In this document: positions 1 through 55,750 of the stretch, one piece after another | How the letters are laid out: each line of letters opens with the position of its first letter | Position numbering within the stretch: position 1 is the stretch's first letter | Assembly: GCA_027315135.1 (NCBI GenBank) | Contig: DAHUYR010000021.1 | Span: forward strand, 1 to 55,750 | Reading direction: 5' to 3' | Origin: Candidatus Micrarchaeota archaeon | Lineage (GTDB): Archaea; Micrarchaeota; Micrarchaeia; Micrarchaeales; CABMGC01 | Length of the DNA stretch: 55,750 nt | Program-made: the position numbers and the translations under genes | The notes under the pieces: model-generated | Databases searched by the model: none | Seen by the model: only the letters and a program-made list of their open reading frames with translations | What the model was told of the DNA's origin: nothing

Positions 1-117
1 TCAGGATATTTTCAATTGCCAATATCAACAAACACTATTATTATGTTAGTCGTGCTTGTGATTCTCGTAGTGGGGTTCATACTTTACAGAAGGCACCTGA
101 AAAACAAATATGCTTAA
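1..117 (+). CDS. 3' end of a membrane-anchored protein (partial at window edge)
   Basis: Frame 1 is open from base 1 to TAA at 115-117. It translates to ...LPISTNTIIMLVVLVILVVGFILYRRHLKNKYA*, a hydrophobic helix followed by a basic tail. ORFs 9365..9994, 14872..16923 and 24949..25725 have the same C-terminal anchor layout. Confidence 0.4.
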   Translation, partial: SGYFQLPISTNTIIMLVVLVILVVGFILYRRHLKNKYA

Positions 118-1434
118 TCAGGCGCTGTAAGAGGAGCCTTGTTCAGGTGCAACGGCATTGAACTTATGGTCTTTGTTGATGTAATCTACAAATTCGTCAG
201 CCTTTACCTTCTCCCCATGTACGGCATACACGTTCTTCAATCCCTTAAGGGACTTTACGAAGTTAACCAGATGCGGCCTATCCGCATGTGCTGATATATG
301 GTAAGTATTGACCTCCAGTCCTACCTTTATCGTCTTTTCCTCTATCTGTATCTCCTTCTTGCCATCAAACAGCTCCCGTCCAGGAGTGCCTACTGCCTGA
401 TAGCCTACAAGGATAATCTTATTCTTCGCATCCTTTCCCAGAGTCTGCAAATAGTTTACCACAGGGCCTCCTGTAAGCATGCCGCTTGTAGTTACTATTA
501 TGCTTGATTCGCTGCTGTTTATTATGTTCTTACGCTCCCCTCTAGTCTTTATGACGTTGAAGTTGCTGCTCTTGAACGGATCGTCGTCGTTCATCAGAAT
601 CCTTTTCTGCAGTTCATCCCTGCAGTATATGACATTATGCCTATGTATCCGCATCGCCTTCCCTATCATACCGTCTATGTATATAGGCACCTTCTGCAGC
701 CTTCCCGACTTCATATAATCATCAAGGAGCAGCAGTATCTCCTGCGCTCTTCCCACGGCAAAACTAGGCACTATTGCCTTTCCTCCTCTTGTTATCGTGT
801 CATTAAGACTGCCTACCATCAAGTCCATTGTGGCTTTCTCAGGCTTGAATATATCATCCTTTCCGCTGTAAGTGCTCTCTGTAACGAGCGTATCTGCCTT
901 GAGCCCAAGGTTCGACGCTGGTTCAAGGAGCTTGCTTACCGCAAGGTTGAAATCACCTGTGTACAGCAGCCTTGATTTGCTTGATGATGCTTCTATCATC
1001 GCACTTCCAAGGATATGCCCTGCGGTTAGCAGCCTGAACCTAAGGTTATTTATCTTGAATTCTTTGCCATATTCTACTATCTTATGCTTCTTAGTCATAT
1101 TTGCAAGCCCCTGCTTTGTAACATCTTCAGGGTTTGAAATACGCATATAATCGCTTATAAGCACGTTAGTAAGCTCAAACGTTGGCTTTGTTGCGAATGC
1201 AAAACCTTCGTAGCCCATAGAGTATATGTGCGGAAGGTATCCGCTGTGGTCGAGGTGCGCATGGCTCAATATAATGCCATCTACGCTCTTCAACATCTCT
1301 TTATCCAATACTGGAAATTCTATCTTCTTGCCGAGCTTTATGCCTGCGTCAAGAATCACTTTCGTGTTATCTTCTTCTACCATTATGCAGCTTCTGCCGA
1401 CTTCACCGGCAGCGCCTAGGAATGTAACTTTCAA
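118..1434 (-). CDS. Metallo-beta-lactamase / beta-CASP family RNase (short aCPSF2-like form without KH domains)
   Basis: N-terminus MKVTFLGAAGEVGRSCIMV and the HxHxDH motif (SHAHLDHSGYLP). At 438 aa, length and motif order fit archaeal beta-CASP nucleases. TTG start at 1434 overlaps the upstream stop. Confidence 0.85.
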   Translation of the reverse strand: MKVTFLGAAGEVGRSCIMVEEDNTKVILDAGIKLGKKIEFPVLDKEMLKSVDGIILSHAHLDHSGYLPHIYSMGYEGFAFATKPTFELTNVLISDYMRISNPEDVTKQGLANMTKKHKIVEYGKEFKINNLRFRLLTAGHILGSAMIEASSSKSRLLYTGDFNLAVSKLLEPASNLGLKADTLVTESTYSGKDDIFKPEKATMDLMVGSLNDTITRGGKAIVPSFAVGRAQEILLLLDDYMKSGRLQKVPIYIDGMIGKAMRIHRHNVIYCRDELQKRILMNDDDPFKSSNFNVIKTRGERKNIINSSESSIIVTTSGMLTGGPVVNYLQTLGKDAKNKIILVGYQAVGTPGRELFDGKKEIQIEEKTIKVGLEVNTYHISAHADRPHLVNFVKSLKGLKNVYAVHGEKVKADEFVDYINKDHKFNAVAPEQGSSYSA

Positions 1435-1916
1435 TTCATCACCGAACTATCTTCTTCTTTTTTACTTTCTTCTTTGTTTATTATGGCGATGTCTGCAATG
1501 CTTACTTCTTGCGGCTTCTGGGAGTGCCTGTCGTCCCCACGCTGTGGCTCTCTTCTCCTCCTCTCGCTGCCGCTTATCCTTCTCATCTCGTTGTAATAAT
1601 CATCGAGCTTCTTGTTAGAATCCTTAAGCTGTACAACCATCGTCTCTATCTGTTTGTTCATTTCTTCTATTCTTTTGTCTATGAACTCTACTTTCTTCTT
1701 CAGCCTGTAGCTCTTCGTAGCCTCGCTGAGCTCCTTCTCAATCGCATTTCTCTTCCTGATAAGATCCCTTTCAGCATCGAGAGTGAATGCTTCTGTGGAT
1801 ATCCTGAAATCAATATCATTCTTTCTCTTTCTAAGGTACCTTATGTCCTTTGTCTTTTCATGGCTGAGTTGTGCAAGCTTAGACACTGCTGCTTTTTCAT
1901 CAAGTTTGTAAAGCAT
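1431..1916 (-). CDS. Coiled-coil protein of unknown function (K/E/R-rich), 5' end uncertain
   Basis: 161-aa ORF with heptad-like charged sequence. It overlaps the start of the downstream RNase gene by 4 nt. The frame stays open 249 nt upstream of the ATG (see findings). Confidence 0.55.
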   Translation of the reverse strand: MLYKLDEKAAVSKLAQLSHEKTKDIRYLRKRKNDIDFRISTEAFTLDAERDLIRKRNAIEKELSEATKSYRLKKKVEFIDKRIEEMNKQIETMVVQLKDSNKKLDDYYNEMRRISGSERRRREPQRGDDRHSQKPQEVSIADIAIINKEESKKEEDSSVMN

Positions 1917-2077
1917 CCTGCGCTTCGTCGCCCTTATGATATTGGCTATCGAAGCTCCCTTCTTCCTCTCAACTTCAATCTCATTCCTGAGTTCGTCTAA
2001 CCTGCTCTTCTTCTCATCTTTGTGAGGTGCCGGTGCTGCTTCTGCAGCAGCTTTATCGTTTCCGTTCTCTATTCCGC

Positions 2078-3253
2078 TCAGTCTATCGCCTGTTTTGACA
2101 AAAGTAGTTTGTAAACATCTATCAGTTTGTCCGTCATCTTCTCCGAAGAGAAACTGCGTCCTGTATCAATTGCATTTACAATATAAGGTTTAGTATCATT
2201 TAAAACCTTATCTATTTTCTGGGCGCAATGCCTGTAATCTCCTGCACGGAACTTTTCACCATTGAAACCGTTCCTTATCAGCTCCTTTGTCGAGAGATAA
2301 TCTGCTCCGACTACTGGTTTTCCGCAGGCCATCGCCTCTATGGATACTATGCCTTGAGTTTCGAATGTGGACGGCATGCATACCAGGTCCGAAGACGCAT
2401 ACACCTCGGGGAGGGTCCTTTGGTTTACGAACCCTATGAAGTGCACCTTGCTTGCTATGCCTAATTTATGCGCCAGTTCCTTGTAATGCGTTTCAGACGG
2501 GCCCTTGCCTGCAATCACCACCTTTACATGGTCATCCTTGGTCATGAGGAGCTTTGATGCCTTGAGCATCGTTTCTATCCGTTTTTCTGCGGATAGCCTG
2601 CCCACATATAGTATGACCTTGTCTCTTTCCTTTATTCCATACCTTTTCCTTACCCTGCTGCCACTTACTTTGTTGTTGAACTTGGATATGTCTATGCTGT
2701 TAGGCACAACTGAAACATCTCTTATGCCGCTCTTGTAAAGCATATTTTCCACAGTTACTGATGGCGCTATTACACCATCGCATCTCCTATAGAAGAAGCG
2801 TAGGTATTTCTTCATGTAACTGCTTGCAATCTTCTTCACATGCTTGCTCTTCGGATAATAATGCTCCACAATGTACCTGTTGTTCACAAACGTATGGAAT
2901 GATCCTACTACTGGCGTTTGGGACATTCTCCCAGCCATAAGTCCGGAAAATCCCATCGCAAACGGCGTCTGCGCATGTATAACGTCTACTCCAAGAGACC
3001 TGAGCTTTATGGCAGAATTGTACGGGAATATAGCAATACTATACTGCGGATATGGTTTGAAACTAAGCCCTGTATAAAGGAAGGTCTTCTTATCTGAATA
3101 CTCTTTCTTGTTCCTAGGGCTTGCGCTGGCAAACACATAAACATTATGCCCCCTTTTCTCAAGCTCCTTCCTGAAATTTATTATAGAAGTTACGACACCA
3201 TCAACATTGGGCAGATAAGTGTCGGTATAAAAAGCAATACTTAATTTTTCCAT
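2078..3253 (-). CDS. Glycosyltransferase, GT4 (group 1) family
   Basis: N-terminal FYTDTYLPNVDGVV and a C-terminal EX7E-type motif region (FETQGIVSIEAMACGKPVVGAD), typical of GT-B fold GT4 enzymes. Confidence 0.85.
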   Translation of the reverse strand: MEKLSIAFYTDTYLPNVDGVVTSIINFRKELEKRGHNVYVFASASPRNKKEYSDKKTFLYTGLSFKPYPQYSIAIFPYNSAIKLRSLGVDVIHAQTPFAMGFSGLMAGRMSQTPVVGSFHTFVNNRYIVEHYYPKSKHVKKIASSYMKKYLRFFYRRCDGVIAPSVTVENMLYKSGIRDVSVVPNSIDISKFNNKVSGSRVRKRYGIKERDKVILYVGRLSAEKRIETMLKASKLLMTKDDHVKVVIAGKGPSETHYKELAHKLGIASKVHFIGFVNQRTLPEVYASSDLVCMPSTFETQGIVSIEAMACGKPVVGADYLSTKELIRNGFNGEKFRAGDYRHCAQKIDKVLNDTKPYIVNAIDTGRSFSSEKMTDKLIDVYKLLLSKQAID

Positions 3254-3260
3254 GTATACA

Positions 3261-3656
3261 CTAAAGCTTTATGGCTTCTCCTCCTGCTGCCTTTATCTTC
3301 TCTTCTGCCTTCTTGGAAAATGCCTTTGCTGTTATCTTAACAGGTACGCTTATGCTTCCTCTGCTAAGTACCTTGTAATTACGAAGCATTACTTCATTGC
3401 CTTTCCTGAGTTCTTCAATATTCCTCGATATCTCCTCAAGGTTTATCTCCGAATAATTCTTCTTCCTCCAAGGAGCGAATCCAACCTTCCTAATAGAATC
3501 CTTTTCATATACTACTGTATGGGTCCACTTTCCTTTTGTTCCTCCCCTTCCTGTGCCTCCTCTGTCTCCAGAGCCTCTTGCGTTCTTTATGTTTCCTACG
3601 CCCCAGCTCCTGCTTCCGAGGAACTTCCTGCTCTTTTTCTTAATCCTTAATACCAT
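3261..3656 (-). CDS. rpl15: 50S ribosomal protein uL15
   Basis: Gly/Arg-rich N-terminal region GSRSWGVGNIKNARGSGDRGGTGRGGTKGKW. Its size and its position directly downstream of uL30 also fit. Confidence 0.9.
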   Translation of the reverse strand: MVLRIKKKSRKFLGSRSWGVGNIKNARGSGDRGGTGRGGTKGKWTHTVVYEKDSIRKVGFAPWRKKNYSEINLEEISRNIEELRKGNEVMLRNYKVLSRGSISVPVKITAKAFSKKAEEKIKAAGGEAIKL

Positions 3657-3665
3657 AAAAACACT

Positions 3666-4091
3666 TTATGCCATTCTCTTTATCAATGCATTTATTTCAG
3701 CGCCCCTGTATCCAAGGTCACCGCCAGCCTTATAGTTTTGCTTTATGCTGCGGTATCCCTTTCTAGGAGGGTGCATCCTTATTGGCATTGCAATTACCTC
3801 CTTCGGGCTCTTCTTTCCTGATGAAATTTTCTCAATATCTGCCTTCTCAACCTTCATATCCTTTCTCTTTGCAACAAGCTCCAACGTATCGTTGTCTATC
3901 TCTCCGTAGGTGACGAAGTCGCTGCATTTGTTTATCATGCCTATATTCGACCTGTTCCCATAAAGCAGGATCATGCTGTTTACCCTGTTGAGATTCATTC
4001 TCTTCATGGTCTCCTTTATCTCCTGCCTTACTCCTAAGGTTCCTCTTACTCTTACTATGGCAATTAACTTGTTCTCAAGATTTGTCTTCAT
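3666..4091 (-). CDS. rpl30: 50S ribosomal protein uL30
   Basis: IAIVRVRGTLGVRQEIKETMKRMNLNRVN matches the uL30 ferredoxin-like core. It has archaeal length (141 aa) and is adjacent to uL15. Confidence 0.9.
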   Translation of the reverse strand: MKTNLENKLIAIVRVRGTLGVRQEIKETMKRMNLNRVNSMILLYGNRSNIGMINKCSDFVTYGEIDNDTLELVAKRKDMKVEKADIEKISSGKKSPKEVIAMPIRMHPPRKGYRSIKQNYKAGGDLGYRGAEINALIKRMA

Positions 4092-4645
4092 AAATAGACC
4101 CGTATAAAGCCATCGCTGTGCTTTGAATAAAATTCTGTAAGTTTATGTATAACTCAAGGTTTTTATATCTTTACTAAAGCAAGCCATCTCTTACTATGCT
4201 ATGTCTTGCTTGCTATTCTCGCACATAATTATATGTTATGAAGAATCTCAGAAGCAAGCGCTGTCTAACTTTCAAATCAAGAAGCCAATTGAAATCCTTA
4301 AATAATTCAAATGTACAACTTTAGATTATTGGCCTCTCTGTTCCGATTTTAGGATGAGAAATAACTTACTTTCTGAAAATCCTTCAGTTATACTATATGC
4401 TTCTTAGTTCATATACTTTTCGGCAAATCTTTAAAAGGCGGCATCTGCATATTGGCATTTACAAGGCATGTACTGCAAGGAACTACTTCTTCCTGTCCTT
4501 CCCTTGCAGATCCTTGAATACGGCTGTGCCAAGTGTCACACCACCCAGAACAGCCCCGGAAGCGATATACACTATCTTTTCTTCAAAACTGACCCATGCA
4601 TGCCGAACATCATATTGCCTATTCCTGTACTACATATGAATACGT

Positions 4646-5638
4646 CTATTTATGCATAATCTTCAAAATAAGACTAGCTGCATCTCCAGTCCCGTTTTTG
4701 ATATTGATTTCTGTTTTGCTACTGCTTATACTCTTTATATAATCAATAATCCTATTTGCAGAATCTGCGCTGTTTATACTAAACGCTTTGCCTAGTCTCA
4801 TACGTTCTATTATCTTGGAGTTATTTTCCTTTTCAAGATCGCCATCTGACAGGATAATTATTGGTTTTCCAAGCATAACTGTTTCTTCAATAACGGCCAA
4901 TCCGCCATTCACAATTACTACACTAGAGTCTGCAAATGATAACATTGGTTCTTTAACAAATTCCCACATTTGTCTTTTCTGCCCTATCAGTCCTACCTCA
5001 TATCCTTGATTTGAAAGTTTTTTTGCTATCTTCTCCGACATTTTTATCAAGGAAGCATCAGAGCTTGCAGTCATGCATATAGTGATTTTCTTATGCACAT
5101 TTCTTTTTGTTACCTTACTATCAGGAAGTTGGCGTACCATTGGCCCAACGAAATGCACATTTCCTATTGACTTGTTCATTAAAATTCCATGCACTATGGT
5201 AAGGTCAGGCTGCCTGAGCATAGCCTTGCTGATATGTGCGTATCTTCTATAAACTCCGGAATCGCCTTCTATATAAGAAGGTGTACATATATGGACCAAT
5301 TTTACTTCAAGGTTCTTCAGCATGAAGAGCGAATCAATCTCACCGTCCACAACGACAACTTTTGGTGCCAACTTTTGCAACAATGGTATAACATCGTCAC
5401 ATAACTCAAACATGTCCTTCCAAGGCACCCTTGACTTTGTTTTTTCAGGTTTTTTTATTTCATATATGTTCTTAAGATTGAAATTGCGTAGGAAGTCAAG
5501 TCCATTTGCATAGCTGATATATGCACATTTTAAGCGATGCTTTGTCAGTTCCTCCCCCAAAGCGTAGCCAGGGCTCACATGACCTATGCCCGGCATGCCT
5601 CTCAATAAGAATGCTACATCTATTTTGTCTTCTTCCAT
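4646..5638 (-). CDS. GT-B glycosyltransferase, GT1/GT28 (MurG/UDP-glycosyltransferase-like)
   Basis: N-terminal GMPGIGHVSPGYALGEEL (a G-x-G-H loop as in MurG/MGT). The C-terminal VNGGLAVIEETVMLGKPIIILS...NSKIIERMRLGKAF resembles the nucleotide-sugar binding half. Confidence 0.6.
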   Translation of the reverse strand: MEEDKIDVAFLLRGMPGIGHVSPGYALGEELTKHRLKCAYISYANGLDFLRNFNLKNIYEIKKPEKTKSRVPWKDMFELCDDVIPLLQKLAPKVVVVDGEIDSLFMLKNLEVKLVHICTPSYIEGDSGVYRRYAHISKAMLRQPDLTIVHGILMNKSIGNVHFVGPMVRQLPDSKVTKRNVHKKITICMTASSDASLIKMSEKIAKKLSNQGYEVGLIGQKRQMWEFVKEPMLSFADSSVVIVNGGLAVIEETVMLGKPIIILSDGDLEKENNSKIIERMRLGKAFSINSADSANRIIDYIKSISSSKTEINIKNGTGDAASLILKIMHK

Positions 5639-7116
5639 ATCTGCAAGCCTCTGCTACCATTTTTATCAAGGACAAATCCATAGTCATTTAAACAAGTGCT
5701 AATGGCCTGTTCTGCACTGCTGTTTGTTGCCAAGTGCATTGGATGCAGTATATGCTCTTCCCTAAAAAATCTCGTGGTGAGAGCGATTGCACCTCCATTC
5801 TCTACCAAATTTGCAAGTTTAGAAAGCATATCGATTGGTCTAGGAACATGTTCAAGCACATCTGTGCATATCACAAAGTCAAAATCTCTTTTTGTATCGA
5901 TACTCTTACTAATCTCAACGTTAATTCCTTTCCTTGATGCGTACCATCTAACATAGTTAAGAAGTGAATCTGATATATCTACACATGTGGCTCTACAACC
6001 TTTTCCAGCAAGCGTAAAAACGCTATTTGCAAGGCCGCAGCCATAGTCAAGGACAGTTTCATAATTCTCGACAAGTGCGTAATTGTTGATTTCATTATCC
6101 TGCTTGCTCCAATCATCAGAGAGATGGGCAATGGCCAGGTCAAATATATAATTTCGGCTGTTTTCATAGAATTCTACGATTTCCTTTTCCGTTACTGGAA
6201 ATTTCTTAAGCCACTCGTTTCTTACCAGGATAGGGCCTATCATAATATTCTCTATGGTGTCGTTTAATTCCCATTTCAGATATAAGCTTAGTTCTTTAAC
6301 AAGGGCATATTTTTCTGGATTGGAGAGGATACCTGATTTAAATACACCCTTACATCGTTCGCAAAAGATCTCGTTTACCACTACATTTACATTGCAGAGT
6401 TTGCATTTCATCTCAATATTCTCATTCAAGAAGTTCAATATATTGTTTATACTGTCAAGATTGCCTATTCTAAATGTGTAGCCTTTATCAGGATTCACAC
6501 CTAGCCTATCAATAAAACAAAACGGAATGCCGAACTGCATGCACGCACCATCAGCTTCCAATTCATTGCCTATCATTACGGTCTCTTTGGGTTCAATATG
6601 TGTTTTTTCAATCACAAGCCTGAACATCCTTCCAGATTCCTTGTCGGCTTGCATCTCGCCTGTTATAAAAATATCCTTGAAATAAGAATCTATGCCAAGA
6701 CGCTTAAGCATTGCTCTTACAATCCTGCCTTCTCCCCTACTGACCACATACATATCATATTTATTTGCCATATCTGATAGTATTGCATCTGCACTGTCAA
6801 GCAATTTGATATTATCAAGCCTATGTCGCTCCATCTTATCTTTAAACAGTTTTTCCTGTTCTTCAGATAGGCTTATTCCAAGATATTTCCCCAGCCTTCT
6901 CATGACAAAATCCATGCCACCGTGCATCTTCTGACTCTTATTATTCACTTGATCATAATCATTTACGGCTCTGCTGAATGCTTCAGCGAACTCTTCGGCG
7001 CCTATATTAAATCCAAAATCAATCATTGCTTTATAAGCTGCACGATCCACAGTACTCTTCCAACTCTCGTTATCAATCAGCGTTCCACCAATGTCAAAGA
7101 GTATTGTTTTTAGCAT
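5620..7116 (-). CDS. Fusion protein: HAD-superfamily hydrolase + CxxC...CxxC zinc ribbon + class I SAM-dependent methyltransferase
   Basis: HAD motif I LFDIGGTLID and motif IV-like GNELEADG. Central CKLCNVNVVVNEIFCERCKG. C-terminal VLDYGCGLANSVFTLAGKG...CVDIS...FDFVICTDVLEHV is the SAM-binding fold. Confidence 0.75.
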   Translation of the reverse strand: MLKTILFDIGGTLIDNESWKSTVDRAAYKAMIDFGFNIGAEEFAEAFSRAVNDYDQVNNKSQKMHGGMDFVMRRLGKYLGISLSEEQEKLFKDKMERHRLDNIKLLDSADAILSDMANKYDMYVVSRGEGRIVRAMLKRLGIDSYFKDIFITGEMQADKESGRMFRLVIEKTHIEPKETVMIGNELEADGACMQFGIPFCFIDRLGVNPDKGYTFRIGNLDSINNILNFLNENIEMKCKLCNVNVVVNEIFCERCKGVFKSGILSNPEKYALVKELSLYLKWELNDTIENIMIGPILVRNEWLKKFPVTEKEIVEFYENSRNYIFDLAIAHLSDDWSKQDNEINNYALVENYETVLDYGCGLANSVFTLAGKGCRATCVDISDSLLNYVRWYASRKGINVEISKSIDTKRDFDFVICTDVLEHVPRPIDMLSKLANLVENGGAIALTTRFFREEHILHPMHLATNSSAEQAISTCLNDYGFVLDKNGSRGLQIWKKTK

Positions 7117-8070
7117 TCAATCCCTCAAAATGCCCTTGAAAAGTTTTAATGTGATACTAGGGTCTGTAGAATAATGAAACTCATGGCCTATTGAAGGCAG
7201 TTGCTTCAAGCCTTCTAGCTTGCTTTGTAACATATCATCTCTTTCTTTATCTGTGAATACCTGCATGAACCAATCTCTGTGCAGCGGTTTGAAAGAATTC
7301 TGCAAAATTCCTGCAATTTCATATCTCTCTTCCAAGTTAAAAACCGGATGCACTACTATGCTTATCTTGTTAGACATATCTCTGACCGAAAGATAAGCTG
7401 ACATCTCCACATATCTGTCAATATCTAGTTTTAGACCTACATATCTTCCTGCGTTTTTCCTTATCTGCGCAAGAGTGCTTATGGAATAGCTCCTGCCATT
7501 CTCTATCATGCTTCTGTCCTCAGATATTAACTGTATCGGCATCTTTGCATTTATCAGTTGCAACAACAAGGTTGTTTTGCCCTTCCCCGAATCGCCATTA
7601 ACCAGTATGCCTTCAGAACCATGGTTTATTGTTATTGCATGAATTACCGGTCTCGTAGTGGCAAGCTGTATTAATTCCAAAACCCCAACAGTGAAAATCC
7701 GGTAATCCACATCCATGAGAAGCTTGACATCTAAAATTTCATCTTTCCTATCTACTAAGATGTATCCATCACGCTTTGGCACATAGTACACTACCTTATC
7801 CTTGCCAATTTGCTTTACCTCCCAATCTACTGGTTTATCTATACCTCTATACTCAGTTTTAGATGCTGAAGTAAACGCGCCCCTGCCAATACTACTTTCT
7901 TTAGAAACAATACCTATGTTTATCTTGGCAGGCAAATCAAATAACCTTCCAGATCTTCTGTCCATAGCTTGCAAGAAGCTGTCAATTCTTTCATGCAATT
8001 CATTACTTCCTCCATAATGGGTAATTGTTGCCTCGCCAATTTTGGAAGTGATACTGGTGCTTTTAAACAT
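7117..8070 (-). CDS. HPr-kinase-related P-loop protein (HprK C-terminal-domain-like), N-terminal domain unknown
   Basis: HGSEGILVNGDSGKGKTTLLLQLINAKMPIQLISEDRS parallels the HprK/HprK-related kinase signature (G-x-L-x-x-G-x-S-G-x-GKS/T ... acidic pair). It abuts the upstream gene with no gap. Confidence 0.5.
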   Translation of the reverse strand: MFKSTSITSKIGEATITHYGGSNELHERIDSFLQAMDRRSGRLFDLPAKINIGIVSKESSIGRGAFTSASKTEYRGIDKPVDWEVKQIGKDKVVYYVPKRDGYILVDRKDEILDVKLLMDVDYRIFTVGVLELIQLATTRPVIHAITINHGSEGILVNGDSGKGKTTLLLQLINAKMPIQLISEDRSMIENGRSYSISTLAQIRKNAGRYVGLKLDIDRYVEMSAYLSVRDMSNKISIVVHPVFNLEERYEIAGILQNSFKPLHRDWFMQVFTDKERDDMLQSKLEGLKQLPSIGHEFHYSTDPSITLKLFKGILRD

Positions 8071-8133
8071 TTTACATCACACTGCCTATTCCTGCATCTG
8101 CCATGCTTATGAATGCACCAGACGCTGCAAATT

Positions 8134-8285
8134 TGCCTGTCTCTGAAAGCAAATGCTTATTTGCACTATATGCATGCTTAAATTTTTGTACAAATTGCAT
8201 TTTATCATAATCAGCCTAGATTTTATGGTTCTTAAAACTATAACTAACATTCGACGATAGTCTACTAACAAGAACTTACTCCTGC
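8134..8285. repeat. Dispersed repeat family A, copy 1 (~152 bp)
   Basis: By eye it aligns at roughly 85% identity with 17060..17213. Shared blocks are gcctgtctctgaaagcaaatgcttatt, tttttgtacaaattgcattttatca, ttttatggttcttaaaa and agtctactaacaagaacttactcctgc. Confidence 0.85.
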
Positions 8286-8536
8286 CTTTGCAATTCCTTC
8301 CGCTCCTTGAAAATGATTATCGCTGCAGTTGCTCCTGCGATGACTATCCCTGTGCCTATTCCTTCGAAAAGTTTTTCAGGAGAGAGGCTATCAATGCCTG
8401 ATTTTCCTGTTCCGAAAGCCGTTACCACTCCTCCTGCAACAGCACCATAAGCTGTAAAAATAAATCCGTCTAACATTATGCGTCTTCTGTTACGGCTATC
8501 CTGTTCCACTTCAGGTTTTAATCGCATGTTAAACAA
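8276..8536 (-). CDS. Small membrane protein with two glycine-zipper-like hydrophobic segments
   Basis: 86-aa ORF with a basic N-terminus (RNRRR). Two G/A-rich helices (FTAYGAVAGGVVTAFGTG; GIGTGIVIAGATAAIIIF) are followed by a charged tail. Confidence 0.5.
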   Translation of the reverse strand: MFNMRLKPEVEQDSRNRRRIMLDGFIFTAYGAVAGGVVTAFGTGKSGIDSLSPEKLFEGIGTGIVIAGATAAIIIFKERKELQRQE

Positions 8537-8567
8537 CGCAACACGTCGTATACTAAATTATTAAACA

Positions 8568-8646
8568 TTGTGTCAAATCACGTTTAAATCCCGAAAACAT
8601 TTAAACATTACAAAAACAAATTGCGGTTATGGTTCTTAATTACATA
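8568..8646. repeat. Dispersed repeat family B, copy 1 (~79 bp) carrying a TATA-like box and a truncated gene start
   Basis: By eye it aligns at roughly 85% identity with 18734..18812. It contains tttaaaca (8600-8607) about 29 nt before ATG 8629. That ATG opens only a 10-codon ORF (MVLNYIRKQF*). Confidence 0.85.
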
Positions 8647-8834
8647 AGGAAACAATTCTAAAAGCAGGCAACAAACTACCAATTTACACGTTCTTCGTAT
8701 TTGTGGAATTTTAGCTACACATGACGAGGAACAGGAAATAACCAAAACGCACCAGAACTACTGTTCAGGTGTGGGTATTTTAAATATACTGTACGCTAAA
8801 ACGTTATAAGTTATCTAATAGTTGGTGTATACGC

Positions 8835-9332
8835 ATGAAAGGAGCATTCTTAGACAAGAAGTCAAAGTTGGCATCAGGTCTTTCAATATTAGCTATTTTT
8901 GGGTTGGTAGCAGGAATAGTATTGGCTACTGGCACTACCGATCTGGTTTCCGCTTCAGTAACAATAAACAGTTATTGTTCATTCACAGTAAGCAATACTG
9001 CAATTGATTTTGGCAGCCTTTTCCCAGGAAATACTATACCGACTGACAATGTCATTACAGTAAGTGACACAGGAAACATTGGATCTAACATACTTACTTC
9101 AGGAAGCAACTGGGCGTTTGCATCAAACACGTTCGGCGTTACTAATACTGTATGGAGTCCAACTTCCGGAACCACCTATGCTTCAGCAACTCCTCTTACA
9201 GGAACTACTACGGATACTAAAATAGTAGTAACCACAACAACTTCAAATGATATATACTATGGTTTAGGAATCCCAGCAGGCGAAGCTCCTGGAACATACT
9301 CTCAAACTATTAACGTAATCTCGAGTTGTTGA
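8835..9332 (+). CDS. Secreted ~120-aa beta-rich domain protein, paralogue of the C-terminal domain of ORF 10258..14082 (candidate filament/pilin-like subunit)
   Basis: Sec-type signal peptide with a likely AxA-type site (LVSA/SV). The mature part aligns with the last ~118 aa of the 1274-aa protein, from CSFT...FG... through WAF..NTFGVTNTVWS to GIPAGEAPGTYSQTINxISSC*. GGTG sits 8 nt before the ATG. Confidence 0.8.
   Translation: MKGAFLDKKSKLASGLSILAIFGLVAGIVLATGTTDLVSASVTINSYCSFTVSNTAIDFGSLFPGNTIPTDNVITVSDTGNIGSNILTSGSNWAFASNTFGVTNTVWSPTSGTTYASATPLTGTTTDTKIVVTTTTSNDIYYGLGIPAGEAPGTYSQTINVISSC
9267..9322. repeat. Inverted repeat arm 1 (3' end of 165-aa gene)
   Basis: ggaatcccagcaggcgaagctcctggaacatactctcaaactat.aac.taatctc recurs as its reverse complement at 10268..10323, with 2 mismatches in 56 nt. 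Confidence 0.9.
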
Positions 9333-9364
9333 CTGATTAAAGCTTACAATACTAACGTGATAAC

Positions 9365-9994
9365 GTGGGCAATAAACTGCTTGTTTCGGTACTTCTACTA
9401 TGTACGTTATCTGTGATGGTGACAGCAGCTAACCAAACAGGAAAACTTGCCACCAATCCAACCTCTAACATTACTTCAAATAAGACAAGCAACCAAACTG
9501 TTGCTCTAGGATCCGGAGGTTTTGGAGAATTTGAAGGTAATCTTGTTTACGTTCTATCATCGGGCTCTTCACATACTGAGTACTGGACACTTGTCAACAA
9601 ATTTGCATATCCTGTAAGTTTCTACATAGTGCCTCCAAATTTCAGTGGTTCACAAGCCCCTCCAACCCTTGTATTCTCAGAGCTTAACGGAACTATACCT
9701 GCGCAGTCTAATCTGACCATAAGCGTTATTGCATATTCTCCATCATGGACAGCATATCTTTTTGACACGAACAGCAGCCACTGGAGCGGCTACGCTACTG
9801 CATATGCGTCAGGCACAGCTACAAATGCTGGCGGAGCGAGCATAGTACTGGGCACTGCAAAACTCATAATGGTGACGTTTAATCCTTCAAACATGCTCCC
9901 AACAATAATAACTGCAGTAGTGATCATAGTAGTAATTGTGGCAGTTTCGTACTATTTGTACAGAAGAAGAAAGAAAAGCAGCAGACGCAGGTAA
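9365..9994 (+). CDS. Signal-peptide protein with Ig-like/beta-sandwich-looking ectodomain, C-terminal TM anchor and poly-basic tail
   Basis: GTG start. N-terminal hydrophobic signal (LLVSVLLLCTLSVMVTA), multiple N-x-S/T sequons, and C-terminal TIITAVVIIVVIVAVSYYLYRRRKKSSRRR. Confidence 0.7.
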   Translation: MGNKLLVSVLLLCTLSVMVTAANQTGKLATNPTSNITSNKTSNQTVALGSGGFGEFEGNLVYVLSSGSSHTEYWTLVNKFAYPVSFYIVPPNFSGSQAPPTLVFSELNGTIPAQSNLTISVIAYSPSWTAYLFDTNSSHWSGYATAYASGTATNAGGASIVLGTAKLIMVTFNPSNMLPTIITAVVIIVVIVAVSYYLYRRRKKSSRRR

Positions 9995-10257
9995 CTAGGA
10001 AGTTGCCAATGCTTCTAAAGTAAGCTTCCAAAGCACTCCTACCTTTCATATATTCCTTCAAATTTTTCTAATTAACTTTATACTTTGCACCTTTTGCCTC
10101 TGTTGTTATGCTCTTAATTACGCTGCATAAGTGACATCTACTCAGAAAAAGAATTTATGGTCTGAGTTCATTCCACACTTGAAAGAGGTGCGATATTGCA
10201 AGCTCTGAAAACATTAAACATGTGCCTGTAAGCATGCAAGATATACGAACATATTCG

Positions 10258-13200
10258 TCAGCATGAAGAGATTATGTTTATAGTTTGAGAGTATGTTCCA
10301 GGAGCTTCGCCTGCTGGGATTCCTATTCCAAAATAAATATCTTTACTGTTCGATGCGCCTAAAGTAACTTCGGTATCGTATTCTGTAGATGTTAATGCAT
10401 TCGCAGTAATATATGGTACGTTTATGGACCATGACCAAACCGTATTTGTGACTCCGAAAGTATTTGTTCCAAATGCCCACGAATTTCCGCTTAGGAGCAC
10501 ATTTGAAGGAGTATTTCCAGTATTTGTTATGAGTATTGCATTTTGTGTTGCAATAACGTTTCCAGGATTTATAAGCCCAAAGTTTATTACAGAGTTACTT
10601 GTTGTAAAAGAACAGGTATTAGAACCAGACACTATTGTAAGTGTTCCGGATTTTATTGAATTTGTTGTTTCTGGGCTGTACGCTGAGTCTGTTACTATTA
10701 CATTTGTTTGCACAGTATTACCCAAATCAGCACTTGGTATTGTCCATGCAAAGCTGTTTGAGGTTCCCGATATTCCTGTAAAGAGCATGTTTGCCACTAG
10801 GTTTCCTGTTACTGTGTTTACTATTAGGTAGTTGGCAGTGTATGTAGGCGTTCCTCCTGTCCATGAAGCTGTAAAGGTTATTGTGTTGCCTGATCCAAGA
10901 CTGGCCGGCAATACTGGAGATGAGATTAGGATTGGAACTGACAAAGCCGGATTTACCGTTACTTCACTGTTTATTGAATTTGTAGTTTGGACATTAGTTT
11001 GGACAATTCCTAAGTAGTAAGTAGAGCATAGTTTAGTTAGAGGATTAATAAGAGTGCATTCTAATACGTATGCATATGAACCATCAGGGGAGATTCCAAC
11101 GTATTGAGGGTCTTTAACTGCCGAGGAAGAATAAGCCTGAGTTATGGTATTAGTCGCTGTATCAATTACATCTATTAGATATGTATTAGAAGATACTGAT
11201 GTTACGTAGGCATAGGTTCCTGAAGGAGCTATGCTCACGCCTGTTGGGTCAAAAGAAACTGTCGTTATTGAACCTGTTACTGCATTTGTGGCTGTATTGA
11301 TTATTGCTACATTAAAATTACCATTATTTGATGCATATGCAAAGGTGCCGGAAGGGGAGAATGATACTGAAGTTGGACTACTGAAGCCGCTGGATATTGA
11401 AGCTGTCACTGAGTTGGTTGCTGTGTCGATAATAGATACGGTGCCGCTATTGTAATTTGCCACGTATGCATATGAGCCGTCAGGGGAGAATGCGACACTG
11501 TATGGAAGATTCAAACCTGTAGTTATTGCTCCAGTTACTGCATTTGTAGCAGTATTTATTATTACTATATTTGTCGGAGCACCTGTGTTAACTACATATG
11601 CATATGTGCCTGAAGGAGCTATACTGACTCCCTCTGGGCTGTTAAAGCCCGCAGTTATTGCGCCTGTTACTGCATTGGTTGCTGTGTTGAGTATTACTAC
11701 ATTGTTGCCAAGAGGATCTGTTACATATGCAAAGGTGCCTGAAGGGGAGAAGGCTAATTGCCGAACATCTTCTGTATCGGACAATGTAGAACCTATGGAA
11801 GGCGAATATATGTTGTTCTCAGTTACAAATATGCAGTAATACGTGTTTGAGGCTGGGCTTACAGAAGAAAATGTTGCAGAAGTTGATGACAGTCCGATTT
11901 CCTGTTCAACTAAAGTGGACTGCTGGTTGCAGGTTGAGGTTGATGAAGAATATAAAGATGCTCCATATGTTGAGGTTCCTCCTAACCATGTGCTGCTGAA
12001 AGTTACAGACTGACCTGAATCTATTGCTGGGTCGGAAGGGCTGATTGTTGGAGTGGTTAAGCCCTGACTTATTCCGAACGTAGATGAATAAATCGAATTG
12101 AATGTTGTTGGGCTTGAATCAGTCACTATCACATTAAACTGTTCAGGCGAATTTGCCACGTCTGCGCTAGTTGTTGTATACGTGAAAGTATTGCTGGTTG
12201 CCGATACTCCTGTAAACAGCATATTTGCCGTTACTGCATCGGTTATGCTGTTTGATACTATCCAATTATAGGTATACGGACCTGTCCCTGTACTTACGGT
12301 AGCAGTACATGAGACTGATTGGCCTGATTGCATAACAGTTGTAGATGGGCAGGTTGATAAGCTTACAGAAGGTATGGGAGGAAGAACGAGTATTGGAGGA
12401 CTTGTGCCATAATTAAACACATATATTTGACCATTCCCTCCATTTCCTCCCACTCCTGCAGAGCCGCTACTACCGCCTGTACCGCCTGAAACAGTTATTC
12501 CTGATGTAGACGGAGCAGTACCTACTCCATTATATGCAAGAAGTACAAATCCACCGCCTGCTCCTCCACCACCTGATGACGAATGCTTTCCACCGCCTCT
12601 TCCACCTGAACCACCGGCAGTACCTGCCGTAGCTCCACCTGTTCCTCCTGTTGTTGCTGCAGTAGCGGTAGTGCCAGCGCCACCACTACCTAAAGCCTGT
12701 ATGGTTCCTGTAGTGATTGAATTAGCCTGTATATATATGCCGTACGCCCCGTCTCCTCCAAGATCTCCTGAACCATCACCACCGCCTCCTCCACCTGCAC
12801 CTGAATCATAGTTTACAAATGGCCCGCCGTACCATGTTTGGATTAGTGAACCTGTAATAGAAGGTAATGTTGGAGTAGAACCTGGAGAACCTGGGACACC
12901 GCCTCCTCCACCTCCTCCACCTCCGCCTCCTGAGCCTGCGTAAGAACTTGTATAGGAACCTCCAGCTCCTCCACTACCTGCTCCTCCATTCGGGCTATGT
13001 CCGGTAGATATTACGCCATTGTTTATAACACTATTACTGCAGAGTATGTCATATCCATCTGTAGTTAGCGTTATCCCTGAGTTAATAGTAAGTGAACCGC
13101 AAACAAGGTCGCTTCCCAGAATAGTACTACTAGATATGACAAGGTTTGTATTTGCAGTTGTGTAGTATACTGTAGGATCGACAGCTGAATAGTTACTGTT

Positions 13201-14082
13201 CCCTTTTGTCTCAAATACTATCTCACTTGATTCGGTGCTTGGTATATTTGAAAAAGATACCAATTTGTTTATTGAAATAGCAGATATGTTTCCACCATCC
13301 TTCAATACACCTCCTACATAAATTTTGTACGAATAGTTAATCCCTGTATTACCGGATATTGAACTTGAAAGGCTAGCGTTAAGATTATAGCTATTAGTAA
13401 GATATACTGCTGATCCAAAGGTTTTATACGGGCTGACAAGCACGTTTTCAACAGGCTCTGACGAATTGATTATAACTCTGCCTAATTTAACCTCAAGATT
13501 CGGAACTGCTTTTGTGATGGAGATATTATATAAGCGAAGTATGCTTCCATTCTGTATATATATTGCATAATGGCTGGACGTACCTGCACCGACATCTCTG
13601 CCTTTATTAGATAGATATCCGTAAGGTATTGTTAGGTTGTAGTCCTCAATCATTACGTTTTGCGCTGCAGGTGCAATACTGCATTTTGAAGAGTTGATTA
13701 GATTCTGAAGCTGCGGCGTGCTTATTGGAACAGTTGAGTTAAGTTCAGAATATAAGTTTCCCGAAAAATTGTTTTCAATATAAACCATGTTATTTTTATA
13801 GTATCTCGATATAGTTTCGTTTAATCCGTAACATAATCCGGATGTTTGGGTAAGTGCTGTCCCATTCGTCAGATTTGTTGCAACTGTGGAGTTAGGTGCT
13901 GAGTTAGTTGAATTTCTGACAGTAATGGTTGAATTATAAGACTGATTTAAGAGTGTATTCGAGGAGCTATTAACAGATGCATATGTATTGTTTGTATAAT
14001 AAGCGTATACAATGAATCCTGGTAGGATAACTATAAGTAAAGATAATATAGCATACTTGAACAGGTTTTTCATTTTATGCAT
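10258..14082 (-). CDS. Giant secreted multidomain surface protein: N-terminal sequon-rich domain, Gly-rich segment, Ig/PKD-like modules, YVTN-type beta-propeller, C-terminal domain shared with ORF 8835..9332
   Basis: It has an N-terminal signal/anchor. The Gly-rich block includes 11 consecutive Gly. Two homologous modules share ANMLFTG(V/I)S..SN.F...SAD..N...NVIVTDS. Six repeats of the type FSPSGTFAYVTD / IAPSGTYAYVVN / FSPDGSYAYVAN, each followed by I(I/L)(D/N)TATN.VT, are YVTN beta-propeller repeats. Confidence 0.85.
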   Translation of the reverse strand: MHKMKNLFKYAILSLLIVILPGFIVYAYYTNNTYASVNSSSNTLLNQSYNSTITVRNSTNSAPNSTVATNLTNGTALTQTSGLCYGLNETISRYYKNNMVYIENNFSGNLYSELNSTVPISTPQLQNLINSSKCSIAPAAQNVMIEDYNLTIPYGYLSNKGRDVGAGTSSHYAIYIQNGSILRLYNISITKAVPNLEVKLGRVIINSSEPVENVLVSPYKTFGSAVYLTNSYNLNASLSSSISGNTGINYSYKIYVGGVLKDGGNISAISINKLVSFSNIPSTESSEIVFETKGNSNYSAVDPTVYYTTANTNLVISSSTILGSDLVCGSLTINSGITLTTDGYDILCSNSVINNGVISTGHSPNGGAGSGGAGGSYTSSYAGSGGGGGGGGGGGVPGSPGSTPTLPSITGSLIQTWYGGPFVNYDSGAGGGGGGDGSGDLGGDGAYGIYIQANSITTGTIQALGSGGAGTTATAATTGGTGGATAGTAGGSGGRGGGKHSSSGGGGAGGGFVLLAYNGVGTAPSTSGITVSGGTGGSSGSAGVGGNGGNGQIYVFNYGTSPPILVLPPIPSVSLSTCPSTTVMQSGQSVSCTATVSTGTGPYTYNWIVSNSITDAVTANMLFTGVSATSNTFTYTTTSADVANSPEQFNVIVTDSSPTTFNSIYSSTFGISQGLTTPTISPSDPAIDSGQSVTFSSTWLGGTSTYGASLYSSSTSTCNQQSTLVEQEIGLSSTSATFSSVSPASNTYYCIFVTENNIYSPSIGSTLSDTEDVRQLAFSPSGTFAYVTDPLGNNVVILNTATNAVTGAITAGFNSPEGVSIAPSGTYAYVVNTGAPTNIVIINTATNAVTGAITTGLNLPYSVAFSPDGSYAYVANYNSGTVSIIDTATNSVTASISSGFSSPTSVSFSPSGTFAYASNNGNFNVAIINTATNAVTGSITTVSFDPTGVSIAPSGTYAYVTSVSSNTYLIDVIDTATNTITQAYSSSAVKDPQYVGISPDGSYAYVLECTLINPLTKLCSTYYLGIVQTNVQTTNSINSEVTVNPALSVPILISSPVLPASLGSGNTITFTASWTGGTPTYTANYLIVNTVTGNLVANMLFTGISGTSNSFAWTIPSADLGNTVQTNVIVTDSAYSPETTNSIKSGTLTIVSGSNTCSFTTSNSVINFGLINPGNVIATQNAILITNTGNTPSNVLLSGNSWAFGTNTFGVTNTVWSWSINVPYITANALTSTEYDTEVTLGASNSKDIYFGIGIPAGEAPGTYSQTINIISSC
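10268..10323. repeat. Inverted repeat arm 2 (3' end of 1274-aa gene)
   Basis: Reverse complement of 9267..9322 (see that entry). Confidence 0.9.
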
Positions 14083-14096
14083 GTAAACTACTTTAT

Positions 14097-14891
14097 TCAG
14101 CCAAAGAGTAATTTGAGCAAAGCCCTAAACAGACTGCGCTTCGGCATCCTTCCTTCAGATGCAGGATTCTCTGTCTTGTACACGTATTTTTCGCTTAGCG
14201 TGTTTGCTGCTTTGGAAAACGGATCTTTAGAATTCAGCATCACTGCAGGTATGTGCTTGGCTATGCTTATCGGAACAAGTTCGGATTCAGGGAACATGCC
14301 GTCTGGTTTCTTGCCATATATGCCACTTATGTCTCGCATCGGTATCTCATAATTCTTATGTTTAACCCTATTGATAATCAGTGAATGCTTAAGGTTGGCC
14401 TTATCATATCTGGCAGCAAGCTTCAGCACGCTTTGAAGAGCAGGGAGATCTGGAGTAGTTAATATAACAGCTTCATCATAGAAACCAGTTAATTCACTGT
14501 CGAATTGCCCTGGGGGAGTGTCTGCGATTACGAAATCATAGCCTGCTTTTATGATGTCGTTCTTGAATAATTGGTAATGTTCTGCATTGGTTAGCAGGCT
14601 CTTCGCGTTAAGCTCACATGGTACAACGTGCATTCCGCTTGGTTCATGGACTACTGTTGCATTTTGTAATTTGGTCCTTCTATAAATGACTGATTGCATG
14701 CCTATATTGACATCTTCAAGTCCGAGATGAAACCCCACGCTAGGATTTGAAAAATCAGTATCGTAAAGTAGTACTTTATAGCCCATAATGGAAAGCAGAG
14801 CAGATAGATTAACGGCAACAGTTGTCTTACCAACGCCACCTTTTTGTGAAGATATCCTGATCAGGTATACACTATCTGACATCACTATCAA
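14097..14891 (-). CDS. MinD/ParA-family P-loop ATPase
   Basis: Deviant Walker A SSQKGGVGKTTVAVNLS, then DTDFSNPS (switch I region) and a Walker B-like DFVIADTPPG. Its 264-aa size is typical of archaeal MinD-like proteins. Confidence 0.85.
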   Translation of the reverse strand: MIVMSDSVYLIRISSQKGGVGKTTVAVNLSALLSIMGYKVLLYDTDFSNPSVGFHLGLEDVNIGMQSVIYRRTKLQNATVVHEPSGMHVVPCELNAKSLLTNAEHYQLFKNDIIKAGYDFVIADTPPGQFDSELTGFYDEAVILTTPDLPALQSVLKLAARYDKANLKHSLIINRVKHKNYEIPMRDISGIYGKKPDGMFPESELVPISIAKHIPAVMLNSKDPFSKAANTLSEKYVYKTENPASEGRMPKRSLFRALLKLLFG

Positions 14892-16923
14892 TCTCGCTCC
14901 GCTTAATTCTATCGCGTAATCTTATTATTCTTTGTCTGTCCTCCGGATCTATCTGATTTACATGCCTAGCCAGTATGGACCGTAAGATTAGGTAAAAAAG
15001 CGTTATTATGATTAGAATTGATAGTGTAAAAAGTACATACTGTCTGTTTGCAAGCATAAACGATATTAGAGGATATGCTGACACCTGCTGTGCAGTATAT
15101 GTGGCTTGGCTCGGTAGTACGATTAATGGCAGTGTTTCATTGTATGATGCACCTGTTGTAGAAACTGCAAGCTGAGCTATAGTTGTACCGGTTGCATTGT
15201 AAGCGTGTATGTTGAAACTATGGCTTACCAATTCATTCGGTGTGGCATTTACATAAGCGATAGGGTTTAATATTTGCAGGTTCTGCCCTCCAGAAAGCAT
15301 GAACTTTATCTGCGCAGCAACGGTTCCGGTATATAACGCAAACACATCTACCGTACCGTTCGCATTCTGATACAAGCTCGGTGCATCTATCCTAACTATT
15401 TTCATTATGCTAGAATTTGATGCTGTTGAAGGCTCATTGAAAACAGTCTGTACATTATCTAATGCCAGAGGGCTCTGTAGTTTGTTTATTGAGTAATAAG
15501 CGTAGAGTGTTTGATTTGGAGGTAGGACCGGAACATTCCATTTTATATTATAACTAAGCTTTGTCATCGATACGTTATTTGGCATGCCGTACGCGCGGAC
15601 ATGCGAGAGGTTTCCTACGAGTAGCGGAATCTGTGCGTATAACGTTGCATTCTTTATTGTCGTATTTTTAAGAGAACTTATAGATATCGTTGCCTGCGCT
15701 GTAGAAAACGAATCGAATGATTGTACCTGCGTGGAGATGGAGACAGGCAGGTTATTAAATTGTATACTCTTGGGGTAGGATACGAATTTGGAATAAGTGG
15801 TTATTTTTACAATCTTTCCAGAAGCAGATATGCCTGTTATGTTCAATGGGATTATGTATGTTCCGCTGGGAATGCCTGAAGAGTTAAATACAAGCTGTAC
15901 GTACTGGGTGCTGTTTTTATATAATGTAATAGTTTTTGAAGAAAAGAGTAACGTATTGGAAAATTCCTGAGGCACGCTCAGATATGCTGTTAGATTATCC
16001 TGCCCAGTAAGCCCTAATATTGATGATACCTGCTGCCCAGAGGTTGTTGTGACATATATCGGCATGGAAGTTATAGATATGCCTGGTATCTGTTTTGTGC
16101 TCTGTAATACTGTTGCGTTTTGGAGATATCCTGCTGAAGCAGTAGGTACTGGCCCTACGGAAGGATGGTTTTGTACTGCGTTTATCACATAAGATACTGA
16201 ATTTGAGACATAATTTTCTGGTACGGTGTTAGAGACATATGAAAGATTTGCTGTTACAGTATATTTGCCAGGAAGTGCAGTAGCATTATTCACTATAACT
16301 ATGGTGTTCTCGCTCTCTGATGGAGATAGTGGGTTTAGTAATTGTGACAGATGATAAACAAGCGTTTTTGTTCCGGAAGACTTGGTTATTGAAAGGTTTA
16401 GAGAGACTGAATTAATAGCATAGTAACCAGAATCTTTTAAGGTAAGATAAACATAGAGAGGGGTATTTAGGTTTGCAGAACTTAAGGAGAGATTAGTTAT
16501 TATAAGACGTGCCGGTGCGAGGAGTTGAAATTCTGAAGTATTCTGATTCTGGAACCCATTGCTGTGCAGGTAAATTTTCGCAGTATAATTGCCTATTGGA
16601 ATGGAGTTCGCCACTATTGCCAGGTTTATAGTCCGAATTATTTGATTCAGGTTGCTAATATTCTGCGAGTAATTTAACACAGTGCTGCCATTTTCAGCAA
16701 GAGAAAAGTAGCCGTTCAAATCAGGTATCCCACATGTTGAAGTGGTCTGTGCTGTATAGTTTATATGTATATTTCCAATGTCAGGATATACTGGCAAGGT
16801 GGATAAATGCAGTGAGTAAGGACAGTTTATTGTGATATTGGCGTATATTAAATTAGAAGACGCATGCAACATCGTAGTACCGAGCAACAGCGCAAGTAAC
16901 ATATATGCTTTTTGAAGACTCAT
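14872..16923 (-). CDS. Sequon-rich secreted protein with C-terminal TM anchor and charged ~40-aa cytoplasmic tail
   Basis: Signal peptide (MLLALLLGTTMLHA), many N-x-S/T sites, a TM (VLFTLSILIIITLFYLIL) and the tail RHVNQIDPEDRQRIIRLRDRIKRSEIDSDVR. Its 3' end overlaps the MinD/ParA start by 20 nt. Confidence 0.75.
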   Translation of the reverse strand: MSLQKAYMLLALLLGTTMLHASSNLIYANITINCPYSLHLSTLPVYPDIGNIHINYTAQTTSTCGIPDLNGYFSLAENGSTVLNYSQNISNLNQIIRTINLAIVANSIPIGNYTAKIYLHSNGFQNQNTSEFQLLAPARLIITNLSLSSANLNTPLYVYLTLKDSGYYAINSVSLNLSITKSSGTKTLVYHLSQLLNPLSPSESENTIVIVNNATALPGKYTVTANLSYVSNTVPENYVSNSVSYVINAVQNHPSVGPVPTASAGYLQNATVLQSTKQIPGISITSMPIYVTTTSGQQVSSILGLTGQDNLTAYLSVPQEFSNTLLFSSKTITLYKNSTQYVQLVFNSSGIPSGTYIIPLNITGISASGKIVKITTYSKFVSYPKSIQFNNLPVSISTQVQSFDSFSTAQATISISSLKNTTIKNATLYAQIPLLVGNLSHVRAYGMPNNVSMTKLSYNIKWNVPVLPPNQTLYAYYSINKLQSPLALDNVQTVFNEPSTASNSSIMKIVRIDAPSLYQNANGTVDVFALYTGTVAAQIKFMLSGGQNLQILNPIAYVNATPNELVSHSFNIHAYNATGTTIAQLAVSTTGASYNETLPLIVLPSQATYTAQQVSAYPLISFMLANRQYVLFTLSILIIITLFYLILRSILARHVNQIDPEDRQRIIRLRDRIKRSEIDSDVR

Positions 16924-17059
16924 GGCATTCTATTTAAGATATATAAGTAGTTATTTATTACTGTGTTCAGGGGCGTAACTAGGGCGTCTTACGCCTATCC
17001 ATTATCACTATCGTCAATGCGCATAGTCTATTACGCCCAGTTGTTTCAAGCCCCAAACC

Positions 17060-17213
17060 TGCCTGTCTCTGAAAGCAAATGCTTATTTTACACCATGTGC
17101 GTGCTTAAGTTTTTGTACAAATTGCATTTTATCACACCCAGCCAAGATTTTTATGGTTCTTAAAATCATAACCAGCATTCGATGATAGTCTACTAACAAG
17201 AACTTACTCCTGC
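17060..17213. repeat. Dispersed repeat family A, copy 2
   Basis: See 8134..8285. Both copies keep the perfect 10-nt palindrome tttgtacaaa (8185-8194 and 17112-17121). Confidence 0.85.
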
Positions 17214-17287
17214 TCCTGCGTAATTTGTAAGCAGCTCAAGTTCGCCAGACCTGTCATCCTCATTTTTTATGTATACCTTCAATGATG

Positions 17288-17911
17288 TTATACTATGCCT
17301 AATTTTTTGAAATCACTCTTAAGCGTTTGGAGATTGATGAACAATACTCCTTTCATTCCCAATTCATTTGCAGCAGCGACATTAGGCTGAAAGTCGTCTA
17401 CGAACACACATTCCTCTAAATTGGCTCCTATTTTGGCGATTGCATTGAGAAATGCCTTCTTGTCTGGCTTTTTCAATTTTTCCTTGTAGGATTTGAATAT
17501 ATTTTCAAAGTGACTGTCCACTTCGCTTACCCATTTGTCTGAGCTTCTGTCAAGATCAATGGTGTCTGTAAGCATGTGGATTTTGTAGTTCTTTTTGAGT
17601 TGTCTTACATAATCTAACAGATCCCAATTAATCTGTTCCTTTTCAGTCATGTTGTAAGCTTTCCATGCAGTGTAAGACTCGGTTATATCAAGGTGCAATC
17701 CAAGCTTGGTGTTCATCGACGCTAGAAAATCCTTTGGTGTTTCTTGACCTGTCAATAACTTTTCTTTGTTGTTTTTCCAGATTTCCGATGCCTTTTGTTC
17801 AGAGATGTTGAAGACTCTGGCCAAATCTTTTGGCACGCCAGTATGCTTTCCACCTAAATACAGAAAGACTCCGCCAAAGTCGAAGATTATGTGTTTGTAC
17901 ATAAATACCAT
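17288..17911 (-). CDS. HAD-superfamily hydrolase (subfamily IA-like)
   Basis: Motif I IIFDFGGVF, a helical cap region, and C-terminal CVFVDDFQPNVAAANELGMKGVLF (motif IV region). Confidence 0.8.
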   Translation of the reverse strand: MVFMYKHIIFDFGGVFLYLGGKHTGVPKDLARVFNISEQKASEIWKNNKEKLLTGQETPKDFLASMNTKLGLHLDITESYTAWKAYNMTEKEQINWDLLDYVRQLKKNYKIHMLTDTIDLDRSSDKWVSEVDSHFENIFKSYKEKLKKPDKKAFLNAIAKIGANLEECVFVDDFQPNVAAANELGMKGVLFINLQTLKSDFKKLGIV

Positions 17912-18075
17912 ATGTTAGAACGGGTTGCGGCACTCCAATAAAGCAATACACCTTCCAGCATTATAAAATACCATAAATCCTAGTATTCCTTTGCTTTCAA
18001 CAAAAATGCACGACCTGAATGTCGGAAGATGTCAGAAAATATTACACGAACAGCACAACGAATCGTTTTATTTTC

Positions 18076-18663
18076 CTAGTATTCCAAAGCAGTCAGGCAA
18101 ACAATGTTCGTATTCTCGGTTATGCGGTACGCTGCATTTGGTATTTTAGGTGTCACGCCAACTACACGCATTTTCAATCCAACCATCCCCATATTCAGGT
18201 TTACCTTAGAATTATTAAGCACGTATCTGTTTGCGAATTTGCTCTTGATTATGCTGCTCCAGTCAGTTTCAACAGGAATGAACCTCGGCCGTCTTAGAAC
18301 AGCATGCATTTTTATGCTAGCTGCCTCTGCAATTTTCGGCTTCGAAACGAGTATCTGCTCTCCTATCACTATCTCAAGCAGGTTCCTTATCTCCGTGTCA
18401 AGTCTTACATAGTCATTCTTCCTATCCTTCAGGTACCCATCTTCAACAACGGCAACCTCTTTTTTCCCGTCAAAGTCTATCAGGACAGCGTCTCCCCGTT
18501 TAACTCCGAGCCTTTTCTGTATTTTTGGAGTCAAGGTAGCACGGCCAAATCCGCGGTCGCGGTACATCTCCGCAGCAACAGTCAGAAGTTCAGACGCGCT
18601 TCTGTTATTCTTTTTATCAGCATTAGTCCCAGTATTGTTCTTCACCATGTGATCGCCATACAT
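18076..18663 (-). CDS. Stand-alone CDC48/VAT N-terminal-domain-like protein (double-psi barrel + beta-clam), no AAA+ module
   Basis: LTVAAEMYRDRGFGRATLTPKIQKRLGVKRGDAVLIDF.GKKEVAVV....DYVRLDTEIRNLLEIVIGEQILVSKP follows the CDC48_N pattern. A second beta-rich half follows it. Confidence 0.55.
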   Translation of the reverse strand: MYGDHMVKNNTGTNADKKNNRSASELLTVAAEMYRDRGFGRATLTPKIQKRLGVKRGDAVLIDFDGKKEVAVVEDGYLKDRKNDYVRLDTEIRNLLEIVIGEQILVSKPKIAEAASIKMHAVLRRPRFIPVETDWSSIIKSKFANRYVLNNSKVNLNMGMVGLKMRVVGVTPKIPNAAYRITENTNIVCLTALEY

Positions 18664-18733
18664 AAAAAGCGGAAAAGCTATAAAAAAGCAATAATAAATA
18701 ATGTTTACTGGAACACAGACAGCAAGCCAAGCG

Positions 18734-18812
18734 TTGTGTCAAATTTGTTTAAATTCCGAAAACATTTAAATATTACAAAAAACAAACTGCAGTCATGGTT
18801 CTTAGTCACATA
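18734..18812. repeat. Dispersed repeat family B, copy 2 (promoter plus start of the 226-aa gene)
   Basis: See 8568..8646. The box tttaaata (18765-18772) is centred about 27 nt before ATG 18795, which fits a leaderless archaeal promoter. Confidence 0.85.
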
Positions 18813-19475
18813 GAGGATGCAATCACAAAAGTAAAAAATGAAAACTCTACCCATAGATATTTGCAACGAGGCGTTCAAGAATTGCCAAACTGGCAGATAC
18901 GCAGCCTATGGGCAGGCCATTTTAGCAGCAATGATGAATTAAGGAACGAATGCAGGATGCTTCTCAGAGACCTCTTCAAGAGAGGATTAGATAACCACTA
19001 CCATATGCGAGAATTGCGAAGATTATTGTGGAGGGGAGAAGTACCACTTCCTGAAGAGACATTTATACTTGCTCCTGTGCCTGTAAGCGGCATAAGTCCA
19101 GGTTGTGATGCCTATTCAGTATTTGCCCAGAAAGGAAGGGAGCCTAGCGATACGGTATTCATCGGCTATTCTCCACATAGGAGGACCATTCTCGAAGATG
19201 GCAGTCCTATCAAAAAAGAGGTATGCGTAAACCAAGAAGATCTAAAGATATTGCAAAGAGCAGTTGACGAGCATAAAAGCTTGGTATTTGTAGATGACAT
19301 AGTGGATAGCGGAGGAACCTTCAACGCACTAATTTTATTTGCAAAGAAACTGGGTTTCAAGGAGATAAAATTCTTTGACGCAATTGGGAAAGAATACTAT
19401 GATAATAAGAACAGGTCCAACTTCCCAGGAACCATGCCTAGGCCCAGGTTCGAGCCGGAAATAAAGACATGGTGA
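18795..19475 (+). CDS. Phosphoribosyltransferase-domain protein
   Basis: PRPP-binding loop LVFVDDIVDSGGTFNAL. The N-terminal ~90 aa are of unknown function. Confidence 0.7.
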   Translation: MVLSHIEDAITKVKNENSTHRYLQRGVQELPNWQIRSLWAGHFSSNDELRNECRMLLRDLFKRGLDNHYHMRELRRLLWRGEVPLPEETFILAPVPVSGISPGCDAYSVFAQKGREPSDTVFIGYSPHRRTILEDGSPIKKEVCVNQEDLKILQRAVDEHKSLVFVDDIVDSGGTFNALILFAKKLGFKEIKFFDAIGKEYYDNKNRSNFPGTMPRPRFEPEIKTW

Positions 19476-19482
19476 TCTAACG

Positions 19483-20112
19483 ATGGAAAAAATAGCTTGT
19501 GGCAATCACTACGTGAATGCGGTAGTTTCGCTCAAGCCGAATTCGAAGTTGAACATAATCTTATCGCACGGAGAAAATAACGGCATGGATTATAGACTGC
19601 TTGTCAAATTGTTTGACTCTCTTAAGTTTGACTATTCTATACTGAGGTTTAACTTTTCATATATTGATGGTGGCCTTAAGAAGGATACAAATACTAACAA
19701 AATGGAGCTTGAAACATGCATAAAATATTTGGGCGATAGGGATATTGTACTGATAGGAAAATCGTATGGTGGTATTTTATCTACGATGATTGCAGCTCAG
19801 AAAACAACGGGAATTTTAGGAGTCATTGTTTTAGGTTACCCATTGCACGAGTATGGGAATCCAGGTCATTTAAACGATGTCAGCTACCTAAAACATGTCA
19901 AAATAACAACCAAATTTATTATCGGTGACAAAGATCCCAATTGCAGTCTGGAAACCTTTAATAAAGTACTACCAAGCTACAAGCCTGAAATTATTAATAA
20001 TTCTGATCATTCATACAGGCCTATTAATAATGTCGGCAGCTTGGATGAAAATGAAGATAAAGTAATTACTATTGTTAAAAGAGAAATATACACTATGGCA
20101 AAGTCGATATAA
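19483..20112 (+). CDS. Alpha/beta-fold hydrolase (dienelactone-hydrolase/KANL3-like)
   Basis: Nucleophile elbow VLIGKSYGG, with a later D and H (IIGDKDP...NSDHSY) in catalytic-triad order. Confidence 0.7.
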   Translation: MEKIACGNHYVNAVVSLKPNSKLNIILSHGENNGMDYRLLVKLFDSLKFDYSILRFNFSYIDGGLKKDTNTNKMELETCIKYLGDRDIVLIGKSYGGILSTMIAAQKTTGILGVIVLGYPLHEYGNPGHLNDVSYLKHVKITTKFIIGDKDPNCSLETFNKVLPSYKPEIINNSDHSYRPINNVGSLDENEDKVITIVKREIYTMAKSI

Positions 20113-20457
20113 ACATATATAATATGTAAAATAAGTTTTATATGAACTCCAATTTTTCTTCAATACCTATATCTCAGCATGACCTTAATTTCTATATTGG
20201 CAAAGGTGGCTTGGCCTCAGAATAAGAGAAGCGGTAAATGGTAAACGTCAAGGACACTGGCTTCGACAATAGAGAGCTAATGATAAGGACAGAAAAGGCA
20301 CATACTCTCAATACGCTTATTATCCGGATACCTCTCTTCAAGCTGACGTTGGAATATATCGGGCAGTACAAGCAGCACATTCAGAAGGATGGACACCTCT
20401 TCTTTAAACAAAACGATGTGCAAAGAGCTTAGGAATAGTATAACCTCATCTGAAAAT

Positions 20458-20532
20458 TGCTCCGGCCGGGATTTGAACCCGGGTTACAGGCGTGAGAGGC
20501 CTGCGTCCTTGACCGGACTAGACGATCGGAGC
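20458..20532 (-). tRNA. tRNA-Glu (anticodon CUC)
   Basis: The reverse complement GCTCCGATCGTCTAGTCCGGTCAAGGACGCAGGCCTCTCACGCCTGTAACCCGGGTTCAAATCCCGGCCGGAGCA folds as a cloverleaf. The anticodon loop is CTCTCAC, the T-loop is TTCAAAT, there is one A:C mismatch at 7:66, and CCA is not encoded. Confidence 0.9.
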
Positions 20533-20587
20533 ACAGCACTTACCATTAATTGACAAATATTATATTACTTTCAGGTAAATTAATAGC

Positions 20588-21817
20588 ATGCCCTCATTCT
20601 GCGAGAAATATGCGCCGATAACGCTAAACATGCTTATTGGAAACAGGATTCAGATAAACAGACTGATAGATTACGGCGCAGCGATCCAGGCAGGAAAGAA
20701 AATAAGGCCGATACTGATATACGGGCCATCGGGAACAGGAAAGACAGCTGCAGCGCATGCTTTTGCATATTCCAACGGTTTTGAGATAATAGAGTTCGAT
20801 GCAAGCGATTACCGAGATGCGGAAACGCTGCAAAAAAGGCTTCTTCCTGCAACAACGTCCAGGAACCTGTTCGGTAGCAAGGTAATAGTGATATTCGACG
20901 AGATAGATGAGATATCCTCGAGATTCGACAGGGGAGCGGAAGGGATACTTGCAAAACTATTCAGAGATGCAAAGTGTCCTGTTATACTGACTGCAAATGA
21001 CTATTGGGACAGGAGATTAGTCTTCCTAAGAGATCATGTGGAGAGGATAGAGTTCAAGAAGCCAAGCGCAAACGAGGTAGTTTCGCTGATGTGCGACGTT
21101 CTCAAAAAAGAGGGCATAATCTCTGTGGAGAAGGCAACCATAGATATATTGGCGAACAGGGCAAACGGGGACGTAAGGGCAGCTCTTAATGATCTTGAGG
21201 CGATGGTCGATGCGAGCCCCGAACTCCTTGACAATCTGGGCATGAGGGACAGGAAGGTCGAGACCTTCGCAGTGCTTGATAAGATATTCACCTCAAAAAA
21301 ACTTGCTTCAAGGAATGCTGCTCTTGCATCAGGGATAGACAAGGATATGCTGATGAAGTGGATAGACCAGAATATTCCCATAAGGTATCTGTCAAAGAAG
21401 GATGTCGCAAATGCATATGCGGTTCTCGCACTCGCAAGCAAATTCAATAATAAAGCTACAAGGACAAATTACTACGGCTACCTTAGATATTCAAATGATC
21501 TCATGTCGGGGGGCGTAAGCCTGCAGAATACAGGATACATAAGCACGATGAATCCTTACCTCTTCCCTAGCGTAATAAGATATCTCAGCACAACAAAGGC
21601 AGAACGCCAGTACATAAAGGCAATAGCGGAAAAGCTGTCTCCAATATTCCACGTAAACAGGAAGGAGATAGTGAATGGATACATGCCTCTACTGAAGCTG
21701 ATGATGGAAAACGGTGCAAGCGTGCAAGGCGAGGATAACGTGCTTCTTTTCATGGAGAAAAACTTCAATCTTGAGAAGGAAGAAGCCGATTTCATAAAAG
21801 ACCGGAAATCAGATTAA
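20588..21817 (+). CDS. rfcL: Replication factor C large subunit (short form)
   Basis: CEKYAP...LIGN box, Walker A ILIYGPSGTGKTAAAHA, Walker B VIVIFDEIDEI, and sensor region NGDVRAALNDLE. Confidence 0.85.
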   Translation: MPSFCEKYAPITLNMLIGNRIQINRLIDYGAAIQAGKKIRPILIYGPSGTGKTAAAHAFAYSNGFEIIEFDASDYRDAETLQKRLLPATTSRNLFGSKVIVIFDEIDEISSRFDRGAEGILAKLFRDAKCPVILTANDYWDRRLVFLRDHVERIEFKKPSANEVVSLMCDVLKKEGIISVEKATIDILANRANGDVRAALNDLEAMVDASPELLDNLGMRDRKVETFAVLDKIFTSKKLASRNAALASGIDKDMLMKWIDQNIPIRYLSKKDVANAYAVLALASKFNNKATRTNYYGYLRYSNDLMSGGVSLQNTGYISTMNPYLFPSVIRYLSTTKAERQYIKAIAEKLSPIFHVNRKEIVNGYMPLLKLMMENGASVQGEDNVLLFMEKNFNLEKEEADFIKDRKSD

Positions 21818-23466
21818 TAAATTCCAAGCTCCTGCAGGTCAACCTCAAAGGCTACTACTGGTTCTCCTATGGCAAAATTATTCAATACCTTCGGATGCAG
21901 CTCTCCGAAGAACCCGACGCTCTTTCCGCCCACTCTTATCTCGCCGCACCTTCCCTCAATGAAACTGCCATGGGAGCACTTAGACACGCTGTACTTTACC
22001 TTGTTCAGGTACATGATCTCTTCTATTACTGCTTTTATATCGTTAAGGTTTGCCTTAGTGTCTGAAATGACTGCAGCAATATGATACCTTTCAGATACCT
22101 TTCCTTCCTTTACCTTGAATGCCATGTCAAGCTCAAAGAGCTTATGCGGCATCTTTTCATGCTGCGACTTAGAAAGATTATTCATAAGCGAGGGCAGGAG
22201 CCATGTCCTGACCATTGATATTGACGAATTAACGGAGTTGGTCACAGTTACTGCCTCTCCCTTGGCAGGACGCATATCCATTCTCTCATAATTTGAGGAT
22301 TCATTAGTGAGGTAAGAGTTCATTGCCTGAGTGAAGCTAAGCCCTACCATGATATCTTCAAGAGCTTTGTTCCTGATAGTTGTGTTTTCCAAAGCCCCAG
22401 AATTGTAATTCGGCAGACCTACAGGCTGTATATAATCGTAACCGTATGCTATGGCCATATCCTCAATAATATCCTGCTCATTGATTATATCAATTCTGTA
22501 TTCAGGCACGCGGAACCGTATATTCTTTCCAACAAGTGCGGCTTCATAACCCATCTTGTTTGCAAGCGATATTGCCGCTCGGTAATCAAACTCAACTCCA
22601 AGACTCTTCAATATCTCATCAAGGCTTATTGAGATATAACGGGTCTCCATCAAAGGATAGGTCTTGCCTGAGTTACCGCGCAGGACGGTGACTGGGAATA
22701 CCTTTGCTCCCATGTCTGAGAACATCGCAGTAAGCATGTCAATGCTCTTTTCAACAGCATACTCTGAGGTTCCAGTAATGTCTACAAAAAGGTTCTTTGT
22801 AGATTTTGTCACCTTTGTCCTGCTGGAATTTATTATTGGTATTAACGCAAGCACCCCTATGGAATCCTTGAGCACAGGATACCCTTCTTTCCCATTTCCT
22901 ATCGCCTCGCCATAGTCAATGCCCTTTTTATTTGTCTTGAGTATAAGGCTGAAACTGTCCTGGCTCTTGGAATTCAAGGCAGTGAACTTTTCATCCTTTG
23001 CAAGCGAGTATGTGAGCTCCTTTGATTCTATTGCATCAAGATCATGTATTCCTATTGCTATCTTTTTCCTCTTCCTGCCGAAGGTGTCGCAGAACTTATC
23101 CGTAAAGGACATGAGTTGCGCAAGCGAGATGTCGTCAAACTTCATACCCTTCGCAACCACCCCCACTATGAACGGCCTAACGTTCTTGATGCCCGGGGAT
23201 ACAGATATGCTAATCTCAGGAGTTTTTCCATCAAGTTCGTAATGGAATTTGTTGTTCTTGTGCATGAAATAACGCAGGGCCCTCGCAATCCCGACAGGAT
23301 CAAGGAGATCAGGCCTTGCAGGGCTTAACTCTATCGCAATCTCATCCTTTGTCATATCCTCCACTTCAAGTCCAAGCTTTGATATCTGATCCTGAAGCTG
23401 CTCATCACTTATCTTCAGCCTGATGAGCGAATTAAGGTAATCTTTGTTTATTTTCACAACTGGCAT
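21814..23466 (-). CDS. pheT: Phenylalanine--tRNA ligase beta subunit (archaeal type)
   Basis: At 550 aa it starts MPVVKINKDYL and has B3/4 and B5-like regions. It lies directly downstream of pheS with no gap. Confidence 0.9.
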   Translation of the reverse strand: MPVVKINKDYLNSLIRLKISDEQLQDQISKLGLEVEDMTKDEIAIELSPARPDLLDPVGIARALRYFMHKNNKFHYELDGKTPEISISVSPGIKNVRPFIVGVVAKGMKFDDISLAQLMSFTDKFCDTFGRKRKKIAIGIHDLDAIESKELTYSLAKDEKFTALNSKSQDSFSLILKTNKKGIDYGEAIGNGKEGYPVLKDSIGVLALIPIINSSRTKVTKSTKNLFVDITGTSEYAVEKSIDMLTAMFSDMGAKVFPVTVLRGNSGKTYPLMETRYISISLDEILKSLGVEFDYRAAISLANKMGYEAALVGKNIRFRVPEYRIDIINEQDIIEDMAIAYGYDYIQPVGLPNYNSGALENTTIRNKALEDIMVGLSFTQAMNSYLTNESSNYERMDMRPAKGEAVTVTNSVNSSISMVRTWLLPSLMNNLSKSQHEKMPHKLFELDMAFKVKEGKVSERYHIAAVISDTKANLNDIKAVIEEIMYLNKVKYSVSKCSHGSFIEGRCGEIRVGGKSVGFFGELHPKVLNNFAIGEPVVAFEVDLQELGIY

Positions 23467-24939
23467 TCACACAGACCTCATATCTCTTGCAAACCCTATT
23501 CCATTATTGTAGAGTTCGGCTATGGACTTTATCCCATTGTTTTTGCTCATTAGCAATACTCTTTCCACTCCTGCTCCCCATGCTAAGACGCTTATCTTAT
23601 TCCTAGATATGCCTGTAACCTCGCTCCTCATGATTCCCGAACCGCCAAGCTCTACCCATTCGTTTGTAACATCTGAGAAGCCATAGAACTCAGCAGCAGG
23701 TTCGACGAATGGGAAATAGGAGGGCTTGAACTTGAGCTTTATTCCGAGCTTTCCATATAACTTTATCAAAGTGTCAAACAGGTTGGCCATCGTAAGATCC
23801 TTCCCTATTATTATCCCATCATGCTGGTAGAAATCAGCAAGATGCCTATAGTCTATATTCTCGTTCCTGAAGAGCCTGCCAAGCGAGAAGACCTTCAGTG
23901 GAAGCGCCTCGGCGTTTTCTTCAGAGAGTATTTTTGCAATCGCCTGATGGACGTAGCGCGCGGAAACGCTTGTAGTATGCGTCCTAAGAACTCCCTGTCT
24001 TGCCTTATCTATGTCCCACGAGTACTTCCAGGACTTCTCATGCGCCTCCTTTATCTCCTTCACGTAGCTCTTTTCATCTATCTCCATGCTCTTAGGGTTG
24101 TCAAGGAAAAAGGTATCCTGCTTGTCCCTTGCCGGGTGATCCTGCGGTATGAACAAAGAGTCAAATACCCAGAATGCAGGCTCTATTGTCGGCCCAGATA
24201 TCTCCCTGAAGCCCATGGAGGTGTAAGCATCCTTTATCCTGTCTATAGTCTGCTTAAGGGGATGTTTCTTTGCTGCGAACTGGCGTTCCACCATTGCAGA
24301 TACATCGTATTCAGATAACTTCTTGCCCTTCCAGCTCATTCTAAGTATCATCTCACGGTCTATGCTACCTATCTCATCACTATCTTCAACAGAGCTCTTT
24401 GCAGCCTCTCTGCCCTTCTGGGTTATCTCTGCGCTCTCAAACTCATTGCTGCTTTCAACCTCTATCAAGCTCCTTCTCTTCAGCGAGTCAAGTTCATCTC
24501 CAGGGTGCACTCCTTTGCCCTCTGCAATCCTCTTCAGCACGCGCTCCTCGGGAAATTCCTTTTTAAGCGCGGCTGTTCCTGCCTCATTTATCTTCAGAAT
24601 TCCATTTTCCATCTGCGCAAGCTTCTTCTTCATGAGCCATTGCAATCCTATTCTGTCCTCTTCGCTATCAAGGGATCCTGCCTTTACTCCAGATTCGCTT
24701 ATTCTGCGCAGAAGCCTGCTCTCAGGCAATCCATGCTCTGCATACTTTCTCCCTTCTGCACTGAGCACCACCTTCTGTCCCTCCTTATAACGGAGCATTG
24801 CAAAGCCTTTACTCTCCAAGCCGTGCAGAGCCCATAAGACCTGATCCTTGCCAAGCTTAGAGTGCTCTTCCAGTTCAGTTAAGGAAGCACTCCCTCGCTT
24901 TTCCAATAAGTTAAGGACTCTAACCTCATAATTATGCAA
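23467..24939 (-). CDS. pheS: Phenylalanine--tRNA ligase alpha subunit (archaeal type)
   Basis: N-terminal winged-helix repeats and class II motifs (FDSLFIPQDHPARD; LRTHTTSVSARY; GAGVERV). Confidence 0.9.
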   Translation of the reverse strand: MHNYEVRVLNLLEKRGSASLTELEEHSKLGKDQVLWALHGLESKGFAMLRYKEGQKVVLSAEGRKYAEHGLPESRLLRRISESGVKAGSLDSEEDRIGLQWLMKKKLAQMENGILKINEAGTAALKKEFPEERVLKRIAEGKGVHPGDELDSLKRRSLIEVESSNEFESAEITQKGREAAKSSVEDSDEIGSIDREMILRMSWKGKKLSEYDVSAMVERQFAAKKHPLKQTIDRIKDAYTSMGFREISGPTIEPAFWVFDSLFIPQDHPARDKQDTFFLDNPKSMEIDEKSYVKEIKEAHEKSWKYSWDIDKARQGVLRTHTTSVSARYVHQAIAKILSEENAEALPLKVFSLGRLFRNENIDYRHLADFYQHDGIIIGKDLTMANLFDTLIKLYGKLGIKLKFKPSYFPFVEPAAEFYGFSDVTNEWVELGGSGIMRSEVTGISRNKISVLAWGAGVERVLLMSKNNGIKSIAELYNNGIGFARDMRSV

Positions 24940-24948
24940 AAACCCACC

Positions 24949-25725
24949 TTATCTCAATTTAGTATAGGCGTAAATTCCAAGCGCTGCTACGGCTATTGCC
25001 ACAACGACGTATATCTCATCAGTATAGCTGTAATAGATTCCGCTGAAATAATCAAGAACTTCAGACTCCATTGACTGCTGCTGCGTGTATGCGAACGTGA
25101 ACTCGTTCAACGGTTCGCTCTCAAACCATGAAAACATCGTATCTCCGGTATAATTGCCGGTAAAGCTGGGACTTGGGAAATCAGGAGATGGATAAACTGA
25201 GATGGCTTCTGTTCCCTTAGGTATGATTATGTTGAATCTGGTATTCAGAGGAAGGCTCTCTCCACTTGACGAATGCTGGAAATTAAGAACCGAATCGTTG
25301 AAGGTGTACTTAAATTCACGCGGAGCGATGGTCTGAACTGTTGTCACGTTATTGACATAATACTCCAATGTTATCACAGCCGTTCCTCCATAACCATACG
25401 CATATCCGACGGGTCCAGGAAGAAGCGTAACGTTGTGCAGGCTGCCAGTCGGGTTTATTATATGCTCCATGAGGAGATCGGTGCTCAATACGTGCTGCCA
25501 TTCGCTAAGGGTGAGATTTATCGCCCTTCGGTCCTGGTTGTACTGCGCAACAGATGAATTTGACATAAGTATGGTGAACGATTCGACTACGTGCGCGCTG
25601 GTGTTCTTGTAAAGCATCACTGTGGTGTTCAGGTACGTGACGTTGAAATAGGCATTTGCGCTTGCAAATAGGAAGAGTGAGCTGAAAGCTGATGCGAGCA
25701 GTATGTAGTTAACCAGTTTGTGCAT
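24949..25725 (-). CDS. Sequon-rich secreted protein with C-terminal TM anchor
   Basis: Signal peptide (ILLASAFSSLFLFASANA), several N-x-S/T sites, and C-terminal YVVVAIAVAALGIYAYTKLR. Confidence 0.65.
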   Translation of the reverse strand: MHKLVNYILLASAFSSLFLFASANAYFNVTYLNTTVMLYKNTSAHVVESFTILMSNSSVAQYNQDRRAINLTLSEWQHVLSTDLLMEHIINPTGSLHNVTLLPGPVGYAYGYGGTAVITLEYYVNNVTTVQTIAPREFKYTFNDSVLNFQHSSSGESLPLNTRFNIIIPKGTEAISVYPSPDFPSPSFTGNYTGDTMFSWFESEPLNEFTFAYTQQQSMESEVLDYFSGIYYSYTDEIYVVVAIAVAALGIYAYTKLR

Positions 25726-25773
25726 ATGTATAAGACTACCAATTGTATTTTATAAACCTTTTATGCGAGCTTC

Positions 25774-26028
25774 TCAGTACTCCGTTATCTTATTCTTCTT
25801 TATGTAATACTGTGTATACGGGCATGCGGGGACTATCTTAAGGTTATTCTCCTTTGCAAATTCAAATGCGCGCGCGGTCAGCTCTGCAGCTACGCCTCCT
25901 CCTCTATCCTCTTCAGGAGTGCCTGTATGGTATATTATCATGTTATTACCTCGTATTCTGTAGTTCAATTCAGCTTCTCCATGTGCGGTCTTTGCCCACA
26001 TCCTCCCTTCTTCCATTATTATTTCCAT
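25774..26028 (-). CDS. Small GNAT-like acetyltransferase (YjdJ-type, single-domain)
   Basis: IIYHTGTPEEDRGGGVAAELTARAFEFAKENNLKIVPACPYTQYYIKKN matches the short GCN5-related family (HT.V......G.G.A..L......A......V.P.CP). Confidence 0.7.
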   Translation of the reverse strand: MEIIMEEGRMWAKTAHGEAELNYRIRGNNMIIYHTGTPEEDRGGGVAAELTARAFEFAKENNLKIVPACPYTQYYIKKNKITEY

Positions 26029-26032
26029 GAAA

Positions 26033-27073
26033 TTACCTAAGCATTACCTGGTTGCATCCTGCAACAGCCCCAAACTGCCCGCTTATTATCAGTTTCAGAT
26101 ATCCTAAGACGGGAACCCCTGCAATCCTGTACCCTATCACGCTGCTCTCATTTATAGGGTAGTTGCCGAATTCAATGTCAAGACCCGGGTTATTGTCCCC
26201 TTTCGTCAGTATATAATATGAGCTGCCAACCCTAAGCGCTGCGACGACCCTGTGTATTATGTCTCCGGTGAAGTAATCCTGCGGCGTTGTTGCGTAAATG
26301 ACTATTGGGTTCGAATAATTCTCTATTATCGTATGGTTCGCTATTGTAATCGACGAGGTATAAACTGCCTGCTCTGTTGTACCGTTTATTACTGCCTGGC
26401 CTATCGAATAATTGTACTTTATCAGATTTTTGCTCTGGTAACTCATAGGGACCATACACCTTCCATATTCCATAGGCTCAGAAAGATACGCGTAATAATC
26501 TATGCAGTGTGTGTTGTAAAGCCCTATGGCGTACGACGAGTTGCTGAAATTGCCTATATATCCTATGTCTGAAGGATTCGCCTTTGAATATGCAAAGAAT
26601 GCCAGGAATTCGGTATTCATATTGGCATACATGTTGCTGAATTCGCTCTGGCTCACATTGATTACAGGTATGCGGTTGCTCTGAAGGAAGTTCGACATGT
26701 TGCTTATGCCATGCAGGAATACAAGGTCTCCCCTATTAAGGACAGGCAGCATGCTGCAGCTCGCAACTACATTGACAGGCTGTGTAGTTCCAAGCGCAAC
26801 TATCAGTATCAACCATACTATGGCGACGGCGCCCAAGGCCTTCGCTATGTCTATGACTGTGCTCTTAGTTCCTTCATCCTTGATGCTCTGCCTGAATTCA
26901 TAAAATAATATTATGACTACAAGCGCAAATGCTGCTACTCCTATAAACAGGCTGTTGATGACAGCATATGCGATGACAGTTCCTGCAAGCACCGCATAAA
27001 GGAACCAACTGGTATAATCATGTTTCTGCTTCTTCAAACGATCATCTGCTCTTAGCCAACTCTGCAATCTCAA
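26033..27073 (-). CDS. Signal peptidase I, Sec11/archaeal S26B type, with large insertion
   Basis: Catalytic-Ser box VASCSMLPVLNRGDLVFLHG and C-terminal YILTKGDNNPGLD. About 170 aa of sequon-rich sequence separate the two boxes. The N-terminus carries TM helices. Confidence 0.8.
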   Translation of the reverse strand: MRLQSWLRADDRLKKQKHDYTSWFLYAVLAGTVIAYAVINSLFIGVAAFALVVIILFYEFRQSIKDEGTKSTVIDIAKALGAVAIVWLILIVALGTTQPVNVVASCSMLPVLNRGDLVFLHGISNMSNFLQSNRIPVINVSQSEFSNMYANMNTEFLAFFAYSKANPSDIGYIGNFSNSSYAIGLYNTHCIDYYAYLSEPMEYGRCMVPMSYQSKNLIKYNYSIGQAVINGTTEQAVYTSSITIANHTIIENYSNPIVIYATTPQDYFTGDIIHRVVAALRVGSSYYILTKGDNNPGLDIEFGNYPINESSVIGYRIAGVPVLGYLKLIISGQFGAVAGCNQVMLR

Positions 27074-30000
27074 CTCCGACTACACTTGACTCTGCAGACT
27101 CCTTTATTACACCTATTGCTACATCGGCGTCAACCACCAGCGAGTCGTTGTGACTGACTACAACAAACTGCACATTCTTGGACATATCCTTTATCAGCTT
27201 AGACAACAGCCTGGAATTATCCTTGTCAAGGGCGGAGTCAACCTCGTCAAACATGTATATCATTGAAGGATTGCGGGTGAATATGGCAAACAGCAGCACG
27301 AGGACCGCTAATGCTTTCTCTCCTCCGGAGAGCTGGATTACGGACCTAGAAGCGCCTGCCTCGCTCACCAACATATCAAGGCCGCTCTGTAGTGGATTTG
27401 ATACGTCACTCAGCCTCAACATTGCCTCTTTGCCCTCGAATATGTGCTTATGCAATTTAGTGAAGTTCTTGCTCACATCGTTAAATGTATCCATGAATAT
27501 CTGAAGCTTCTTCGATTCAATCTCGTTTATCATGTTCAATACTGCCTCCTTCTCCGCTTCAAGAGTCAGAACCTTCGCATCAGCTTCGTTAACCTCCCCT
27601 TTCTTAATATCATATATCTCAGGAGCCCTGAGATTCACATTCCCAAGATCCTTTATCCTAAGGCTCAGGAGATTGGCTTCAGCCTCCATATCCTCTATCT
27701 TGCCATTCACCATTTCAACAGGATTCTCGTAAGAAGCAAATTCTGCCTTTATGTCGCTTAACCGCGTCTCAGTCTGGCTCTTCACTATATTGAGCTCATT
27801 GATCTCCCTCTCCGCTCCGGAAAGCTCTGCGGCAGTCCTGCCATTTTCAATACCAACGGCCTGCAGCTCTGTCTCAATCTTCCTCATCTTCTCATATGCC
27901 TTGGAGGTCACGCTGCTGCTGTTCTTTATCTCCTCTTCAATCTTCTTCCGTGCTTCATCAAGAACCTGCTTCCTCATCTCAAACTCCTTAATGTCCTTCT
28001 TGCTCTTCTCTATCTCGCTGTTCCTTTTCTTCATCGATGAGGCGATGTCAGTCATTCTGGCATTTATCATCTCATTCTCTTTCGAGAGCTCTGCAATCCT
28101 TATGCGCATCCTGTCCAGATTGCTTCTCGCCTCGTTAAGCTTCTTCCTCTCTTCTTCCATGGCTCCCCTGCCTCTCTTTCCCTTATCCGCTGCAGCGAGC
28201 CGTGTCTTCAGTCTTTCTATTTCCATAGCTGTCTCCAGCTTGCTCCTGTCCATACTTGCCAGTTCTCTATCCATATCTGCTGCCTTAACATCAATCTCCT
28301 TGGCACCTGCTACTGAGTCATTAAGCTTCTTCTCCGCTATAGCTATATCTGAGGAGAGCCTCGCAGACATCTCGTTTATCGACTTAAGCTCGCTTTCAAG
28401 CAGCATCTTTTCCTTCCTCGCGTCAAACAATCTGCCTGATATTGCTTCATAAGACTCCCGTGCGGCTTTTTTCTCCGCTTCAAACTTATCTATGCGCATG
28501 TCTATTGTCCTTACGGACACCTTCCCATAGCCGGATCCGCCGCTTATTATTCCAGAGCGCTCTACAAGCTCTCCTTCAATAGTGACATATCTGTGCTTTC
28601 CGATGCCCTTCTTCTTCATCTGCTCAACGTCTTCTGCAAGGAAGGTATCCTCAAATATGTACTCAAAGACCCTGCCGAACTTCTTGTCAAATTTCACAAG
28701 GTCGACAAGCAGGCTCATTCCAGTCTCTTCCCTTTGCGATACTGTCTTTATCTCCTTTAGTGGTATGAATGTGGCCCTTCCAAGGCTATTCCTTTTTACA
28801 TAATCAATTATGCGACTCGCAGAGTCTATGCTGTCTACAACAAAGTATTCCATTCTTGCTCCCGCAGCAGCCTCTACTGCTGCAGAATATTCAAGTTCAT
28901 AAGTGCACAAAGACGCGGCCTTGCCGTAGAAACCGTCCTTCTCCTTGAATGCAGAGGCAAGCCTGGTCTCAAGCTGGCTATTCCTCTGCCTTGCATAGGA
29001 TCTCTGCTCCCTGAGTCCGATTAGCTTCTCGTCCGCTTTTTCTATAGTTGCAGAGACGCCTTTAGAATCGGCATCAAGCTTTTTCAGATCCGAATCTATC
29101 TCCTTCAATCTTGACTCTATCTCCGGAACTCTCTCCCCGAACTTATTCATCTCCGAAACAAGGGACACGGTAGATTTTGAAAATTCTTCAGCCTGCTTCT
29201 TATAAAATTCCTTTCTGTCGAGCATTGCTGACCTATCGGCATTGACTCTTGATACGTGCTCCTGCTCATCCATCAGTTTGCCGCTCAGCTCGAGTATCCT
29301 CTGATTTATCAGCCTTATCTCATCAGCCTTTTCATCAGCAAATCCCAGATAATCAAGTTCAGAGACAATCTTCGCATGTCCCTTCTCCTCCTCCCTCAGC
29401 CTTTCAAGCTCCTTTGAATTAAGCATGATCTTTTCAGCTATTCCTTTGCGTTCAGCCTCAAGCGCCGCTATGTCCATATTGCATTGGCTTATATACTGCT
29501 CACTGTTTGAAAGTTCTGCCTTTACATTTGCCAACTCCGCAGCGGATATTTCAAGCTTCTTGCTTCTTTCCCCGGAAGAGGTGGACCTCTCATTCATCTC
29601 TGATATAAGCGCCTGCCTTTCGGAATTCAGCTGCTCTATTTTCCTATTCACTTCATCGTATTTCTGCTTCAGAACGTTCTTTTTCTGATCTATAACAGCC
29701 ATCTTCTTTACTGCATCATCATAAGACATCTGCAACGCATCCTTCTTCATTGAAAGCAAGCTGAATCTCAGTGATTTAAGCCGTTTGTTGAAATTAACAT
29801 ACGATTCTGCAACCTCCTTCTCCTTCCCAAGCTCCTTCAAGAAGCCTGTCCTTTCATTCAGTAATACTCTTGCCTCGGAGATCTTCTGGTCCACCTTGTC
29901 CAGCTCCTTGAGGCTTTCATCCTTCTTTATATCGAATTCCTTTATCCCTGAAGCTATGTCTATAAGCTCCCTCCTCTCCTTAGGATTCATCTCTATAACA

Positions 30001-30434
30001 TGGCTTATCTCTCCCTGAAGCATCGTATTAGTGTAATCAGACTTTATTCCATGCTTCGCAAGCAGCTCCATCACATCTCCCTTCCTCATGCGCCTGCCGT
30101 TCACCCTGTAGGCATGCTTACCATCGGAGCGTACGTATCGTGTAACCTCTATATTGTCATCTCCGGTAAAGGCGAGCTTCACATACGCCGTATGCAGTCC
30201 CTTCTTCGCTTTGAGTGAATCTGAAAGCAGGTCCCGCATACTGTTAACTCTGAGTCTTTTCCTAGAAGTCACTCCGAGACCGAAAGTAAGCGCATCAAAT
30301 ATTGTGGACTTGCCGGAACCGTTTTTTCCAACCACGCACGTAAAGCCACCATTGAAAAGAAGTTCTGCGTGCTTGAATGACTTGAACCTGTGTAGAGTAA
30401 GTGATTTTAAGTGCAACATGTCCCTGATCGCCAA
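27042..30434 (-). CDS. smc: Chromosome segregation protein SMC
   Basis: N-terminal Walker A VVGKNGSGKSTIFDAL, long coiled coils flanking a hinge, then C-terminal signature LSGGEKALAVLVLLFAI and Walker B MFDEVDSALD. Confidence 0.92.
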   Translation of the reverse strand: MAIRDMLHLKSLTLHRFKSFKHAELLFNGGFTCVVGKNGSGKSTIFDALTFGLGVTSRKRLRVNSMRDLLSDSLKAKKGLHTAYVKLAFTGDDNIEVTRYVRSDGKHAYRVNGRRMRKGDVMELLAKHGIKSDYTNTMLQGEISHVIEMNPKERRELIDIASGIKEFDIKKDESLKELDKVDQKISEARVLLNERTGFLKELGKEKEVAESYVNFNKRLKSLRFSLLSMKKDALQMSYDDAVKKMAVIDQKKNVLKQKYDEVNRKIEQLNSERQALISEMNERSTSSGERSKKLEISAAELANVKAELSNSEQYISQCNMDIAALEAERKGIAEKIMLNSKELERLREEEKGHAKIVSELDYLGFADEKADEIRLINQRILELSGKLMDEQEHVSRVNADRSAMLDRKEFYKKQAEEFSKSTVSLVSEMNKFGERVPEIESRLKEIDSDLKKLDADSKGVSATIEKADEKLIGLREQRSYARQRNSQLETRLASAFKEKDGFYGKAASLCTYELEYSAAVEAAAGARMEYFVVDSIDSASRIIDYVKRNSLGRATFIPLKEIKTVSQREETGMSLLVDLVKFDKKFGRVFEYIFEDTFLAEDVEQMKKKGIGKHRYVTIEGELVERSGIISGGSGYGKVSVRTIDMRIDKFEAEKKAARESYEAISGRLFDARKEKMLLESELKSINEMSARLSSDIAIAEKKLNDSVAGAKEIDVKAADMDRELASMDRSKLETAMEIERLKTRLAAADKGKRGRGAMEEERKKLNEARSNLDRMRIRIAELSKENEMINARMTDIASSMKKRNSEIEKSKKDIKEFEMRKQVLDEARKKIEEEIKNSSSVTSKAYEKMRKIETELQAVGIENGRTAAELSGAEREINELNIVKSQTETRLSDIKAEFASYENPVEMVNGKIEDMEAEANLLSLRIKDLGNVNLRAPEIYDIKKGEVNEADAKVLTLEAEKEAVLNMINEIESKKLQIFMDTFNDVSKNFTKLHKHIFEGKEAMLRLSDVSNPLQSGLDMLVSEAGASRSVIQLSGGEKALAVLVLLFAIFTRNPSMIYMFDEVDSALDKDNSRLLSKLIKDMSKNVQFVVVSHNDSLVVDADVAIGVIKESAESSVVGVEIAELAKSR

Positions 30435-30574
30435 AATCTAATCTAATTTAAGGAATAAAAAGCTTGCCGTATCCTTCGTTGACAATGTAAAATAAGGAAA
30501 GCTCCAAATTCTTACGTGGCTTTTGCGGCAACAAACAGCAATCTAATAAAGCTGTTAACATAAAAGATATATTT

Positions 30575-30590
30575 ATATATTATAATATAT
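30575..30590. promoter_or_regulatory. Perfect 16-nt AT palindrome in the promoter region of the 30624..34791 operon
   Basis: atatattataatatat is its own reverse complement. It lies 34-49 nt upstream of ATG 30624 and could be a TATA box, an operator, or both. Confidence 0.4.
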
Positions 30591-30623
30591 GATATTATAC
30601 TTGAGTAAATAATCGGTGGAAGG

Positions 30624-30896
30624 ATGGAGATAGAGATAGACACTTTGAAACTTCAGAACATGGTTCTCAGGCTGTGCGGTCCAGAAGATGGTGGAGACAT
30701 ACTTGCGTACATCAATACTTCATCAGAAGTGGATCTAAGTGAATTGATCCACAAGTTTATAATCAACGGTGCAGACAGACGGACATTGCTCTCGGAATTA
30801 AGGAGGTTCAGGATAAATGATGCGGACATCGCGGATGCGTTCTCTGAAGCCATAAACAAAATCGCCAGTCGGGCTATACATGGAGAAACTGAATAA
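30624..30896 (+). CDS. Small soluble helical protein, first gene of the ATPase operon
   Basis: 90-aa ORF with GGTGGAAGG upstream. Its 3' end overlaps the next ORF by 17 nt. Confidence 0.6.
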   Translation: MEIEIDTLKLQNMVLRLCGPEDGGDILAYINTSSEVDLSELIHKFIINGADRRTLLSELRRFRINDADIADAFSEAINKIASRAIHGETE

Positions 30897-31545
30897 GTAC
30901 AAAATAAACTATGCTATTGAGGTGAGCGCTAGCGCCAAGAAGAAGCCAAGCCAGCTATACGAGCGCCTTTCAGCAGTAAAGGCTTACAAGGTGACTCGGA
31001 ATGACGACGACCTGACGCTTATTTCTGAAGGGAAAGACAGGCTCTTCAGATGCAATTTAAGCGCAAGCAGCATCTCAATAGAGCTGTTCGCAGAAAAAGC
31101 TGTGGAAAATCCGAAGAAGGAACTTTTGCTAATGCTATTTGAGATATTATCCGGATGCGATTGGCAGTACGGGATAGACCTGACTGACATATATGGCCAT
31201 ATAACAGATTCGTTTGCCAAGAACCAGCTAAACTACTATTCGAATGCAATAAAGGAGATAAATGCAAATGAGTATTCTGACATAGTGCTGGCAAAACGCA
31301 TAATCGGCCTCAAAAGGAAGAACGCTGAGCTTGAAGAAATTGCAGCAAAGCTCCACAATAAACTATCGAGAGTTGCTCCTGATGTGATAATCGGAAGGTT
31401 CAGCCATGGGTCTACCCTGCAGGAAATCATCGAATATACTGGTTTAGACAAACCTGAAGTGGAAGCTGCGCTTAAGGAATTGCCTAATTTAGGCTATAAA
31501 ATAATTGGACACTCCGGCAACAAATTGAATGTGGTTAAGATATGA
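30880..31545 (+). CDS. Operon protein with central coiled coil and C-terminal winged-helix-like segment
   Basis: 221 aa. KRKNAELEEIAAKLHNKL is a coiled segment, followed by STLQEIIEYTGLDKPEVEAALKELPNLGYKI (an HTH-like pattern). Its stop overlaps the next start (ATGA). Confidence 0.65.
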   Translation: MEKLNKYKINYAIEVSASAKKKPSQLYERLSAVKAYKVTRNDDDLTLISEGKDRLFRCNLSASSISIELFAEKAVENPKKELLLMLFEILSGCDWQYGIDLTDIYGHITDSFAKNQLNYYSNAIKEINANEYSDIVLAKRIIGLKRKNAELEEIAAKLHNKLSRVAPDVIIGRFSHGSTLQEIIEYTGLDKPEVEAALKELPNLGYKIIGHSGNKLNVVKI

Positions 31546-32108
31546 ACGGCATTATTGCATACTATATATCTCAGTTCTACCCGTTAATTATCGGCGTCCT
31601 ATTGTTCTTATTATTAAAATCATTAAACCTTCTGAAGCACAAGACAAAGGTTACCTTGGAAAAATCAACAAGCAGCGAAGTTACTATAGACGAATTAAGC
31701 CATATGCTTTCTAATCCTGTATATGACATACGCGACCTGCCTTCCGAAAGCGATAAGCAGCACTCCATTTATCTATGCGCCTACTTCGGGATGAATGTAT
31801 TCGGAAGTTATGTGATCAACTCAGCAGAGCCTAGGAAAGCAGCTTTCGCGAAGCTGATAGCAGACAGGCTGATAATGCAAGGCATCTCCATAAAAGCTTC
31901 CAGGTCAAATCAAGCAGAAAGCGCCTGGGCATGCACTCTCGGTATAATGGACTTAGACCATGCCTCCAATCTAACGGCATTTCCAGAAAGGCTGGAGATA
32001 TTCTCCCCTTCAAAAGAGGCTCTCCTCAATCACCTACTGAAGCCAAATTCATTATCCGGACCACTTCTCGGCCATCTCGTTAGTTACAATCTAGACATGG
32101 TGAAATAA
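31542..32108 (+). CDS. N-terminally TM-anchored operon protein
   Basis: 188 aa with an N-terminal hydrophobic helix IIAYYISQFYPLIIGVLLFLLL followed by a soluble domain. Confidence 0.65.
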   Translation: MNGIIAYYISQFYPLIIGVLLFLLLKSLNLLKHKTKVTLEKSTSSEVTIDELSHMLSNPVYDIRDLPSESDKQHSIYLCAYFGMNVFGSYVINSAEPRKAAFAKLIADRLIMQGISIKASRSNQAESAWACTLGIMDLDHASNLTAFPERLEIFSPSKEALLNHLLKPNSLSGPLLGHLVSYNLDMVK

Positions 32109-32109
32109 G

Positions 32110-32304
32110 ATGAACGGAATTGTGCTCTTGTTCAGGTACGCTGCACAAATCTCAGCAATTGCAGTGTCAGCCATGTCTATGCTGCTAGTGCTTTCAAGCA
32201 ATGCTGGGAGGACGGAACCAGTGCGGAAGCTATTGCTGAAGCAAATTGCAATATTCACCATAATTGCAATATTTTCATTAACTGCATATACGGTGCTCTT
32301 ATGA
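32110..32304 (+). CDS. 64-aa two-helix hairpin membrane protein (VirB2/CedA1-like topology, hypothesis)
   Basis: Hydrophobic helices AAQISAIAVSAMSMLLVLSS and IAIFTIIAIFSLTAYTVLL are joined by the basic loop NAGRTEPVRKLLLKQ. The ORF starts 1 nt after the previous stop. Confidence 0.6.
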   Translation: MNGIVLLFRYAAQISAIAVSAMSMLLVLSSNAGRTEPVRKLLLKQIAIFTIIAIFSLTAYTVLL

Positions 32305-32564
32305 GATATGTTCGTTACAAGCCTGTTATCGGCTACAAAAAGTATGCCGGAGTAATATCAGCATATTTGAATGTCCAAATTGCCATGCTTTCCATATTAA
32401 TGTCAATCGGAATAGGCGAATATGCGATACTGACAATATCTGTCATTGCAATAGTTGTATTTACGCTTGCCAGAAACCGCATCGCTTCGGAAATTAAGCT
32501 CTATCTGGTCCTCCTGCTGCCTAATGCAATCTCTTTAATTGCGATAAATGCGATAATTAGGTGA
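32301..32564 (+). CDS. 87-aa polytopic small membrane protein
   Basis: Three hydrophobic segments (VISAYLNVQIAMLSILMSIGIG; AILTISVIAIVVFTLA; LYLVLLLPNAISLIAINAII). ATGA overlap with the previous ORF. Confidence 0.6.
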   Translation: MRYVRYKPVIGYKKYAGVISAYLNVQIAMLSILMSIGIGEYAILTISVIAIVVFTLARNRIASEIKLYLVLLLPNAISLIAINAIIR

Positions 32565-32568
32565 ATGC

Positions 32569-34791
32569 ATGTCAGCACTACGCTCTATCGTAATCAATGC
32601 AGTGCCTTCAGACCTGAACCCGACGCTGCTTGTTGACTCTTTCTTAAACTCAAAGTTCGTGTTAATACACGATAATGCCACAGGTTCAACGCATCTGGTA
32701 ACGGATTCAGATGCAATACCGAGGTCATTGAGTAATTTTGGCATAGCTACCTCAGAAGAAAGTATTGGCTGGGCAGACGGCACTGTAAAACAGTTCAAGG
32801 TATTAACAGTTTATTTATTTGAGGATAACACGCGCTATTACGCAAAAGAAAATCACGCATACGAGAGTAAACTTGCAGACATGTATACGATCCTGAAAGG
32901 CACAGATGCAAGGATTATAATGGCATTCTCCCCGTCAGACATGGCGCATGCAACCGCAATCAAAAAAGCGATAGAGCAGGACATCAGCGACATGGATGTA
33001 AGAGTAACGAAAAATCCAGGCCTGCGGTTGGAAAACAAGAATTACTCAGTACAAGCAGATATTTACCACGATTCGGATAAAAAGAGAATGCTCATGTCTG
33101 CGCTCAACATGCTCAACGATGTAATAATGAGCAACGGCACATCCTATAAACTCTCCATACTTGTGGAAGCATCACAGGATTCGGAAAGTGCCGAAAGGTA
33201 CCTGAAAAGCAAACTGCTGATACTTAACGAGGAGAAGCTTACTGCAAAAAGCCCATTGGAGCTGTATGCTAACATAGAAAGGATTAACAGCATCCCCTTT
33301 TCCCTGGAAAGATGCAGCAAATTGATGTTCTTCTCAGACAAGATACGGAAGCTCCCTGCAATAAAGACTACATTCATTGCTTCAAACACTGGAATAATCG
33401 TGGGTAGTTATGTGCACAAGGGGATAAAAACAACAGATGAAAACCTGTGCATAACAAAAGAGTCCCTTAACCTCGGGGCTATAGTGTCAGGCCTTCCAGG
33501 ATCCGGGAAGACCATATCTGCAAAGAACATACTGGGGCAGATTGCTAAGGAAAAAGGGGCGATGATGGTTATAATATCTCCAAATGATGAATGGAACAAT
33601 TTTGGGCGTTCTAATGGCTTGGAGATAATAAAGATATGCGATTCCCAGAAGCCAATTAACTTTTTCAAATGCGACGACCTGATAAACCCTGAGAAGTTCT
33701 ATGAGGATCTGAGCATGCTCATAGCGTCTGCATCGAACGCTGGTCCGTACAGGAACTCGATAGAGAAGGTGCTGCTTTCTGCGTTCAACAAATCCTACAA
33801 GGAGGGCAGGGACCCTGATCCAAATGCTGTGTATTCAAATATAGAATTAGCCATAATAGAGCAGCACGCAACTGTGACAAACACTTCCATCAAGTACACG
33901 AAACACGGAGAGAACATAAAGGCAGCATTGCAAAATTTAAGACTTATTATATCAAGACCTGAGTTCGCATATAATAACGGGATAAACTTCAGATCCATAA
34001 TTGAGAGAGGCGCAGTATTCGACCTTTCAAACGCCAGCAATAATATGAAACCGTTCTTCTATGCGCTCATACTGAACCAGGTCTATGGCTTTGCAGAATC
34101 TTTTGACATATATGGGGACAACGAACTGCGCATGCTCATATGCATGGAAGAGGCACAGGTGGTATTTAGCAATGACGCCGATTCCGCAGCAAACCATGAT
34201 CTTGAGAACAGGGTGCAGAATTTCAGGAAGAAAGGAATAGGACTGTTCCTGATAACTCACAATGCTACTGACATAAGCCCGAGAATACGCAGGCTGCTGC
34301 AGTTCAAGATGTATTTCAGGCAGAGTGCAGATGTCGCAAAATATGCTGCCAACGATCTGGTATTCAACGAAGAGGAGGAGAGCGAGATAGTGAAGAAAAT
34401 GAAGGTGCTGGGACAGAGGACCTGTGCAGTGAGTTACATGCGCGTGGACGGAAGCCGAAAGCTCCCTGAAACCTCAGTATTCGTCGAGGTTCCGGAAACG
34501 ATTGAGGATCAGACTTACAAAAAAGAGGAGCATGCAGAAAAGAATCCAAAGCTTTTAGACACATTATTCATATTAAAAAGCAGGGAAGGTTCAGGAATAA
34601 CTGGTGCAAGGACTCAGCTGCTATACTTAGGCGAGAGGATAGCAGAATGCATCTCAGACAGCGAGGGAAGAGTGAAGTTTGCAGGCATGTTGCTTAATAA
34701 AAAATATGAATTAGTCATGCTTGGAGAAAAGAAAAAGGATTCGAAAAGGTTCCAAGTCTACGGCGGCAGGCCTGAAGAGCTGCTTGCCTGA
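32569..34791 (+). CDS. FtsK-HerA superfamily ATPase (HerA/DUF87/VirB4-class) with ~300-aa N-terminal domain and C-terminal beta-rich extension
   Basis: Walker A AIVSGLPGSGKTISAKN, Walker B RMLICMEEAQVVF (EEAH-like), then FRKKGIGLFLITHNATDISPRIRRLLQFKMYFRQ. That matches the HerA/VirB4 layout GRK.G......Q.p..i......n.......R. Confidence 0.75.
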   Translation: MSALRSIVINAVPSDLNPTLLVDSFLNSKFVLIHDNATGSTHLVTDSDAIPRSLSNFGIATSEESIGWADGTVKQFKVLTVYLFEDNTRYYAKENHAYESKLADMYTILKGTDARIIMAFSPSDMAHATAIKKAIEQDISDMDVRVTKNPGLRLENKNYSVQADIYHDSDKKRMLMSALNMLNDVIMSNGTSYKLSILVEASQDSESAERYLKSKLLILNEEKLTAKSPLELYANIERINSIPFSLERCSKLMFFSDKIRKLPAIKTTFIASNTGIIVGSYVHKGIKTTDENLCITKESLNLGAIVSGLPGSGKTISAKNILGQIAKEKGAMMVIISPNDEWNNFGRSNGLEIIKICDSQKPINFFKCDDLINPEKFYEDLSMLIASASNAGPYRNSIEKVLLSAFNKSYKEGRDPDPNAVYSNIELAIIEQHATVTNTSIKYTKHGENIKAALQNLRLIISRPEFAYNNGINFRSIIERGAVFDLSNASNNMKPFFYALILNQVYGFAESFDIYGDNELRMLICMEEAQVVFSNDADSAANHDLENRVQNFRKKGIGLFLITHNATDISPRIRRLLQFKMYFRQSADVAKYAANDLVFNEEEESEIVKKMKVLGQRTCAVSYMRVDGSRKLPETSVFVEVPETIEDQTYKKEEHAEKNPKLLDTLFILKSREGSGITGARTQLLYLGERIAECISDSEGRVKFAGMLLNKKYELVMLGEKKKDSKRFQVYGGRPEELLA

Positions 34792-34808
34792 GATTCAGCC
34801 CTAGAATA

Positions 34809-36251
34809 TCATATCGGGTTAGGGTGGAATTTCTCCTTTACCTCCGTCATCTCGGTGTTCACTGCGTGCTTCCATGCCTGGAACTCATGCACCGCATTTG
34901 GATAATGCTGGTACATCTCGTTCATCTTCTGCATCTTCTTTACGGTGAAGAGCAGGTTCTTGAAAGCGTCTATGTTTGATATTCCATGCAGGACCTTGTT
35001 GAATGTGCTGGCTATTGTTATCTTAGGGATGTTCCCATAGCTTATCTCAACAGCCTCTTCCTCTGTAAGGAAGTGGTGCATTCCATAGTTTATAAGATCA
35101 TTGTTCAATGACTGCAGATAAACGCGGAATGCTTCCAGCCCTGCGGTCTTGTTTCCATATGACTCGTTGAAAAGCACATTGTACTTCCACAGGAATTCCA
35201 TGCTCGTATCCTTTGCAGCTACTGCTTCTGCAGCTACCTCTCCTGCAAGGACTCCTGCAACCATTGCAGGTCCTATGCCGCCTGCGCTTATCGGGTTCGG
35301 CATCGCCATCGTATCTCCTGCCCCAAGATAGTTTTGGTAGACAAGGCTGTCAAACTGCCTCCTTACTGTTACAGACCAGTATCCCTTGCCGTTGTTGTCT
35401 GTTTCATCTATCTCTGTTTCAGAGATCATCGGATTCCATTTTACATACTCATCTATGAGCATATGCAGCGAATCCTTCCTTCCGAGCCTTTCATTCCTTA
35501 CCTCAAGGCTCTTCTTCTCAACGCCAAGTCCTATGTTTATCCTGCTTCCTTTCTTCGGGAAGACCCAGCCGTAGCCTCCAGGGGCCAGCTGCTGGTTCAG
35601 GTGTATAAGTGCATTCTTTGTATCATAATAACGGTCGTCTTCGCCTGTTGGCTTGAATTTGTATCTGTATCTGCCTGTTGATTCTATATCGTCAGTGCTG
35701 ACCATATTCTCTATATATTCGTTCTTAGGCAGCTTCCTCCTTATGGTGCTTGCAACTCCCAAGCAGTCTATTACAAGTTTGCTTCTTATCTTGAACTGCT
35801 CACCGTTGTGATCCCTTCCAAAGACCCCTACGAGCTTCCCATCCTCTACTATAGGTCCTTCCACCTCATGCAGTGGGACATACTCTGCACCCTCCTTAAC
35901 CGCATAATTGACCAGCTTCTTTGCAAGCTTTGGCCTGTCAAGGCTGTATCCTGCTCCTTCAAACTGGAACTTTTTCTCCAAATCAGGGCTGAACACCAAA
36001 ACCCCGTCAACCTTAAGATCAAGCTCAGGCTCTGTAAGCTGAAGGCCTATCTTTTTGTGTATAAAATCAATATGAGTCTTTGCAACTGCGTCTCCGCAAA
36101 CCCATCCCCAGTTGGTCTTTTTCCCTACTGTGGTGTCTGGGTTCCTGTCAAGCATCACTACCTTAGCTCCGCCTCGTGCAGCTGCTGCAGCGGCAAGCGC
36201 TCCGGATATTCCTGCCCCTGCCACTACTATATCGTATTCAACGTGTTTCAT
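34809..36251 (-). CDS. FAD-dependent oxidoreductase of the geranylgeranyl reductase family (long form)
   Basis: Dinucleotide-binding YDIVVAGAGISGALAAAAAARGGAKVVMLDR and a GGR-like core (VIDCLGVAS; GAGDTMAMPNPISAGGIGPAM). It has a C-terminal ~80-aa extension. Confidence 0.75.
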   Translation of the reverse strand: MKHVEYDIVVAGAGISGALAAAAAARGGAKVVMLDRNPDTTVGKKTNWGWVCGDAVAKTHIDFIHKKIGLQLTEPELDLKVDGVLVFSPDLEKKFQFEGAGYSLDRPKLAKKLVNYAVKEGAEYVPLHEVEGPIVEDGKLVGVFGRDHNGEQFKIRSKLVIDCLGVASTIRRKLPKNEYIENMVSTDDIESTGRYRYKFKPTGEDDRYYDTKNALIHLNQQLAPGGYGWVFPKKGSRINIGLGVEKKSLEVRNERLGRKDSLHMLIDEYVKWNPMISETEIDETDNNGKGYWSVTVRRQFDSLVYQNYLGAGDTMAMPNPISAGGIGPAMVAGVLAGEVAAEAVAAKDTSMEFLWKYNVLFNESYGNKTAGLEAFRVYLQSLNNDLINYGMHHFLTEEEAVEISYGNIPKITIASTFNKVLHGISNIDAFKNLLFTVKKMQKMNEMYQHYPNAVHEFQAWKHAVNTEMTEVKEKFHPNPI

Positions 36252-36444
36252 GATGACCTGCCTTTCTCTTTATTACCACTATAGGTATGACATTATCCTC
36301 AAATTCGATCTCCGCCAGCTCAAGAGGATCGTAAACGTGCTCCGGTACCTTTATCAGGGGCGGCGCTCCGTATGCCAGCTGAAGGGCCCTTGCCCCTATT
36401 ATGCTTGCCTTCTCGAATTTTGTATACTCCATAGTAAAGACCAT
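36238..36444 (-). CDS. rpoK: DNA-directed RNA polymerase subunit K (Rpo6)
   Basis: YTKFEKASIIGARALQLAYGAPPLI...DPLELAEIEF is the conserved Rpo6/RpoK core. Confidence 0.85.
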   Translation of the reverse strand: MVFTMEYTKFEKASIIGARALQLAYGAPPLIKVPEHVYDPLELAEIEFEDNVIPIVVIKRKAGHHETR

Positions 36445-36530
36445 ATTATAAGAATCAAAAACGCATATGTCTATTAGATAAAAAGGCTTTTAAAGTTTTA
36501 TAAAATACGGACATCCTTTTAAAGCTGGCA

Positions 36531-37238
36531 TTACCTGATTTCCTTGTAGTGATCTTTGGGCTTCTTGAGAAGGTGGTACCTGAATACGTTTGATATATGG
36601 AAGATGAAGAACCCGCTAACTCCCCATGCCTTTATCCTGCGCACGCTTGTATAAACTACCGCATCATTCGAATAAACTATTCTGCCGCTCTTCTTCAGCC
36701 TGCCTGACAGATCCCAGTCCTCATACGTTATGAGTCTTTCGTTGAAACCGCCTTGCTTGTTGAAATCGCTCTTTCTAACAGCAAAATTAGAACCTACTAA
36801 GGACGGTCTGCCAATCTTTATGCTCATTCTCACAAAAAATATCGAGACAAATTTGTATCCCGCAACCATCTTTCTGCTTGCCTTCTCCAGAGGCAGTATC
36901 GGCCCTGTTGCAGCGGCAACTGCATTATCCTCAAATATCCTATTATATACCTTAAGCAGATCTTTCGATGGTTTTGTGTCTGCATCAAGAAAGAGCAAAA
37001 CCTTTCCTTTCGCAGCTTTTGCACCAGTATTCCTTGCGGCAGAAGCTCCCTTCTTCCTATCAACAAGAACCTTTGCATTATGCTTGGAAGCTATCTTCGC
37101 AGTGTCATCAACGCTTCCTCCGTCAACCACTATCACCTCGAAATTCTTGAACGACTGTTTGCTCAAGCCCTCAAAAGGTATGTGCATATACTTCTCTTCA
37201 TTCAGCGCAGGTATAATCACGCTTATATCCGGACCCAT
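36531..37238 (-). CDS. Glycosyltransferase family 2
   Basis: ISVIIPALNEEKY...EVIVVDGGSVDDT...LFLDADT (GT-A fold, DxD-type motif). Confidence 0.85.
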   Translation of the reverse strand: MGPDISVIIPALNEEKYMHIPFEGLSKQSFKNFEVIVVDGGSVDDTAKIASKHNAKVLVDRKKGASAARNTGAKAAKGKVLLFLDADTKPSKDLLKVYNRIFEDNAVAAATGPILPLEKASRKMVAGYKFVSIFFVRMSIKIGRPSLVGSNFAVRKSDFNKQGGFNERLITYEDWDLSGRLKKSGRIVYSNDAVVYTSVRRIKAWGVSGFFIFHISNVFRYHLLKKPKDHYKEIR

Positions 37239-37258
37239 ATGTTCATCTAATTAACATT

Positions 37259-37894
37259 TTACGCAAAGCTCTCATACACTTCTGCAGCTCCCCTGAGCAT
37301 AATATATGCAAACAGCACTGCTACAAGCGCGTAGCCTATTGTTATTGGATAACCGCTTATGTAGACAAACGGAAGGTATGCCCATGTGACGAACTTCAGA
37401 ACGTTGACAAATCCTCTTCCTATGTTTGATGAATAGACGACTTTTGCAAACTTTGTTTTCATTTTAGAGGACGTTCCCTTTGCTGCCATGACTGCATCAA
37501 CAAAAGAGTGCCTTATCACAATCAGGAACAGTATTATTATCGGCACTACTCCTGTGTAAACGAAGGTTATCCATAATATGTATTCTACTGCACGGTCACC
37601 TGCAACATCGATTCTTGCGCCAAACTTCGCCTTCTTCTTCAATGTTTTCTTGACAGACCTGACAGCTTTCTTCGACCTTTCATTCCCAAGAAGTCCTGAG
37701 AGATAAACTCCGAGCGTAATCCTTCCGGAAGAAGCTTCGTGCACCGCAAAGAAACCGTCAACAGCATCAAGCAGTATTGCTATTGCTATCAACACCGCTA
37801 TTACAAATGGGTTGAATTTGTATATTATCAGGTAAGCTACGAATATTACAAGAAGCACTCTTATCAGAGTGGTTGCGTCTGCAGATCTCATCAA
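37259..37894 (-). CDS. CDP-alcohol phosphatidyltransferase family protein
   Basis: It has multiple TM helices. The signature is split as LLDAVDGFFA ... GARIDVAGDRAVE (D-x2-DG-x2-AR...G-x3-D-x3-D with an insertion). Confidence 0.75.
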   Translation of the reverse strand: MMRSADATTLIRVLLVIFVAYLIIYKFNPFVIAVLIAIAILLDAVDGFFAVHEASSGRITLGVYLSGLLGNERSKKAVRSVKKTLKKKAKFGARIDVAGDRAVEYILWITFVYTGVVPIIILFLIVIRHSFVDAVMAAKGTSSKMKTKFAKVVYSSNIGRGFVNVLKFVTWAYLPFVYISGYPITIGYALVAVLFAYIMLRGAAEVYESFA

Positions 37895-38170
37895 ATCTCA
37901 ACAAATATTCTACTCAAAGAAACATAAACTGCATACTTATTAAGTTTTTGCATCTTTAAGAGCCACTTCTTACTGCCTTCACCGATTCGATCCTACGGGG
38001 CTCCGAGGATGCCTCCAATAATATCTTATATAAAGATAATATAAAGATAAAAACCTCTGAAAAATTTCTAAAAGAAAACATATAATAATTCAGCTTATAT
38101 CTGTTTGTATATTATATTAATCTGCACAGTTTCTAATCAAATCTGGATGCGTGGTGCATGGTCATAAGGT

Positions 38171-41100
38171 TTGTTTATGGTTGACATGGTAAAGAATGAG
38201 GAAGCGATTCTTGCATATTGGCAGGAGAAACGCATAAATGACGTAGTCAAGGCCAAAAACCTCAACAACAAGACCTTCTACTTCCTTGACGGCCCACCTT
38301 ATGTTACCGGCGACCTCCACCCAGCGCATATCTGGACGAAGGGCATGAAAGATGCGATTGTCAGATACAGGAGATATGCCGGATACAATGTAATAGACAA
38401 GCCTGGGTACGATATTCATGGTCTTCCTATAGAAAATAAGATAGAGAAAGACCTGAATATAAAATCAAAGAAGGAGATAGTGGAAAAGATCGGCATCGAA
38501 AGATTCGTTCAGGAATGCAGGAGATATGTGGACAAGTACATGGGCAACATGGATGCCGATTATGCAAGGTTCGGAATATCACTGGATTTTAAACATCCAT
38601 ACCTGCCTTACAAAAAAGAGTACATGGAGGCAGCATGGGCAATACTAAAGCTGATGGACGGGCGGAAATTCCTTTACAAGGGCAAAAGGACGCTGATATA
38701 CTGTCCGCATTGCGAGACCCCTCTTTCTCAGGGAAGCATGGAAGTCGAATACGAGGATGAGACGGATCCATCACTGTTTGTCGCATTCAAGATAGCTGGC
38801 AACGGCAAGGATGCGAAAGTGGATCTGGGCAGTGATGCGTACCTTGCAGTATGGACTACGACTCCGTGGACGCTGCCTGCAAACGTGGCGATAGCTGTAA
38901 ATCCCAAGGAGATATATGTTATCGCAAAAGCCGGGAGCAAGCGCCTTGTAATGGCAAAGAAGCGCACGGACAAGTTTGCAGAAGCAACAGGCGAGAACCT
39001 TATAATAGAGTCGGAATTCTTCGGAAGCGAACTCCTAGGCGTGAGATATGTCAGCCCAATAGAGTACAAAGTGCCGAAGCAGAAGGAACTAAGAAAATAC
39101 CACAAGGTCATACTATCAGAAGAATTTGTAACAATGGAAGAGGGAACAGGATTACTGCACGTTGCCCCAGGCCATGGTATGGAAGACTACGGCATAGGTA
39201 TGAAGAATCATCTTCCAATACTCTCCCCACTCAATTCCGACGCTACTTATAACGATGAAGCAGGCGCGTATAAAGGATTGAAGGTTCCTGCCGAGGCAAA
39301 TCCTGTCGTACTAAAGGATCTTGAAGAGTCTGGAATGCTCCTTAATTCCGGCACTCTGGTGCACAGCTATCCACACTGCTGGCGCTGCCACTCCAAACTG
39401 ATATTCGCAGCAACGGACCAGTGGTTTCTCAATGTGCAGAAGATAAAGGCGAAGCTAATCAGCATGAACCAGAAGATAAACTGGTACCCGAGCGAGGTCA
39501 GGGCATGGCAGGACAGTATATTTGAGAACTCGCCAGACTGGTGCGTATCTAGACAGCGATTCTGGGGAATACCAATGCCTGTATGGGAGTGTAAGCAATG
39601 TGGAAGAAGAAGCATCATCGGATCTCATGCAGAGCTTGTAGAAAGAGCGGTGGACAAACAAGCTGCGGAGGCATTGCAGGACCTTCACAGACCTTACATA
39701 GACAGAATAATGATAAGATGCGAATGCTCTTCAGACATGCAGAGGATACCTGATGTCTTTGATGTGTGGTTTGATTCAGGAATAACCTTCAGAGCAAGCA
39801 TGTCAGAGCAGCAATTTGAAGAGGTAAAGAAGGTCGATTTCATACTCGAGTACGTGGAGCAGACAAGAGGATGGTTCCAGGCGCTTATAAAATGCGGCGT
39901 GATGGCATACAACAAAAATCCTGTGAGTAACATAGTCGTTCACGGAATAATGGCAGGTTCTGATGGCAGAAAGATGTCAAAGAGCTTTGGCAACTTTGCC
40001 CCGTTGAAGGATATGCTAAAGGAATCAACTGCAGACGCATTCAGATTATGGTCCATGCGCCATGTGCCAATACTTAACCGAAACCTTTCATACCCGGAGA
40101 TAAAGGATGCCGACAAAAACATACTGCTAATATACAACATAAAGAAACTGCTTGAAGATTATGAAGAAGCTATAGGCTATCGCCCGGAGTCTGCAAAGGC
40201 CCCCTCGCCAAAAGGCCTTGATCCGGAGGAGCAGTTCATATTATCCAGATTCAGCAGCTTGATAACGGAATGCACAGAAGCGTTTGAAAACTACGCGCCT
40301 TACAAGGCGACAGACATGCTTCTCAACTTCATGGTCGAAGACTTCAGCAGATTTTATCTCAAAACTGCAAAGAAGAAGATACTATACTCAGGCAAAGCAG
40401 AAGCGAGGAGAGTGATAAACGTCGTAAACTACATATTCTACAATCTGATAATAATGCTCTCCCCTATAATCCCATTCTCAACTGAGAAGGTATATATGGA
40501 AAGGTACAAAGGAGAATCCATATTCCTCAACGGCTGGCCAAAAGCCTCAAAGAGCCTGATAAACAAGCAGATAGAGGCTGAATTTGACGTGGTGATGTCA
40601 GCGATAACCGCGGTGCTCAACAGCAGGGACAAATTCGGGGTAAGGCTGAGATGGCCTGTAAGCTCCGCCACCATAGAGACTGCAAACGAGGATGCAAAGC
40701 CCATACTTGCGAAGTACGGCTACATAATAGAGGAATATGCGAATGCAAAGGCGCTTCATGTAAGGGAAATGGTCAAATCCGGCACCGAGGTGAGGCCTGT
40801 CTTCAGCAAACTAGGCCCTGATTTCAAGGAGAATGCATCTGCCGTTGCGGATTCAATAAAGACAGCAGAGCCGACGGCCATTAACGATTCGATAGCAAAA
40901 TCTGGCACGTATGATCTTCACACCTCAAAAGGTTTATTCAAGATAGGGCCTCAGCATTTCGTAACTGTAGAAAAGGCAACGGATGAGAATCATGTCCAGT
41001 TCAAGTACGGGGTTGCATACGTCGATCCTAAGATAAGCGAGGAGCTGAAGGAAGAGGCAATGGTGAGGGAATTTGAGAGAAGGGTGCAGCTGCTAAGAAA

Positions 41101-41359
41101 GGACCTTGGGCTGAAGAAGACGCAGAAGGTGGAGTTGTTCTATGATACCAATACGGATACTGCTAATATAGTCGATAAGAACAAGCAGCAGATATTGAAG
41201 ATAGTTGCCGCAAAGTCGATGAAAAGAGGAGGAACGGACTTCGAAAGTGTAAAGAAGCATACTGGAATGAATGAACAGGAGCTTCTTAACCGTTTCCTGG
41301 CAAAAGAATTCGAGATAGACGGAGAAAGGCTGATGCTAGCCATCCTGTCCTTATCATGA
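38171..41359 (+). CDS. ileS: Isoleucine--tRNA ligase
   Basis: HIGH-region variant PYVTGDLHPAHIW, the CP1 editing region, KMSKS (GRKMSKSFGN), and zinc-binding CWRC / CKQC. The true start is probably ATG 38186 (MVKNEEAILAYWQEK) rather than TTG 38171. Confidence 0.93.
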   Translation: MFMVDMVKNEEAILAYWQEKRINDVVKAKNLNNKTFYFLDGPPYVTGDLHPAHIWTKGMKDAIVRYRRYAGYNVIDKPGYDIHGLPIENKIEKDLNIKSKKEIVEKIGIERFVQECRRYVDKYMGNMDADYARFGISLDFKHPYLPYKKEYMEAAWAILKLMDGRKFLYKGKRTLIYCPHCETPLSQGSMEVEYEDETDPSLFVAFKIAGNGKDAKVDLGSDAYLAVWTTTPWTLPANVAIAVNPKEIYVIAKAGSKRLVMAKKRTDKFAEATGENLIIESEFFGSELLGVRYVSPIEYKVPKQKELRKYHKVILSEEFVTMEEGTGLLHVAPGHGMEDYGIGMKNHLPILSPLNSDATYNDEAGAYKGLKVPAEANPVVLKDLEESGMLLNSGTLVHSYPHCWRCHSKLIFAATDQWFLNVQKIKAKLISMNQKINWYPSEVRAWQDSIFENSPDWCVSRQRFWGIPMPVWECKQCGRRSIIGSHAELVERAVDKQAAEALQDLHRPYIDRIMIRCECSSDMQRIPDVFDVWFDSGITFRASMSEQQFEEVKKVDFILEYVEQTRGWFQALIKCGVMAYNKNPVSNIVVHGIMAGSDGRKMSKSFGNFAPLKDMLKESTADAFRLWSMRHVPILNRNLSYPEIKDADKNILLIYNIKKLLEDYEEAIGYRPESAKAPSPKGLDPEEQFILSRFSSLITECTEAFENYAPYKATDMLLNFMVEDFSRFYLKTAKKKILYSGKAEARRVINVVNYIFYNLIIMLSPIIPFSTEKVYMERYKGESIFLNGWPKASKSLINKQIEAEFDVVMSAITAVLNSRDKFGVRLRWPVSSATIETANEDAKPILAKYGYIIEEYANAKALHVREMVKSGTEVRPVFSKLGPDFKENASAVADSIKTAEPTAINDSIAKSGTYDLHTSKGLFKIGPQHFVTVEKATDENHVQFKYGVAYVDPKISEELKEEAMVREFERRVQLLRKDLGLKKTQKVELFYDTNTDTANIVDKNKQQILKIVAAKSMKRGGTDFESVKKHTGMNEQELLNRFLAKEFEIDGERLMLAILSLS

Positions 41360-41545
41360 TTCCTTCCTTGCGCTCTTGAAGGTCTTCCTTGAAGGCATCT
41401 TTGACCAGCAGTCCTTGCATATTACAAGCTTTATTATCTTGGACATCTTTCTAGAGCTCTTCACGCAGCTCTCGCATATCTTCCTTTTGCAGTAGTTGCA
41501 TGTCCTGTACTTGTATATGGTTTTGCCGCACCTTGTGCATAACAT
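41354..41545 (-). CDS. Small zinc-ribbon protein (four CxxC pairs), basic
   Basis: The four pairs are CTRC...CNYC...CESC...CKDC within 63 aa. The ORF converges on ileS with a 6-nt overlap. Confidence 0.5.
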   Translation of the reverse strand: MLCTRCGKTIYKYRTCNYCKRKICESCVKSSRKMSKIIKLVICKDCWSKMPSRKTFKSARKES

Positions 41546-41639
41546 ATTATCACTAAGTTATCTGATTTACATTATAGAAATCAAATTATAAGTTAAGCAT
41601 ATATAATAAGGTATATAATCTTATGCACAGGAGGTTTAT

Positions 41640-42917
41640 TTGGAAAGCGCAGTCATAGAAACGTACGGATGCACCCTCAACCAGGCAGACAGCGACATGA
41701 TAGAGGGCTTACTGACCAATGCAGGCATATCTGTTGATAGGGGACTCTATTCAGGGAAGAAGAATACTGACTATGTGATAGTAAATACCTGTACTGTGAA
41801 GAAGCCTACAGAGCAGAGGATACTTGACAGACTGGAGAAGATAAATGGCAAGGGAAGCAAATTGATAGTAACGGGATGCATGGCATCGGCAAATGCAGAC
41901 AAAATAAGGGCAGCTGCACCTGAAGCCAGTATAATCTCAATAAGCAATATTCCTGAAATGCTCCCGAAGATGCTTGCTAACGGAGTCAATGGCGACATGC
42001 TTGCATATAAAAGAACAGACCGGTCACAATTCATATACAATCCAAAAGGAGTAATCGCGAGAATACCTATAAGCGACGGCTGCCTATCCTCATGCTCCTT
42101 CTGCGAGACAAAGTTTGCAAGAGGTCCGTTGAATAGCTTCTCCGAGGAGCTAGTACTAAAGGCAGTATCAAATGCAGTTCACAACGGGGCAAAGGAGATA
42201 GAACTCGCATCCCAAGATACTGGCGCATACGGAGCAGACAAGAAGACTGATATTGCGCAACTTGTTTCAAAGGCAGTCATGACGGACGGTAATTTCAAGG
42301 TCAGGATAGGTATGCTAAATCCGGAACATCTCCACAAATACATAGACAGGTTAATAGAGTGCTACAAAAGCGACAAGGTGTACAAGTTCCTGCATATTCC
42401 TGTTCAATCTGGAAGCGATTCTGTGCTCAAAGAAATGAAGAGGAAGTATTCCGCAGACGACTTCAGGGCATATGTCAAGGAGATACGATCAAAGGTTCCT
42501 GGAATAAGCATAGCAACAGACATGATAGTAGGCTATCCGACGGAAACCGAGGAGGATTTCAGCGCGTCAATAAATTTATTGAAGGAAACGCGGCCTGCAA
42601 TAACCAACGTATCGAAGTTCTGGGAGAGGCCTAACGCAACTGCGAAGAAGAGCGGAAGGCTATCAAACGAGATAATAAAGGGAAGGTCGGTAATGATGGC
42701 AAGGCTTGCAAAGAGCATACAGTACGAAGACCTGCACCATTCTATAGGCACTGCTGAAAGAGTCTGCATCACTGAGTCTAACTCAAAATCAAATATAGGC
42801 AGGGATATATTTTACAGGAACATAGCAGTAAATGGAAACGAGGAACTCGGATCGTCTATCAAAGTTAGGATAATTGGAAATTCTTCAGTATGTCTAATCG
42901 CTGAAAGATGCGATTAA
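41640..42917 (+). CDS. Radical-SAM methylthiotransferase, archaeal MiaB-like (MtaB/CDKAL1-type)
   Basis: UPF0004 N-domain ETYGCTLNQADSDMIEGLL, radical-SAM CLSSCSFCETKFARG, and a C-terminal TRAM-like region. TTG start as given by the track. Confidence 0.85.
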   Translation: MESAVIETYGCTLNQADSDMIEGLLTNAGISVDRGLYSGKKNTDYVIVNTCTVKKPTEQRILDRLEKINGKGSKLIVTGCMASANADKIRAAAPEASIISISNIPEMLPKMLANGVNGDMLAYKRTDRSQFIYNPKGVIARIPISDGCLSSCSFCETKFARGPLNSFSEELVLKAVSNAVHNGAKEIELASQDTGAYGADKKTDIAQLVSKAVMTDGNFKVRIGMLNPEHLHKYIDRLIECYKSDKVYKFLHIPVQSGSDSVLKEMKRKYSADDFRAYVKEIRSKVPGISIATDMIVGYPTETEEDFSASINLLKETRPAITNVSKFWERPNATAKKSGRLSNEIIKGRSVMMARLAKSIQYEDLHHSIGTAERVCITESNSKSNIGRDIFYRNIAVNGNEELGSSIKVRIIGNSSVCLIAERCD

Positions 42918-42922
42918 CCTGC

Positions 42923-43315
42923 TTATCTGCGCATCTCAAACAGTGGATACACATCCCCATTCTCTTTTATTATGCGCTCTATCGACTTTCTCGCATTCTT
43001 TAGATTTTGGTCGTGCATATCAGGGGGAACAGTGTGTGAATCTACCCATGCTATGTCGAGAGCAGCCTGTTCTATCGCCAATTCACTTGCTTTAGGATAT
43101 GCTGCTTTCAGATGCACCCTGTACCTGGCAGATTTTACATGTGCCTCTTTGCAATAAGATGAATACCCACGGTCCTTATCCTCTATGGCTCTTGCTACTA
43201 TAAGTGCCGCAACCTCTGCTTCATCATGGAATCCGTCAACTCCCTCTCTTGCTATGGCGAAAGCTTTTTTTACCTCTCTGGACATCTCAAGCCTGTAACG
43301 AATCTTATTTAGCAT
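42923..43315 (-). CDS. Helical protein of unknown function, tandem paralogue 1
   Basis: 130 aa. The N-terminus MLNKIRYRLEMSREVKKAFAIAREGVDGFHDEAEV aligns with MIKKFRTKLETAFEVRDAYSVAEIGVPGAYEEARI of the neighbouring ORF. Confidence 0.55.
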   Translation of the reverse strand: MLNKIRYRLEMSREVKKAFAIAREGVDGFHDEAEVAALIVARAIEDKDRGYSSYCKEAHVKSARYRVHLKAAYPKASELAIEQAALDIAWVDSHTVPPDMHDQNLKNARKSIERIIKENGDVYPLFEMRR

Positions 43316-43382
43316 GAGTTAGATCCAAATATTCAGATTAATCAATTTTTGCCACTCGGGGCGTTTCGGCAAAACCAGCTTG

Positions 43383-43814
43383 TCACTCCCTGCGGGAAGA
43401 AACAGTCGCGGATTGCAGTTTGTGCTCGTGTATCATGCGCATTATAGAAGTTGCAGCACGTTGAATATGAGGCCTGCGCTCTACATAACTGCCCTGGAAA
43501 GTAGCTACTACTGCCATATCCCTTGCAGCTGCCTTGATGGTCTCTTTCTCTGCCGTGTACGCTCTGCCCAGATATACTTCATAACTGGCTTCCTTCGCCG
43601 GCATCTCCCAGTCTGCTTTAGATGCATTTGGATTTTTCGCAACGAATCTCAGTTTTGCAAGCGTCGCCTTTATCCTTGCCTCTTCATATGCTCCCGGAAC
43701 TCCTATTTCTGCAACCGAGTACGCGTCTCTGACTTCAAAAGCTGTTTCTAACTTAGTCCTAAATTTCTTTATCATGGTATTCACCAAAAAAGATAAGATA
43801 ACAGAGCCTCGCAT
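43383..43814 (-). CDS. Helical protein of unknown function, tandem paralogue 2 (true start probably Met14, position 43775)
   Basis: See 42923..43315. The alignment with the paralogue begins at MIKKFRTKLE. Confidence 0.55.
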   Translation of the reverse strand: MRGSVILSFLVNTMIKKFRTKLETAFEVRDAYSVAEIGVPGAYEEARIKATLAKLRFVAKNPNASKADWEMPAKEASYEVYLGRAYTAEKETIKAAARDMAVVATFQGSYVERRPHIQRAATSIMRMIHEHKLQSATVSSRRE

Positions 43815-44057
43815 GATTTATTAATTTTGCTTAGAGGAAGTTGTATCCAAAAGAGCAGCTTTATATAAAGTTAGCACTCAAATGATTAAAATCTCGTAAT
43901 GAAGCTAAACCAATCCTTCAAATCCTTGCAACAGAAAGCGCATGCAAAATCATCACAACAATATGCTGCCACACTGCCCGCAGTGCAAATTTAAATAAGG
44001 CGAGTGTGAGATAACTATAAGCTGTCTACAGGAGAGGCAGACGAAGGTCAGCTCATC

Positions 44058-45395
44058 ATGTACTCAAAGAAAATACTAGAGGAATTCAAAGCTCATGGGA
44101 TAGAGATAGGGGACAGAATATCAATAATAGAGTCCAGCGGTGCAAATGAGGGTATGCTCATGCCAAGGCCGGATGTCGGGGAGAGCGATGTTATAGTGAT
44201 TAAGCGGGATGATGGTTACAATATAGGCATAAGGCACGGGAAGTCCACAAAGATAGAGAGAGTATCTGGAAAACCAGCCGCACCGCACGGAGGAAAGACG
44301 ATGGCAAAGCAGCAGAAAGGCCTGCCGAAGGTCACGCTGCTCTACACAGGTGGGACAATAGGGAGCAAGCTTGACTACGTATCTGGAGGGGTAAAGGCGC
44401 TTACGAAGGCAGAAGAACTTCTTGCAGAGGTTCCTGAGCTTAACGGAATAGCAGAACTAGAGGTCAAGCAGATAATGAGTGTCTTCAGCGAGGACATGAC
44501 TCACATGGAATGGAAGAAGATTGCAGAGGAGACCGCAGCTGCAATCAATAACGGCGCAAAAGGCGTGATAATAACACACGGAACGGACACGATGCATTAT
44601 ACTGCATCTGCACTCAGTTTTATGCTGCATGATCTCAATGTTCCTGTAGTCATAACCGGCGCACAGAGGAGCAGCGACAGAGGATCAAGCGATGCGTTCA
44701 TGAATCTCGTATGTTCTGCATATGCAGCTGCGCAAAGCGACGTGGCAGAGGTTACAATCTGCATGCATGCGAATCCATCTGACAAGGAGTGCCTGTTGAT
44801 AAGAGGGACAAAAGCAAGAAAGATGCACACATCTAGAAGGGACGCGTTCAAACCGGTGAACAACAGCGCAATAGCGCGTGTCTCAAGGAAGGGGGAGATA
44901 AATTACATATCTGCTTACAAAAAACATACTGAATCAGATGCCAAAACTGTGGCTACGACTTCGTTCGAGCCAAAGGTGGCTTTGCTAAACACCTATCCGA
45001 ACTCCTCTCCGGAACTGCTTGACTTTTTGATCTCAAAAGGATACAAAGGAATAATACTGGAAGGTACGGGCCTTGGACACATGCCGATAAACACTGAACA
45101 TCCTGGATACAACTGGAAAAAAGCATTAAAACACGCGATTGATGAAGGCGCAGTGATAGGCATGACATCACAGTGCATTTATGGTAGAGTCAACTCAAAA
45201 GTCTATAGCACAGCAAGGGAGCTTGCAGGCCTTGGCGTGATATACTGCGAAGATATGCTTCCAGAAACGGCATATGTAAAACTCAGCTTCCTCCTGGGAA
45301 ACCATAAGAAAGAAGACGCAGAAAAAATGCTCCAAAAGAATATTGCTGGAGAGATAACTGACAGGACGGAAGTAGATTGGGTAAGTGATATATGA
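44058..45395 (+). CDS. gatD: Glutamyl-tRNA(Gln) amidotransferase subunit D
   Basis: Asparaginase-like motifs LLYTGGTIGSK and ITHGTDTM. It has the archaeal GatD N-terminal domain and is followed by gatE with an ATGA overlap. Confidence 0.92.
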   Translation: MYSKKILEEFKAHGIEIGDRISIIESSGANEGMLMPRPDVGESDVIVIKRDDGYNIGIRHGKSTKIERVSGKPAAPHGGKTMAKQQKGLPKVTLLYTGGTIGSKLDYVSGGVKALTKAEELLAEVPELNGIAELEVKQIMSVFSEDMTHMEWKKIAEETAAAINNGAKGVIITHGTDTMHYTASALSFMLHDLNVPVVITGAQRSSDRGSSDAFMNLVCSAYAAAQSDVAEVTICMHANPSDKECLLIRGTKARKMHTSRRDAFKPVNNSAIARVSRKGEINYISAYKKHTESDAKTVATTSFEPKVALLNTYPNSSPELLDFLISKGYKGIILEGTGLGHMPINTEHPGYNWKKALKHAIDEGAVIGMTSQCIYGRVNSKVYSTARELAGLGVIYCEDMLPETAYVKLSFLLGNHKKEDAEKMLQKNIAGEITDRTEVDWVSDI

Positions 45396-47236
45396 TGCAG
45401 TTTAACTATAAGGAGCTTGGATTCAAGTGCGGACTTGAGATACATCAAAGGCTGGATACCAGCACGAAGCTATTCTGCAGATGCAGCACCGGCCAGGAAA
45501 CAGCCGAACCGATAATGAGTGTAGAAAGATACCAGCGCGCTGTTGCAGGAGAAACAGGCCATGTGGACAGATCAACCAGTTTCGAAAGTGGCAGGAAGAG
45601 GGAATTTAAGTACCGCGTCTTTAGGAATACGACCTGTCTTGTAGACATGGATGAGGAGCCTCCGCATCACGCAAGCCAGGAAGCGTTAGAGACCGCGTTA
45701 CGTATAGCTGCTTACCTAGATGCAAGCGTCCCTGATGAGATAGAGCCAATGAGGAAGGAGGTGGTAGACGGGAGCAATCCCAGCGCCTTCCAGAGAAGCA
45801 TGATGATAGGATACGGCGGAATGCTGAAGTTCGGCAAGGGTTCGATAGAGATACCTTCGATATTTCTTGAGGAGGAATCAAGCGGCATAGAGGACGCAAA
45901 AGGTGAGTTCGCTGTTTACAGAACCGACAGGCTTGGTATACCTTTGATAGAGGTAGACACCTCACCTGCAATATCAAATCCGAAAGAGGCTAAGGAGATT
46001 GCAATGCAGATAGGCCTTCTCTTAAGGCTGAGCGGCAAGGTCCAAAGAGGCATAGGTTCCATAAGGCAGGATGTGAACGTCTCGATAAAAAGAGGAACAC
46101 GGGTAGAGGTAAAAGGCCTTCAGGAGCTCGACAGGATGGATGCGATAATAGAAAAGGAAGTGGAGAGGCAGGTAAACCTTGCAGATATTGCTGACGAACT
46201 CAGGGAAAAGAAGGCGTCAGTCGGAAGCCCTATCGACATTACAAAAATATTCAAGGGCACGCAATCCCAGATAATCGGGAATGAACTGAAGAAAAATGGC
46301 GTTGTGCTCGGCACAAGACTTGCAAAGTTCAAGGGAGTGGTCGGCAGGGAGATAAACGAGGGCAAGCGCCTCGGAACAGAGATAAGCGATTATGCAAAGA
46401 AGGCAGGAGTAAAAGGGATAATCCACGGGGACGAGAGCATGGAAAAGTACAGCATATCTGGACATGAGCTGAAGGAACTCGAAAAGGAATTGAAGCTATC
46501 CAATGACGACTCATTCATACTTATAGCGGCTGAAAGATCAGTAGCTGAAAAGGCAATGGAGTATGCCCTGCTGCGTGCAGAACTCTCACTCCAGGGCGTT
46601 CCACCGGAGACAAGGGCTGCGGAGCCTAACTCTGACACGACGCGGTTCATGCGCCCTCTGCCAGGCGGGTCAAGGATGTATCCTGAAACAGACATATTGC
46701 CGATAAATCCTGATAAGGATGCATACGCACGAATGGTTAAGAACAAGCTGAGCGCAGAGGAGATAAGGAAGGATCTTGAAGCAGACATAGGGAACAGGCA
46801 GCTTGCGGAGCAGATGCTATGGTCCTATACTTATCAATCCTATCTCTTCCTCAGAGAGAATACTACTGTGCAGCCTAATCTGATAGCATCAATACTTCTT
46901 GAGAAATTCACCGAGCTCCGCAGGAAGGGAATAGCTATAGACGAGATCAGCAACGAAGCCCTTCAATCAATATTTGACAACTACTCCAAAAGCAGGATAA
47001 CTAAGTTAGGGATAGAGGAGCTCCTGAAGCTAGTTCCGAAGTCCAAAGCAGAGGTAAGCGGTTATATAAAAGAAAAGAGCCTATCAAGGTTAAGTGGGAA
47101 GGAAGTGGAAAAACTAGTGCGCGACAACAAAGGTCAGAGTGCGGAAGAGACAAGAGACAGAATAATGACAAAGCACAGGCTTAATGTTGACGGCGCAGAG
47201 CTGAACATTGCAATAAGGAAGATATTTGGTGAGTGA
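45392..47236 (+). CDS. gatE: Glutamyl-tRNA(Gln) amidotransferase subunit E
   Basis: GFKCGLEIHQRLDT start, GatB/E core, AspRS-like insertion and a C-terminal YqeY-like tail. Confidence 0.92.
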   Translation: MMQFNYKELGFKCGLEIHQRLDTSTKLFCRCSTGQETAEPIMSVERYQRAVAGETGHVDRSTSFESGRKREFKYRVFRNTTCLVDMDEEPPHHASQEALETALRIAAYLDASVPDEIEPMRKEVVDGSNPSAFQRSMMIGYGGMLKFGKGSIEIPSIFLEEESSGIEDAKGEFAVYRTDRLGIPLIEVDTSPAISNPKEAKEIAMQIGLLLRLSGKVQRGIGSIRQDVNVSIKRGTRVEVKGLQELDRMDAIIEKEVERQVNLADIADELREKKASVGSPIDITKIFKGTQSQIIGNELKKNGVVLGTRLAKFKGVVGREINEGKRLGTEISDYAKKAGVKGIIHGDESMEKYSISGHELKELEKELKLSNDDSFILIAAERSVAEKAMEYALLRAELSLQGVPPETRAAEPNSDTTRFMRPLPGGSRMYPETDILPINPDKDAYARMVKNKLSAEEIRKDLEADIGNRQLAEQMLWSYTYQSYLFLRENTTVQPNLIASILLEKFTELRRKGIAIDEISNEALQSIFDNYSKSRITKLGIEELLKLVPKSKAEVSGYIKEKSLSRLSGKEVEKLVRDNKGQSAEETRDRIMTKHRLNVDGAELNIAIRKIFGE

Positions 47237-47932
47237 ATGAACTATGAGATTGTTGGAAGCAATATGCAGTACCTGAAGGTCAAGCTAAAGAAGGGGGAGA
47301 AATTCTACGGTGATTCTGGAAATTTTGTAAGCAAGTCGGATAGCGCAGTCATGGAACCCAAACTTGCAGGAGGGATAATGAGCGCCCTAGAAAGGAAATG
47401 GACAGGCGCAACTATGATGCTTACTGAATTCAGCGCAAAGACCGGGGATGCCACTGTGACAATATCAGGCATATATCCTGGAAAAATATATGCAATAAAG
47501 CTTGAGGAAGGAGAATCGTTTGTAGCAGAGCATTACGCCTTCCTCGCTGCGGATGAGACAGTAAAGATAACTATGGAAGCTGTCAACCTTGGCGCAGCTT
47601 TCTTCGGCGGAGAAGGACTGCTCTTCCAGAAATTCGTAGGTCCTGGAGTAGTCGCCATACATGTCGTAGGTGATATAATAGAGTACCAGCTGGATGGAAC
47701 ATCTGACATGGAGATAGATCCTGGACATCTTGCAGGTTTTGATAGCGGAATAAGCTACAAGATAAAGTTCGTAGACAATGTAAAGACTGCAATGTTCGGC
47801 GGCGTCGGTCTCTTCATGGCGACAATGAGTGGAAAAGGAAGAGTGATAACGCACAGCGTTTCAAGGCACAAGCTTACTTACGCTATATATAACGACGGCC
47901 TGGCGCAGGCTCAGAAAAACAAGAAGGGTTAA
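47237..47932 (+). CDS. AIM24/DUF124 (TIGR00266-type) family protein
   Basis: MNYEIVGSNMQYLKVKLKKGEKFYGDSGNFVS... with a repeated beta-rich pattern and GEGLLFQKF.G.G.V, typical of this family. Confidence 0.75.
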   Translation: MNYEIVGSNMQYLKVKLKKGEKFYGDSGNFVSKSDSAVMEPKLAGGIMSALERKWTGATMMLTEFSAKTGDATVTISGIYPGKIYAIKLEEGESFVAEHYAFLAADETVKITMEAVNLGAAFFGGEGLLFQKFVGPGVVAIHVVGDIIEYQLDGTSDMEIDPGHLAGFDSGISYKIKFVDNVKTAMFGGVGLFMATMSGKGRVITHSVSRHKLTYAIYNDGLAQAQKNKKG

Positions 47933-47933
47933 G

Positions 47934-48449
47934 ATGCAAAAGTTGCTCTCCACAAAGCACTTTTCAGTAAAGGAGATGTTGTACAGGGTAAAGGGCATAC
48001 GCAGGAAGTACGAGATAATCACCAAAAGCGATACTGTGCTTATAATACCTGTACTTGATGACGGCAGAATACTGATGGAAAAGCAGTGGAGATATCCTGT
48101 TGGCAAGTACATATACGAGCTGCCTGCTGGAACGGTGGACAAGAAGGAGCTGCCAAGGCAAACGGCTATCAGGGAACTCGAAGAAGAAACGGGATACAGG
48201 GCAAAGAGTGTCAGATTCATCTTCAAAGGATATCCAGCTCCTGGGCTGATGGACGAGATGATGTACTTCTATCTCGCAACAGGGTTGAGCAAAGGAAAGA
48301 CTAACATGGACAAGGATGAGGTAATAAGCCTAAAGCCCATAACTGCCAAAAAAGCAATCAGCATGATAAGGAAAGGAGAGATATTCGATACAAAGACAAT
48401 AGCAGCACTTCTATACTATTCAAGCTTCCTGAACACGCGCCTCCTGTAG
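47934..48449 (+). CDS. NUDIX hydrolase (ADP-ribose pyrophosphatase-like)
   Basis: Nudix box ELPAGTVDKKELPRQTAIRELEEETGY. Confidence 0.85.
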   Translation: MQKLLSTKHFSVKEMLYRVKGIRRKYEIITKSDTVLIIPVLDDGRILMEKQWRYPVGKYIYELPAGTVDKKELPRQTAIRELEEETGYRAKSVRFIFKGYPAPGLMDEMMYFYLATGLSKGKTNMDKDEVISLKPITAKKAISMIRKGEIFDTKTIAALLYYSSFLNTRLL

Positions 48450-49096
48450 CTGTCATACCTCTTAAGCTCTCTCCTAAGGCTCCTGTATTCCGGGCATAAG
48501 CGGCACACCTCCTTCCAGAATGCAGCTGAGTGGTTAAGTTCGATAGTATGGGCAAGCTCATGCGCCGCAACATACTCTGCAAGCTTCACAGGCACCATGC
48601 ACATGTATCTGTTGAACCTAAGCTCTTTCCTCGATGAGCAGCTGCCCCATCTGCTGCCTCTGCACATTTTAATACCATTGAATGCTATGCCCTTCTCATT
48701 CGCAATGGAGTTTGCAATGCCTGACATGAGCAGCATGCTTCTCTCTGCAAGCCATCTGTCGGCAAGCCTCTCGGCAGAGTCCTCATCCTTTGCATGGAAT
48801 ATTATTACATCCTTGTTCATCTCGACAGAGCGCATTGCAGATCTGTCTAGCAAGGCAATCAACCTGCCTCCGCCAAACATCATGGAATTAGTATCGAACA
48901 ACCTTGCAGACTCCTTTATGCTCCTATAGTGCTTTTCTATCCAGTTTCTATTCTCACTTATTATCTGCTCCGCCTTTCTGGAATTCTTTGCAGTTACAAC
49001 AAGCACATCACCGCTGAATCTAAGATATGCGTTCTTTATCCTTGGCTTCTCCATGTACCTGAGCTCAATCTCATGCCCGTCAACCAGCACGTCCAT
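48416..49096 (-). CDS. YgjP/DUF45-type zinc metallopeptidase-fold protein
   Basis: HELAHTIELNHSAAFW (HExxH followed by NHS..FW), with family-typical length and N-terminal region. Confidence 0.8.
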   Translation of the reverse strand: MDVLVDGHEIELRYMEKPRIKNAYLRFSGDVLVVTAKNSRKAEQIISENRNWIEKHYRSIKESARLFDTNSMMFGGGRLIALLDRSAMRSVEMNKDVIIFHAKDEDSAERLADRWLAERSMLLMSGIANSIANEKGIAFNGIKMCRGSRWGSCSSRKELRFNRYMCMVPVKLAEYVAAHELAHTIELNHSAAFWKEVCRLCPEYRSLRRELKRYDSYRRRVFRKLE

Positions 49097-49099
49097 TGG

Positions 49100-50845
49100 T
49101 CATTTCGCCCTTTGTATATCATATATCCTGTCGAGCAGGACACGCTCCTCTTCACTGAGAAGCTCCGGTTTTTTGTATCTGAGTACGCTTATGCTTTCGT
49201 CATTCATAAAGGTGTAAAGTACGTCGTTGTCCTTTATCTGCCTCCCGAATGTAATGTCATCTATCGAGATCGCAACGCTCTCTCCCTTCACAACCTGCGC
49301 CTTGTTTATCCCATTGTCCTGCGCCTCTCTTACCCTGCCTACGATATCACCGTTATCCTTCATCAGAAGATATGATGGCTTTATCCTGCCTGCCATGACA
49401 TCCACGCCAAAGACAGCCGGATGCGATATCCTGAAGCATGAATTAGGCAGCACTTTCACCATGCCTGGGAAGGTCACGAAACGTTCATAACCTTCCTTCT
49501 CAAGCGCCTTTTCATTATCCACCCAGACCTTGTAATCGTCTATAAGCTTGTATATTATCTCATCATTTATGACGGTTATCCTTGCAGCTTCGCTCTCCAT
49601 CACAGCTTCCTGTTCAACACTTACGTTGAACGCAAGCACGACGGCACCCATCGGCTCAACCCCGCGCATTGCAAATGCATCAAGAACATCTCGCTTTGTG
49701 ACATTGCCTATATCCTTCTTGCCTATGTTTACGTTTATGGACTTAAGGAGCCTTGTAAGCGCCTCTAAGCTGCCTATGGTATCTGCCTTGAGTATTATGC
49801 CTGATTTGTCTACTTCAAATATCTCAGCAAGCTCCTTGGCAAGCTGGCTCTGGTAATCCAGCGAGCTGGTGGATATAATCTCTGACCCGGACAACGCATC
49901 TTCAAAGCCTGCGCCGCTTATCTTGATTCCGCATGCCGCGCTGGCCATGTCTATGTAGTAAAATTTGGACGAGCTGTCTCGCATCTCGCTAAGCGCCTTT
50001 GGTTTTAGCATGGCTCTTATCTTGCCCTGCCTTATCCCAGCAGGAGTTGCAAATGCAACAGTATCGTTCACCCTCAGCGTGCCATCATACAGTATCACAT
50101 CCAATGTCGTGCCAAGTCCGCGCTCCTCCTTCTTCTCAATTATGCTTCCCTTTCCCGGCTCACTCACATCTATCTCAAGGTTCTTTCCAAGGAACCTCTG
50201 CGCAAGTCCTGCCGTGTACATGAGCAGCTCGGCCATTCCCTCCCCTGTCTTCGCGCTAATCGGTATTATTGATATCTCTCGTGAAGCATCTCTGACTCTA
50301 TCGAAGCGTTCGCTGCTGAACCCGGTCTCGCTCAATGAGCCTATCAGCTCCCAGGTCTTTGTCTCAAGCGCTTCAATGACGCCAGGCTGCTGCTCTGCAA
50401 GCGCCTCAAGGAAGGATTGCTTGCCTGTAGTATGCCATCCTGTTATCAGATCTATCTTGTTCGCTGCTATTATGAACGGAACCTTATATCCTTTAAGTAT
50501 GTCTATGGTTTCATAGGTCTGCGGCTCAAAGTTCTTCGTGATGTCGACAACCACTATCGCAAGGTCAGATACTGCCCCTCCTCTCTTCCTAAGATTGGTG
50601 AAGGCTTCGTGTCCAGGAGTGTCTATGAAGAGCAATCCAGGTATCACTATGGTTGCATTCATCCTGCTCAGCATGCCTTTGCATATCTCCCTTATTACCT
50701 CTGCAGGAACCTCGCTTGCTCCAATGTGCTGCGTTATCCCTCCGGCTTCCTTCCCTGCCATTCTAGTGTTTCTTATCCTGTCAAGCAGCGTCGTCTTTCC
50801 ATGGTCTACATGACCCATCACTGTTATTATCGGTTGCCTTATCAT
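49100..50845 (-). CDS. infB: Translation initiation factor aIF5B (IF-2 homologue)
   Basis: G-domain IRQPIITVMGHVDHGKTTLLDRIR, DTPGHEAF, NKID. Its 581-aa length fits archaeal aIF5B. Confidence 0.92.
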   Translation of the reverse strand: MIRQPIITVMGHVDHGKTTLLDRIRNTRMAGKEAGGITQHIGASEVPAEVIREICKGMLSRMNATIVIPGLLFIDTPGHEAFTNLRKRGGAVSDLAIVVVDITKNFEPQTYETIDILKGYKVPFIIAANKIDLITGWHTTGKQSFLEALAEQQPGVIEALETKTWELIGSLSETGFSSERFDRVRDASREISIIPISAKTGEGMAELLMYTAGLAQRFLGKNLEIDVSEPGKGSIIEKKEERGLGTTLDVILYDGTLRVNDTVAFATPAGIRQGKIRAMLKPKALSEMRDSSSKFYYIDMASAACGIKISGAGFEDALSGSEIISTSSLDYQSQLAKELAEIFEVDKSGIILKADTIGSLEALTRLLKSINVNIGKKDIGNVTKRDVLDAFAMRGVEPMGAVVLAFNVSVEQEAVMESEAARITVINDEIIYKLIDDYKVWVDNEKALEKEGYERFVTFPGMVKVLPNSCFRISHPAVFGVDVMAGRIKPSYLLMKDNGDIVGRVREAQDNGINKAQVVKGESVAISIDDITFGRQIKDNDVLYTFMNDESISVLRYKKPELLSEEERVLLDRIYDIQRAK

Positions 50846-50947
50846 GGAAAATCACCATACCTGAACATAGTACAAGCTACTAAGTTTAAGACAAAATAAT
50901 ATAAATAACCGTGTGCAATAACCTGCTGATACTAATACGTGATAAAT

Positions 50948-51511
50948 ATGGAAAGGGCACTAGTACTGATAAAACCGGACGGAGTGGAACGGGCGTTGAT
51001 AGGCAAGGTGATAGCCCAGTTTGAGGATGCAGGACTGAAGGTAACTGCGCTAAAGATGCTGAAGGCAGGAGATGAACAGGTTGCAAAGCACTATACTGAT
51101 GATGAATCATGGCTACTTTCTGTAGGAAAGAAGACTAAGCAGTCATACATGGACAAGGGCATAACAGTAAAAGAGAGCGAACGCGAGATAGGAATGAGAG
51201 TAAGATCCTTCCTTGTCAATGAACTTACAAGAAGCCCGATAGTCGCTATAGTCCTGGAAGGAAACGCATGTGCGGACGTGGCAAGGAAGATAGCAGGCGC
51301 CACGGAACCTAGGAAAGCAGACCCATATACTATACGTGGAAGATATTCAAACGATACCTACTCTCTGGCAGATAAGAAGCAGAGATCTGTGCGCAACATA
51401 GTTCATGTCTCAGAAGACGGAACAATAGCAGAGAAGGAGATTAAGGTATGGTTCACTGACAATGAGGTGTGCTCATACAAACGTTCTGATGAAGACGTCA
51501 TATATGGATAA
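50948..51511 (+). CDS. ndk: Nucleoside diphosphate kinase with internal insertion
   Basis: MERALVLIKPDGVERALIGKVIAQFEDAGLKV, and later NIVHVSED (active-site His). An extra ~40 aa follow HYTDDE. The ATG at 50948 is preferred over the GTG at 50939. Confidence 0.85.
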   Translation: MERALVLIKPDGVERALIGKVIAQFEDAGLKVTALKMLKAGDEQVAKHYTDDESWLLSVGKKTKQSYMDKGITVKESEREIGMRVRSFLVNELTRSPIVAIVLEGNACADVARKIAGATEPRKADPYTIRGRYSNDTYSLADKKQRSVRNIVHVSEDGTIAEKEIKVWFTDNEVCSYKRSDEDVIYG

Positions 51512-51523
51512 TCAGTTATATGG

Positions 51524-51829
51524 TCAGACCTGCATGTTCAGCCTTGCCTCCTCATCTATCATTTCAGGGCTCCAGGCAGGTTCCCATACTAATTCTATGT
51601 TGACATTTCCTATGCCCTGAATCCTTTCTATTCTCAGCTGCGCATCTGCCAGTATCACGCTTGTTACCGGGCACATCGGGCTTGTCATTGTCATCTTTAT
51701 ATCAACATTGTTCGTAGCATCTATCCTTATCCAGTGGACAAGACCCAGATCTATTATGTTTATTCCTATCTCCGGATCAACGCATCCTTTAAGGGCCTTT
51801 ATGATATCAGCATTGGTTATCTGTGTCAT
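51524..51829 (-). CDS. DUF59/MIP18-family Fe-S cluster assembly protein (SufT-like)
   Basis: IIKALKGCVDPEIGINIIDLGLV...MTMTSPMCPV is the family signature. Confidence 0.85.
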   Translation of the reverse strand: MTQITNADIIKALKGCVDPEIGINIIDLGLVHWIRIDATNNVDIKMTMTSPMCPVTSVILADAQLRIERIQGIGNVNIELVWEPAWSPEMIDEEARLNMQV

Positions 51830-51861
51830 GGTTTAACCTTGCATGGGAAAAGCTATATTCC

Positions 51862-54800
51862 TTATGCTTTGCAGGCAGTTGAGGTCAGCCAAGGGCAATT
51901 GGTGGAGCTGCAGGAGTTGCCGCCAAGATCGCTGTTACCTGAAGGCGAGACTGTCGGGCAGTATATACCATATGTGGTGCCGCTCACGCTGCTGCCTGCC
52001 AATGAGGAAGAGGTTGCGCCGAAGTTTATTCCTGTGGTGGAGTTGCTTATCTTGACGCTTGATATCGTGTCTCCTGCTGACTTGTTCAGAATAATGGCAG
52101 TATCAGTCGCATTAAATATATTGACATCTTTTATAACAGAGCTTCCCGCCCCATTGAGGACTATTCCATTCACCGAGTTTGCAATGGTTGTATTCAGGAC
52201 ATTTGTGTATGTGCCTGAAGATACAATTGCCTGTGTGAAGTTCTTAAGGAAGCAGTTCTCTATCTCTATTCTGCTTGTGTTGTAGATATTCGCAAATATC
52301 CCTCCATTCTCTGCATATATGGTGTGGCCCTCGCAGTTTATGTAAGAGCCGTCAGTAAGTGTTGTCTTGTTGCTGTTGTAAACGCTGAAGCATGTCGTCC
52401 CGTAAGTGTAAAGCATATCATGCGCTATACTATATCCATTGACTGTGTTTATGGCTGTGCAGGAAGGCCTCAGCGCGCTTGCAGGAAGCTCCACAAGCCA
52501 TACGCATCCTGTCTTCGTGAGTCCATGATTCACTCCGTTCAATTCCGCATATATTCCTGAGGATGCCGGGTTGCATGCATAATCATTCGCGTTTGAATTG
52601 GCTGTGTTGTTTGCAACAAGATTATCATTCGAGCTGTCGAACACGAATCCAATGTTCTTATTGTTTGATGCGGTGTTGTTTACGAATACGTTGCGCGTGG
52701 AATTGCCGTATAGATAGAATCCGGTAGCGTTGCTCAGAAGGCTGAATGCAAGATTATTCACCACTGAGGACTGCTTCAGCCTGTATGCCTGCAGGCCGTA
52801 AACCGAATAATTATACGCCTTAACATTCTCAAACACTGAGAGTGATATGTTGTAAAGATTCACAGCAGTGCTTGCATGCAGAAACTCAGAATTGTCCAGC
52901 GTAATCCTCGATGAGTTGTATGCCGAGAATCCATACGGGAAGTTCTCAACATTGCAATTGGCAAGGGTTATATTGGAAACAGAGCTTGCATAAAATGCGC
53001 TTGATGCGCGTGAAGATCCATCATAATTGAGCAGGTGGTTATTGCAGTTTAGATTTATGTTGCTCGCCGCAAACTTAATGCATGTGCCAGTCGGTATGAG
53101 ATTAGTGTTGAGCGAATAATTACCTGCAACGCTAAGAGTCGTGCAGCTGTTGATCGGATAAGCAGCAATTGGCGGAAGAACTCTTGTTGTGCACAGGCCT
53201 GTTGCCCAGTTGCAATCAGACGATCCGCAGGAGACATCCGAAGCGATGAAGCCGCTGCTGTTGTATGAGTTCGAGCTGCAATAAAGGTCAACTTTGTTCC
53301 TCAGGATAGTTCCGTTATGAAGCACGCCTGTTGTGCTTCCATTAGTTGCTAGGCCGTATGTATTGTTGCCGGCATCTATTCTGTTGATAGTGGCAGAGCT
53401 GTTGCCAAGGTATGCTCCATATATGTTGTTGGAATAGTGCGAATCAGTTATGTTGACAAAAGAATCGTTGCTAAGATAAATTCCATAGGTGCCTTTCGAA
53501 TAGCTTACATTGCTGAACTTCAGCTCTGCGCTTCCGTTGAAGTAATTTCCATAAGTGTCATTAGCAAAATTGCAGTTTTCTAAGCTGAAGTTGAATATTT
53601 TGTTGCCGTAGATTCCATAATATGCGTTTATTATGCTCTTCCCGTTGCAGTTAAGTCTGACATTTTGGGAGAGTACTGTGATGCAGGCAGCCTTGTTCCT
53701 TGAAACATTTACATAATATGCAAGGTTGAGGTTTGACTCAAGCTCATACGTTCCTGGGGCGTTCAGAGCTCCGCATGTTGACACCTGGCTGCTTAGATTA
53801 TATGCAGCTGGGGAGAAATCATAATTTGACTTTGTGCATGTGGCAAAGTTACACTGTCTGTTGGAATTGCATCTGGAATTCGAATATGCTCCCGAAGAGC
53901 TGAATGCAGTAATGCCTGCCCCGCAATAGAGATCTACCTGGTTACCCAAGAAGGTATCTCCATAGAACAATGTATTAGAAGAGTATGTGGCAGTGCCATA
54001 ATATACATTGAACTCTATTATGCTATTGGTTATTGAAGTACCGTTGCTTCCTGTTCCTATAAGTATGGCTCCGACAGGATTGGAAGTCCCGTATACTATG
54101 TCATTTGATACTGCCGTGTACGGGCTATTCGATATAGATATGTCGGACATTGTGGAATTTCCAACAGACGAGTTCCTTATTGCAACCTGCGAAGAATTCT
54201 CAAAATATATTCCATATGAGAACCTTGTTACATTGAAACCCTGTATGGAGACGTTTGACGCATTCTCTACTAATATCCCGTAAGTATACGGTGGAGCATC
54301 TATGAATGGGCCGTTACCTGAGAGTTGCACCTTGCTTCCGGTAAGCCTGACATTGTTGCTCTTTATGACTATGCAAGCTCCGCTCGATATATGCGTAAAT
54401 ATGCCTGACTGCACAGTGTAACTTCCAGGAGTGCTTATTACACCGCATGAACTGAGCTGGTAATTCTGCTTAATTGTAGTTGTATAAGTGGTTGTACTAT
54501 GATTCCCACTATTATTGAACAGGAAGAATGCAGCTGCTACAATGGCTATGGCTATAATTGCTGCAATAACAATCCTCATGTTTGCAGCCTTCTGTGCTCC
54601 TCTTTCTCCAAGACCTATTGCATTTGTGTAAGCATTCTCAGCAGATTCCGATACGGCTTCCCCTATGGTCGGTTTAATAATATTAGATTCATCAGGAGAG
54701 GGTGTCTCTTCAATAACGTTATCCTGTGAGGCCTCAGCTTCAGGCTCCTGTTCCTGTTCACCAGAAGGCTGTGCGCTTCCGGCTCCCTGCCCTGCAGGAC

Positions 54801-54990
54801 TAGGACTTTGTGCTGTCCCGGTACCATTCTGTGAAGATCCCTGATCTGCCTGCCCTTTATTCTGTGATGTACTCTGCCCAGTATTCTGCGATGTATTCTG
54901 TCCAGTACTCTGCCCTGTACTCGGTGGAGTATTCTGTTGAGGAGTTGAATCGCTTGAATCATCATAGCTGATAGTGTCTTCGTCAACCAT
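51862..54990 (-). CDS. Type-II-anchored surface protein: disordered Q/S/T/G/N-rich N-terminal tail, one TM, about four right-handed parallel beta-helix (PbH1/NosD-like) modules
   Basis: The N-terminus is low complexity (GQSTGQNTSQNTGQSTSQNKGQ...EQEQEPEAEA). The TM is RIVIAAIIAIAIVAAAFFLF. Repeated N-x-(S/T)-rich ~22-aa beta-helix turns follow. Modules open with C..(I/L)...G.Y and close with Cys-rich motifs. Confidence 0.8.
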   Translation of the reverse strand: MVDEDTISYDDSSDSTPQQNTPPSTGQSTGQNTSQNTGQSTSQNKGQADQGSSQNGTGTAQSPSPAGQGAGSAQPSGEQEQEPEAEASQDNVIEETPSPDESNIIKPTIGEAVSESAENAYTNAIGLGERGAQKAANMRIVIAAIIAIAIVAAAFFLFNNSGNHSTTTYTTTIKQNYQLSSCGVISTPGSYTVQSGIFTHISSGACIVIKSNNVRLTGSKVQLSGNGPFIDAPPYTYGILVENASNVSIQGFNVTRFSYGIYFENSSQVAIRNSSVGNSTMSDISISNSPYTAVSNDIVYGTSNPVGAILIGTGSNGTSITNSIIEFNVYYGTATYSSNTLFYGDTFLGNQVDLYCGAGITAFSSSGAYSNSRCNSNRQCNFATCTKSNYDFSPAAYNLSSQVSTCGALNAPGTYELESNLNLAYYVNVSRNKAACITVLSQNVRLNCNGKSIINAYYGIYGNKIFNFSLENCNFANDTYGNYFNGSAELKFSNVSYSKGTYGIYLSNDSFVNITDSHYSNNIYGAYLGNSSATINRIDAGNNTYGLATNGSTTGVLHNGTILRNKVDLYCSSNSYNSSGFIASDVSCGSSDCNWATGLCTTRVLPPIAAYPINSCTTLSVAGNYSLNTNLIPTGTCIKFAASNINLNCNNHLLNYDGSSRASSAFYASSVSNITLANCNVENFPYGFSAYNSSRITLDNSEFLHASTAVNLYNISLSVFENVKAYNYSVYGLQAYRLKQSSVVNNLAFSLLSNATGFYLYGNSTRNVFVNNTASNNKNIGFVFDSSNDNLVANNTANSNANDYACNPASSGIYAELNGVNHGLTKTGCVWLVELPASALRPSCTAINTVNGYSIAHDMLYTYGTTCFSVYNSNKTTLTDGSYINCEGHTIYAENGGIFANIYNTSRIEIENCFLKNFTQAIVSSGTYTNVLNTTIANSVNGIVLNGAGSSVIKDVNIFNATDTAIILNKSAGDTISSVKISNSTTGINFGATSSSLAGSSVSGTTYGIYCPTVSPSGNSDLGGNSCSSTNCPWLTSTACKA

Positions 54991-55079
54991 TAAACCAATA
55001 TATCCCTAATATCTTCAATATTTATTAATATCGCTGCCAACTGCTTATTGCAAACATGCTCTCAATGCGGAGATGTGTT

Positions 55080-55151
55080 GCCCCGGTAACTCAGTGGCAG
55101 AGTGCCAGTTTCGTAAACTGGAAGCCGAGGGTTCAAATCCCTCTCGGGGCT
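55080..55151 (+). tRNA. tRNA-Thr (anticodon CGU)
   Basis: GCCCCGGTAACTCAGTGGCAGAGTGCCAGTTTCGTAAACTGGAAGCCGAGGGTTCAAATCCCTCTCGGGGCT folds as a cloverleaf. The acceptor stem is 7 bp (one G:U), the anticodon loop is TTCGTAA and the T-loop is TTCAAAT. Confidence 0.9.
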
Positions 55152-55269
55152 TATTCAGGCAAAAAAGTCAGATACGAAGTCATTCAAATCCTCTAAAGAT
55201 GCTATTCCATCGCTGTTAAATCCGCCACTTCTAGAAAACATTATTAGCTGTTGCTGCAATCTTTATAGC

Positions 55270-55750
55270 ATGGCTGTAGTTGCAAAGAAGCTGAGACGCG
55301 GAGATTGTGTTGCAGTCATAGCTCCAGCTCTAAGTATGCATATGATAAGTGAGAATAACCAAAAAATTGCTATTTCGGTTCTCAGAAGATTAGGATTGGA
55401 GGTAAGGTATGGACAACACATAAAAGAAAGTGATGATTTTGTTTCGTCCTCTATAGAATCTCGAGTTGAGGACATCAATTGGGCTTTCAGCGACAGGAAA
55501 ATAAAAGGAATACTCACTGTTATAGGGGGTTTTAACTCCAATCAATTACTCAAATACCTAGACTACAAACTCATAAAAGAAAACCCAAAGATACTCTGCG
55601 GCTACTCTGACATAACTGCTCTGTCAAATGCAATTTATGCCAAAACAGGGCTTATTACTTATTCAGGGCCACATTTCTCTACTTTTGGGATGAAGCTTGG
55701 GTCCGAATTTACAGCAGAATATTTTCAGAAATGCCTAATGTCTTCAAAGC
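55270..55750 (+). CDS. LD-carboxypeptidase / peptidase S66 family (LdcA/MccF-like), 3' end outside the window
   Basis: The ORF is open from ATG 55270 to the window end and is missing from the ORF track because it has no stop. LRRGDCVAVIAPA..., ILTVIGGFNSNQLL and the nucleophile motif LCGYSDITAL are typical of S66 enzymes. Confidence 0.75.
   Translation, partial: MAVVAKKLRRGDCVAVIAPALSMHMISENNQKIAISVLRRLGLEVRYGQHIKESDDFVSSSIESRVEDINWAFSDRKIKGILTVIGGFNSNQLLKYLDYKLIKENPKILCGYSDITALSNAIYAKTGLITYSGPHFSTFGMKLGSEFTAEYFQKCLMSSK

Follow-up and report, generated by a model that had tools for sequence, protein, structure and literature searches.

A candidate strand-joined surface fibre encoded by a gene cassette of DPANN archaea

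The window analysed here, a 55,750-nucleotide stretch of DNA from a Candidatus Micrarchaeota archaeon, carries five convergently arranged genes that the first-pass annotation had read as a module for building a surface appendage. All five ORFs, with the features described for them, were present at the coordinates and on the strands given below. Two plus-strand genes encode a 165-aa protein (8835..9332) with a Sec-type signal peptide, an N-terminal strand segment and a domain that we term X, and a 209-aa membrane-anchored Ig protein (9365..9994) composed of a signal peptide, an N-glycosylated spacer, an ASH/PapD-like Ig domain, a transmembrane (TM) helix and a basic tail. They converge on three minus-strand genes, which encode a giant adhesin-like protein of 1274 aa (10258..14082; matched in Pfam, NCBIfam and PDB), a MinD/ParA-type ATPase of 264 aa when counted from a TTG codon (14097..14891; Pfam and NCBIfam matches) and a TM-anchored glycoprotein of 683 aa, the candidate base or anchor subunit (14872..16923), whose stop codon is overlapped by the ATPase gene. 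Known filament machinery had been thought absent, and comparison of the 29 ORFs of the window with Pfam indeed returned zero type IV pilus or archaellum families.

The last ∼130 residues of the giant align with the 165-aa protein (56% identity over 136 aa, E 1e-43), a paralogy not noticed in the first-pass annotation. The X domain that they have in common makes the small protein physically related to the giant, as had been suspected. X extends from Cys48 to the C-terminal Cys165 of the small protein (8976..9329, plus strand) and occupies the C-terminal residues 1157–1274 of the giant (10261..10614, minus strand), and it is a β-sandwich clamped by its Cys pair. No Pfam or NCBIfam model matched it above cut-off, save that one relative barely cleared SCPU. 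The family comprises 2,076 HMM clusters and 69 word-index matches, and its organism-named members are Micrarchaeota or Nanoarchaeota, bar one MAG labelled Marsarchaeota, which agrees with the DPANN-like host proposed earlier. X is found solo, as a tandem pair or as the final domain of a large protein: among 214 proteins, 112 have one copy and 47 have two in tandem, and X stands at the very C-terminal end of 54 of the 55 large members, downstream of unrelated passenger domains. Such architectures would fit a joining module. Both cysteines are present in 229 X domains and neither in 23, with 9 discordant, and the pair is the second strongest DCA coupling in the domain. Judged by DCA and the Cys pair, the first strand of X lies directly against the last, which would leave no chaperone–usher-type groove between them. 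The mature small subunit was modelled by AF2 as a monomer with a pLDDT of 95.4, its first 18 residues lying in no strand or β-ladder; so confident a model of a lone monomer would also suit a β-sandwich that is complete and self-sufficient. The X domain of the small protein has no sequons where 3.4 are expected, and across X domains N-glycosylation sequons are avoided ∼seven-fold.

The giant showed the hydrophobic N-terminus, Gly-rich block and YVTN repeats previously ascribed to it. Its N-terminal 340 residues (13063..14082, minus strand, as are all its segments), which include a hydrophobic signal/anchor, are its sole sequon-bearing region, with 20 sequons versus 9.5 expected; residues 341–1274 have zero versus ∼20 expected. 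A Gly-rich block read from the sequence (residues ∼365–560; 12403..12990) is conserved with the giant of locus L004 (45% identity, residues 164–712). Two Ig/PKD-like modules of approximate boundaries follow (residues ∼565–765; 11788..12390), similar to Ig-like repeats at L004 and L005, and then a YVTN β-propeller (residues ∼770–1015; 11038..11775; TIGR02276 E 2.5e-27 over five stretches) that also matches PDB 1L0Q, a Methanosarcina surface layer protein (E 7.8e-53). The module ahead of X, again Ig/PKD-like and only approximately bounded (residues ∼1030–1150; 10633..10995), resembles Ig-like repeats of an 885-aa protein at L004.

Judged from sequence comparison, the gene set is conserved in tiny symbiotic (DPANN) archaea, and the earlier proposal of a co-conserved module was borne out. 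Genes for the small X protein and the Ig/TM protein are adjacent in all 12 independent loci from Micrarchaeota and Nanoarchaeota, and a giant ending in X lies next to them in 11. In the twelfth, L001, a TM anchor stands at the C-terminus of the giant where X would otherwise be, and this replacement points to a role of X as an attachment module. The 683-aa family is represented in 9 of the 12 loci and a MinD with a C-terminal amphipathic helix in five; MinD orthologues are adjacent in L001, L006, L011 and L021. Despite rearrangements, cassette gene order is kept across divergent DPANN lineages down to ∼27–37% identity. The cassette as such was not found at L013.

The small protein begins with a hydrophobic signal segment (residues 1–31, hydrophobic window 11–36; 8835..8927, plus strand), in keeping with its annotation as secreted. 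This N-terminus lacks a twin-arginine motif and shows no consistent class III (PibD) site; relatives have ordinary AxA-type cleavage sites (for example, AKA↓Y and AFA↓F), and we infer the cleavage site of the small protein itself. The candidate donor strand is the N-terminal segment DLVSASVTINSY (8940..8975, plus strand), with the motif [VI]-x-[AG]-x-V-x-[VI]. Upstream of the first Cys, the positions of this motif are 85–93% conserved in the 112 single-domain proteins and slightly less so in tandem X domains (Ala/Gly 57% in tandem d2). Ahead of the X domain of giants the motif is lost or degenerate, with no alignable segment in 34–40% of large proteins and loss of the Ala/Gly. A strand-like stretch does precede the Cys in ∼60% of large proteins, so the description 'acceptor only' is not clean. 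The same signature recurs in the 683-aa protein, directly after the signal peptide (IYANITI; 16828..16848, minus strand), and stands at the mature N-terminus of 10/10 proteins of that family. Elsewhere in six family members it occurs twice in 3,685 residues, and it was seen in only 2 of ∼60 other signal-peptide-like ORFs. In five members the motif lies upstream of the first PKD-like module and is therefore a free extension; no whole-domain homology was found between the 683-aa family and X.

Foldseek searches with the X model gave no match at E < 1e-3 and TM-scores of at most 0.56. Among the weak matches were the TasA fibre, CsuA/B, the PapG pilin domain, FimG, FimA and PapA (E 4e-3 to 6e-2), a resemblance to DSC pilins (Csu, Fim, Pap, TasA) that is weak but recurrent, and WxLIP (9i1y_B). 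Of the filament subunits that the first-pass annotation named for comparison with the mature 165-aa protein, TasA and Csu pilins were among these weak matches, and Saci_0406-type threads and AbpA were not in the top 50. Glycosylation has been reported for archaeal thread subunits (10.1101/2022.04.26.489512), whereas X domains avoid sequons. Pfam SCPU matched 9 of 162 X members, of which a single one passed the gathering score, and DUF4402 matched eight of the 162; in profile–profile comparison, X versus SCPU did not go beyond controls. The top structural match was the GH123_N_2 domain, a non-polymerising sandwich that is also the most frequent sequence-profile likeness (37/162 members, best E 3.9e-6), and NPCBM_assoc is another generic β-sandwich on that list. 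Best profile likeness to generic sandwiches, weak and generic structural matches and a confident fold without any partner are what one might see if the locus encoded co-regulated, physically independent envelope proteins, X being a stable C-terminal β-sandwich cap, the small protein a soluble secreted paralogue, for example decoy- or lectin-like, and co-location a matter of shared regulation or export. We regard this as improbable, as it sits poorly with the tight gene order across divergent lineages, the extreme C-terminal placement of X in large proteins, the strand motif in common with the anchored 683-aa family and the interchange of X and a TM anchor at L001.

The 683-aa protein is sequon-rich and anchored, as annotated, with 26 N-x-S/T sequons versus 12.6 expected and a C-terminal TM helix (residues 628–655) followed by a charged cytoplasmic tail of 28 residues (14875..15042, minus strand). 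It has no match in Pfam, NCBIfam or PDB sequences. Micrarchaeota have a glycosylated S-layer with no known mode of anchoring, for which a second stalk protein with a TM helix has been proposed (bioRxiv 10.1101/2021.04.28.441871). A sequon-rich, C-terminally anchored protein might be such an S-layer membrane stalk, with MinD positioning envelope growth or division and X proteins docking in the lattice; the likeness of the propeller to the Methanosarcina surface layer protein and the sequon-free X domains, which could be buried in protein contacts, go in the same direction. However, the 683-aa protein lacks a match to S_layer_N (PF05123) or any other S-layer family, its family is not constant across loci, L013 is without the cassette as such, and a housekeeping anchor would not be expected alongside hypervariable giants. 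We therefore hold an S-layer-associated module to be very improbable.

The 209-aa protein had been labelled an anchored Ig-like protein. Its anchor, a C-terminal TM helix (hydrophobic window 173–200) with the cytoplasmic tail RRRKKSSRRR (9881..9991, plus strand), and its Ig fold were both recovered; the label itself is generic, and a more fitting description is that of one ASH/PapD-like Ig domain carried on a membrane stalk. This domain (9515..9880, plus strand) contains the conserved block GGFGEF...YWTL.N...NGTIP...LGTAK. The family comprises 21 proteins, each adjoining a small X gene, and keeps the TM helix and tail, the Thr/Ser stalk being variable in length. Its Pfam matches are fn3_5, Ig_CFAP65, HYDIN_VesB_CFA65-like_Ig, Cep192, ASH and DUF1573. 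By hhalign the Ig domain aligns with that of a Nanoarchaeota homologue (probability 84.5%, E 6.9e-6), which itself matches PF22544 at 5.5e-9. For WxL loci, insertion of a β-hairpin into WxL has been predicted for a partner that combines an Ig fold with a C-terminal TM helix (PMC10599100). By analogy, the 209-aa protein could bind X, perhaps by strand insertion, and hold the giant on the surface in a non-polymeric display complex without a fibre, in which the small X protein would occupy, regulate or stabilise docking sites. The logic of the cluster is that of WxL loci, with a domain-only small protein, a large protein in which binding domains are followed by the domain as C-terminus, and an Ig-fold TM partner (PMC10599100), and this possibility also draws on the invariant pairing of small X and Ig/TM genes, the TM anchor that replaces X at L001, the confidently folded monomer and the WxLIP match. 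Yet no member scanned has a Pfam match to WxL, DUF916 or DUF3324, and archaea of the group lack the peptidoglycan that a WxL-like wall contact would need. Nor would the complex explain the strand motif that small X proteins have in common with the 683-aa family, or the frequency of tandem X–X proteins (47/214). Such a complex, the main alternative to a fibre, is conceivable but, in our judgement, doubtful.

The assignment of the remaining gene to the MinD/ParA P-loop ATPases was confirmed by AAA_31, ParA and CbiA matches and by a deviant Walker A motif, KGGVGKT (14823..14843, minus strand); its match to NCBIfam minD_arch (E 2.4e-28) is under the cut-off of that model. As the protein collection lacks a version that begins at the TTG (14891), the ATG at 14882 is the more probable start. 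At the C-terminus, the amphipathic segment PKRSLFRALLKLLFG (14100..14144, minus strand) is predicted to be a MinD-type membrane-targeting helix. It is kept in the cluster-linked ATPases of L001, L006, L011 and L021 and missing from the ftsZ-linked ParA paralogue of L011.

Overall, these data lend partial support to the interpretation of the first-pass annotation. As the set is conserved, a joining domain is common to the giant and the small protein, and anchored partners are encoded next to them, a short surface fibre or tether is most likely, and we tentatively favour, at somewhat less than an even chance, a Sec-dependent, strand-complemented fibre with tip, shaft and anchor. Donor-strand polymerisation of the small protein is plausible from its model, from the distribution of the strand motif and from the weak matches to DSC pilins. 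The order of parts that we infer takes X as the single joining module, with no type IV pilus machinery. The giant would be at the tip, where its propeller, Ig/PKD-like modules and Gly-rich block would serve as binding modules and its terminal X would only accept a strand. Small proteins would join head to tail, each placing its N-terminal strand inside the preceding X or along the edge of that domain, for a length and with a polarity that are part of the proposal. A member of the 683-aa family, having an N-terminal strand and no X, would terminate the chain and hold it in the membrane by its C-terminal TM helix. On the outside of the membrane, the 209-aa protein may either receive X domains fresh from export, as their chaperone or holdase, or serve as a second anchor, and on the inner face the MinD-type ATPase, bound via its amphipathic C-terminus, may position the anchor or gather it into clusters. 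There is precedent in DSC filaments of archaea, which assemble with neither chaperone nor usher, and in Tafi, with its tip protein, shaft and C-terminally anchored TafF (PMC11821415, PMC12337348, PMC12518558). Filamentous structures of unassigned origin have been seen at Micrarchaeon–host contacts and on ARM-1 cells (PMC8975820, PMC11329633), and the cassette is a testable candidate for host attachment by DPANN cells.

The five open reading frames (ORFs) of the cassette were recovered at the positions where the first-pass annotation had placed them, between 8835 and 16923, and the signal peptides and transmembrane (TM) segments that it had assigned to their products were present. On the plus strand, the gene for a secreted protein of 165 aa (8835-9332), here called the small X protein, is followed after 32 nt by the gene for a membrane-anchored Ig protein of 209 aa (9365-9994). 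On the minus strand, the gene for a TM-anchored glycoprotein of 683 aa (14872-16923) overlaps that for a MinD/ParA-type ATPase of 264 aa (14097-14891), which ends 14 nt before the start of the gene for an adhesin-like giant of 1274 aa (10258-14082), so that these three genes look like one transcription unit. TATA-like boxes, read by eye, lie ∼27 nt 5' of the ATG of the 165-aa and 683-aa genes. The ATPase ORF overlaps the end of the 683-aa gene with either of its two start codons, TTG at 14891 or ATG at 14882. The ATG, three codons downstream of the TTG, is the likelier start; the protein read from the TTG was absent from the protein collection. The 683-aa protein is indeed rich in sequons (26 observed versus 12.6 expected), family matches put the 264-aa protein in the MinD/ParA group as proposed, and the YVTN repeats of the giant are real, with its propeller matching PDB 1L0Q (E 7.8e-53).

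The presence of GatD/GatE, PheRS, SMC and aIF5B genes in the window points to an ordinary archaeal chromosome. On the minus strand at 5620-8070 lie a HAD hydrolase-SAM methyltransferase fusion (498 aa) and then an HprK-related P-loop protein (317 aa), neither of which is kept beside the cassette in other loci. Between the HprK-like gene and the cassette is an 86-aa ORF (8276-8536, minus strand) with RNRRR followed by a Gly/Ala-rich hydrophobic segment and a weak TAT-signal-like match (E 0.047); it is not conserved elsewhere. Another large, surface-type protein, a 1042-aa protein with NosD/right-handed β-helix repeats (E 3e-25) and without an X domain, is encoded at 51862-54990 on the minus strand. 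Consistent with the first-pass annotation, no type IV pilus or archaellum families were detected among the 29 window ORFs scanned, T2SSE, Peptidase_A24 and FlaJ included. The closest relatives of the small X protein carry AxA-type sites and no consistent [KR][GA] (PibD/FlaK) cleavage site. A type IV pilin identity of the small protein was rejected because of its signal peptide type and the missing machinery.

The small X protein and the last ∼130 residues of the giant are 56% identical (E 1e-43) and end alike (...APGTYSQTINxISSC), which defines a common β-sandwich, the X domain. The 165-aa protein matched nothing in Pfam, NCBIfam or PDB sequences, and PDB sequence searches with its profiles and with the 209-aa family profile also returned nothing useful. 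A word-index search recovered 69 relatives, of which the named ones belong to Micrarchaeota, Micrarchaeaceae, Micrarchaeales and Nanoarchaeota, plus one metagenome-assembled genome (MAG) labelled Marsarchaeota. An HMM scan of 1.84 billion representatives extended the family to 2,076 clusters at E <= 1e-3 (663 at E <= 1e-10). Among 214 proteins whose architecture was classified, 112 were single-domain and 47 were tandem X-X forms. In large proteins (427-3421 aa), X was at the extreme C-terminus in 54 of 55 cases, and their passengers were mutually unrelated (Spherulin4, InlB B-repeat, mostly nothing known).

X domains carry two cysteines, one after the N-terminal segment and the other as the last residue. 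Both were present in 229 domains and neither in 23, with nine discordant cases, mostly truncations. Mean-field coupling analysis (DCA) of the X alignment (Neff 176) recovered intradomain ladders, with the first strand antiparallel to the last strand, and the Cys pair as the second strongest coupling. Together, co-variation and coupling indicate a probable disulfide that clamps both ends of the domain. For the N-terminal segment, no partner strand could be assigned, its couplings being too weak (columns 25-38, 22-37, 31-76 and 32-77). X domains are also about seven-fold poor in N-x-S/T sequons (130 observed versus 952 expected; 187 of 261 domains have none). Likewise, all 20 sequons of the giant fall within residues 1-340 and none within 341-1274, where about 20 would be expected, whereas sequons are enriched two-fold in the membrane-anchored 209-aa and 683-aa proteins. 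Four distant X-family members of ∼187 aa (P0066-P0069) lack both cysteines and begin with MAKNG followed by MEMILVGAVIGAVVML..., resembling an archaeal class III signal; if this signal is real, some lineages may also use the X β-sandwich as the head of a type IV pilin.

AlphaFold2 modelling of the full-length small X protein with a 19-sequence alignment was unusable (pLDDT 54), and we used instead a model of the mature domain made with a 70-row alignment (pLDDT 95.4, pTM 0.84). This predicted a β-sandwich of about nine strands, with the first 18 residues (TGTTDLVSASVTINSYCS) outside every β-ladder. The first-pass annotation had suggested donor-strand-type assembly of the small protein as in archaeal threads or bundling pili or in SCPU/Csu pilins. 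In a Foldseek search of the PDB with the mature model nothing fell below E 1e-3. The weak matches at the top of the list (E 3e-3 to 0.1, TM 0.4-0.55) comprised the GH123 N-terminal sandwich, WxLIP and many donor-strand subunits (TasA fibre, CsuA/B, PapG pilin domain, FimG, FimA, PapA, Caf1 and SafA), the TasA fibre 8aur ranking second (E 3.8e-3, TMq 0.49). Archaeal threads (Saci_0406) and AbpA were not among the best 50 matches. Viral structures gave generic β-sandwiches only.

In Pfam scans of 162 X members, GH123_N_2 was matched by 37 (best E 3.9e-6) through a C-terminal P-x-G-x-x-G-x-Y-x-x-x-I hairpin, SCPU (PF05229) by nine at E < 1 and DUF4402 by eight. The small X protein of the window itself did not match the SCPU profile. 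One family member, P0047, scored 23.6 bits against it (gathering threshold 22.4), its N-terminal residues 32-69 aligning with profile positions 3-40 through the 'strand-Cys-strand-FG' part. Profile comparison by hhalign with CsuA/B alone, using a CsuA/B sequence 100% identical to PDB 7zl4, gave no signal (probability 0.5%). Against a profile of nine SCPU sequences, built with four SCPU operons that we fetched, the X profile was colinear over 126 columns (P 0.0087), but not beyond block-shuffled controls, 2 of 30 of which scored as high. The GH123-type resemblance of X is stronger than the SCPU resemblance.

Members of the 209-aa family consist of a signal peptide and a β domain of ∼115 residues, which a Thr/Ser stalk of variable length (0 to >100 residues) connects to a TM helix with a basic tail; the subgroup of the window protein has in addition an N-glycosylated spacer after the signal peptide. 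The β domain follows the pattern GFGE(Y/F)..G.L.Y...S.(H)TEYWTL.N....P..F......F....NGTI......I.V.....W.GYATA......G.A.I..GTAK. Across 24 members, Pfam matches were to Ig_CFAP65_4th (8 members, best E 1.1e-5), Ig_CFAP65_8th (6), HYDIN_VesB_CFA65-like_Ig (3, best E 5.5e-9) and Cep192_D6 (3), with further matches to Cep192_D3, ASH, OCRL-like ASH, DUF1573 and fn3_5. The window protein itself matched Ig_CFAP65_4th weakly (E 0.064), and hhalign related its family to a Nanoarchaeota homologue with 84.5% probability. Ig domains of the ASH type are named 'ASH / PapD-like' in the title of PDB entry 6fvi. The 209-aa protein is best described as one membrane-tethered ASH/PapD-like Ig domain, unlike the two-domain PapD chaperone.

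The first-pass annotation had read the five genes as one module, and gene order in related genomes bears out their co-conservation to differing degrees. A locus search with a narrow alignment yielded three loci, and the assignment of the window to Micrarchaeota is based on related records at 65-73% identity. Searching the word index with the 209-aa family gave 21 proteins, encoded on contigs that also carry small X genes. We compared 12 independent loci (the window, L001, L004/5, L006/7, L008, L011, L012, L013, L018, L019, L020 and L021). A small or tandem X gene adjoins a 209-aa-type gene in all 12. A giant ending in X is present in 11 of them, directly upstream except in the window, where it is convergent and downstream of the small X/209-aa pair; in L001, the adjacent giant lacks X and ends in a TM helix and basic tail. 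The 683-aa family occurs in nine loci, directly after the 209-aa-type gene in L004, L012, L018, L019 and L020, and is followed by MinD in the window, L001, L011 and L021. Together with L006, these four make up the five loci with MinD. Next to such co-conservation, the reading that the cassette comprises independent, co-regulated envelope proteins seems quite improbable.

Three loci deviate in their details. In a Nanoarchaeota MAG (L013, 9519-10495), the giant is followed by the Ig/TM gene and the small X gene in swapped order with a 16-nt overlap. The next gene encodes a protein of 407 aa that is anchored at its C-terminus and has a long, charged, coiled tail, and the locus has neither a 683-aa family member nor MinD. 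In L020, five or more ORFs (3038-9853) stand in place of one intact giant gene upstream of the small X gene, the last with a truncated X, reflecting either a pseudogene or frameshift errors of long-read assembly. At 6454-7054 of L009, a 169-aa ORF homologous to the N-terminus of the 683-aa protein continues directly into the last ∼31 codons of X, and an intact 209-aa-type gene comes next; most of the cassette seems to have been lost here through a deletion or in a chimeric assembly.

The window's 683-aa protein matched nothing in Pfam, NCBIfam or PDB sequences. Its family has in common the C-terminal half, the C-terminal TM helix and the charged tail, whereas the N-terminal halves vary, some with PKD-like modules like those of the giant. 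Directly after the signal peptide, all ten family members carry a strand motif, [VI]-x-[AG]-x-[VILA]-x-[VI] (for example, IYANITI, IKATVNI, VPASVTV, VIASVSV, INGSVTV, IITGSVTV and IVSANVVV), and small X proteins have the same signature ahead of their first Cys, with 85-93% conservation at its positions. In six 683-aa-family proteins, the motif occurred twice in the 3,685 residues that follow residue 60. It was found in 16 of 76 signal-peptide-like ORFs of the window and loci: nine small X proteins, five 683-aa family members and two apparent TM helices. As the motif stands before the first PKD-like module in L004, L012, L018, L019 and L020, it extends freely at the N-terminus. In large proteins, X domains are less faithful to it. 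Between 34 and 40% lack an alignable motif segment, the Ala/Gly position is lost, and in two of eight giants inspected a Pro-rich linker replaces the segment.

Two further ideas about the 683-aa family were discarded. Its N-terminal domain is not a divergent X domain (hhalign probability 0.3%), and a supposed relation between the length of its cytoplasmic tail and MinD did not survive comparison over further loci. We also considered an S-layer-associated module and, separately, whether the 683-aa glycoprotein is itself the S-layer protein of Micrarchaeota. In Ca. Micrarchaeum harzensis, SLP_Mh carries PF05123 (10.1101/2021.04.28.441871); since the 683-aa protein has no such S-layer domain, nor any Pfam or NCBIfam match at all, we rejected it as the S-layer protein and regard an S-layer-associated role of the cassette as very unlikely.

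The deviant Walker A sequence KGGVGKT is kept in the cluster-linked MinD copies, as is an amphipathic helix at the C-terminus (RSLFRALLKLLFG and equivalents). These copies share both features and their linkage to surface-structure genes with MinD/ParA positioning ATPases such as archaeal MinD4 and TadZ/CpaE of Tad pili. With 99 bits against the NCBIfam minD_arch cut-off of 201.75, the window ATPase appears to be a member of the MinD/ParA superfamily and not an equivalog. No MinC or MinE partner of the cassette ATPase was seen. L011 has a second ParA-like gene by ftsZ (11848-13805), with a degenerate Walker A (KGGVGTT) and without the C-terminal amphipathic helix.

Drawing on sequence, gene neighbourhood and a single predicted monomer structure, we tentatively propose, at a little under even confidence, that the cassette encodes a strand-complemented surface fibre with tip, shaft and anchor. 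The giant would sit at the tip, with binding modules and an X domain that acts as acceptor only. The shaft would consist of small or tandem X proteins, each donor and acceptor at once, and the base would be the 683-aa protein, a TM-anchored donor only. The 209-aa Ig protein might serve as a membrane-tethered holdase/chaperone or as an alternative anchor, and MinD as a cytoplasmic positioning factor. Such a fibre would account for why small protein and giant have X in common, why X is kept strictly at the C-terminus and why L001 has a TM anchor in its place. The tandem forms, the occurrence of the strand motif in three protein classes and the unpaired N-terminus of the monomer model would be explained too. 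It would also follow the logic of Tafi and other chaperone-free archaeal donor-strand filaments (PMC11821415, PMC12337348, PMC12518558, PMC9715654, PMC9245690). Against the fibre, the monomer model is confident and its fold is possibly closed. As the first and last X strands are paired and locked by the disulfide, any acceptor site must differ from the groove of chaperone-usher subunits. The stronger likeness of X to GH123 than to SCPU also argues against it, as does the strand-like stretch that many giants keep before the Cys.

A possible though doubtful alternative is a non-polymeric docking complex of the WxL kind. In Firmicutes, WxL clusters follow a three-part logic of a small WxL protein, a large protein with C-terminal WxL and WxLIP (DUF916-DUF3324-TM), an Ig-fold partner with a C-terminal TM for which β-strand complementation of the common domain has been proposed (PMC10599100). 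The cassette parallels this with its domain-only small protein, its large protein with the domain at the C-terminus and its TM-anchored Ig protein, whose WxL counterpart is predicted to insert a hairpin into the domain. However, a docking complex would account neither for the common N-terminal motif nor for the tandem forms, and the sequences gave no sign of a relationship: WxL (PF13731), DUF916 and DUF3324 were absent from the Pfam scans of X-family and 209-aa-family members. Unlike the hosts of WxL clusters, these archaea have no peptidoglycan, and WxL clusters include neither MinD nor a 683-aa-type anchor bearing the common N-terminal strand.

The proposed fibre resembles in plan the Tafi (Tat-fimbriae)/Mth60/DUF1102 filaments, which are non-type-IV and usherless archaeal filaments with a small β-sandwich shaft subunit bearing an N-terminal strand (TafA/TafE), a multi-domain tip sharing the subunit fold (TafC) and a terminator or anchor with a C-terminal membrane helix (TafF) (PMC11821415, PMC12337348). 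The cassette has this tip and terminator plan in architecture only, in a giant that ends in X and a 683-aa protein with a subunit-type strand and a TM helix. DUF1102 was matched neither by the small X protein nor among the matches listed (E <= 1) for 70 and 92 family members, those for the 92-member set covering the top 25 of 50 families by frequency of matches. Signal peptides of the cassette subunits are Sec-type, with no RR (Tat) motif in the start of the small X protein (MKGAFLDKKSKLASG...) or in its relatives, whereas haloarchaeal Tafi uses twin-arginine signals; Sec-type DUF1102 relatives are known (PMC11821415). The pilin-like domain is C-terminal in the giant but N-terminal in TafC. 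The disulfide clamp, the ASH/PapD-like Ig/TM partner and MinD are extras of the cassette, in which no TafD-like peptidase was seen, and its lineage is DPANN (tiny symbiotic archaea) as opposed to the haloarchaea or methanogens of Tafi. Archaeal threads (Saci_0406) and bundling pili (AbpA/TasA-like) likewise use Sec-exported β-sandwich subunits, which are joined through donor strands at their N-termini and need no dedicated ATPase (PMC9715654, PMC9245690). No camelysin/TasA Pfam match was obtained, and in contrast to thread subunits, which are reported to be glycosylated and isopeptide-reinforced (10.1101/2022.04.26.489512), X domains avoid sequons and carry a disulfide.

Several features recall bacterial Csu/SCPU pili, namely an N-terminal arrangement of alternating hydrophobic strand, Cys, strand and (N/D)FG, a C-terminal 'G-x-Y-x-x-T-hydrophobic' strand, and a pilin-type domain at the C-terminus of the tip adhesin, as in the two-domain CsuE. 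A PapD-like-class Ig protein lies nearby, along with a 680-890-aa neighbour of about usher size, and there are the weak Foldseek and Pfam SCPU/DUF4402 matches. There are also differences. The 683-aa protein of this archaeon, which has no outer membrane, is a glycoprotein that crosses the membrane once, unlike a β-barrel usher, and gave no usher family match in Pfam or NCBIfam. The Ig partner is a single domain tethered to the membrane, whereas PapD is soluble and two-domain. In X, the disulfide links the C-terminus with the first strand, whereas the two cysteines of CsuA/B are Cys16 and Cys62, which probably pair with each other. In archaic (sigma) chaperone-usher pili CsuC is the chaperone and CsuD the usher, and both components were present in the four SCPU operons fetched for comparison; the cassette has no such pair of two-domain PapD chaperone and usher. 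We consider it improbable, if worth stating, that the cassette is a DPANN counterpart, possibly a homologue, of the Csu/SCPU pathway that works independently of an outer membrane. It would consist of Sec-exported SCPU-like subunits, a membrane-tethered PapD-like Ig handler, a donor-strand polymer, a giant two-part tip adhesin, a TM-anchored terminator giving the last donor strand and MinD positioning at the host contact.

We rate the cassette as belonging with non-type-IV, strand-complemented or docking-type surface assemblies, built from families without annotation. It offers candidates for the question of how DPANN episymbionts recognise and hold their hosts. Cryo-ET has revealed remodelled contact sites as well as filaments, both where a Micrarchaeon touches its host and on ARM-1 cells, none yet assigned to proteins (PMC8975820, PMC11329633), and the papers that we searched neither link DPANN to donor-strand filaments nor describe this cassette. 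Candidates for attachment are the hypervariable giant adhesin, the membrane-tethered PapD-like Ig protein and the anchor with the same N-terminal strand. A candidate joining domain is X, unannotated, spread over >2,000 protein clusters and without a Pfam model, and MinD could explain a localised attachment site. If strand complementation is true, X would add one more subunit family to the non-type-IV archaeal filaments, the first tied to DPANN and one with suggestive links to bacterial Csu/SCPU pili. If the cassette were in addition a counterpart of the Csu/SCPU pathway, donor-strand pilus biogenesis with a PapD-like factor would exist in Archaea, and an attachment organelle of Micrarchaeota and Nanoarchaeota would have been identified.

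Follow-up and report, generated by a model that had tools for sequence, protein, structure and literature searches.

The window analysed here is a stretch of 55,750 nt from a Candidatus Micrarchaeota archaeon (contig DAHUYR010000021.1), and the genes described below lie between its positions 8835 and 16923 (Table 1). They encode a small secreted protein of 165 aa, a protein of 1274 aa, two further proteins designated p209 and p683, and a MinD/ParA-type ATPase. The ORF of the 1274-aa protein (10258..14082) is on the minus strand, which corrects the original prediction, and that of the 165-aa protein (8835..9332) is on the plus strand; the two genes are convergent, with p209 between them. No coverage of the sequence was found in three metatranscriptomes from a study containing it. 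The N-terminus of the small protein consists of a basic n-region, a hydrophobic stretch of about 20 residues and small residues at -3/-1, with equivalent A-x-A-like sites in its relatives, and has no twin-arginine motif. A type IV pilin N-terminus (KG/AF) was also considered and was rejected because charged residues follow it and the relatives lack the motif. The large protein starts with a signal peptide (residues 1-27) and an NxS/T-rich region, followed by a Gly-rich region (approximately 363-560) and a YVTN beta-propeller, whose flanking stretches appear Ig-like by eye only. No repeats were detected in the large gene by Tandem Repeats Finder.

Table 1. Features of the locus (nucleotide positions in the window; residue numbers refer to the encoded protein).
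Feature	Position	Strand	Remarks
Possible archaeal TATA box, TTTAAATA	8779..8786	+	About 50 nt upstream of the ATG of the small gene; tentative, read from sequence
GGTG		+	7 nt before the ATG of the small gene; tentative, read from sequence
Sec-type signal peptide, residues 1-31 (...GIVLA/TG)	8835..8927	+	Cleavage inferred
Putative N-terminal donor strand, D36-S46 (V38-x-A40-x-V42-x-I44-xxx-C48)	8940..8972	+	Family motif
Pilin-like beta-sandwich core, C48-C165	8976..9329	+	Fold inferred from the model of the tandem relative P0022 and its PDB matches
46-nt tract	9265..9310	+	Encodes G145-T158 (GIPAGEAPGTYSQT), loop and start of last strand
p209	9365..9994	+	Signal peptide, one Ig-like ectodomain, C-terminal transmembrane helix, basic tail
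C-terminal pilin-like domain of the 1274-aa protein, residues 1149-1274 (C1157...C1274)	10261..10638	-	Without donor-strand motif
Partner of the 46-nt identical tract	10280..10325	-	DNA comparison
Variable "adhesin" part of the 1274-aa protein	10639..14082	-	Modules given in the text
YVTN beta-propeller of the 1274-aa protein, residues ~766-1010	11053..11787	-	TIGR02276 YVTN repeats, E=2.5e-27
MinD/ParA-type ATPase	14097..14891	-	Deviant Walker A KGGVGKTT, C-terminal amphipathic helix (SLFRALLKLLFG)
p683	14872..16923	-	Signal peptide, large NxS/T-rich beta-rich ectodomain, C-terminal transmembrane helix, charged cytoplasmic tail

The small protein had been described in the original prediction as a free-standing copy of the C-terminal domain of the large one, with an identity of roughly 60% estimated by eye. 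A formal pairwise alignment bore this out: residues 30-165 of the 165-aa protein aligned with residues 1143-1274 of the 1274-aa protein (BLASTP E=1e-43; ORFs 8835..9329 and 10261..14082), with 76 of 136 residues identical (56%), 72% positives, and 70 of 119 identical over the gap-free core. Both copies, as claimed, have a Cys at the start of the domain (C48 and C1157) and another as the very last residue (C165 and C1274). A terminal Cys is present in 180 of the 186 family proteins examined, and domain 1 of the tandem relatives has both Cys in 21 cases, neither in 8 and only one in 5, the last including N-terminally truncated fragments. Because the two Cys are gained and lost together, the suggestion of an intradomain clamp disulfide is supported.

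The two genes also share a 46-nt tract of identical DNA, and nothing like it was found in shuffled controls. Among positions with the same residue, codons are identical in 16 of 20 from residue 144 on, vs. 16 of 50 before it (Fisher p=4e-4), and the tract bears a Q-to-E change present only in the two copies of this genome. Large and small copies with identical DNA tracts were observed in three of five loci. Such tracts show that sequence has been exchanged between the copies, which is in keeping with plain paralogy, that is, a domain duplicated between neighbouring genes and kept alike by recombination only, without any functional link. We regard this explanation as barely credible, since in 10 of the 11 loci the large and small genes have stayed paired at 40-70% protein identity, and the same architecture recurs over hundreds of clusters.

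The shared domain belongs to a sizeable unannotated family of 1319 cluster representatives (E<=1e-3). The 186 family proteins examined include 92 small secreted proteins, 32 tandem two-domain proteins and 59 large proteins; in every one of the large relatives (59/59) the domain is at the extreme C-terminus and ends on the last residue. N-terminal modules of large relatives include InlB B-repeats, LamG, propellers and DUF2341. The relatives that bear an organism name are Micrarchaeota (DPANN). The window comes from a very small symbiotic archaeon found in acid mine drainage. A domain-bearing large protein is encoded directly upstream of the small gene in nine loci and nearby in the window. One lineage (L001-L004) has a large protein that is anchored by a transmembrane helix and lacks the domain, which speaks against the adhesin-fibre reading discussed below. 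One small gene per locus is common, and three small paralogues occur at some loci (L009, L020). The original prediction would have been refuted had the domain proved to be a common module on unrelated proteins without a small paralogue; this is not the case, because a small paralogue adjoins the large gene in every examined locus having one.

The copies differ in the segment that precedes the first Cys. The motif [VI]x[AG]x[VL]x[VI]xxxC was evaluated in 159 domains (95 small, 34 tandem domain 1 and 30 tandem domain 2) and in 60 large proteins. Its four positions (-10/-8/-6/-4 before the Cys) are 67-100% conserved in the small and tandem domains, whereas the motif is absent from all 60 large proteins, that of the window included, and no position there exceeds 50%. 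The 1274-aa protein has T/T/V/G at these positions, matching one of the four. Profile matches start at a median position of 2 in the small proteins and 9 in the large. The strand upstream of the first Cys is inferred to act as a donor, and its presence in small and tandem proteins but not in large ones is the asymmetry expected of polymerising subunits as opposed to a tip adhesin that only accepts.

Structural evidence came from the AlphaFold model of the tandem relative P0022 (pLDDT 92.1, pTM 0.81); the single-chain model of the window's small protein, based on a 19-sequence alignment, reached a pLDDT of only 54 and was not used. In the P0022 model, DSSP assigned the inter-domain segment 156-164 as a beta strand and gave domain 1 a first strand of 7 and a last strand of 13 residues; the counterparts of these strands in domain 2 are missing or just 6 residues long, and the N-terminal strand of domain 1 itself is unpaired. 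This is the pattern expected if the N-terminal extension of domain 2 completes domain 1, and on the predicted strands alone domain 1 appears to be closed in this way and domain 2 to remain open. The best PDB matches of the model by Foldseek were 3f85, 3f83 and 3f84 (E=1.5e-6 to 1e-5, TMq up to 0.51), which are donor-strand-linked CfaB/CfaE fusions, and other top matches were CsuE (6fjy_B), LpfD (5afo), self-complemented CsuA/B (6fm5, TMt 0.51), FimA and PapG. When the PDB was searched by sequence with the family profiles A1 and A4, nothing beyond chance matches (nsp10, LCI peptide) came up.

Pilins were not the only folds recovered. In Foldseek, the GH123 N-terminal beta-sandwich had scores close to those of the pilins, and both it and NPCBM-associated beta-sandwiches were among the Foldseek/Pfam matches. 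These matches, together with the finding that the domain always closes the chain of otherwise dissimilar large proteins, as sorting or anchoring domains do, would fit a surface-attachment or glycan-binding module that parks the large proteins on, for example, the S-layer or a host glycan, the small proteins being free lectins or competitors and no strand being exchanged. We consider such a module quite improbable, as it leaves unexplained the confinement of the strand motif to small and tandem proteins, the unequal strands of the two domains in the tandem model, and the appearance of donor-strand-linked pilin fusions at the top of the Foldseek list along with matches to SCPU.

The SCPU family of Pfam (PF05229) was matched by one relative above the cut-off (P0030, 23.6 bits vs. 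22.4) and by two others below it and colinear (P0033, over profile positions 3-137 of 138, and P0038). Altogether 4 of 35 members matched in one Pfam scan and 4 of 59 in another, and neither the small nor the large copy of the window had an SCPU match in the Pfam scan, the small protein having no Pfam match at all. A global hhalign comparison of A3 with 14 bacterial SCPU pilins was colinear and placed Cys on Cys (P=2.1e-4, Prob 21%; reversed control P=0.2-0.3), and reached Prob 44% against SCPU pilins with their signal peptides; a comparison of the profile A3 with the CsuA/B sequence alone gave no match. With probabilities of 21-44% at best, homology judged from these alignments is weak or borderline. 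The Csu pili (subunits CsuA/B, CsuA and CsuB, tip CsuE, chaperone CsuC, usher CsuD) resemble the archaeal proteins in several respects: a small Sec-secreted Ig-like pilin, a pilin domain at the C-terminus of the tip protein, the C-terminal motif G-T-Y-T-[QD]-T-[IV] and, in CsuA/B, an N-terminal donor strand that leads straight into a conserved Cys and is hydrophobic at -4/-6/-8/-10. In the 6fm5 construct of CsuA/B, the donor strand was relocated to follow the last strand, an arrangement that the tandem proteins have by nature. On the other hand, the SCPU Cys pair, from the start of strand A to strand B (...VTC...), does not occur here: only the first Cys is conserved and the second is the last residue of the archaeal proteins. 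An outer membrane is not expected of an archaeon, and no usher (PF00577) was found in Pfam scans of the cluster proteins. The archaeal tip proteins reach 3421 aa, and the accessory genes differ, being p209, p683 and the MinD-like ATPase.

In chaperone-usher pili, the tip adhesin (e.g., FimH) carries a C-terminal pilin domain, homologous to the shaft subunits, that plugs the adhesin into the fibre. The original prediction transferred this logic to the present locus, with a variable adhesin held through its C-terminal pilin domain in a fibre of the small paralogue, and the proposal draws support from the fold, the motif asymmetry, the C-terminal position and the linkage. The paralogy of the two copies, the domain architectures across the family, the uneven distribution of the motif, the similarity in fold and the linkage of the genes are all observed; from them we consider it probable, if far from certain, that genes 8835..16923 encode a donor-strand-complemented surface fibre or stalk of the small subunit with the giant protein as an acceptor-only tip adhesin; the evidence is in silico and no experimental data exist. 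The 165-aa protein would be the polymerising subunit. After cleavage of its signal peptide, it would expose the free strand V38-x-A40-x-V42-x-I44 ahead of an Ig-like pilin domain stapled at both ends by the predicted C48-C165 disulfide, and the strand would slot into the preceding subunit, filling the groove that its first and last strands leave between them. Having a groove-bearing domain at its extreme C-terminus and no donor strand, the 1274-aa protein could only accept a strand and would thus sit at the distal end, its propeller and flanking modules facing outward, probably to a host cell or surface. The insertion of the strand, the polarity and the length of the polymer are all inferences, and the alternative that the small and large proteins compete for one docking site is not formally excluded.

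Alternatively, the small protein could act in one copy as an adaptor or cap, which might remain in the membrane through an N-terminal helix that is not cleaved. By plugging the C-terminal domain of the adhesin, its strand would then fix the adhesin to the cell, and no polymer would form. In favour of this reading, the hydrophobic stretch is rather long for a signal peptide, the donor strand begins only about five residues past it, the length of any polymer is unmeasured, and a single small gene is what many loci have. We nevertheless find a short anchor clearly unlikely, given the conservation of A-x-A-type cleavage sites across the family and the existence of tandem proteins in which one end has a free strand and the opposite end a groove that appears open, as expected of chain-forming units, while the loci with three small paralogues recall pili with major and minor subunits.

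For the donor-strand-complemented fibre, the accessory genes offer candidate partners, whose roles are likewise inferred. In 10 of 11 loci the last small gene is immediately followed by a p209 homologue, and p209 is a candidate membrane anchor or chaperone-like partner that may hold or cap the proximal end. It gave weak matches to ASH, CFAP65 and fn3_5 Ig domains, and one relative has a precomputed PF21310 annotation. Compared by hhalign with six Csu-type chaperones, it gave no significant match (Prob 7%, E=0.005) and has one Ig domain, not two, and a membrane anchor; no significant PapD-type chaperone emerged from this comparison. A subunit-like anchor was rejected at the sequence level (Prob 0.4% against the pilin profile). 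Homologues of p683, a candidate assembly or anchoring platform, were found at L007, L008, L009, L010, L019 and L021 and weakly at L001, with only faint Ig/CARDB-type matches in Pfam. The ATPase gene overlaps the end of p683 by 20 nt and adjoins a p683 homologue in the window, L001, L009 and L019, and the two products may form or position the assembly site. The idea of an S-layer protein (Micrarchaeota SLP, PF05123; bioRxiv 10.1101/2021.04.28.441871) was dropped, no cluster protein matching S-layer families.

A bolder reading, which we hold to be unlikely without dismissing it, is that the locus represents an outer-membrane-free relative of the archaic (Csu/SCPU) chaperone-usher pilus in DPANN archaea, in which p209 would be chaperone and anchor, the membrane protein of about 700 aa a platform with the MinD-like ATPase positioning it, and the giant adhesins of up to 3421 aa interchangeable tips that hold the host. 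If so, chaperone-usher-type pilins either predate the split of the two domains of life or crossed between them. A real link to SCPU would extend the chaperone-usher pilin fold and tip-adhesin logic to archaea without an outer membrane and demonstrate a way of building these fibres in the absence of an usher.

Among better-known systems, type 1, P and CFA-I pili (FimH, PapG, CfaE) share the two-part tip adhesin, in which a variable N-terminal part does the binding and the C-terminal pilin domain accepts the strand of the next subunit and donates none, and the best structural matches are the CfaB-CfaB and CfaE-CfaB fusions. They differ in showing no sequence similarity and a different disulfide, and the archaeal family has naturally fused tandem pilins in an organism with a single membrane and an S-layer. 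Within the archaea, donor-strand exchange has been proposed for the haloarchaeal Tat-fimbriae (TafA/TafE/TafC/TafF) and their Sec-dependent DUF1102 relatives, whose components are a tip protein of two domains, a major subunit and TafF, which resembles a subunit and has a C-terminal membrane anchor (PMC11821415). TafF could have its counterpart in p209. The tip protein donates its N-terminal strand in the model of those fimbriae, whereas the large protein here has none, so the polarity would be opposite. No TasA/DUF1102 signal was found in 94 Pfam scans of family members (35 and 59, overlapping sets), no SipW-like peptidase among the cluster genes scanned, and no Tat motif in the signal.

Donor-strand complementation without a chaperone-usher machine would also be shared with the Saci_0406 threads, the Pyrobaculum bundling pili and the Pyrodictium cannulae, the subunits of which are Sec-secreted and glycosylated. 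Inter-subunit isopeptide bonds are a feature of the Sulfolobus thread (Saci_0406) family, and we know of no giant tip adhesin described for threads, Pyrobaculum pili or cannulae. None of these three structures was among the best 50 Foldseek PDB matches listed. The threads of Sulfolobus acidocaldarius are donor-strand-complemented filaments (Saci_0406; PMC9715654) and differ from the present system in their gene neighbourhood (Saci_0405/0407/0408) and in lineage, which here is DPANN.

The family carries a simple sequence rule, by which the presence of the strand motif would mark a polymerising subunit and its absence a tip adhesin. Attachment to other archaea is a way of life for DPANN archaea such as Micrarchaeota, and the contact molecules are largely unknown; the cluster supplies a candidate fibre subunit and a candidate giant adhesin of modular build, along with the three accessory genes linked to them. 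Thin, as yet unassigned filaments have been seen on a cultivated member of the same phylum (PMC11329633).

The small protein of the window was predicted originally to be a free-standing copy of the C-terminal domain of the large one, and the pairwise alignment bears this out: by BLASTP, residues 30–165 of the former and 1143–1274 of the latter are identical at 76 of 136 positions (E=1e-43). The cysteines noted at the start of the domain and as its very last residue are present in both copies. The earlier description was otherwise correct but left the strand of the large ORF unstated; this ORF is on the minus strand, and the two genes therefore converge, with the gene for p209, an Ig-like protein, between them.

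Genes in and around the paralogous pair (window positions)
Feature	Position	Strand
Small protein ORF, 165 aa	8835..9332	+
p209 ORF, 209 aa, between the small and large genes	9365..9994	+
Large protein ORF, 1274 aa	10258..14082	minus

Neither the small nor the large protein has a Pfam match. A word-indexed search retrieved 18 and then 41 relatives, none of them with a Pfam annotation and, where named at all, called only "hypothetical protein". With a profile of the mature domain, 1319 proteins were found at E<=1e-3 and 94 at E<=1e-30 among 1.84 billion cluster representatives. The architectures of 186 family proteins were counted, and these included 92 small single-domain proteins that carry a signal peptide, 32 tandem two-domain proteins of ~320 aa, and 59 large proteins of 450–3421 aa. 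The C-terminal residue is a cysteine in 180 of the 186. In the tandem proteins, domain 2 retains both cysteines, while domain 1 has both in 21 cases and neither in eight; the few with a single cysteine include N-terminally truncated fragments. That a domain loses its two cysteines together points to an intradomain bond from the start of the first strand to the C-terminus, in line with the "clamp" disulfide that had been proposed.

The domain reaches the very last residue in all 59 large proteins, whose N-terminal parts differ (InlB B-repeats, LamG, beta-propellers, DUF2341, Ig), and one of the two main rival explanations is that it is a plain C-terminal attachment module. The original prediction had asked whether relatives keep both copies. 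In nine of 11 independent loci (the window, L001, L005–L010 and L019–L021), the gene immediately upstream of the small one encodes a large protein with the domain at its C-terminus; three of these are truncated at a contig end and one is disrupted by frameshifts. The window also has the two genes near each other, but the large one is inverted. Only in the lineage of locus L001 does the large protein encoded upstream of the small gene end in a membrane anchor in place of the domain. There (6061..9834), a transmembrane helix followed by a basic tail closes the protein, which suggests direct anchoring of the adhesin in the membrane. At least six ORFs make up the adhesin gene at locus L010 (3038..9853), where a frameshift also truncates the pilin-like domain; this reflects either a pseudogene or an assembly error. 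Three small paralogues stand in a row at L009 (10001..11610) and L020 (1904..3536), resembling the major and minor subunits of bacterial pilus operons, and L009 also encodes two large proteins with the pilin-like domain.

The result that we consider most telling, although it is read from sequence alone, is the contrast in a putative donor-strand motif between the small and tandem proteins and the large ones. Counting back from the first cysteine, small proteins (n=95) and both tandem domains (n=34 and 30) have V/I/L/M/F in 83–84% at position -10, in 67–84% at -6 and in 85–100% at -4, and A is commonest at -8, together with G in the small proteins. No such pattern was seen in the large proteins (n=60), where no position exceeded 50%. 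The window's own pair follows this rule, as V38, A40, V42 and I44 precede C48 of the small protein, and T, T, V and G are found ahead of C1157 of the large one. In the bacterial pilin CsuA/B, the experimentally defined donor strand (AVTGQVDVKLNIST) lies directly before the cysteine and is hydrophobic at -4, -6, -8 and -10, the same register as in the archaeal motif. In the self-complemented crystal construct of CsuA/B (6fm5) this strand was relocated behind the last strand, and the natural archaeal tandems have the same order: last strand, short linker, strand motif and the cysteine of the next domain.

While the small protein of the window alone gave a poor model (pLDDT 54), the mature part of the tandem protein P0022 was modeled from an alignment of 29 sequences with a pLDDT of 92.1 and a pTM of 0.81. 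In this model the linker contains a nine-residue beta-strand (156–164). Domain 1 has a first strand of seven residues (28–34) and a last strand of 13 (134–146), and its own N-terminal motif (8–16) is unpaired; domain 2 has no counterpart of the first strand, and its last strand spans six residues. The simplest reading, inferred from the secondary-structure string and not from coordinates, is that the strand preceding domain 2 completes domain 1. The protein would then be a chain-forming unit, with one end offering a free strand and the opposite end an open groove; the other main rival explanation has a membrane tether present in one copy.

Compared with the PDB by Foldseek, the P0022 model first matched engineered donor-strand-linked CFA/I pilin fusions (3f85, 3f83, and 3f84; E=1.5e-6 to 1e-5, TMq up to 0.51), next the Csu tip adhesin CsuE (6fjy_B) and LpfD, and, likewise among the top matches, self-complemented CsuA/B (6fm5, TMt 0.51), FimA and PapG. 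Because the N-terminal beta-sandwich of GH123 and sialidase carbohydrate-binding modules had comparable scores, the fold alone is not unique to pilins. At the sequence level, the family member P0030 matched the Csu-type pilin family SCPU (PF05229) with 23.6 bits (cut-off 22.4), and two others, P0033 (profile positions 3–137 of 138) and P0038, matched it colinearly; weak matches to DUF4402, Mfa_like_1 and FimA-like_C also occurred in the family. Global hhalign of the archaeal profile against 14 annotated SCPU pilins from bacterial chaperone-usher operons was colinear (P=2.1e-4, Prob 21%; reversed control, P=0.2), pairing cysteine with cysteine and I-[YF]-G...G-T-Y-T-Q-T-I with I-Y-G...G-T-Y-T-D-T-V. 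These likenesses are suggestive of homology to SCPU pilins, but are not proof of it.

The accessory genes recur as well. The gene after the last small one encodes a p209 homologue in 10 of the 11 loci, a homologue of the membrane protein p683 is present in at least eight, and a MinD-like ATPase gene adjoins the latter in four. At L019, p683, MinD, a 2320-aa adhesin, the small subunit and p209 are all encoded in the same direction. The p209 protein has a signal peptide, and its C-terminal transmembrane helix is followed by a basic tail; its one Ig-like domain weakly matches ASH, CFAP65 and fn3_5 Ig domains. It is unrelated to the pilin domain, and its similarity to Csu-type chaperones is not significant. 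p683 spans the membrane once, between a large ectodomain and a charged cytoplasmic tail. Two features typical of MinD are present in the ATPase: a Walker A motif of the deviant type and, at the C-terminus, an amphipathic helix (SLFRALLKLLFG) resembling the MinD membrane-targeting sequence. The first 20 nt of the ATPase gene coincide with the last 20 of the p683 gene (14872..14891), an overlap that suggests translational coupling. The roles of these three proteins are inferred; by analogy with TadZ, FlhG and BcsQ, the ATPase may position the apparatus.

The small and large genes share an identical 46-nt tract, 9265..9310 (+) and 10280..10325 (-), a perfect inverted repeat encoding a loop and the beginning of the last strand. 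Outside it most synonymous sites differ: codons for the same residue are identical in 16 of 20 cases from residue 144 on, vs. 16 of 50 before (p=4e-4). A lineage-specific Q->E change within the tract was found only in the two copies of this genome. The repeat looks like a gene-conversion tract. L006 has an identical tract of 32 nt in the same place and L009 one of 48 nt elsewhere in the domain, while none was found between the large and small copies of L007 and L008. Such tracts indicate sequence exchange between tip domain and subunit, by which groove and strand would stay compatible.

Taken in silico only, the interpretation of an adhesin joined to a pilin domain is supported, and we lean, with some reserve, toward a donor-strand-linked fibre or stalk of which the 1274-aa protein is the tip adhesin. 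Bundling pili and cannulae are among the archaeal fibres in which donor-strand complementation is known or proposed. So are Sulfolobus threads (PMC9715654) and haloarchaeal tafi (PMC11821415), which means that the principle itself has precedents. Novelty lies in the unannotated subunit family, in its resembling bacterial chaperone-usher pilins (SCPU/Csu, CFA/I) most closely, in the proposed FimH-like polarity with a giant acceptor-only tip protein, in the natural fusion of tandem pilins, in the accessory gene set and in the DPANN host lineage. No publication connecting SCPU domains to archaea was found in a full-text literature search.

Three Candidatus Micrarchaeota/Micrarchaeaceae MAGs contain the closest genomic relatives of the small gene, and two further relatives are named likewise; the phylum is currently called Microcaldota by NCBI (kingdom Nanobdellati, i.e., DPANN). 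Archaeal housekeeping genes (GatD/GatE, aIF5B, SMC, IleRS, PheRS) occur in the window, whose sequence is contained in acid mine drainage metagenomes. On the minus strand, a glycosylation-type block (118..8070; a GT4 glycosyltransferase, a HAD-methyltransferase fusion and a weak GT28/GT1-like protein) directly adjoins the NxS/T-rich surface-protein cluster, for which it may be the glycosylation machinery. A second large protein of 1042 aa (51862..54990, -) has a NosD/right-handed beta-helix region and no copy of the pilin-like domain. The 1274-aa protein contains YVTN propeller repeats, and over the corresponding part of its gene (10800..12300, minus strand) the contig word depth in X3, a mine-drainage DNA run, rose to ~1100, vs. 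~8 elsewhere, and many skip and go-back joints of 90–95% likeness were present. No tandem DNA repeat was detected there by TRF; the pattern suggests that the community harbours numerous related propeller-blade sequences or variants differing in repeat number.

Follow-up and report, generated by a model that had tools for sequence, protein, structure and literature searches.

A chromosomal nine-gene cluster of Micrarchaeota, divided within an ATPase gene in one lineage, as a probable Ced/Ted-like transfer machine

Ced and Ted are derivatives of type IV secretion systems (T4SS), defined by a trio of VirB2-, VirB4- and VirB6-like components (PMC9905601). Ced is driven by a pair of HerA-clade ATPases, CedB and CedD (PMC11868833); at Ted loci a VirB4-like ATPase is found together with a HerA-like one (PMC9905601), and in Patescibacteria a chromosomal T4SS is essential for the epibiotic lifestyle (PMC12102498). 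Here we analysed a six-gene operon in a stretch of 55,750 nucleotides (hereafter the window) from a Micrarchaeota (DPANN) archaeon. In most relatives these genes belong to a conserved cluster of nine, g1 to g9, encoding a pilin-like protein (g1), a polytopic membrane protein (g2), a bitopic protein (g3), a CedB/VirB4/HerA-like ATPase (g4), a helix-turn-helix (HTH) protein (g5), three membrane proteins (g6 to g8) and, last, a 740-aa ATPase (g9). The window contains only g4C-g5-g6-g7-g8-g9 (locus B), while g1-g2-g3-g4N constitute locus A. Of the two ATPases, g4 is closest to CedB and g9 shows a CedD-like sequence affinity together with a resemblance to the full-length VirB4 fold, whereas g2 has no recognisable likeness to the VirB6-like component of T4SS, Ced and Ted. 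We regard locus A and locus B as probably forming one Micrarchaeota-specific, T4SS-derived transfer machine of the Ced/Ted type, a reading built on directly observed anatomy, split, conservation, ATPase class and pilin class. A sequence-only reading had proposed a divergent member of this machinery class with six genes and a single ATPase; the ATPase class and the g1 pilin partly support that membership, but the unit comprises nine genes and two ATPases.

Six plus-strand ORFs (90, 221, 188, 64, 87 and 740 aa) occupy positions 30624-34791, and the ORF listing reproduces exactly the sizes, strand and junctions first reported for them (a 17-nt overlap, ATGA, a 1-nt gap, ATGA and a 4-nt gap). Since their order is kept in relatives (60-98% identity) and pN is far below a saturated pS across the locus-B genes, they are not chance ORFs. 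Their coupling stands, but the operon is not the complete unit it had been taken for, being half of the nine-gene cluster with a detached g4 domain as its first ORF. A 30-nt TATA/BRE-like block, TTTATATATTATAATATATGATATTATACT (30572..30601, plus strand), lies 22 nt upstream of the first ATG and is identical in all 7/7 locus-B copies (window, L011 and L006 lineages); synonymous sites in the adjacent coding DNA are saturated, and the block itself is unchanged. It occurs once in the window, with 0 occurrences expected, and in none of the other 87 loci. Its conservation and position point to a putative promoter of the split-off operon, and the AT-rich promoter region noticed earlier is thus a real feature, invariant in all seven related copies. 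A Shine-Dalgarno-like GGTGG, read off the sequence, is located at 30615..30619 (plus strand), 4 nt before the g4C ATG.

The 90-aa first ORF, g4C (30624..30896, plus strand), is the stand-alone C-terminal helical domain of g4, a product of gene splitting. It aligns with residues ~288-377 of full-length g4 of relatives (E 1e-11), and its start is the internal M-E-[IM]-E of the full-length protein; the idea of an independent gene family was rejected on the basis of this alignment. An intact ORF is present in 7 genomes (pN 0.22-0.25 against pS 0.78-0.81), and its product displays no TM segment by hydropathy and no family match in Pfam, NCBIfam or PHROG. The g4N proteins (283-287 aa) form a discrete group that spans only the N-terminal 72% of g4. 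The two halves sit on different contigs of a sister MAG, DAHXNY01: contig 2 carries g1-g2-g3-g4N and contig 1 carries g4C-g9. In addition, assembly ERZ27237200 contains both a locus-A contig (L092) and a contig 98.2% identical to the window (L094); L092 is close to the window in GC (0.431 vs 0.432) and tetranucleotide usage (r 0.957), and its g4N identities parallel the g9 tree. It is through the sister MAG and the same-assembly contig, rather than through a closed genome, that locus A is presumptively tied to the window's genome. The split loci form a monophyletic group, sister to the full-cluster locus L016, and the cluster was cut inside g4 once, in the ancestor of the window lineage. Locus A remained beside Nre; locus B was relocated to a site flanked by smc and the geranylgeranyl reductase gene, where it acquired its own putative promoter. 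Both halves are under purifying selection, which argues that g4 works as a two-piece protein. The absence of a polytopic protein, remarked on previously, is true of the window itself, but not of the system, in which polytopic g2 and the pilin g1 are encoded by locus A.

The last gene, g9 (32569..34791, plus strand), encodes a VirB4/HerA-fold ATPase according to its AF2 model, Foldseek, Pfam and NCBIfam, and profile searches and Foldseek both uphold its original placement in the HerA/VirB4 clade. The protein consists of an N-terminal alpha/beta region (aa 1-~270), a P-loop core (~275-615) with a helical insert of ~110 aa (~375-480) and a C-terminal beta-sandwich (~618-740), with no TM segment by hydropathy. 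Foldseek comparison of the model (pLDDT 86.8) with the PDB returned TrwK/VirB4 of R388 first (E 2e-15; TMt 0.68 against the VirB4 CTD 4ag5), followed by HerA 4d2i (2.7e-14), and the best BFVD matches were phage-borne VirB4-type ATPases of 750-913 aa (E 4.6e-24), with A32-type packaging ATPases much weaker than these "conjugal transfer" ATPases. At the sequence level, g9 matches Pfam DUF87, barely reaches the cut-off of HerA_C (22.1 vs 22 bits), and matches the NCBIfam families CD1110 VirB4-like (2.9e-6) and CedD (4.1e-5). Scored over 35 homologues down to 31% identity, invariant residues were found in Walker A (GLPGSGKT, aa 308-315, 33490..33513; G308, P310, G311, G313 and K314), Walker B (LICMEEAQ, aa 523-530, 34135..34158; E527 and E528) and the sensor/arginine-finger block RKKGIGLFLITHNATDISPRIRR (aa 553-575, 34225..34293; R553, K554, G556 and H564), all on the plus strand. 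R574 and R575 are retained in 90% or more of the sequences, and the block aligns with its equivalent in the SIR2-associated HerA 8wiv. These three motifs lie where they had been read from the letters, with their key residues invariant.

The cores of g9 and g4 are paralogous. The compact g4 belongs to the CedB/VirB4/HerA clade, with CedB (7.8e-22), VirB4_plasma, TraC and CedD as its best NCBIfam matches and with AAA_10, DUF87 and P-loop_TraG above the Pfam cut-offs; no match of g4 or g9 reaches an NCBIfam equivalog cut-off, and in sequence comparison with solved structures g4 finds HerA first (E 2.9e-21), VirB4 following only at 1.4e-9. Pilin-type features were found in g1, which has a leader (signal peptide) and a two-helix hairpin: 21 of 30 orthologues match Pfam TrbC/VirB2 (best E 4e-6) and 15 of 30 match T4SS_pilin (best E 3e-7), matches that are individually sub-threshold or modest, with 0 matches for g7 and g8 used as controls. 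None of 23 g7 orthologues matches TrbC, T4SS_pilin or VirB3, none of 11 g8 orthologues matches pilin or VirB3 families, and hhalign of g7 with the g1 pilin gave a probability of 0.6%. These profiles indicate that g1, rather than the 64- and 87-aa proteins of the window, is the VirB2-type pilin. For those two proteins, earlier considered as possible VirB2-like hairpins, no such likeness was detectable (0/34 members matching TrbC/VirB2), and the conjugation-like signature resides instead in the wider system, in g1 (TrbC/VirB2) and g4 (CedB/TraC/VirB4). The 350-aa g2 is a polytopic membrane protein with very long helices and a candidate channel or stalk; it showed no sequence or fold likeness to VirB6, TrwI, CedA or any other protein (PDB profile search empty, best Foldseek match E 0.14), and a CedA1-CedA-type relation between the g1 pilin and the g2 N-terminus was not found. 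The bitopic g3 is a coiled-coil protein, and for g3 and g5 to g8 no T4SS counterparts were found.

Between g4C and g9, the 221-aa cytoplasmic g5 (30880..31545, plus strand) combines an N-terminal domain of unknown fold with a coiled coil (~aa 120-165) and a C-terminal HTH (~aa 160-215, nt 31357-31524), without a TM segment by hydropathy. The last two elements, suspected before, are supported by the family profile (DeoR HTH, E 8.6e-4; MarR; sigma region 4) and by weak Pfam matches to HTH_IclR and MarR_2 in the window protein and its L003 orthologue; g5 follows g4 in ~55 loci. Hydropathy likewise agrees with the membrane topologies initially called for the next three proteins: the 188-aa bitopic g6 (31542..32108) has one N-terminal TM (aa ~3-33) and a fast-evolving C-terminal domain, the 64-aa g7 (32110..32304) is a two-helix hairpin with a short basic loop (23 orthologues aligned), and the 87-aa g8 (32301..32564) has approximately three hydrophobic segments (11 orthologues aligned), all on the plus strand. 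Mean column identity in the g6 family alignment is 25%, with no relative in PDB or Pfam. In every locus where it was detected, g8 lies immediately upstream of g9, to which it is translationally coupled.

Among loci with at least 5 kb upstream, ~45 keep the nine-gene order and spacing, with stop codons that overlap the next start; this answers affirmatively the earlier question of whether gene order is conserved in related genomes. The family is restricted to Micrarchaeota-labelled genomes, g9 being present in 178 species genomes and the matches to g2, g4 and g9 bearing Micrarchaeota-type names only. As the first reading had it, the cluster belongs to the chromosome, with a fixed place between core genes. 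We found no published account of this nine-gene machine in the literature, and the variant appears to be undescribed so far. As a domesticated, T4SS-derived machine with a Ced/Ted-like working mode, it might use the g4 ATPase and a g2/g3 membrane platform to pull g1 pilin from the membrane and polymerise it into a conjugative-type pilus, while a g9 hexamer, docked at the membrane by g6-g8 and tied to g4 via g4C and g5, would drive a macromolecule across the single membrane, in exchange between the micrarchaeon and either its host or conspecifics. Host exchange of DNA or protein is thus a putative function; DNA would be the most likely substrate in view of the Ced/Ted analogy and the HTH protein, and since the system contains no relaxase, coupling protein or nuclease, the link to DNA consists of a generic HTH and analogy only.

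It is quite improbable that an integrated conjugative plasmid or provirus, a selfish element, left the cluster behind as a remnant, with the window operon as a decaying fragment of it. Full-cluster flanks do vary among distant genomes, several with toxin-antitoxin, Fic, transposase or RM genes, the full cluster occurs twice in one MAG (L031 and L073), its genes diverge more quickly than the housekeeping genes around them (70-73% identity for g9, 81-92% for the flanks), and g4 and g9 have generic matches to PHROG "terminase/FtsK-like" families. However, integrase, relaxase, replication and capsid genes are absent in and beside the cluster at every locus examined, the small proteins have no PHROG matches, and the phage-encoded BFVD matches of g9 are of the VirB4 "conjugal transfer" rather than the packaging type. 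The window has no GC deviation, three genomes share the flanking gene order at both ends, and L006 and L015 share it at the downstream end. Every gene, the 90-aa fragment among them, shows purifying selection at saturated dS, and the family spans those 178 species genomes of one phylum. Slightly less credible still is a repair HerA (HerA-NurA-like) or defence HerA (SIR2-HerA/DUF4297-HerA-like) in g9, with or without g4, and unrelated or accessory small ORFs. The HerA_C and DUF87 matches, the HerA structures just behind VirB4 in Foldseek and 8wiv as top PDB sequence match of both ATPases would fit such a role, but no gene for NurA, Mre11, Rad50, SIR2, DUF4297 or another effector adjoins the cluster, either in the window or at any of ~90 loci, and membrane proteins account for five of the nine genes, besides which one gene encodes a TrbC/VirB2-type pilin. 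PADLOC matches of g9 are weak and limited to P-loop stretches (E ~1e-5), and the outgroup proteins nearest g9 match CedD best, above repair or defence HerA; g9 clusters with neither of the two HerA types named beforehand as refuting a transfer role.

Unlikely, though more plausible than either of these, is a self-sufficient membrane translocase at locus B, in which g9 and g6-g8 would form their own pump or assembly motor, serving for example to take up or secrete DNA, to build the envelope or to divide the cell. It would be independent of the g1-g4 pilus module, and the linkage of the two in other genomes would reflect co-regulation rather than one machine. The operon has long been apart from g1-g4N, with g9 identity of 62-72% between split lineages and a conserved promoter of its own, and within locus B no gene is better conserved than g9 (dN/dS ~0.07-0.10). 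In ~18 loci g9 is found with none of g1-g8 upstream or nearby and with unrelated partner proteins, and g9 may therefore work without the pilus module. Against this stand the ~45 fixed-order loci and the retention of both halves in all three split lineages (n = 3). Moreover, g4C, a piece of the module-A ATPase, moved with locus B and is still under selection there, which argues for a physical link between the two modules.

The six-gene operon at 30624-34791 (+) of the window was recovered by ORF listing exactly as the sequence-only reading had claimed, with + strand ORFs of 90, 221, 188, 64, 87 and 740 aa at 30624-30896, 30880-31545, 31542-32108, 32110-32304, 32301-32564 and 32569-34791, joined in turn by a 17-nt overlap, ATGA, a 1-nt gap, ATGA and a 4-nt gap. 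In the 740-aa protein, Walker A was placed at aa 308-315, Walker B at 523-530 and the sensor/arginine block at 553-575, and the key residues of these motifs were invariant in 35 homologues with identity down to 31%. Kyte-Doolittle scans agreed with the membrane features proposed for the smaller proteins: a single TM at the N-terminus of the 188-aa protein, two helices forming a hairpin in the 64-aa protein and some three hydrophobic stretches in the 87-aa protein. The 90-, 221- and 740-aa proteins showed none. The HTH segment noticed after the coiled coil of the 221-aa protein was likewise borne out by a family profile matching DeoR (E 8.6e-4), MarR and sigma region 4. GC content was flat over the operon region, and tRNA and Rfam scans detected no structured RNA in or beside it.

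Gene order, whose conservation the sequence-only reading had left to be checked, proved to be fixed in relatives, where a larger unit became visible. In distant Micrarchaeota the 740-aa ATPase gene (g9) closes a cluster of nine genes, g1-g9, that all run in one direction and keep their order and spacing; using per-gene HMMs searched against 90 loci, we found the full set in ~45 of those with enough upstream sequence. The cluster encodes, in order, a protein with a leader and two hydrophobic helices (g1, 120-135 aa), a polytopic membrane protein (g2, 310-350 aa), a protein with an N-terminal TM and a coiled coil (g3, ~240 aa), an ATPase with DUF87, AAA_10 and TraG P-loop matches (g4, 373-464 aa), a cytoplasmic HTH protein (g5, ~220 aa), three membrane proteins with one, two and about three TM (g6, ~200 aa; g7, ~61 aa; g8, ~90 aa) and the second ATPase (g9, ~740 aa). 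The window holds only g5-g9 with the 90-aa ORF in front, and this ORF aligns with the last ~85 residues of g4 (E 1e-11). At other loci g9 is solo, with none of g1-g8 upstream (L010, L022, L039, L041, L042, L048, L049, L053, L054, L057, L061, L064, L069, L087 and L088, and also L033, L034 and L046). The gene directly upstream of solo g9 varies, coming from no fewer than three families without mutual relation (proteins of 223-227 aa, of 277 aa, and TM proteins of 150-250 aa), none of them related to g3, g5 or g6, and a comparison of the upstream protein with g5, as a divergent form of it, gave no match.

The g9 tree placed the short-form genomes in a monophyletic group whose sister is a genome with a full cluster (L016). 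On the prediction that the missing part survives elsewhere, we searched with the L016 g4 and obtained a discrete group of 283-287-aa proteins (g4N), 56-64% identical to the N-terminal 72% of L016 g4 only. Their contigs carry g1 (129 aa), g2 (351 aa), g3 (236 aa) and g4N; after g4N comes the Nre/NUDIX/M24 neighbourhood also present beside full clusters. One such contig (L091) is contig 2 of MAG DAHXNY01, whose contig 1 (L011) carries SMC, the 90-aa ORF (g4C) through g9, and GGR; another (L092) comes from assembly ERZ27237200, also the source of a contig 98.2% identical to the window, and resembles the window in GC (0.431 vs 0.432) and tetranucleotide composition (correlation 0.957), while its g4N identities reproduce the g9 tree. 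The g4N proteins end in '...INPKTRLLL' before the stop, g4C starts at an internal M-E-[IM]-E of full-length g4, and both pieces are retained in 3/3 split lineages. Judged from these sequence comparisons, the cluster is split inside g4 and not truncated, with g1-g2-g3-g4N at one locus (locus A) and g4C-g9 at another (locus B, the window operon). A tblastn search of the window for locus A, with distant and close queries, gave no match. The sequence-only reading was right that the window shows no VirB6/CedA-like polytopic protein, while a polytopic protein, g2, lies with the pilin gene g1 on the locus A contigs; the apparent six-gene operon lacking channel and pilin is an artefact of viewing one locus only, which is a lesson for annotation.

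A 30-nt TATA-like block at 30572-30601 was invariant in 7/7 copies of locus B and occurred in none of the 87 other loci, and from this pattern it is taken to be a promoter gained or kept by locus B after the split. Between split lineages pS was saturated (0.7-0.8), with pN of 0.22-0.25 for g4C, 0.16-0.22 for g9 and 0.28-0.52 for g5-g8. Identity to the sister lineage was uneven, at 81-92% for flanking housekeeping proteins, 70-73% for g9 and 43-63% for g4C-g8, the small membrane proteins being the fastest-evolving parts of locus B. In locus A, g2 (89%) and g1 (83%) were much better conserved between L092 and L091 than g3 (74%). The g4C ORF (30624-30896) has the conserved motif GADRRxxLxxLRxLGIxDxDIADAF; a helix-hairpin-helix DNA-binding domain was considered for it, but a weak match to topoisomerase V HhH repeats (profile E 0.013), with HhH Pfam matches in 0/26 members, makes this a lead only.

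The g9 sequence is barely classifiable, with matches to Pfam HerA_C (22.1 bits; cut-off 22) and to the NCBIfam CD1110 VirB4-like (2.9e-6) and CedD (4.1e-5) families, and HerA 8wiv as best PDB sequence match (6e-5). Its AF2 model is confident (pLDDT 86.8), and Foldseek matched it best to full-length TrwK/VirB4 of R388 (E 2e-15), then to S. solfataricus HerA (2.7e-14), the VirB4 C-terminal domain (TM 0.68) and DndH-C. The assignment of the 740-aa protein to the VirB4/HerA clade was therefore upheld by its fold and invariant motifs, as clade-level membership only. An exhaustive g9 profile search over 1.84 billion representatives returned only 112 relatives at E <=1e-30, and the next-nearest proteins beyond them match CedD best. 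Seven longer relatives of 815-1052 aa (P0414, P0416, P0418, P0419, P0422, P0426 and P0431) match only the first 600-690 positions of the profile and appear to be a distinct subfamily with another C-terminus. In g9 itself the all-beta C-terminal domain (34420-34791, aa ~618-740) matches CarboxypepD_reg-like and phage tail-fibre/structural beta-sandwiches (BFVD, E ~1e-4), an unusual appendage on a VirB4/HerA-type motor. The other ATPase, g4, gave CedB (7.8e-22), VirB4_plasma, TraC (1e-18), CedD and CD1110 as its best NCBIfam matches, with VirB4_CagE (5e-16) also hit and all below equivalog cut-offs, and AAA_10, DUF87 and P-loop_TraG above Pfam cut-offs. Against solved structures g4 matched HerA first (2.9e-21) and VirB4 at 1.4e-9; against TraD and VirD4 models it reached only E 0.003-0.08. 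The two ATPases have a paralogous core (hhalign probability 97.5%), with a ~110-aa insert between Walker A and Walker B in g9. CedB and CedD are the best-matching named families for g4 and g9, respectively, at scores far below orthology level (NF041017 and NF053655; g4 44-78 bits vs 700, g9 22 bits vs 600).

The VirB2/TrbC-type pilin of the T4SS-derived trio was found as g1, encoded in locus A, outside the window: 21/30 orthologues matched PF04956 TrbC/VirB2 (best 4.2e-6) and 15/30 matched PF18895 T4SS_pilin (best 3.3e-7), and the protein has a leader followed by a hairpin of two hydrophobic helices with a short basic loop. The g7 and g8 proteins, which served as hydrophobic-hairpin controls for these scans, are the 64- and 87-aa proteins that the sequence-only reading had compared with VirB2-like pilins. 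That comparison was not borne out, with 0/23 and 0/11 matches in member-by-member Pfam scans, no VirB3 match among the 11 orthologues of g8, the candidate for a VirB3-like small partner on the VirB4 N-terminal domain, and no significant hhalign relation of g7 to g1, so that g7 and g8 are described only as small membrane proteins. Adjoining the pilin gene, g2 has ~6 TM, no Pfam domain and no sequence match in a PDB profile search; its AF2 model (pLDDT 79.5) has 50-60-residue helices, and Foldseek, in a comparison made without CedA or TedA structures or profiles, gave no match at E <0.1 and none to TrwI/VirB6. Homology between the pilin and the N-terminus of the channel protein has been reported for CedA1/CedA and VirB2/VirB6; the corresponding comparison of g1 with the g2 N-terminus gave an hhalign probability of 0.2%. 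A VirB8-like identity was considered for g3 and g6, but the PDB search found no solved relatives of either, and hhalign gave a probability of 0.2% for the two as mutual paralogues. NCBIfam scans of g1, g2, g3, g5 and g6 of L003, of g2 of L001 and of the window g5-g8 returned no Ced match at E up to 0.1-1. Even between Ced and Ted, the components are known to lack sequence similarity (PMC9905601).

Full-length g9 homologues (~740 aa) were found almost only in Micrarchaeota MAGs, and g9 occurs in 178 species genomes of GTDB. The claim that the operon is embedded among core genes was substantiated, the window encoding SMC, PheRS alpha/beta, GatD/GatE, aIF5B, IleRS, a MiaB-like enzyme, geranylgeranyl reductase and RpoK. 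Both-sided synteny (ORF258-ORF346-SMC, operon, GGR-RpoK-GT2-CDP-alcohol transferase-IleRS) was conserved in three related genomes, the downstream side in two further genomes, and the same gene order in the contig 98.2% identical to the window, which indicates that the operon has a fixed place in the chromosome and is no island. A second invariant intergenic block, ATTTAAGGAATAAAAAGCTTGC (30445-30468), lies immediately upstream of where the divergent smc starts; it is kept in all split-clade genomes, even those without detected smc, and may be an smc promoter or regulatory site. In the L006 lineage, the first smc codons (reverse complement TTGGCGATCCGGAAT...) and the shared intergenic region remain upstream of the operon (L006 ~4380-4400; L017 ~7880-7900), but tblastn finds no SMC gene there. 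What lies upstream instead is a YcaO gene with IS110 and DDE transposases, so that smc in this lineage seems disrupted or relocated.

We weighed other explanations for the cluster. That it is a remnant of a mobile element is unlikely, as integrase, relaxase and capsid genes are lacking, the neighbouring gene order is fixed and purifying selection acts on the genes. A viral origin was also considered: PHROGs and BFVD gave only generic P-loop or VirB4-type matches, the best for g9 being VirB4-type 'conjugal transfer' ATPases, 750-913 aa long, from Bacillus jumbo phages (E 4.6e-24), with far weaker matches to A32-type packaging ATPases (E only 1e-4 to 1e-7); g9 is not of the compact A32/FtsK packaging type (~200-350 aa), the small proteins had no PHROG matches and capsid genes were not found. 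A HerA of repair or defence would have the same HerA-clade P-loop core, but is unlikely in an operon rich in membrane proteins, within a cluster that includes a pilin, and with neither NurA nor an effector as partner. HerA-NurA DNA-end resection goes with an adjacent NurA nuclease, usually accompanied by Mre11/Rad50; NurA was absent from the window, as the sequence-only reading had noted, and from all loci examined. For HerA-based defence systems such as SIR2-HerA and DUF4297-HerA, PADLOC returned only P-loop-level HerA and mad8 matches (E 1e-5 to 1e-4) and no match for the other five operon proteins; adjacent effector genes were absent.

A more serious alternative is that module B, the g4C-g9 part, is independent of module A (g1-g4), given the ~18 loci where g9 lacks g1-g8 beside it and is preceded by unrelated partners. 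On this reading the linkage of the two modules in other genomes would come from co-regulation. We prefer the single-machine reading. The comparisons show a conserved set rich in membrane proteins, in which a VirB2-family pilin is combined with two intact ATPases of the HerA/VirB4 clade. The set occurs in a single phylum of host-dependent archaea, and the window lineage runs it from two loci.

The T4SS-derived minimal trio that defines Ced and Ted comprises a VirB4-like ATPase, a VirB2-like pilin and a VirB6-like channel. Ced, the DNA-import system of Sulfolobales (CedA, CedA1, CedA2, CedB, CedD, CedE), is a chromosomal, domesticated archaeal system, as the micrarchaeal cluster appears to be. 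Both have small 2-TM proteins with a polytopic membrane protein, and two paralogous HerA-clade ATPases, g4 pointing to CedB and g9, by direct match and nearest outgroups, to CedD; Ced needs both of its ATPases (PMC11868833), and relaxase and coupling protein are absent from both systems (PMC11868833, PMC9905601). The differences are that the g1 leader is predicted to be cleavable, as in TedC and VirB2, whereas Ced pilins are apparently secreted without processing (Beltran 2023); that g2 has no detectable relation to CedA and g3, g5, g6, g7 and g8 have no Ced counterparts; that all nine genes are linked here but CedD and CedE are not; that g9 has extra N-terminal, insert and C-terminal beta-sandwich domains; and that the phylum is DPANN and its lifestyle symbiotic. 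Ted of Thermoproteales (TedA, TedB, TedC) likewise places the gene for a signal-peptide-processed VirB2-like pilin beside that for a polytopic membrane protein, and its loci encode a VirB4-like ATPase, often with a second, HerA-like one (PMC9905601). Sequence similarity to any Ted component is not detectable, however, the ParA/VirC1-like and Rad50 neighbours are absent here, and gene order and accessory proteins are unlike.

Conjugative T4SS (VirB/D4; MPF-FATA; Sulfolobus/Thermococcus plasmids) resemble the cluster in the TrbC/VirB2 signal of g1, the full-length VirB4-like fold of g9 and the AAA_10 and TraG P-loop matches of g4, and the g7-g8-g9 order of small hairpin, small membrane protein and large ATPase may echo virB2-virB3-virB4. 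They differ in that VirB6, VirB8 and VirB1 homologues are not detectable here, the cluster is not on a mobile element, and the second ATPase is HerA/CedB-like, not VirD4-like or VirB11-like; VirD4 coupling protein and relaxase were found in neither the window nor the ~90 loci. The T4SS of Patescibacteria (CPR) is likewise phylum-wide, chromosomal and conjugation-derived, with VirB2-like pilins, in ultrasmall host-dependent cells with reduced genomes (PMC12102498), but its VirB4 is a genuine MPF-FATA one and its partners of VirB6, VirB3 and VirB8 type are recognisable, leaving only the ATPase clade and pilin family in common. At the level of orthology the micrarchaeal system matches none of Ced, Ted and classical T4SS, with which it has the ATPase clade and pilin family in common. 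Full-text literature searches and a December 2025 T4SS review (PMC12857230) yielded no account of a comparable system from Micrarchaeota or any other DPANN; nearest are giant proteins of nanohaloarchaea with VirB4/TraG-like domains (PMC10266531), speculation on DNA exchange in Mia14 (PMC5498576) and the chromosomal Patescibacteria T4SS.

By analogy with Ced and Ted, we infer a domesticated conjugation-type machine working like them. Module A would build the pilus and channel, and module B would supply the second motor (g9), with g6-g8 docking it at the membrane and g5 serving as HTH adaptor or regulator in the cytoplasm; that g4C stayed with module B suggests that the two motors meet through it. 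DNA is taken as the default substrate, by analogy only. We tentatively propose, at slightly less than even confidence in the whole, that the cluster stands beside Ced and Ted as a third and independent family of archaeal machines derived from T4SS and encoded on the chromosome, the first in DPANN and Micrarchaeota-wide, in which six orphan proteins accompany a VirB2-type pilin and two motors of the HerA/VirB4 clade; that it acts as a conduit for uptake or exchange of DNA or other macromolecules between genome-reduced symbionts and Thermoplasmatales hosts; and that in the window lineage it runs from two loci with a split ATPase gene. The candidate conjugation-like transfer or secretion apparatus of the sequence-only reading was thus partly supported and substantially corrected, the underlying observation being confirmed; the window alone held the less informative half, yet led to an undescribed candidate DPANN host-symbiont transfer apparatus.

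How DPANN archaea are supplied with nucleotides, lipids and genes from hosts is a standing question for which the cluster is concrete candidate machinery. Pili-like ARMAN-Thermoplasmatales connections have been seen by electron microscopy, and host-to-symbiont gene transfer has been reported to be extensive (PMC5498576), with machinery assigned to neither. The cluster offers a phylum-wide candidate, with a conjugative-type pilin, two translocation ATPases and a membrane protein set, testable in existing Micrarchaeota co-cultures; a parallel with the lifestyle-essential T4SS of ultrasmall Patescibacteria would follow, and the Ced/Ted story would reach beyond hyperthermophilic Thermoproteota. 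The naturally divided g4, with its core and C-terminal domain at separate loci, is a clear example of an ATPase gene split in two and, with the solo-g9 genomes, provides natural experiments on which parts must stay together.

In several distant relatives the cluster lies directly beside toxin-antitoxin pairs (RHH/PIN, ParE/MazE, DUF4258/DUF2283), a Fic gene or type I RM with a transposase (L001 10352-10998; L003 2231-2770 and 10319-11257; L005 10252-10706; L010 3882-7095), which hints that there it often sits in variable genome regions. MAG MAS3.bin106 (JAJZLJ01) has two complete nine-gene clusters on different contigs (L031 and L073), which could be paralogous copies or a mixed bin. Large surface proteins with beta-propellers or beta-helices are often proposed as DPANN host-adhesion factors, and two window ORFs may be surface proteins: a 1274-aa ORF at 10258-14082 (-) with a beta-propeller region (Lactonase, WD40 and cytochrome D1-like matches) and a 1042-aa ORF at 51862-54990 (-) with NosD/right-handed beta-helix repeats.
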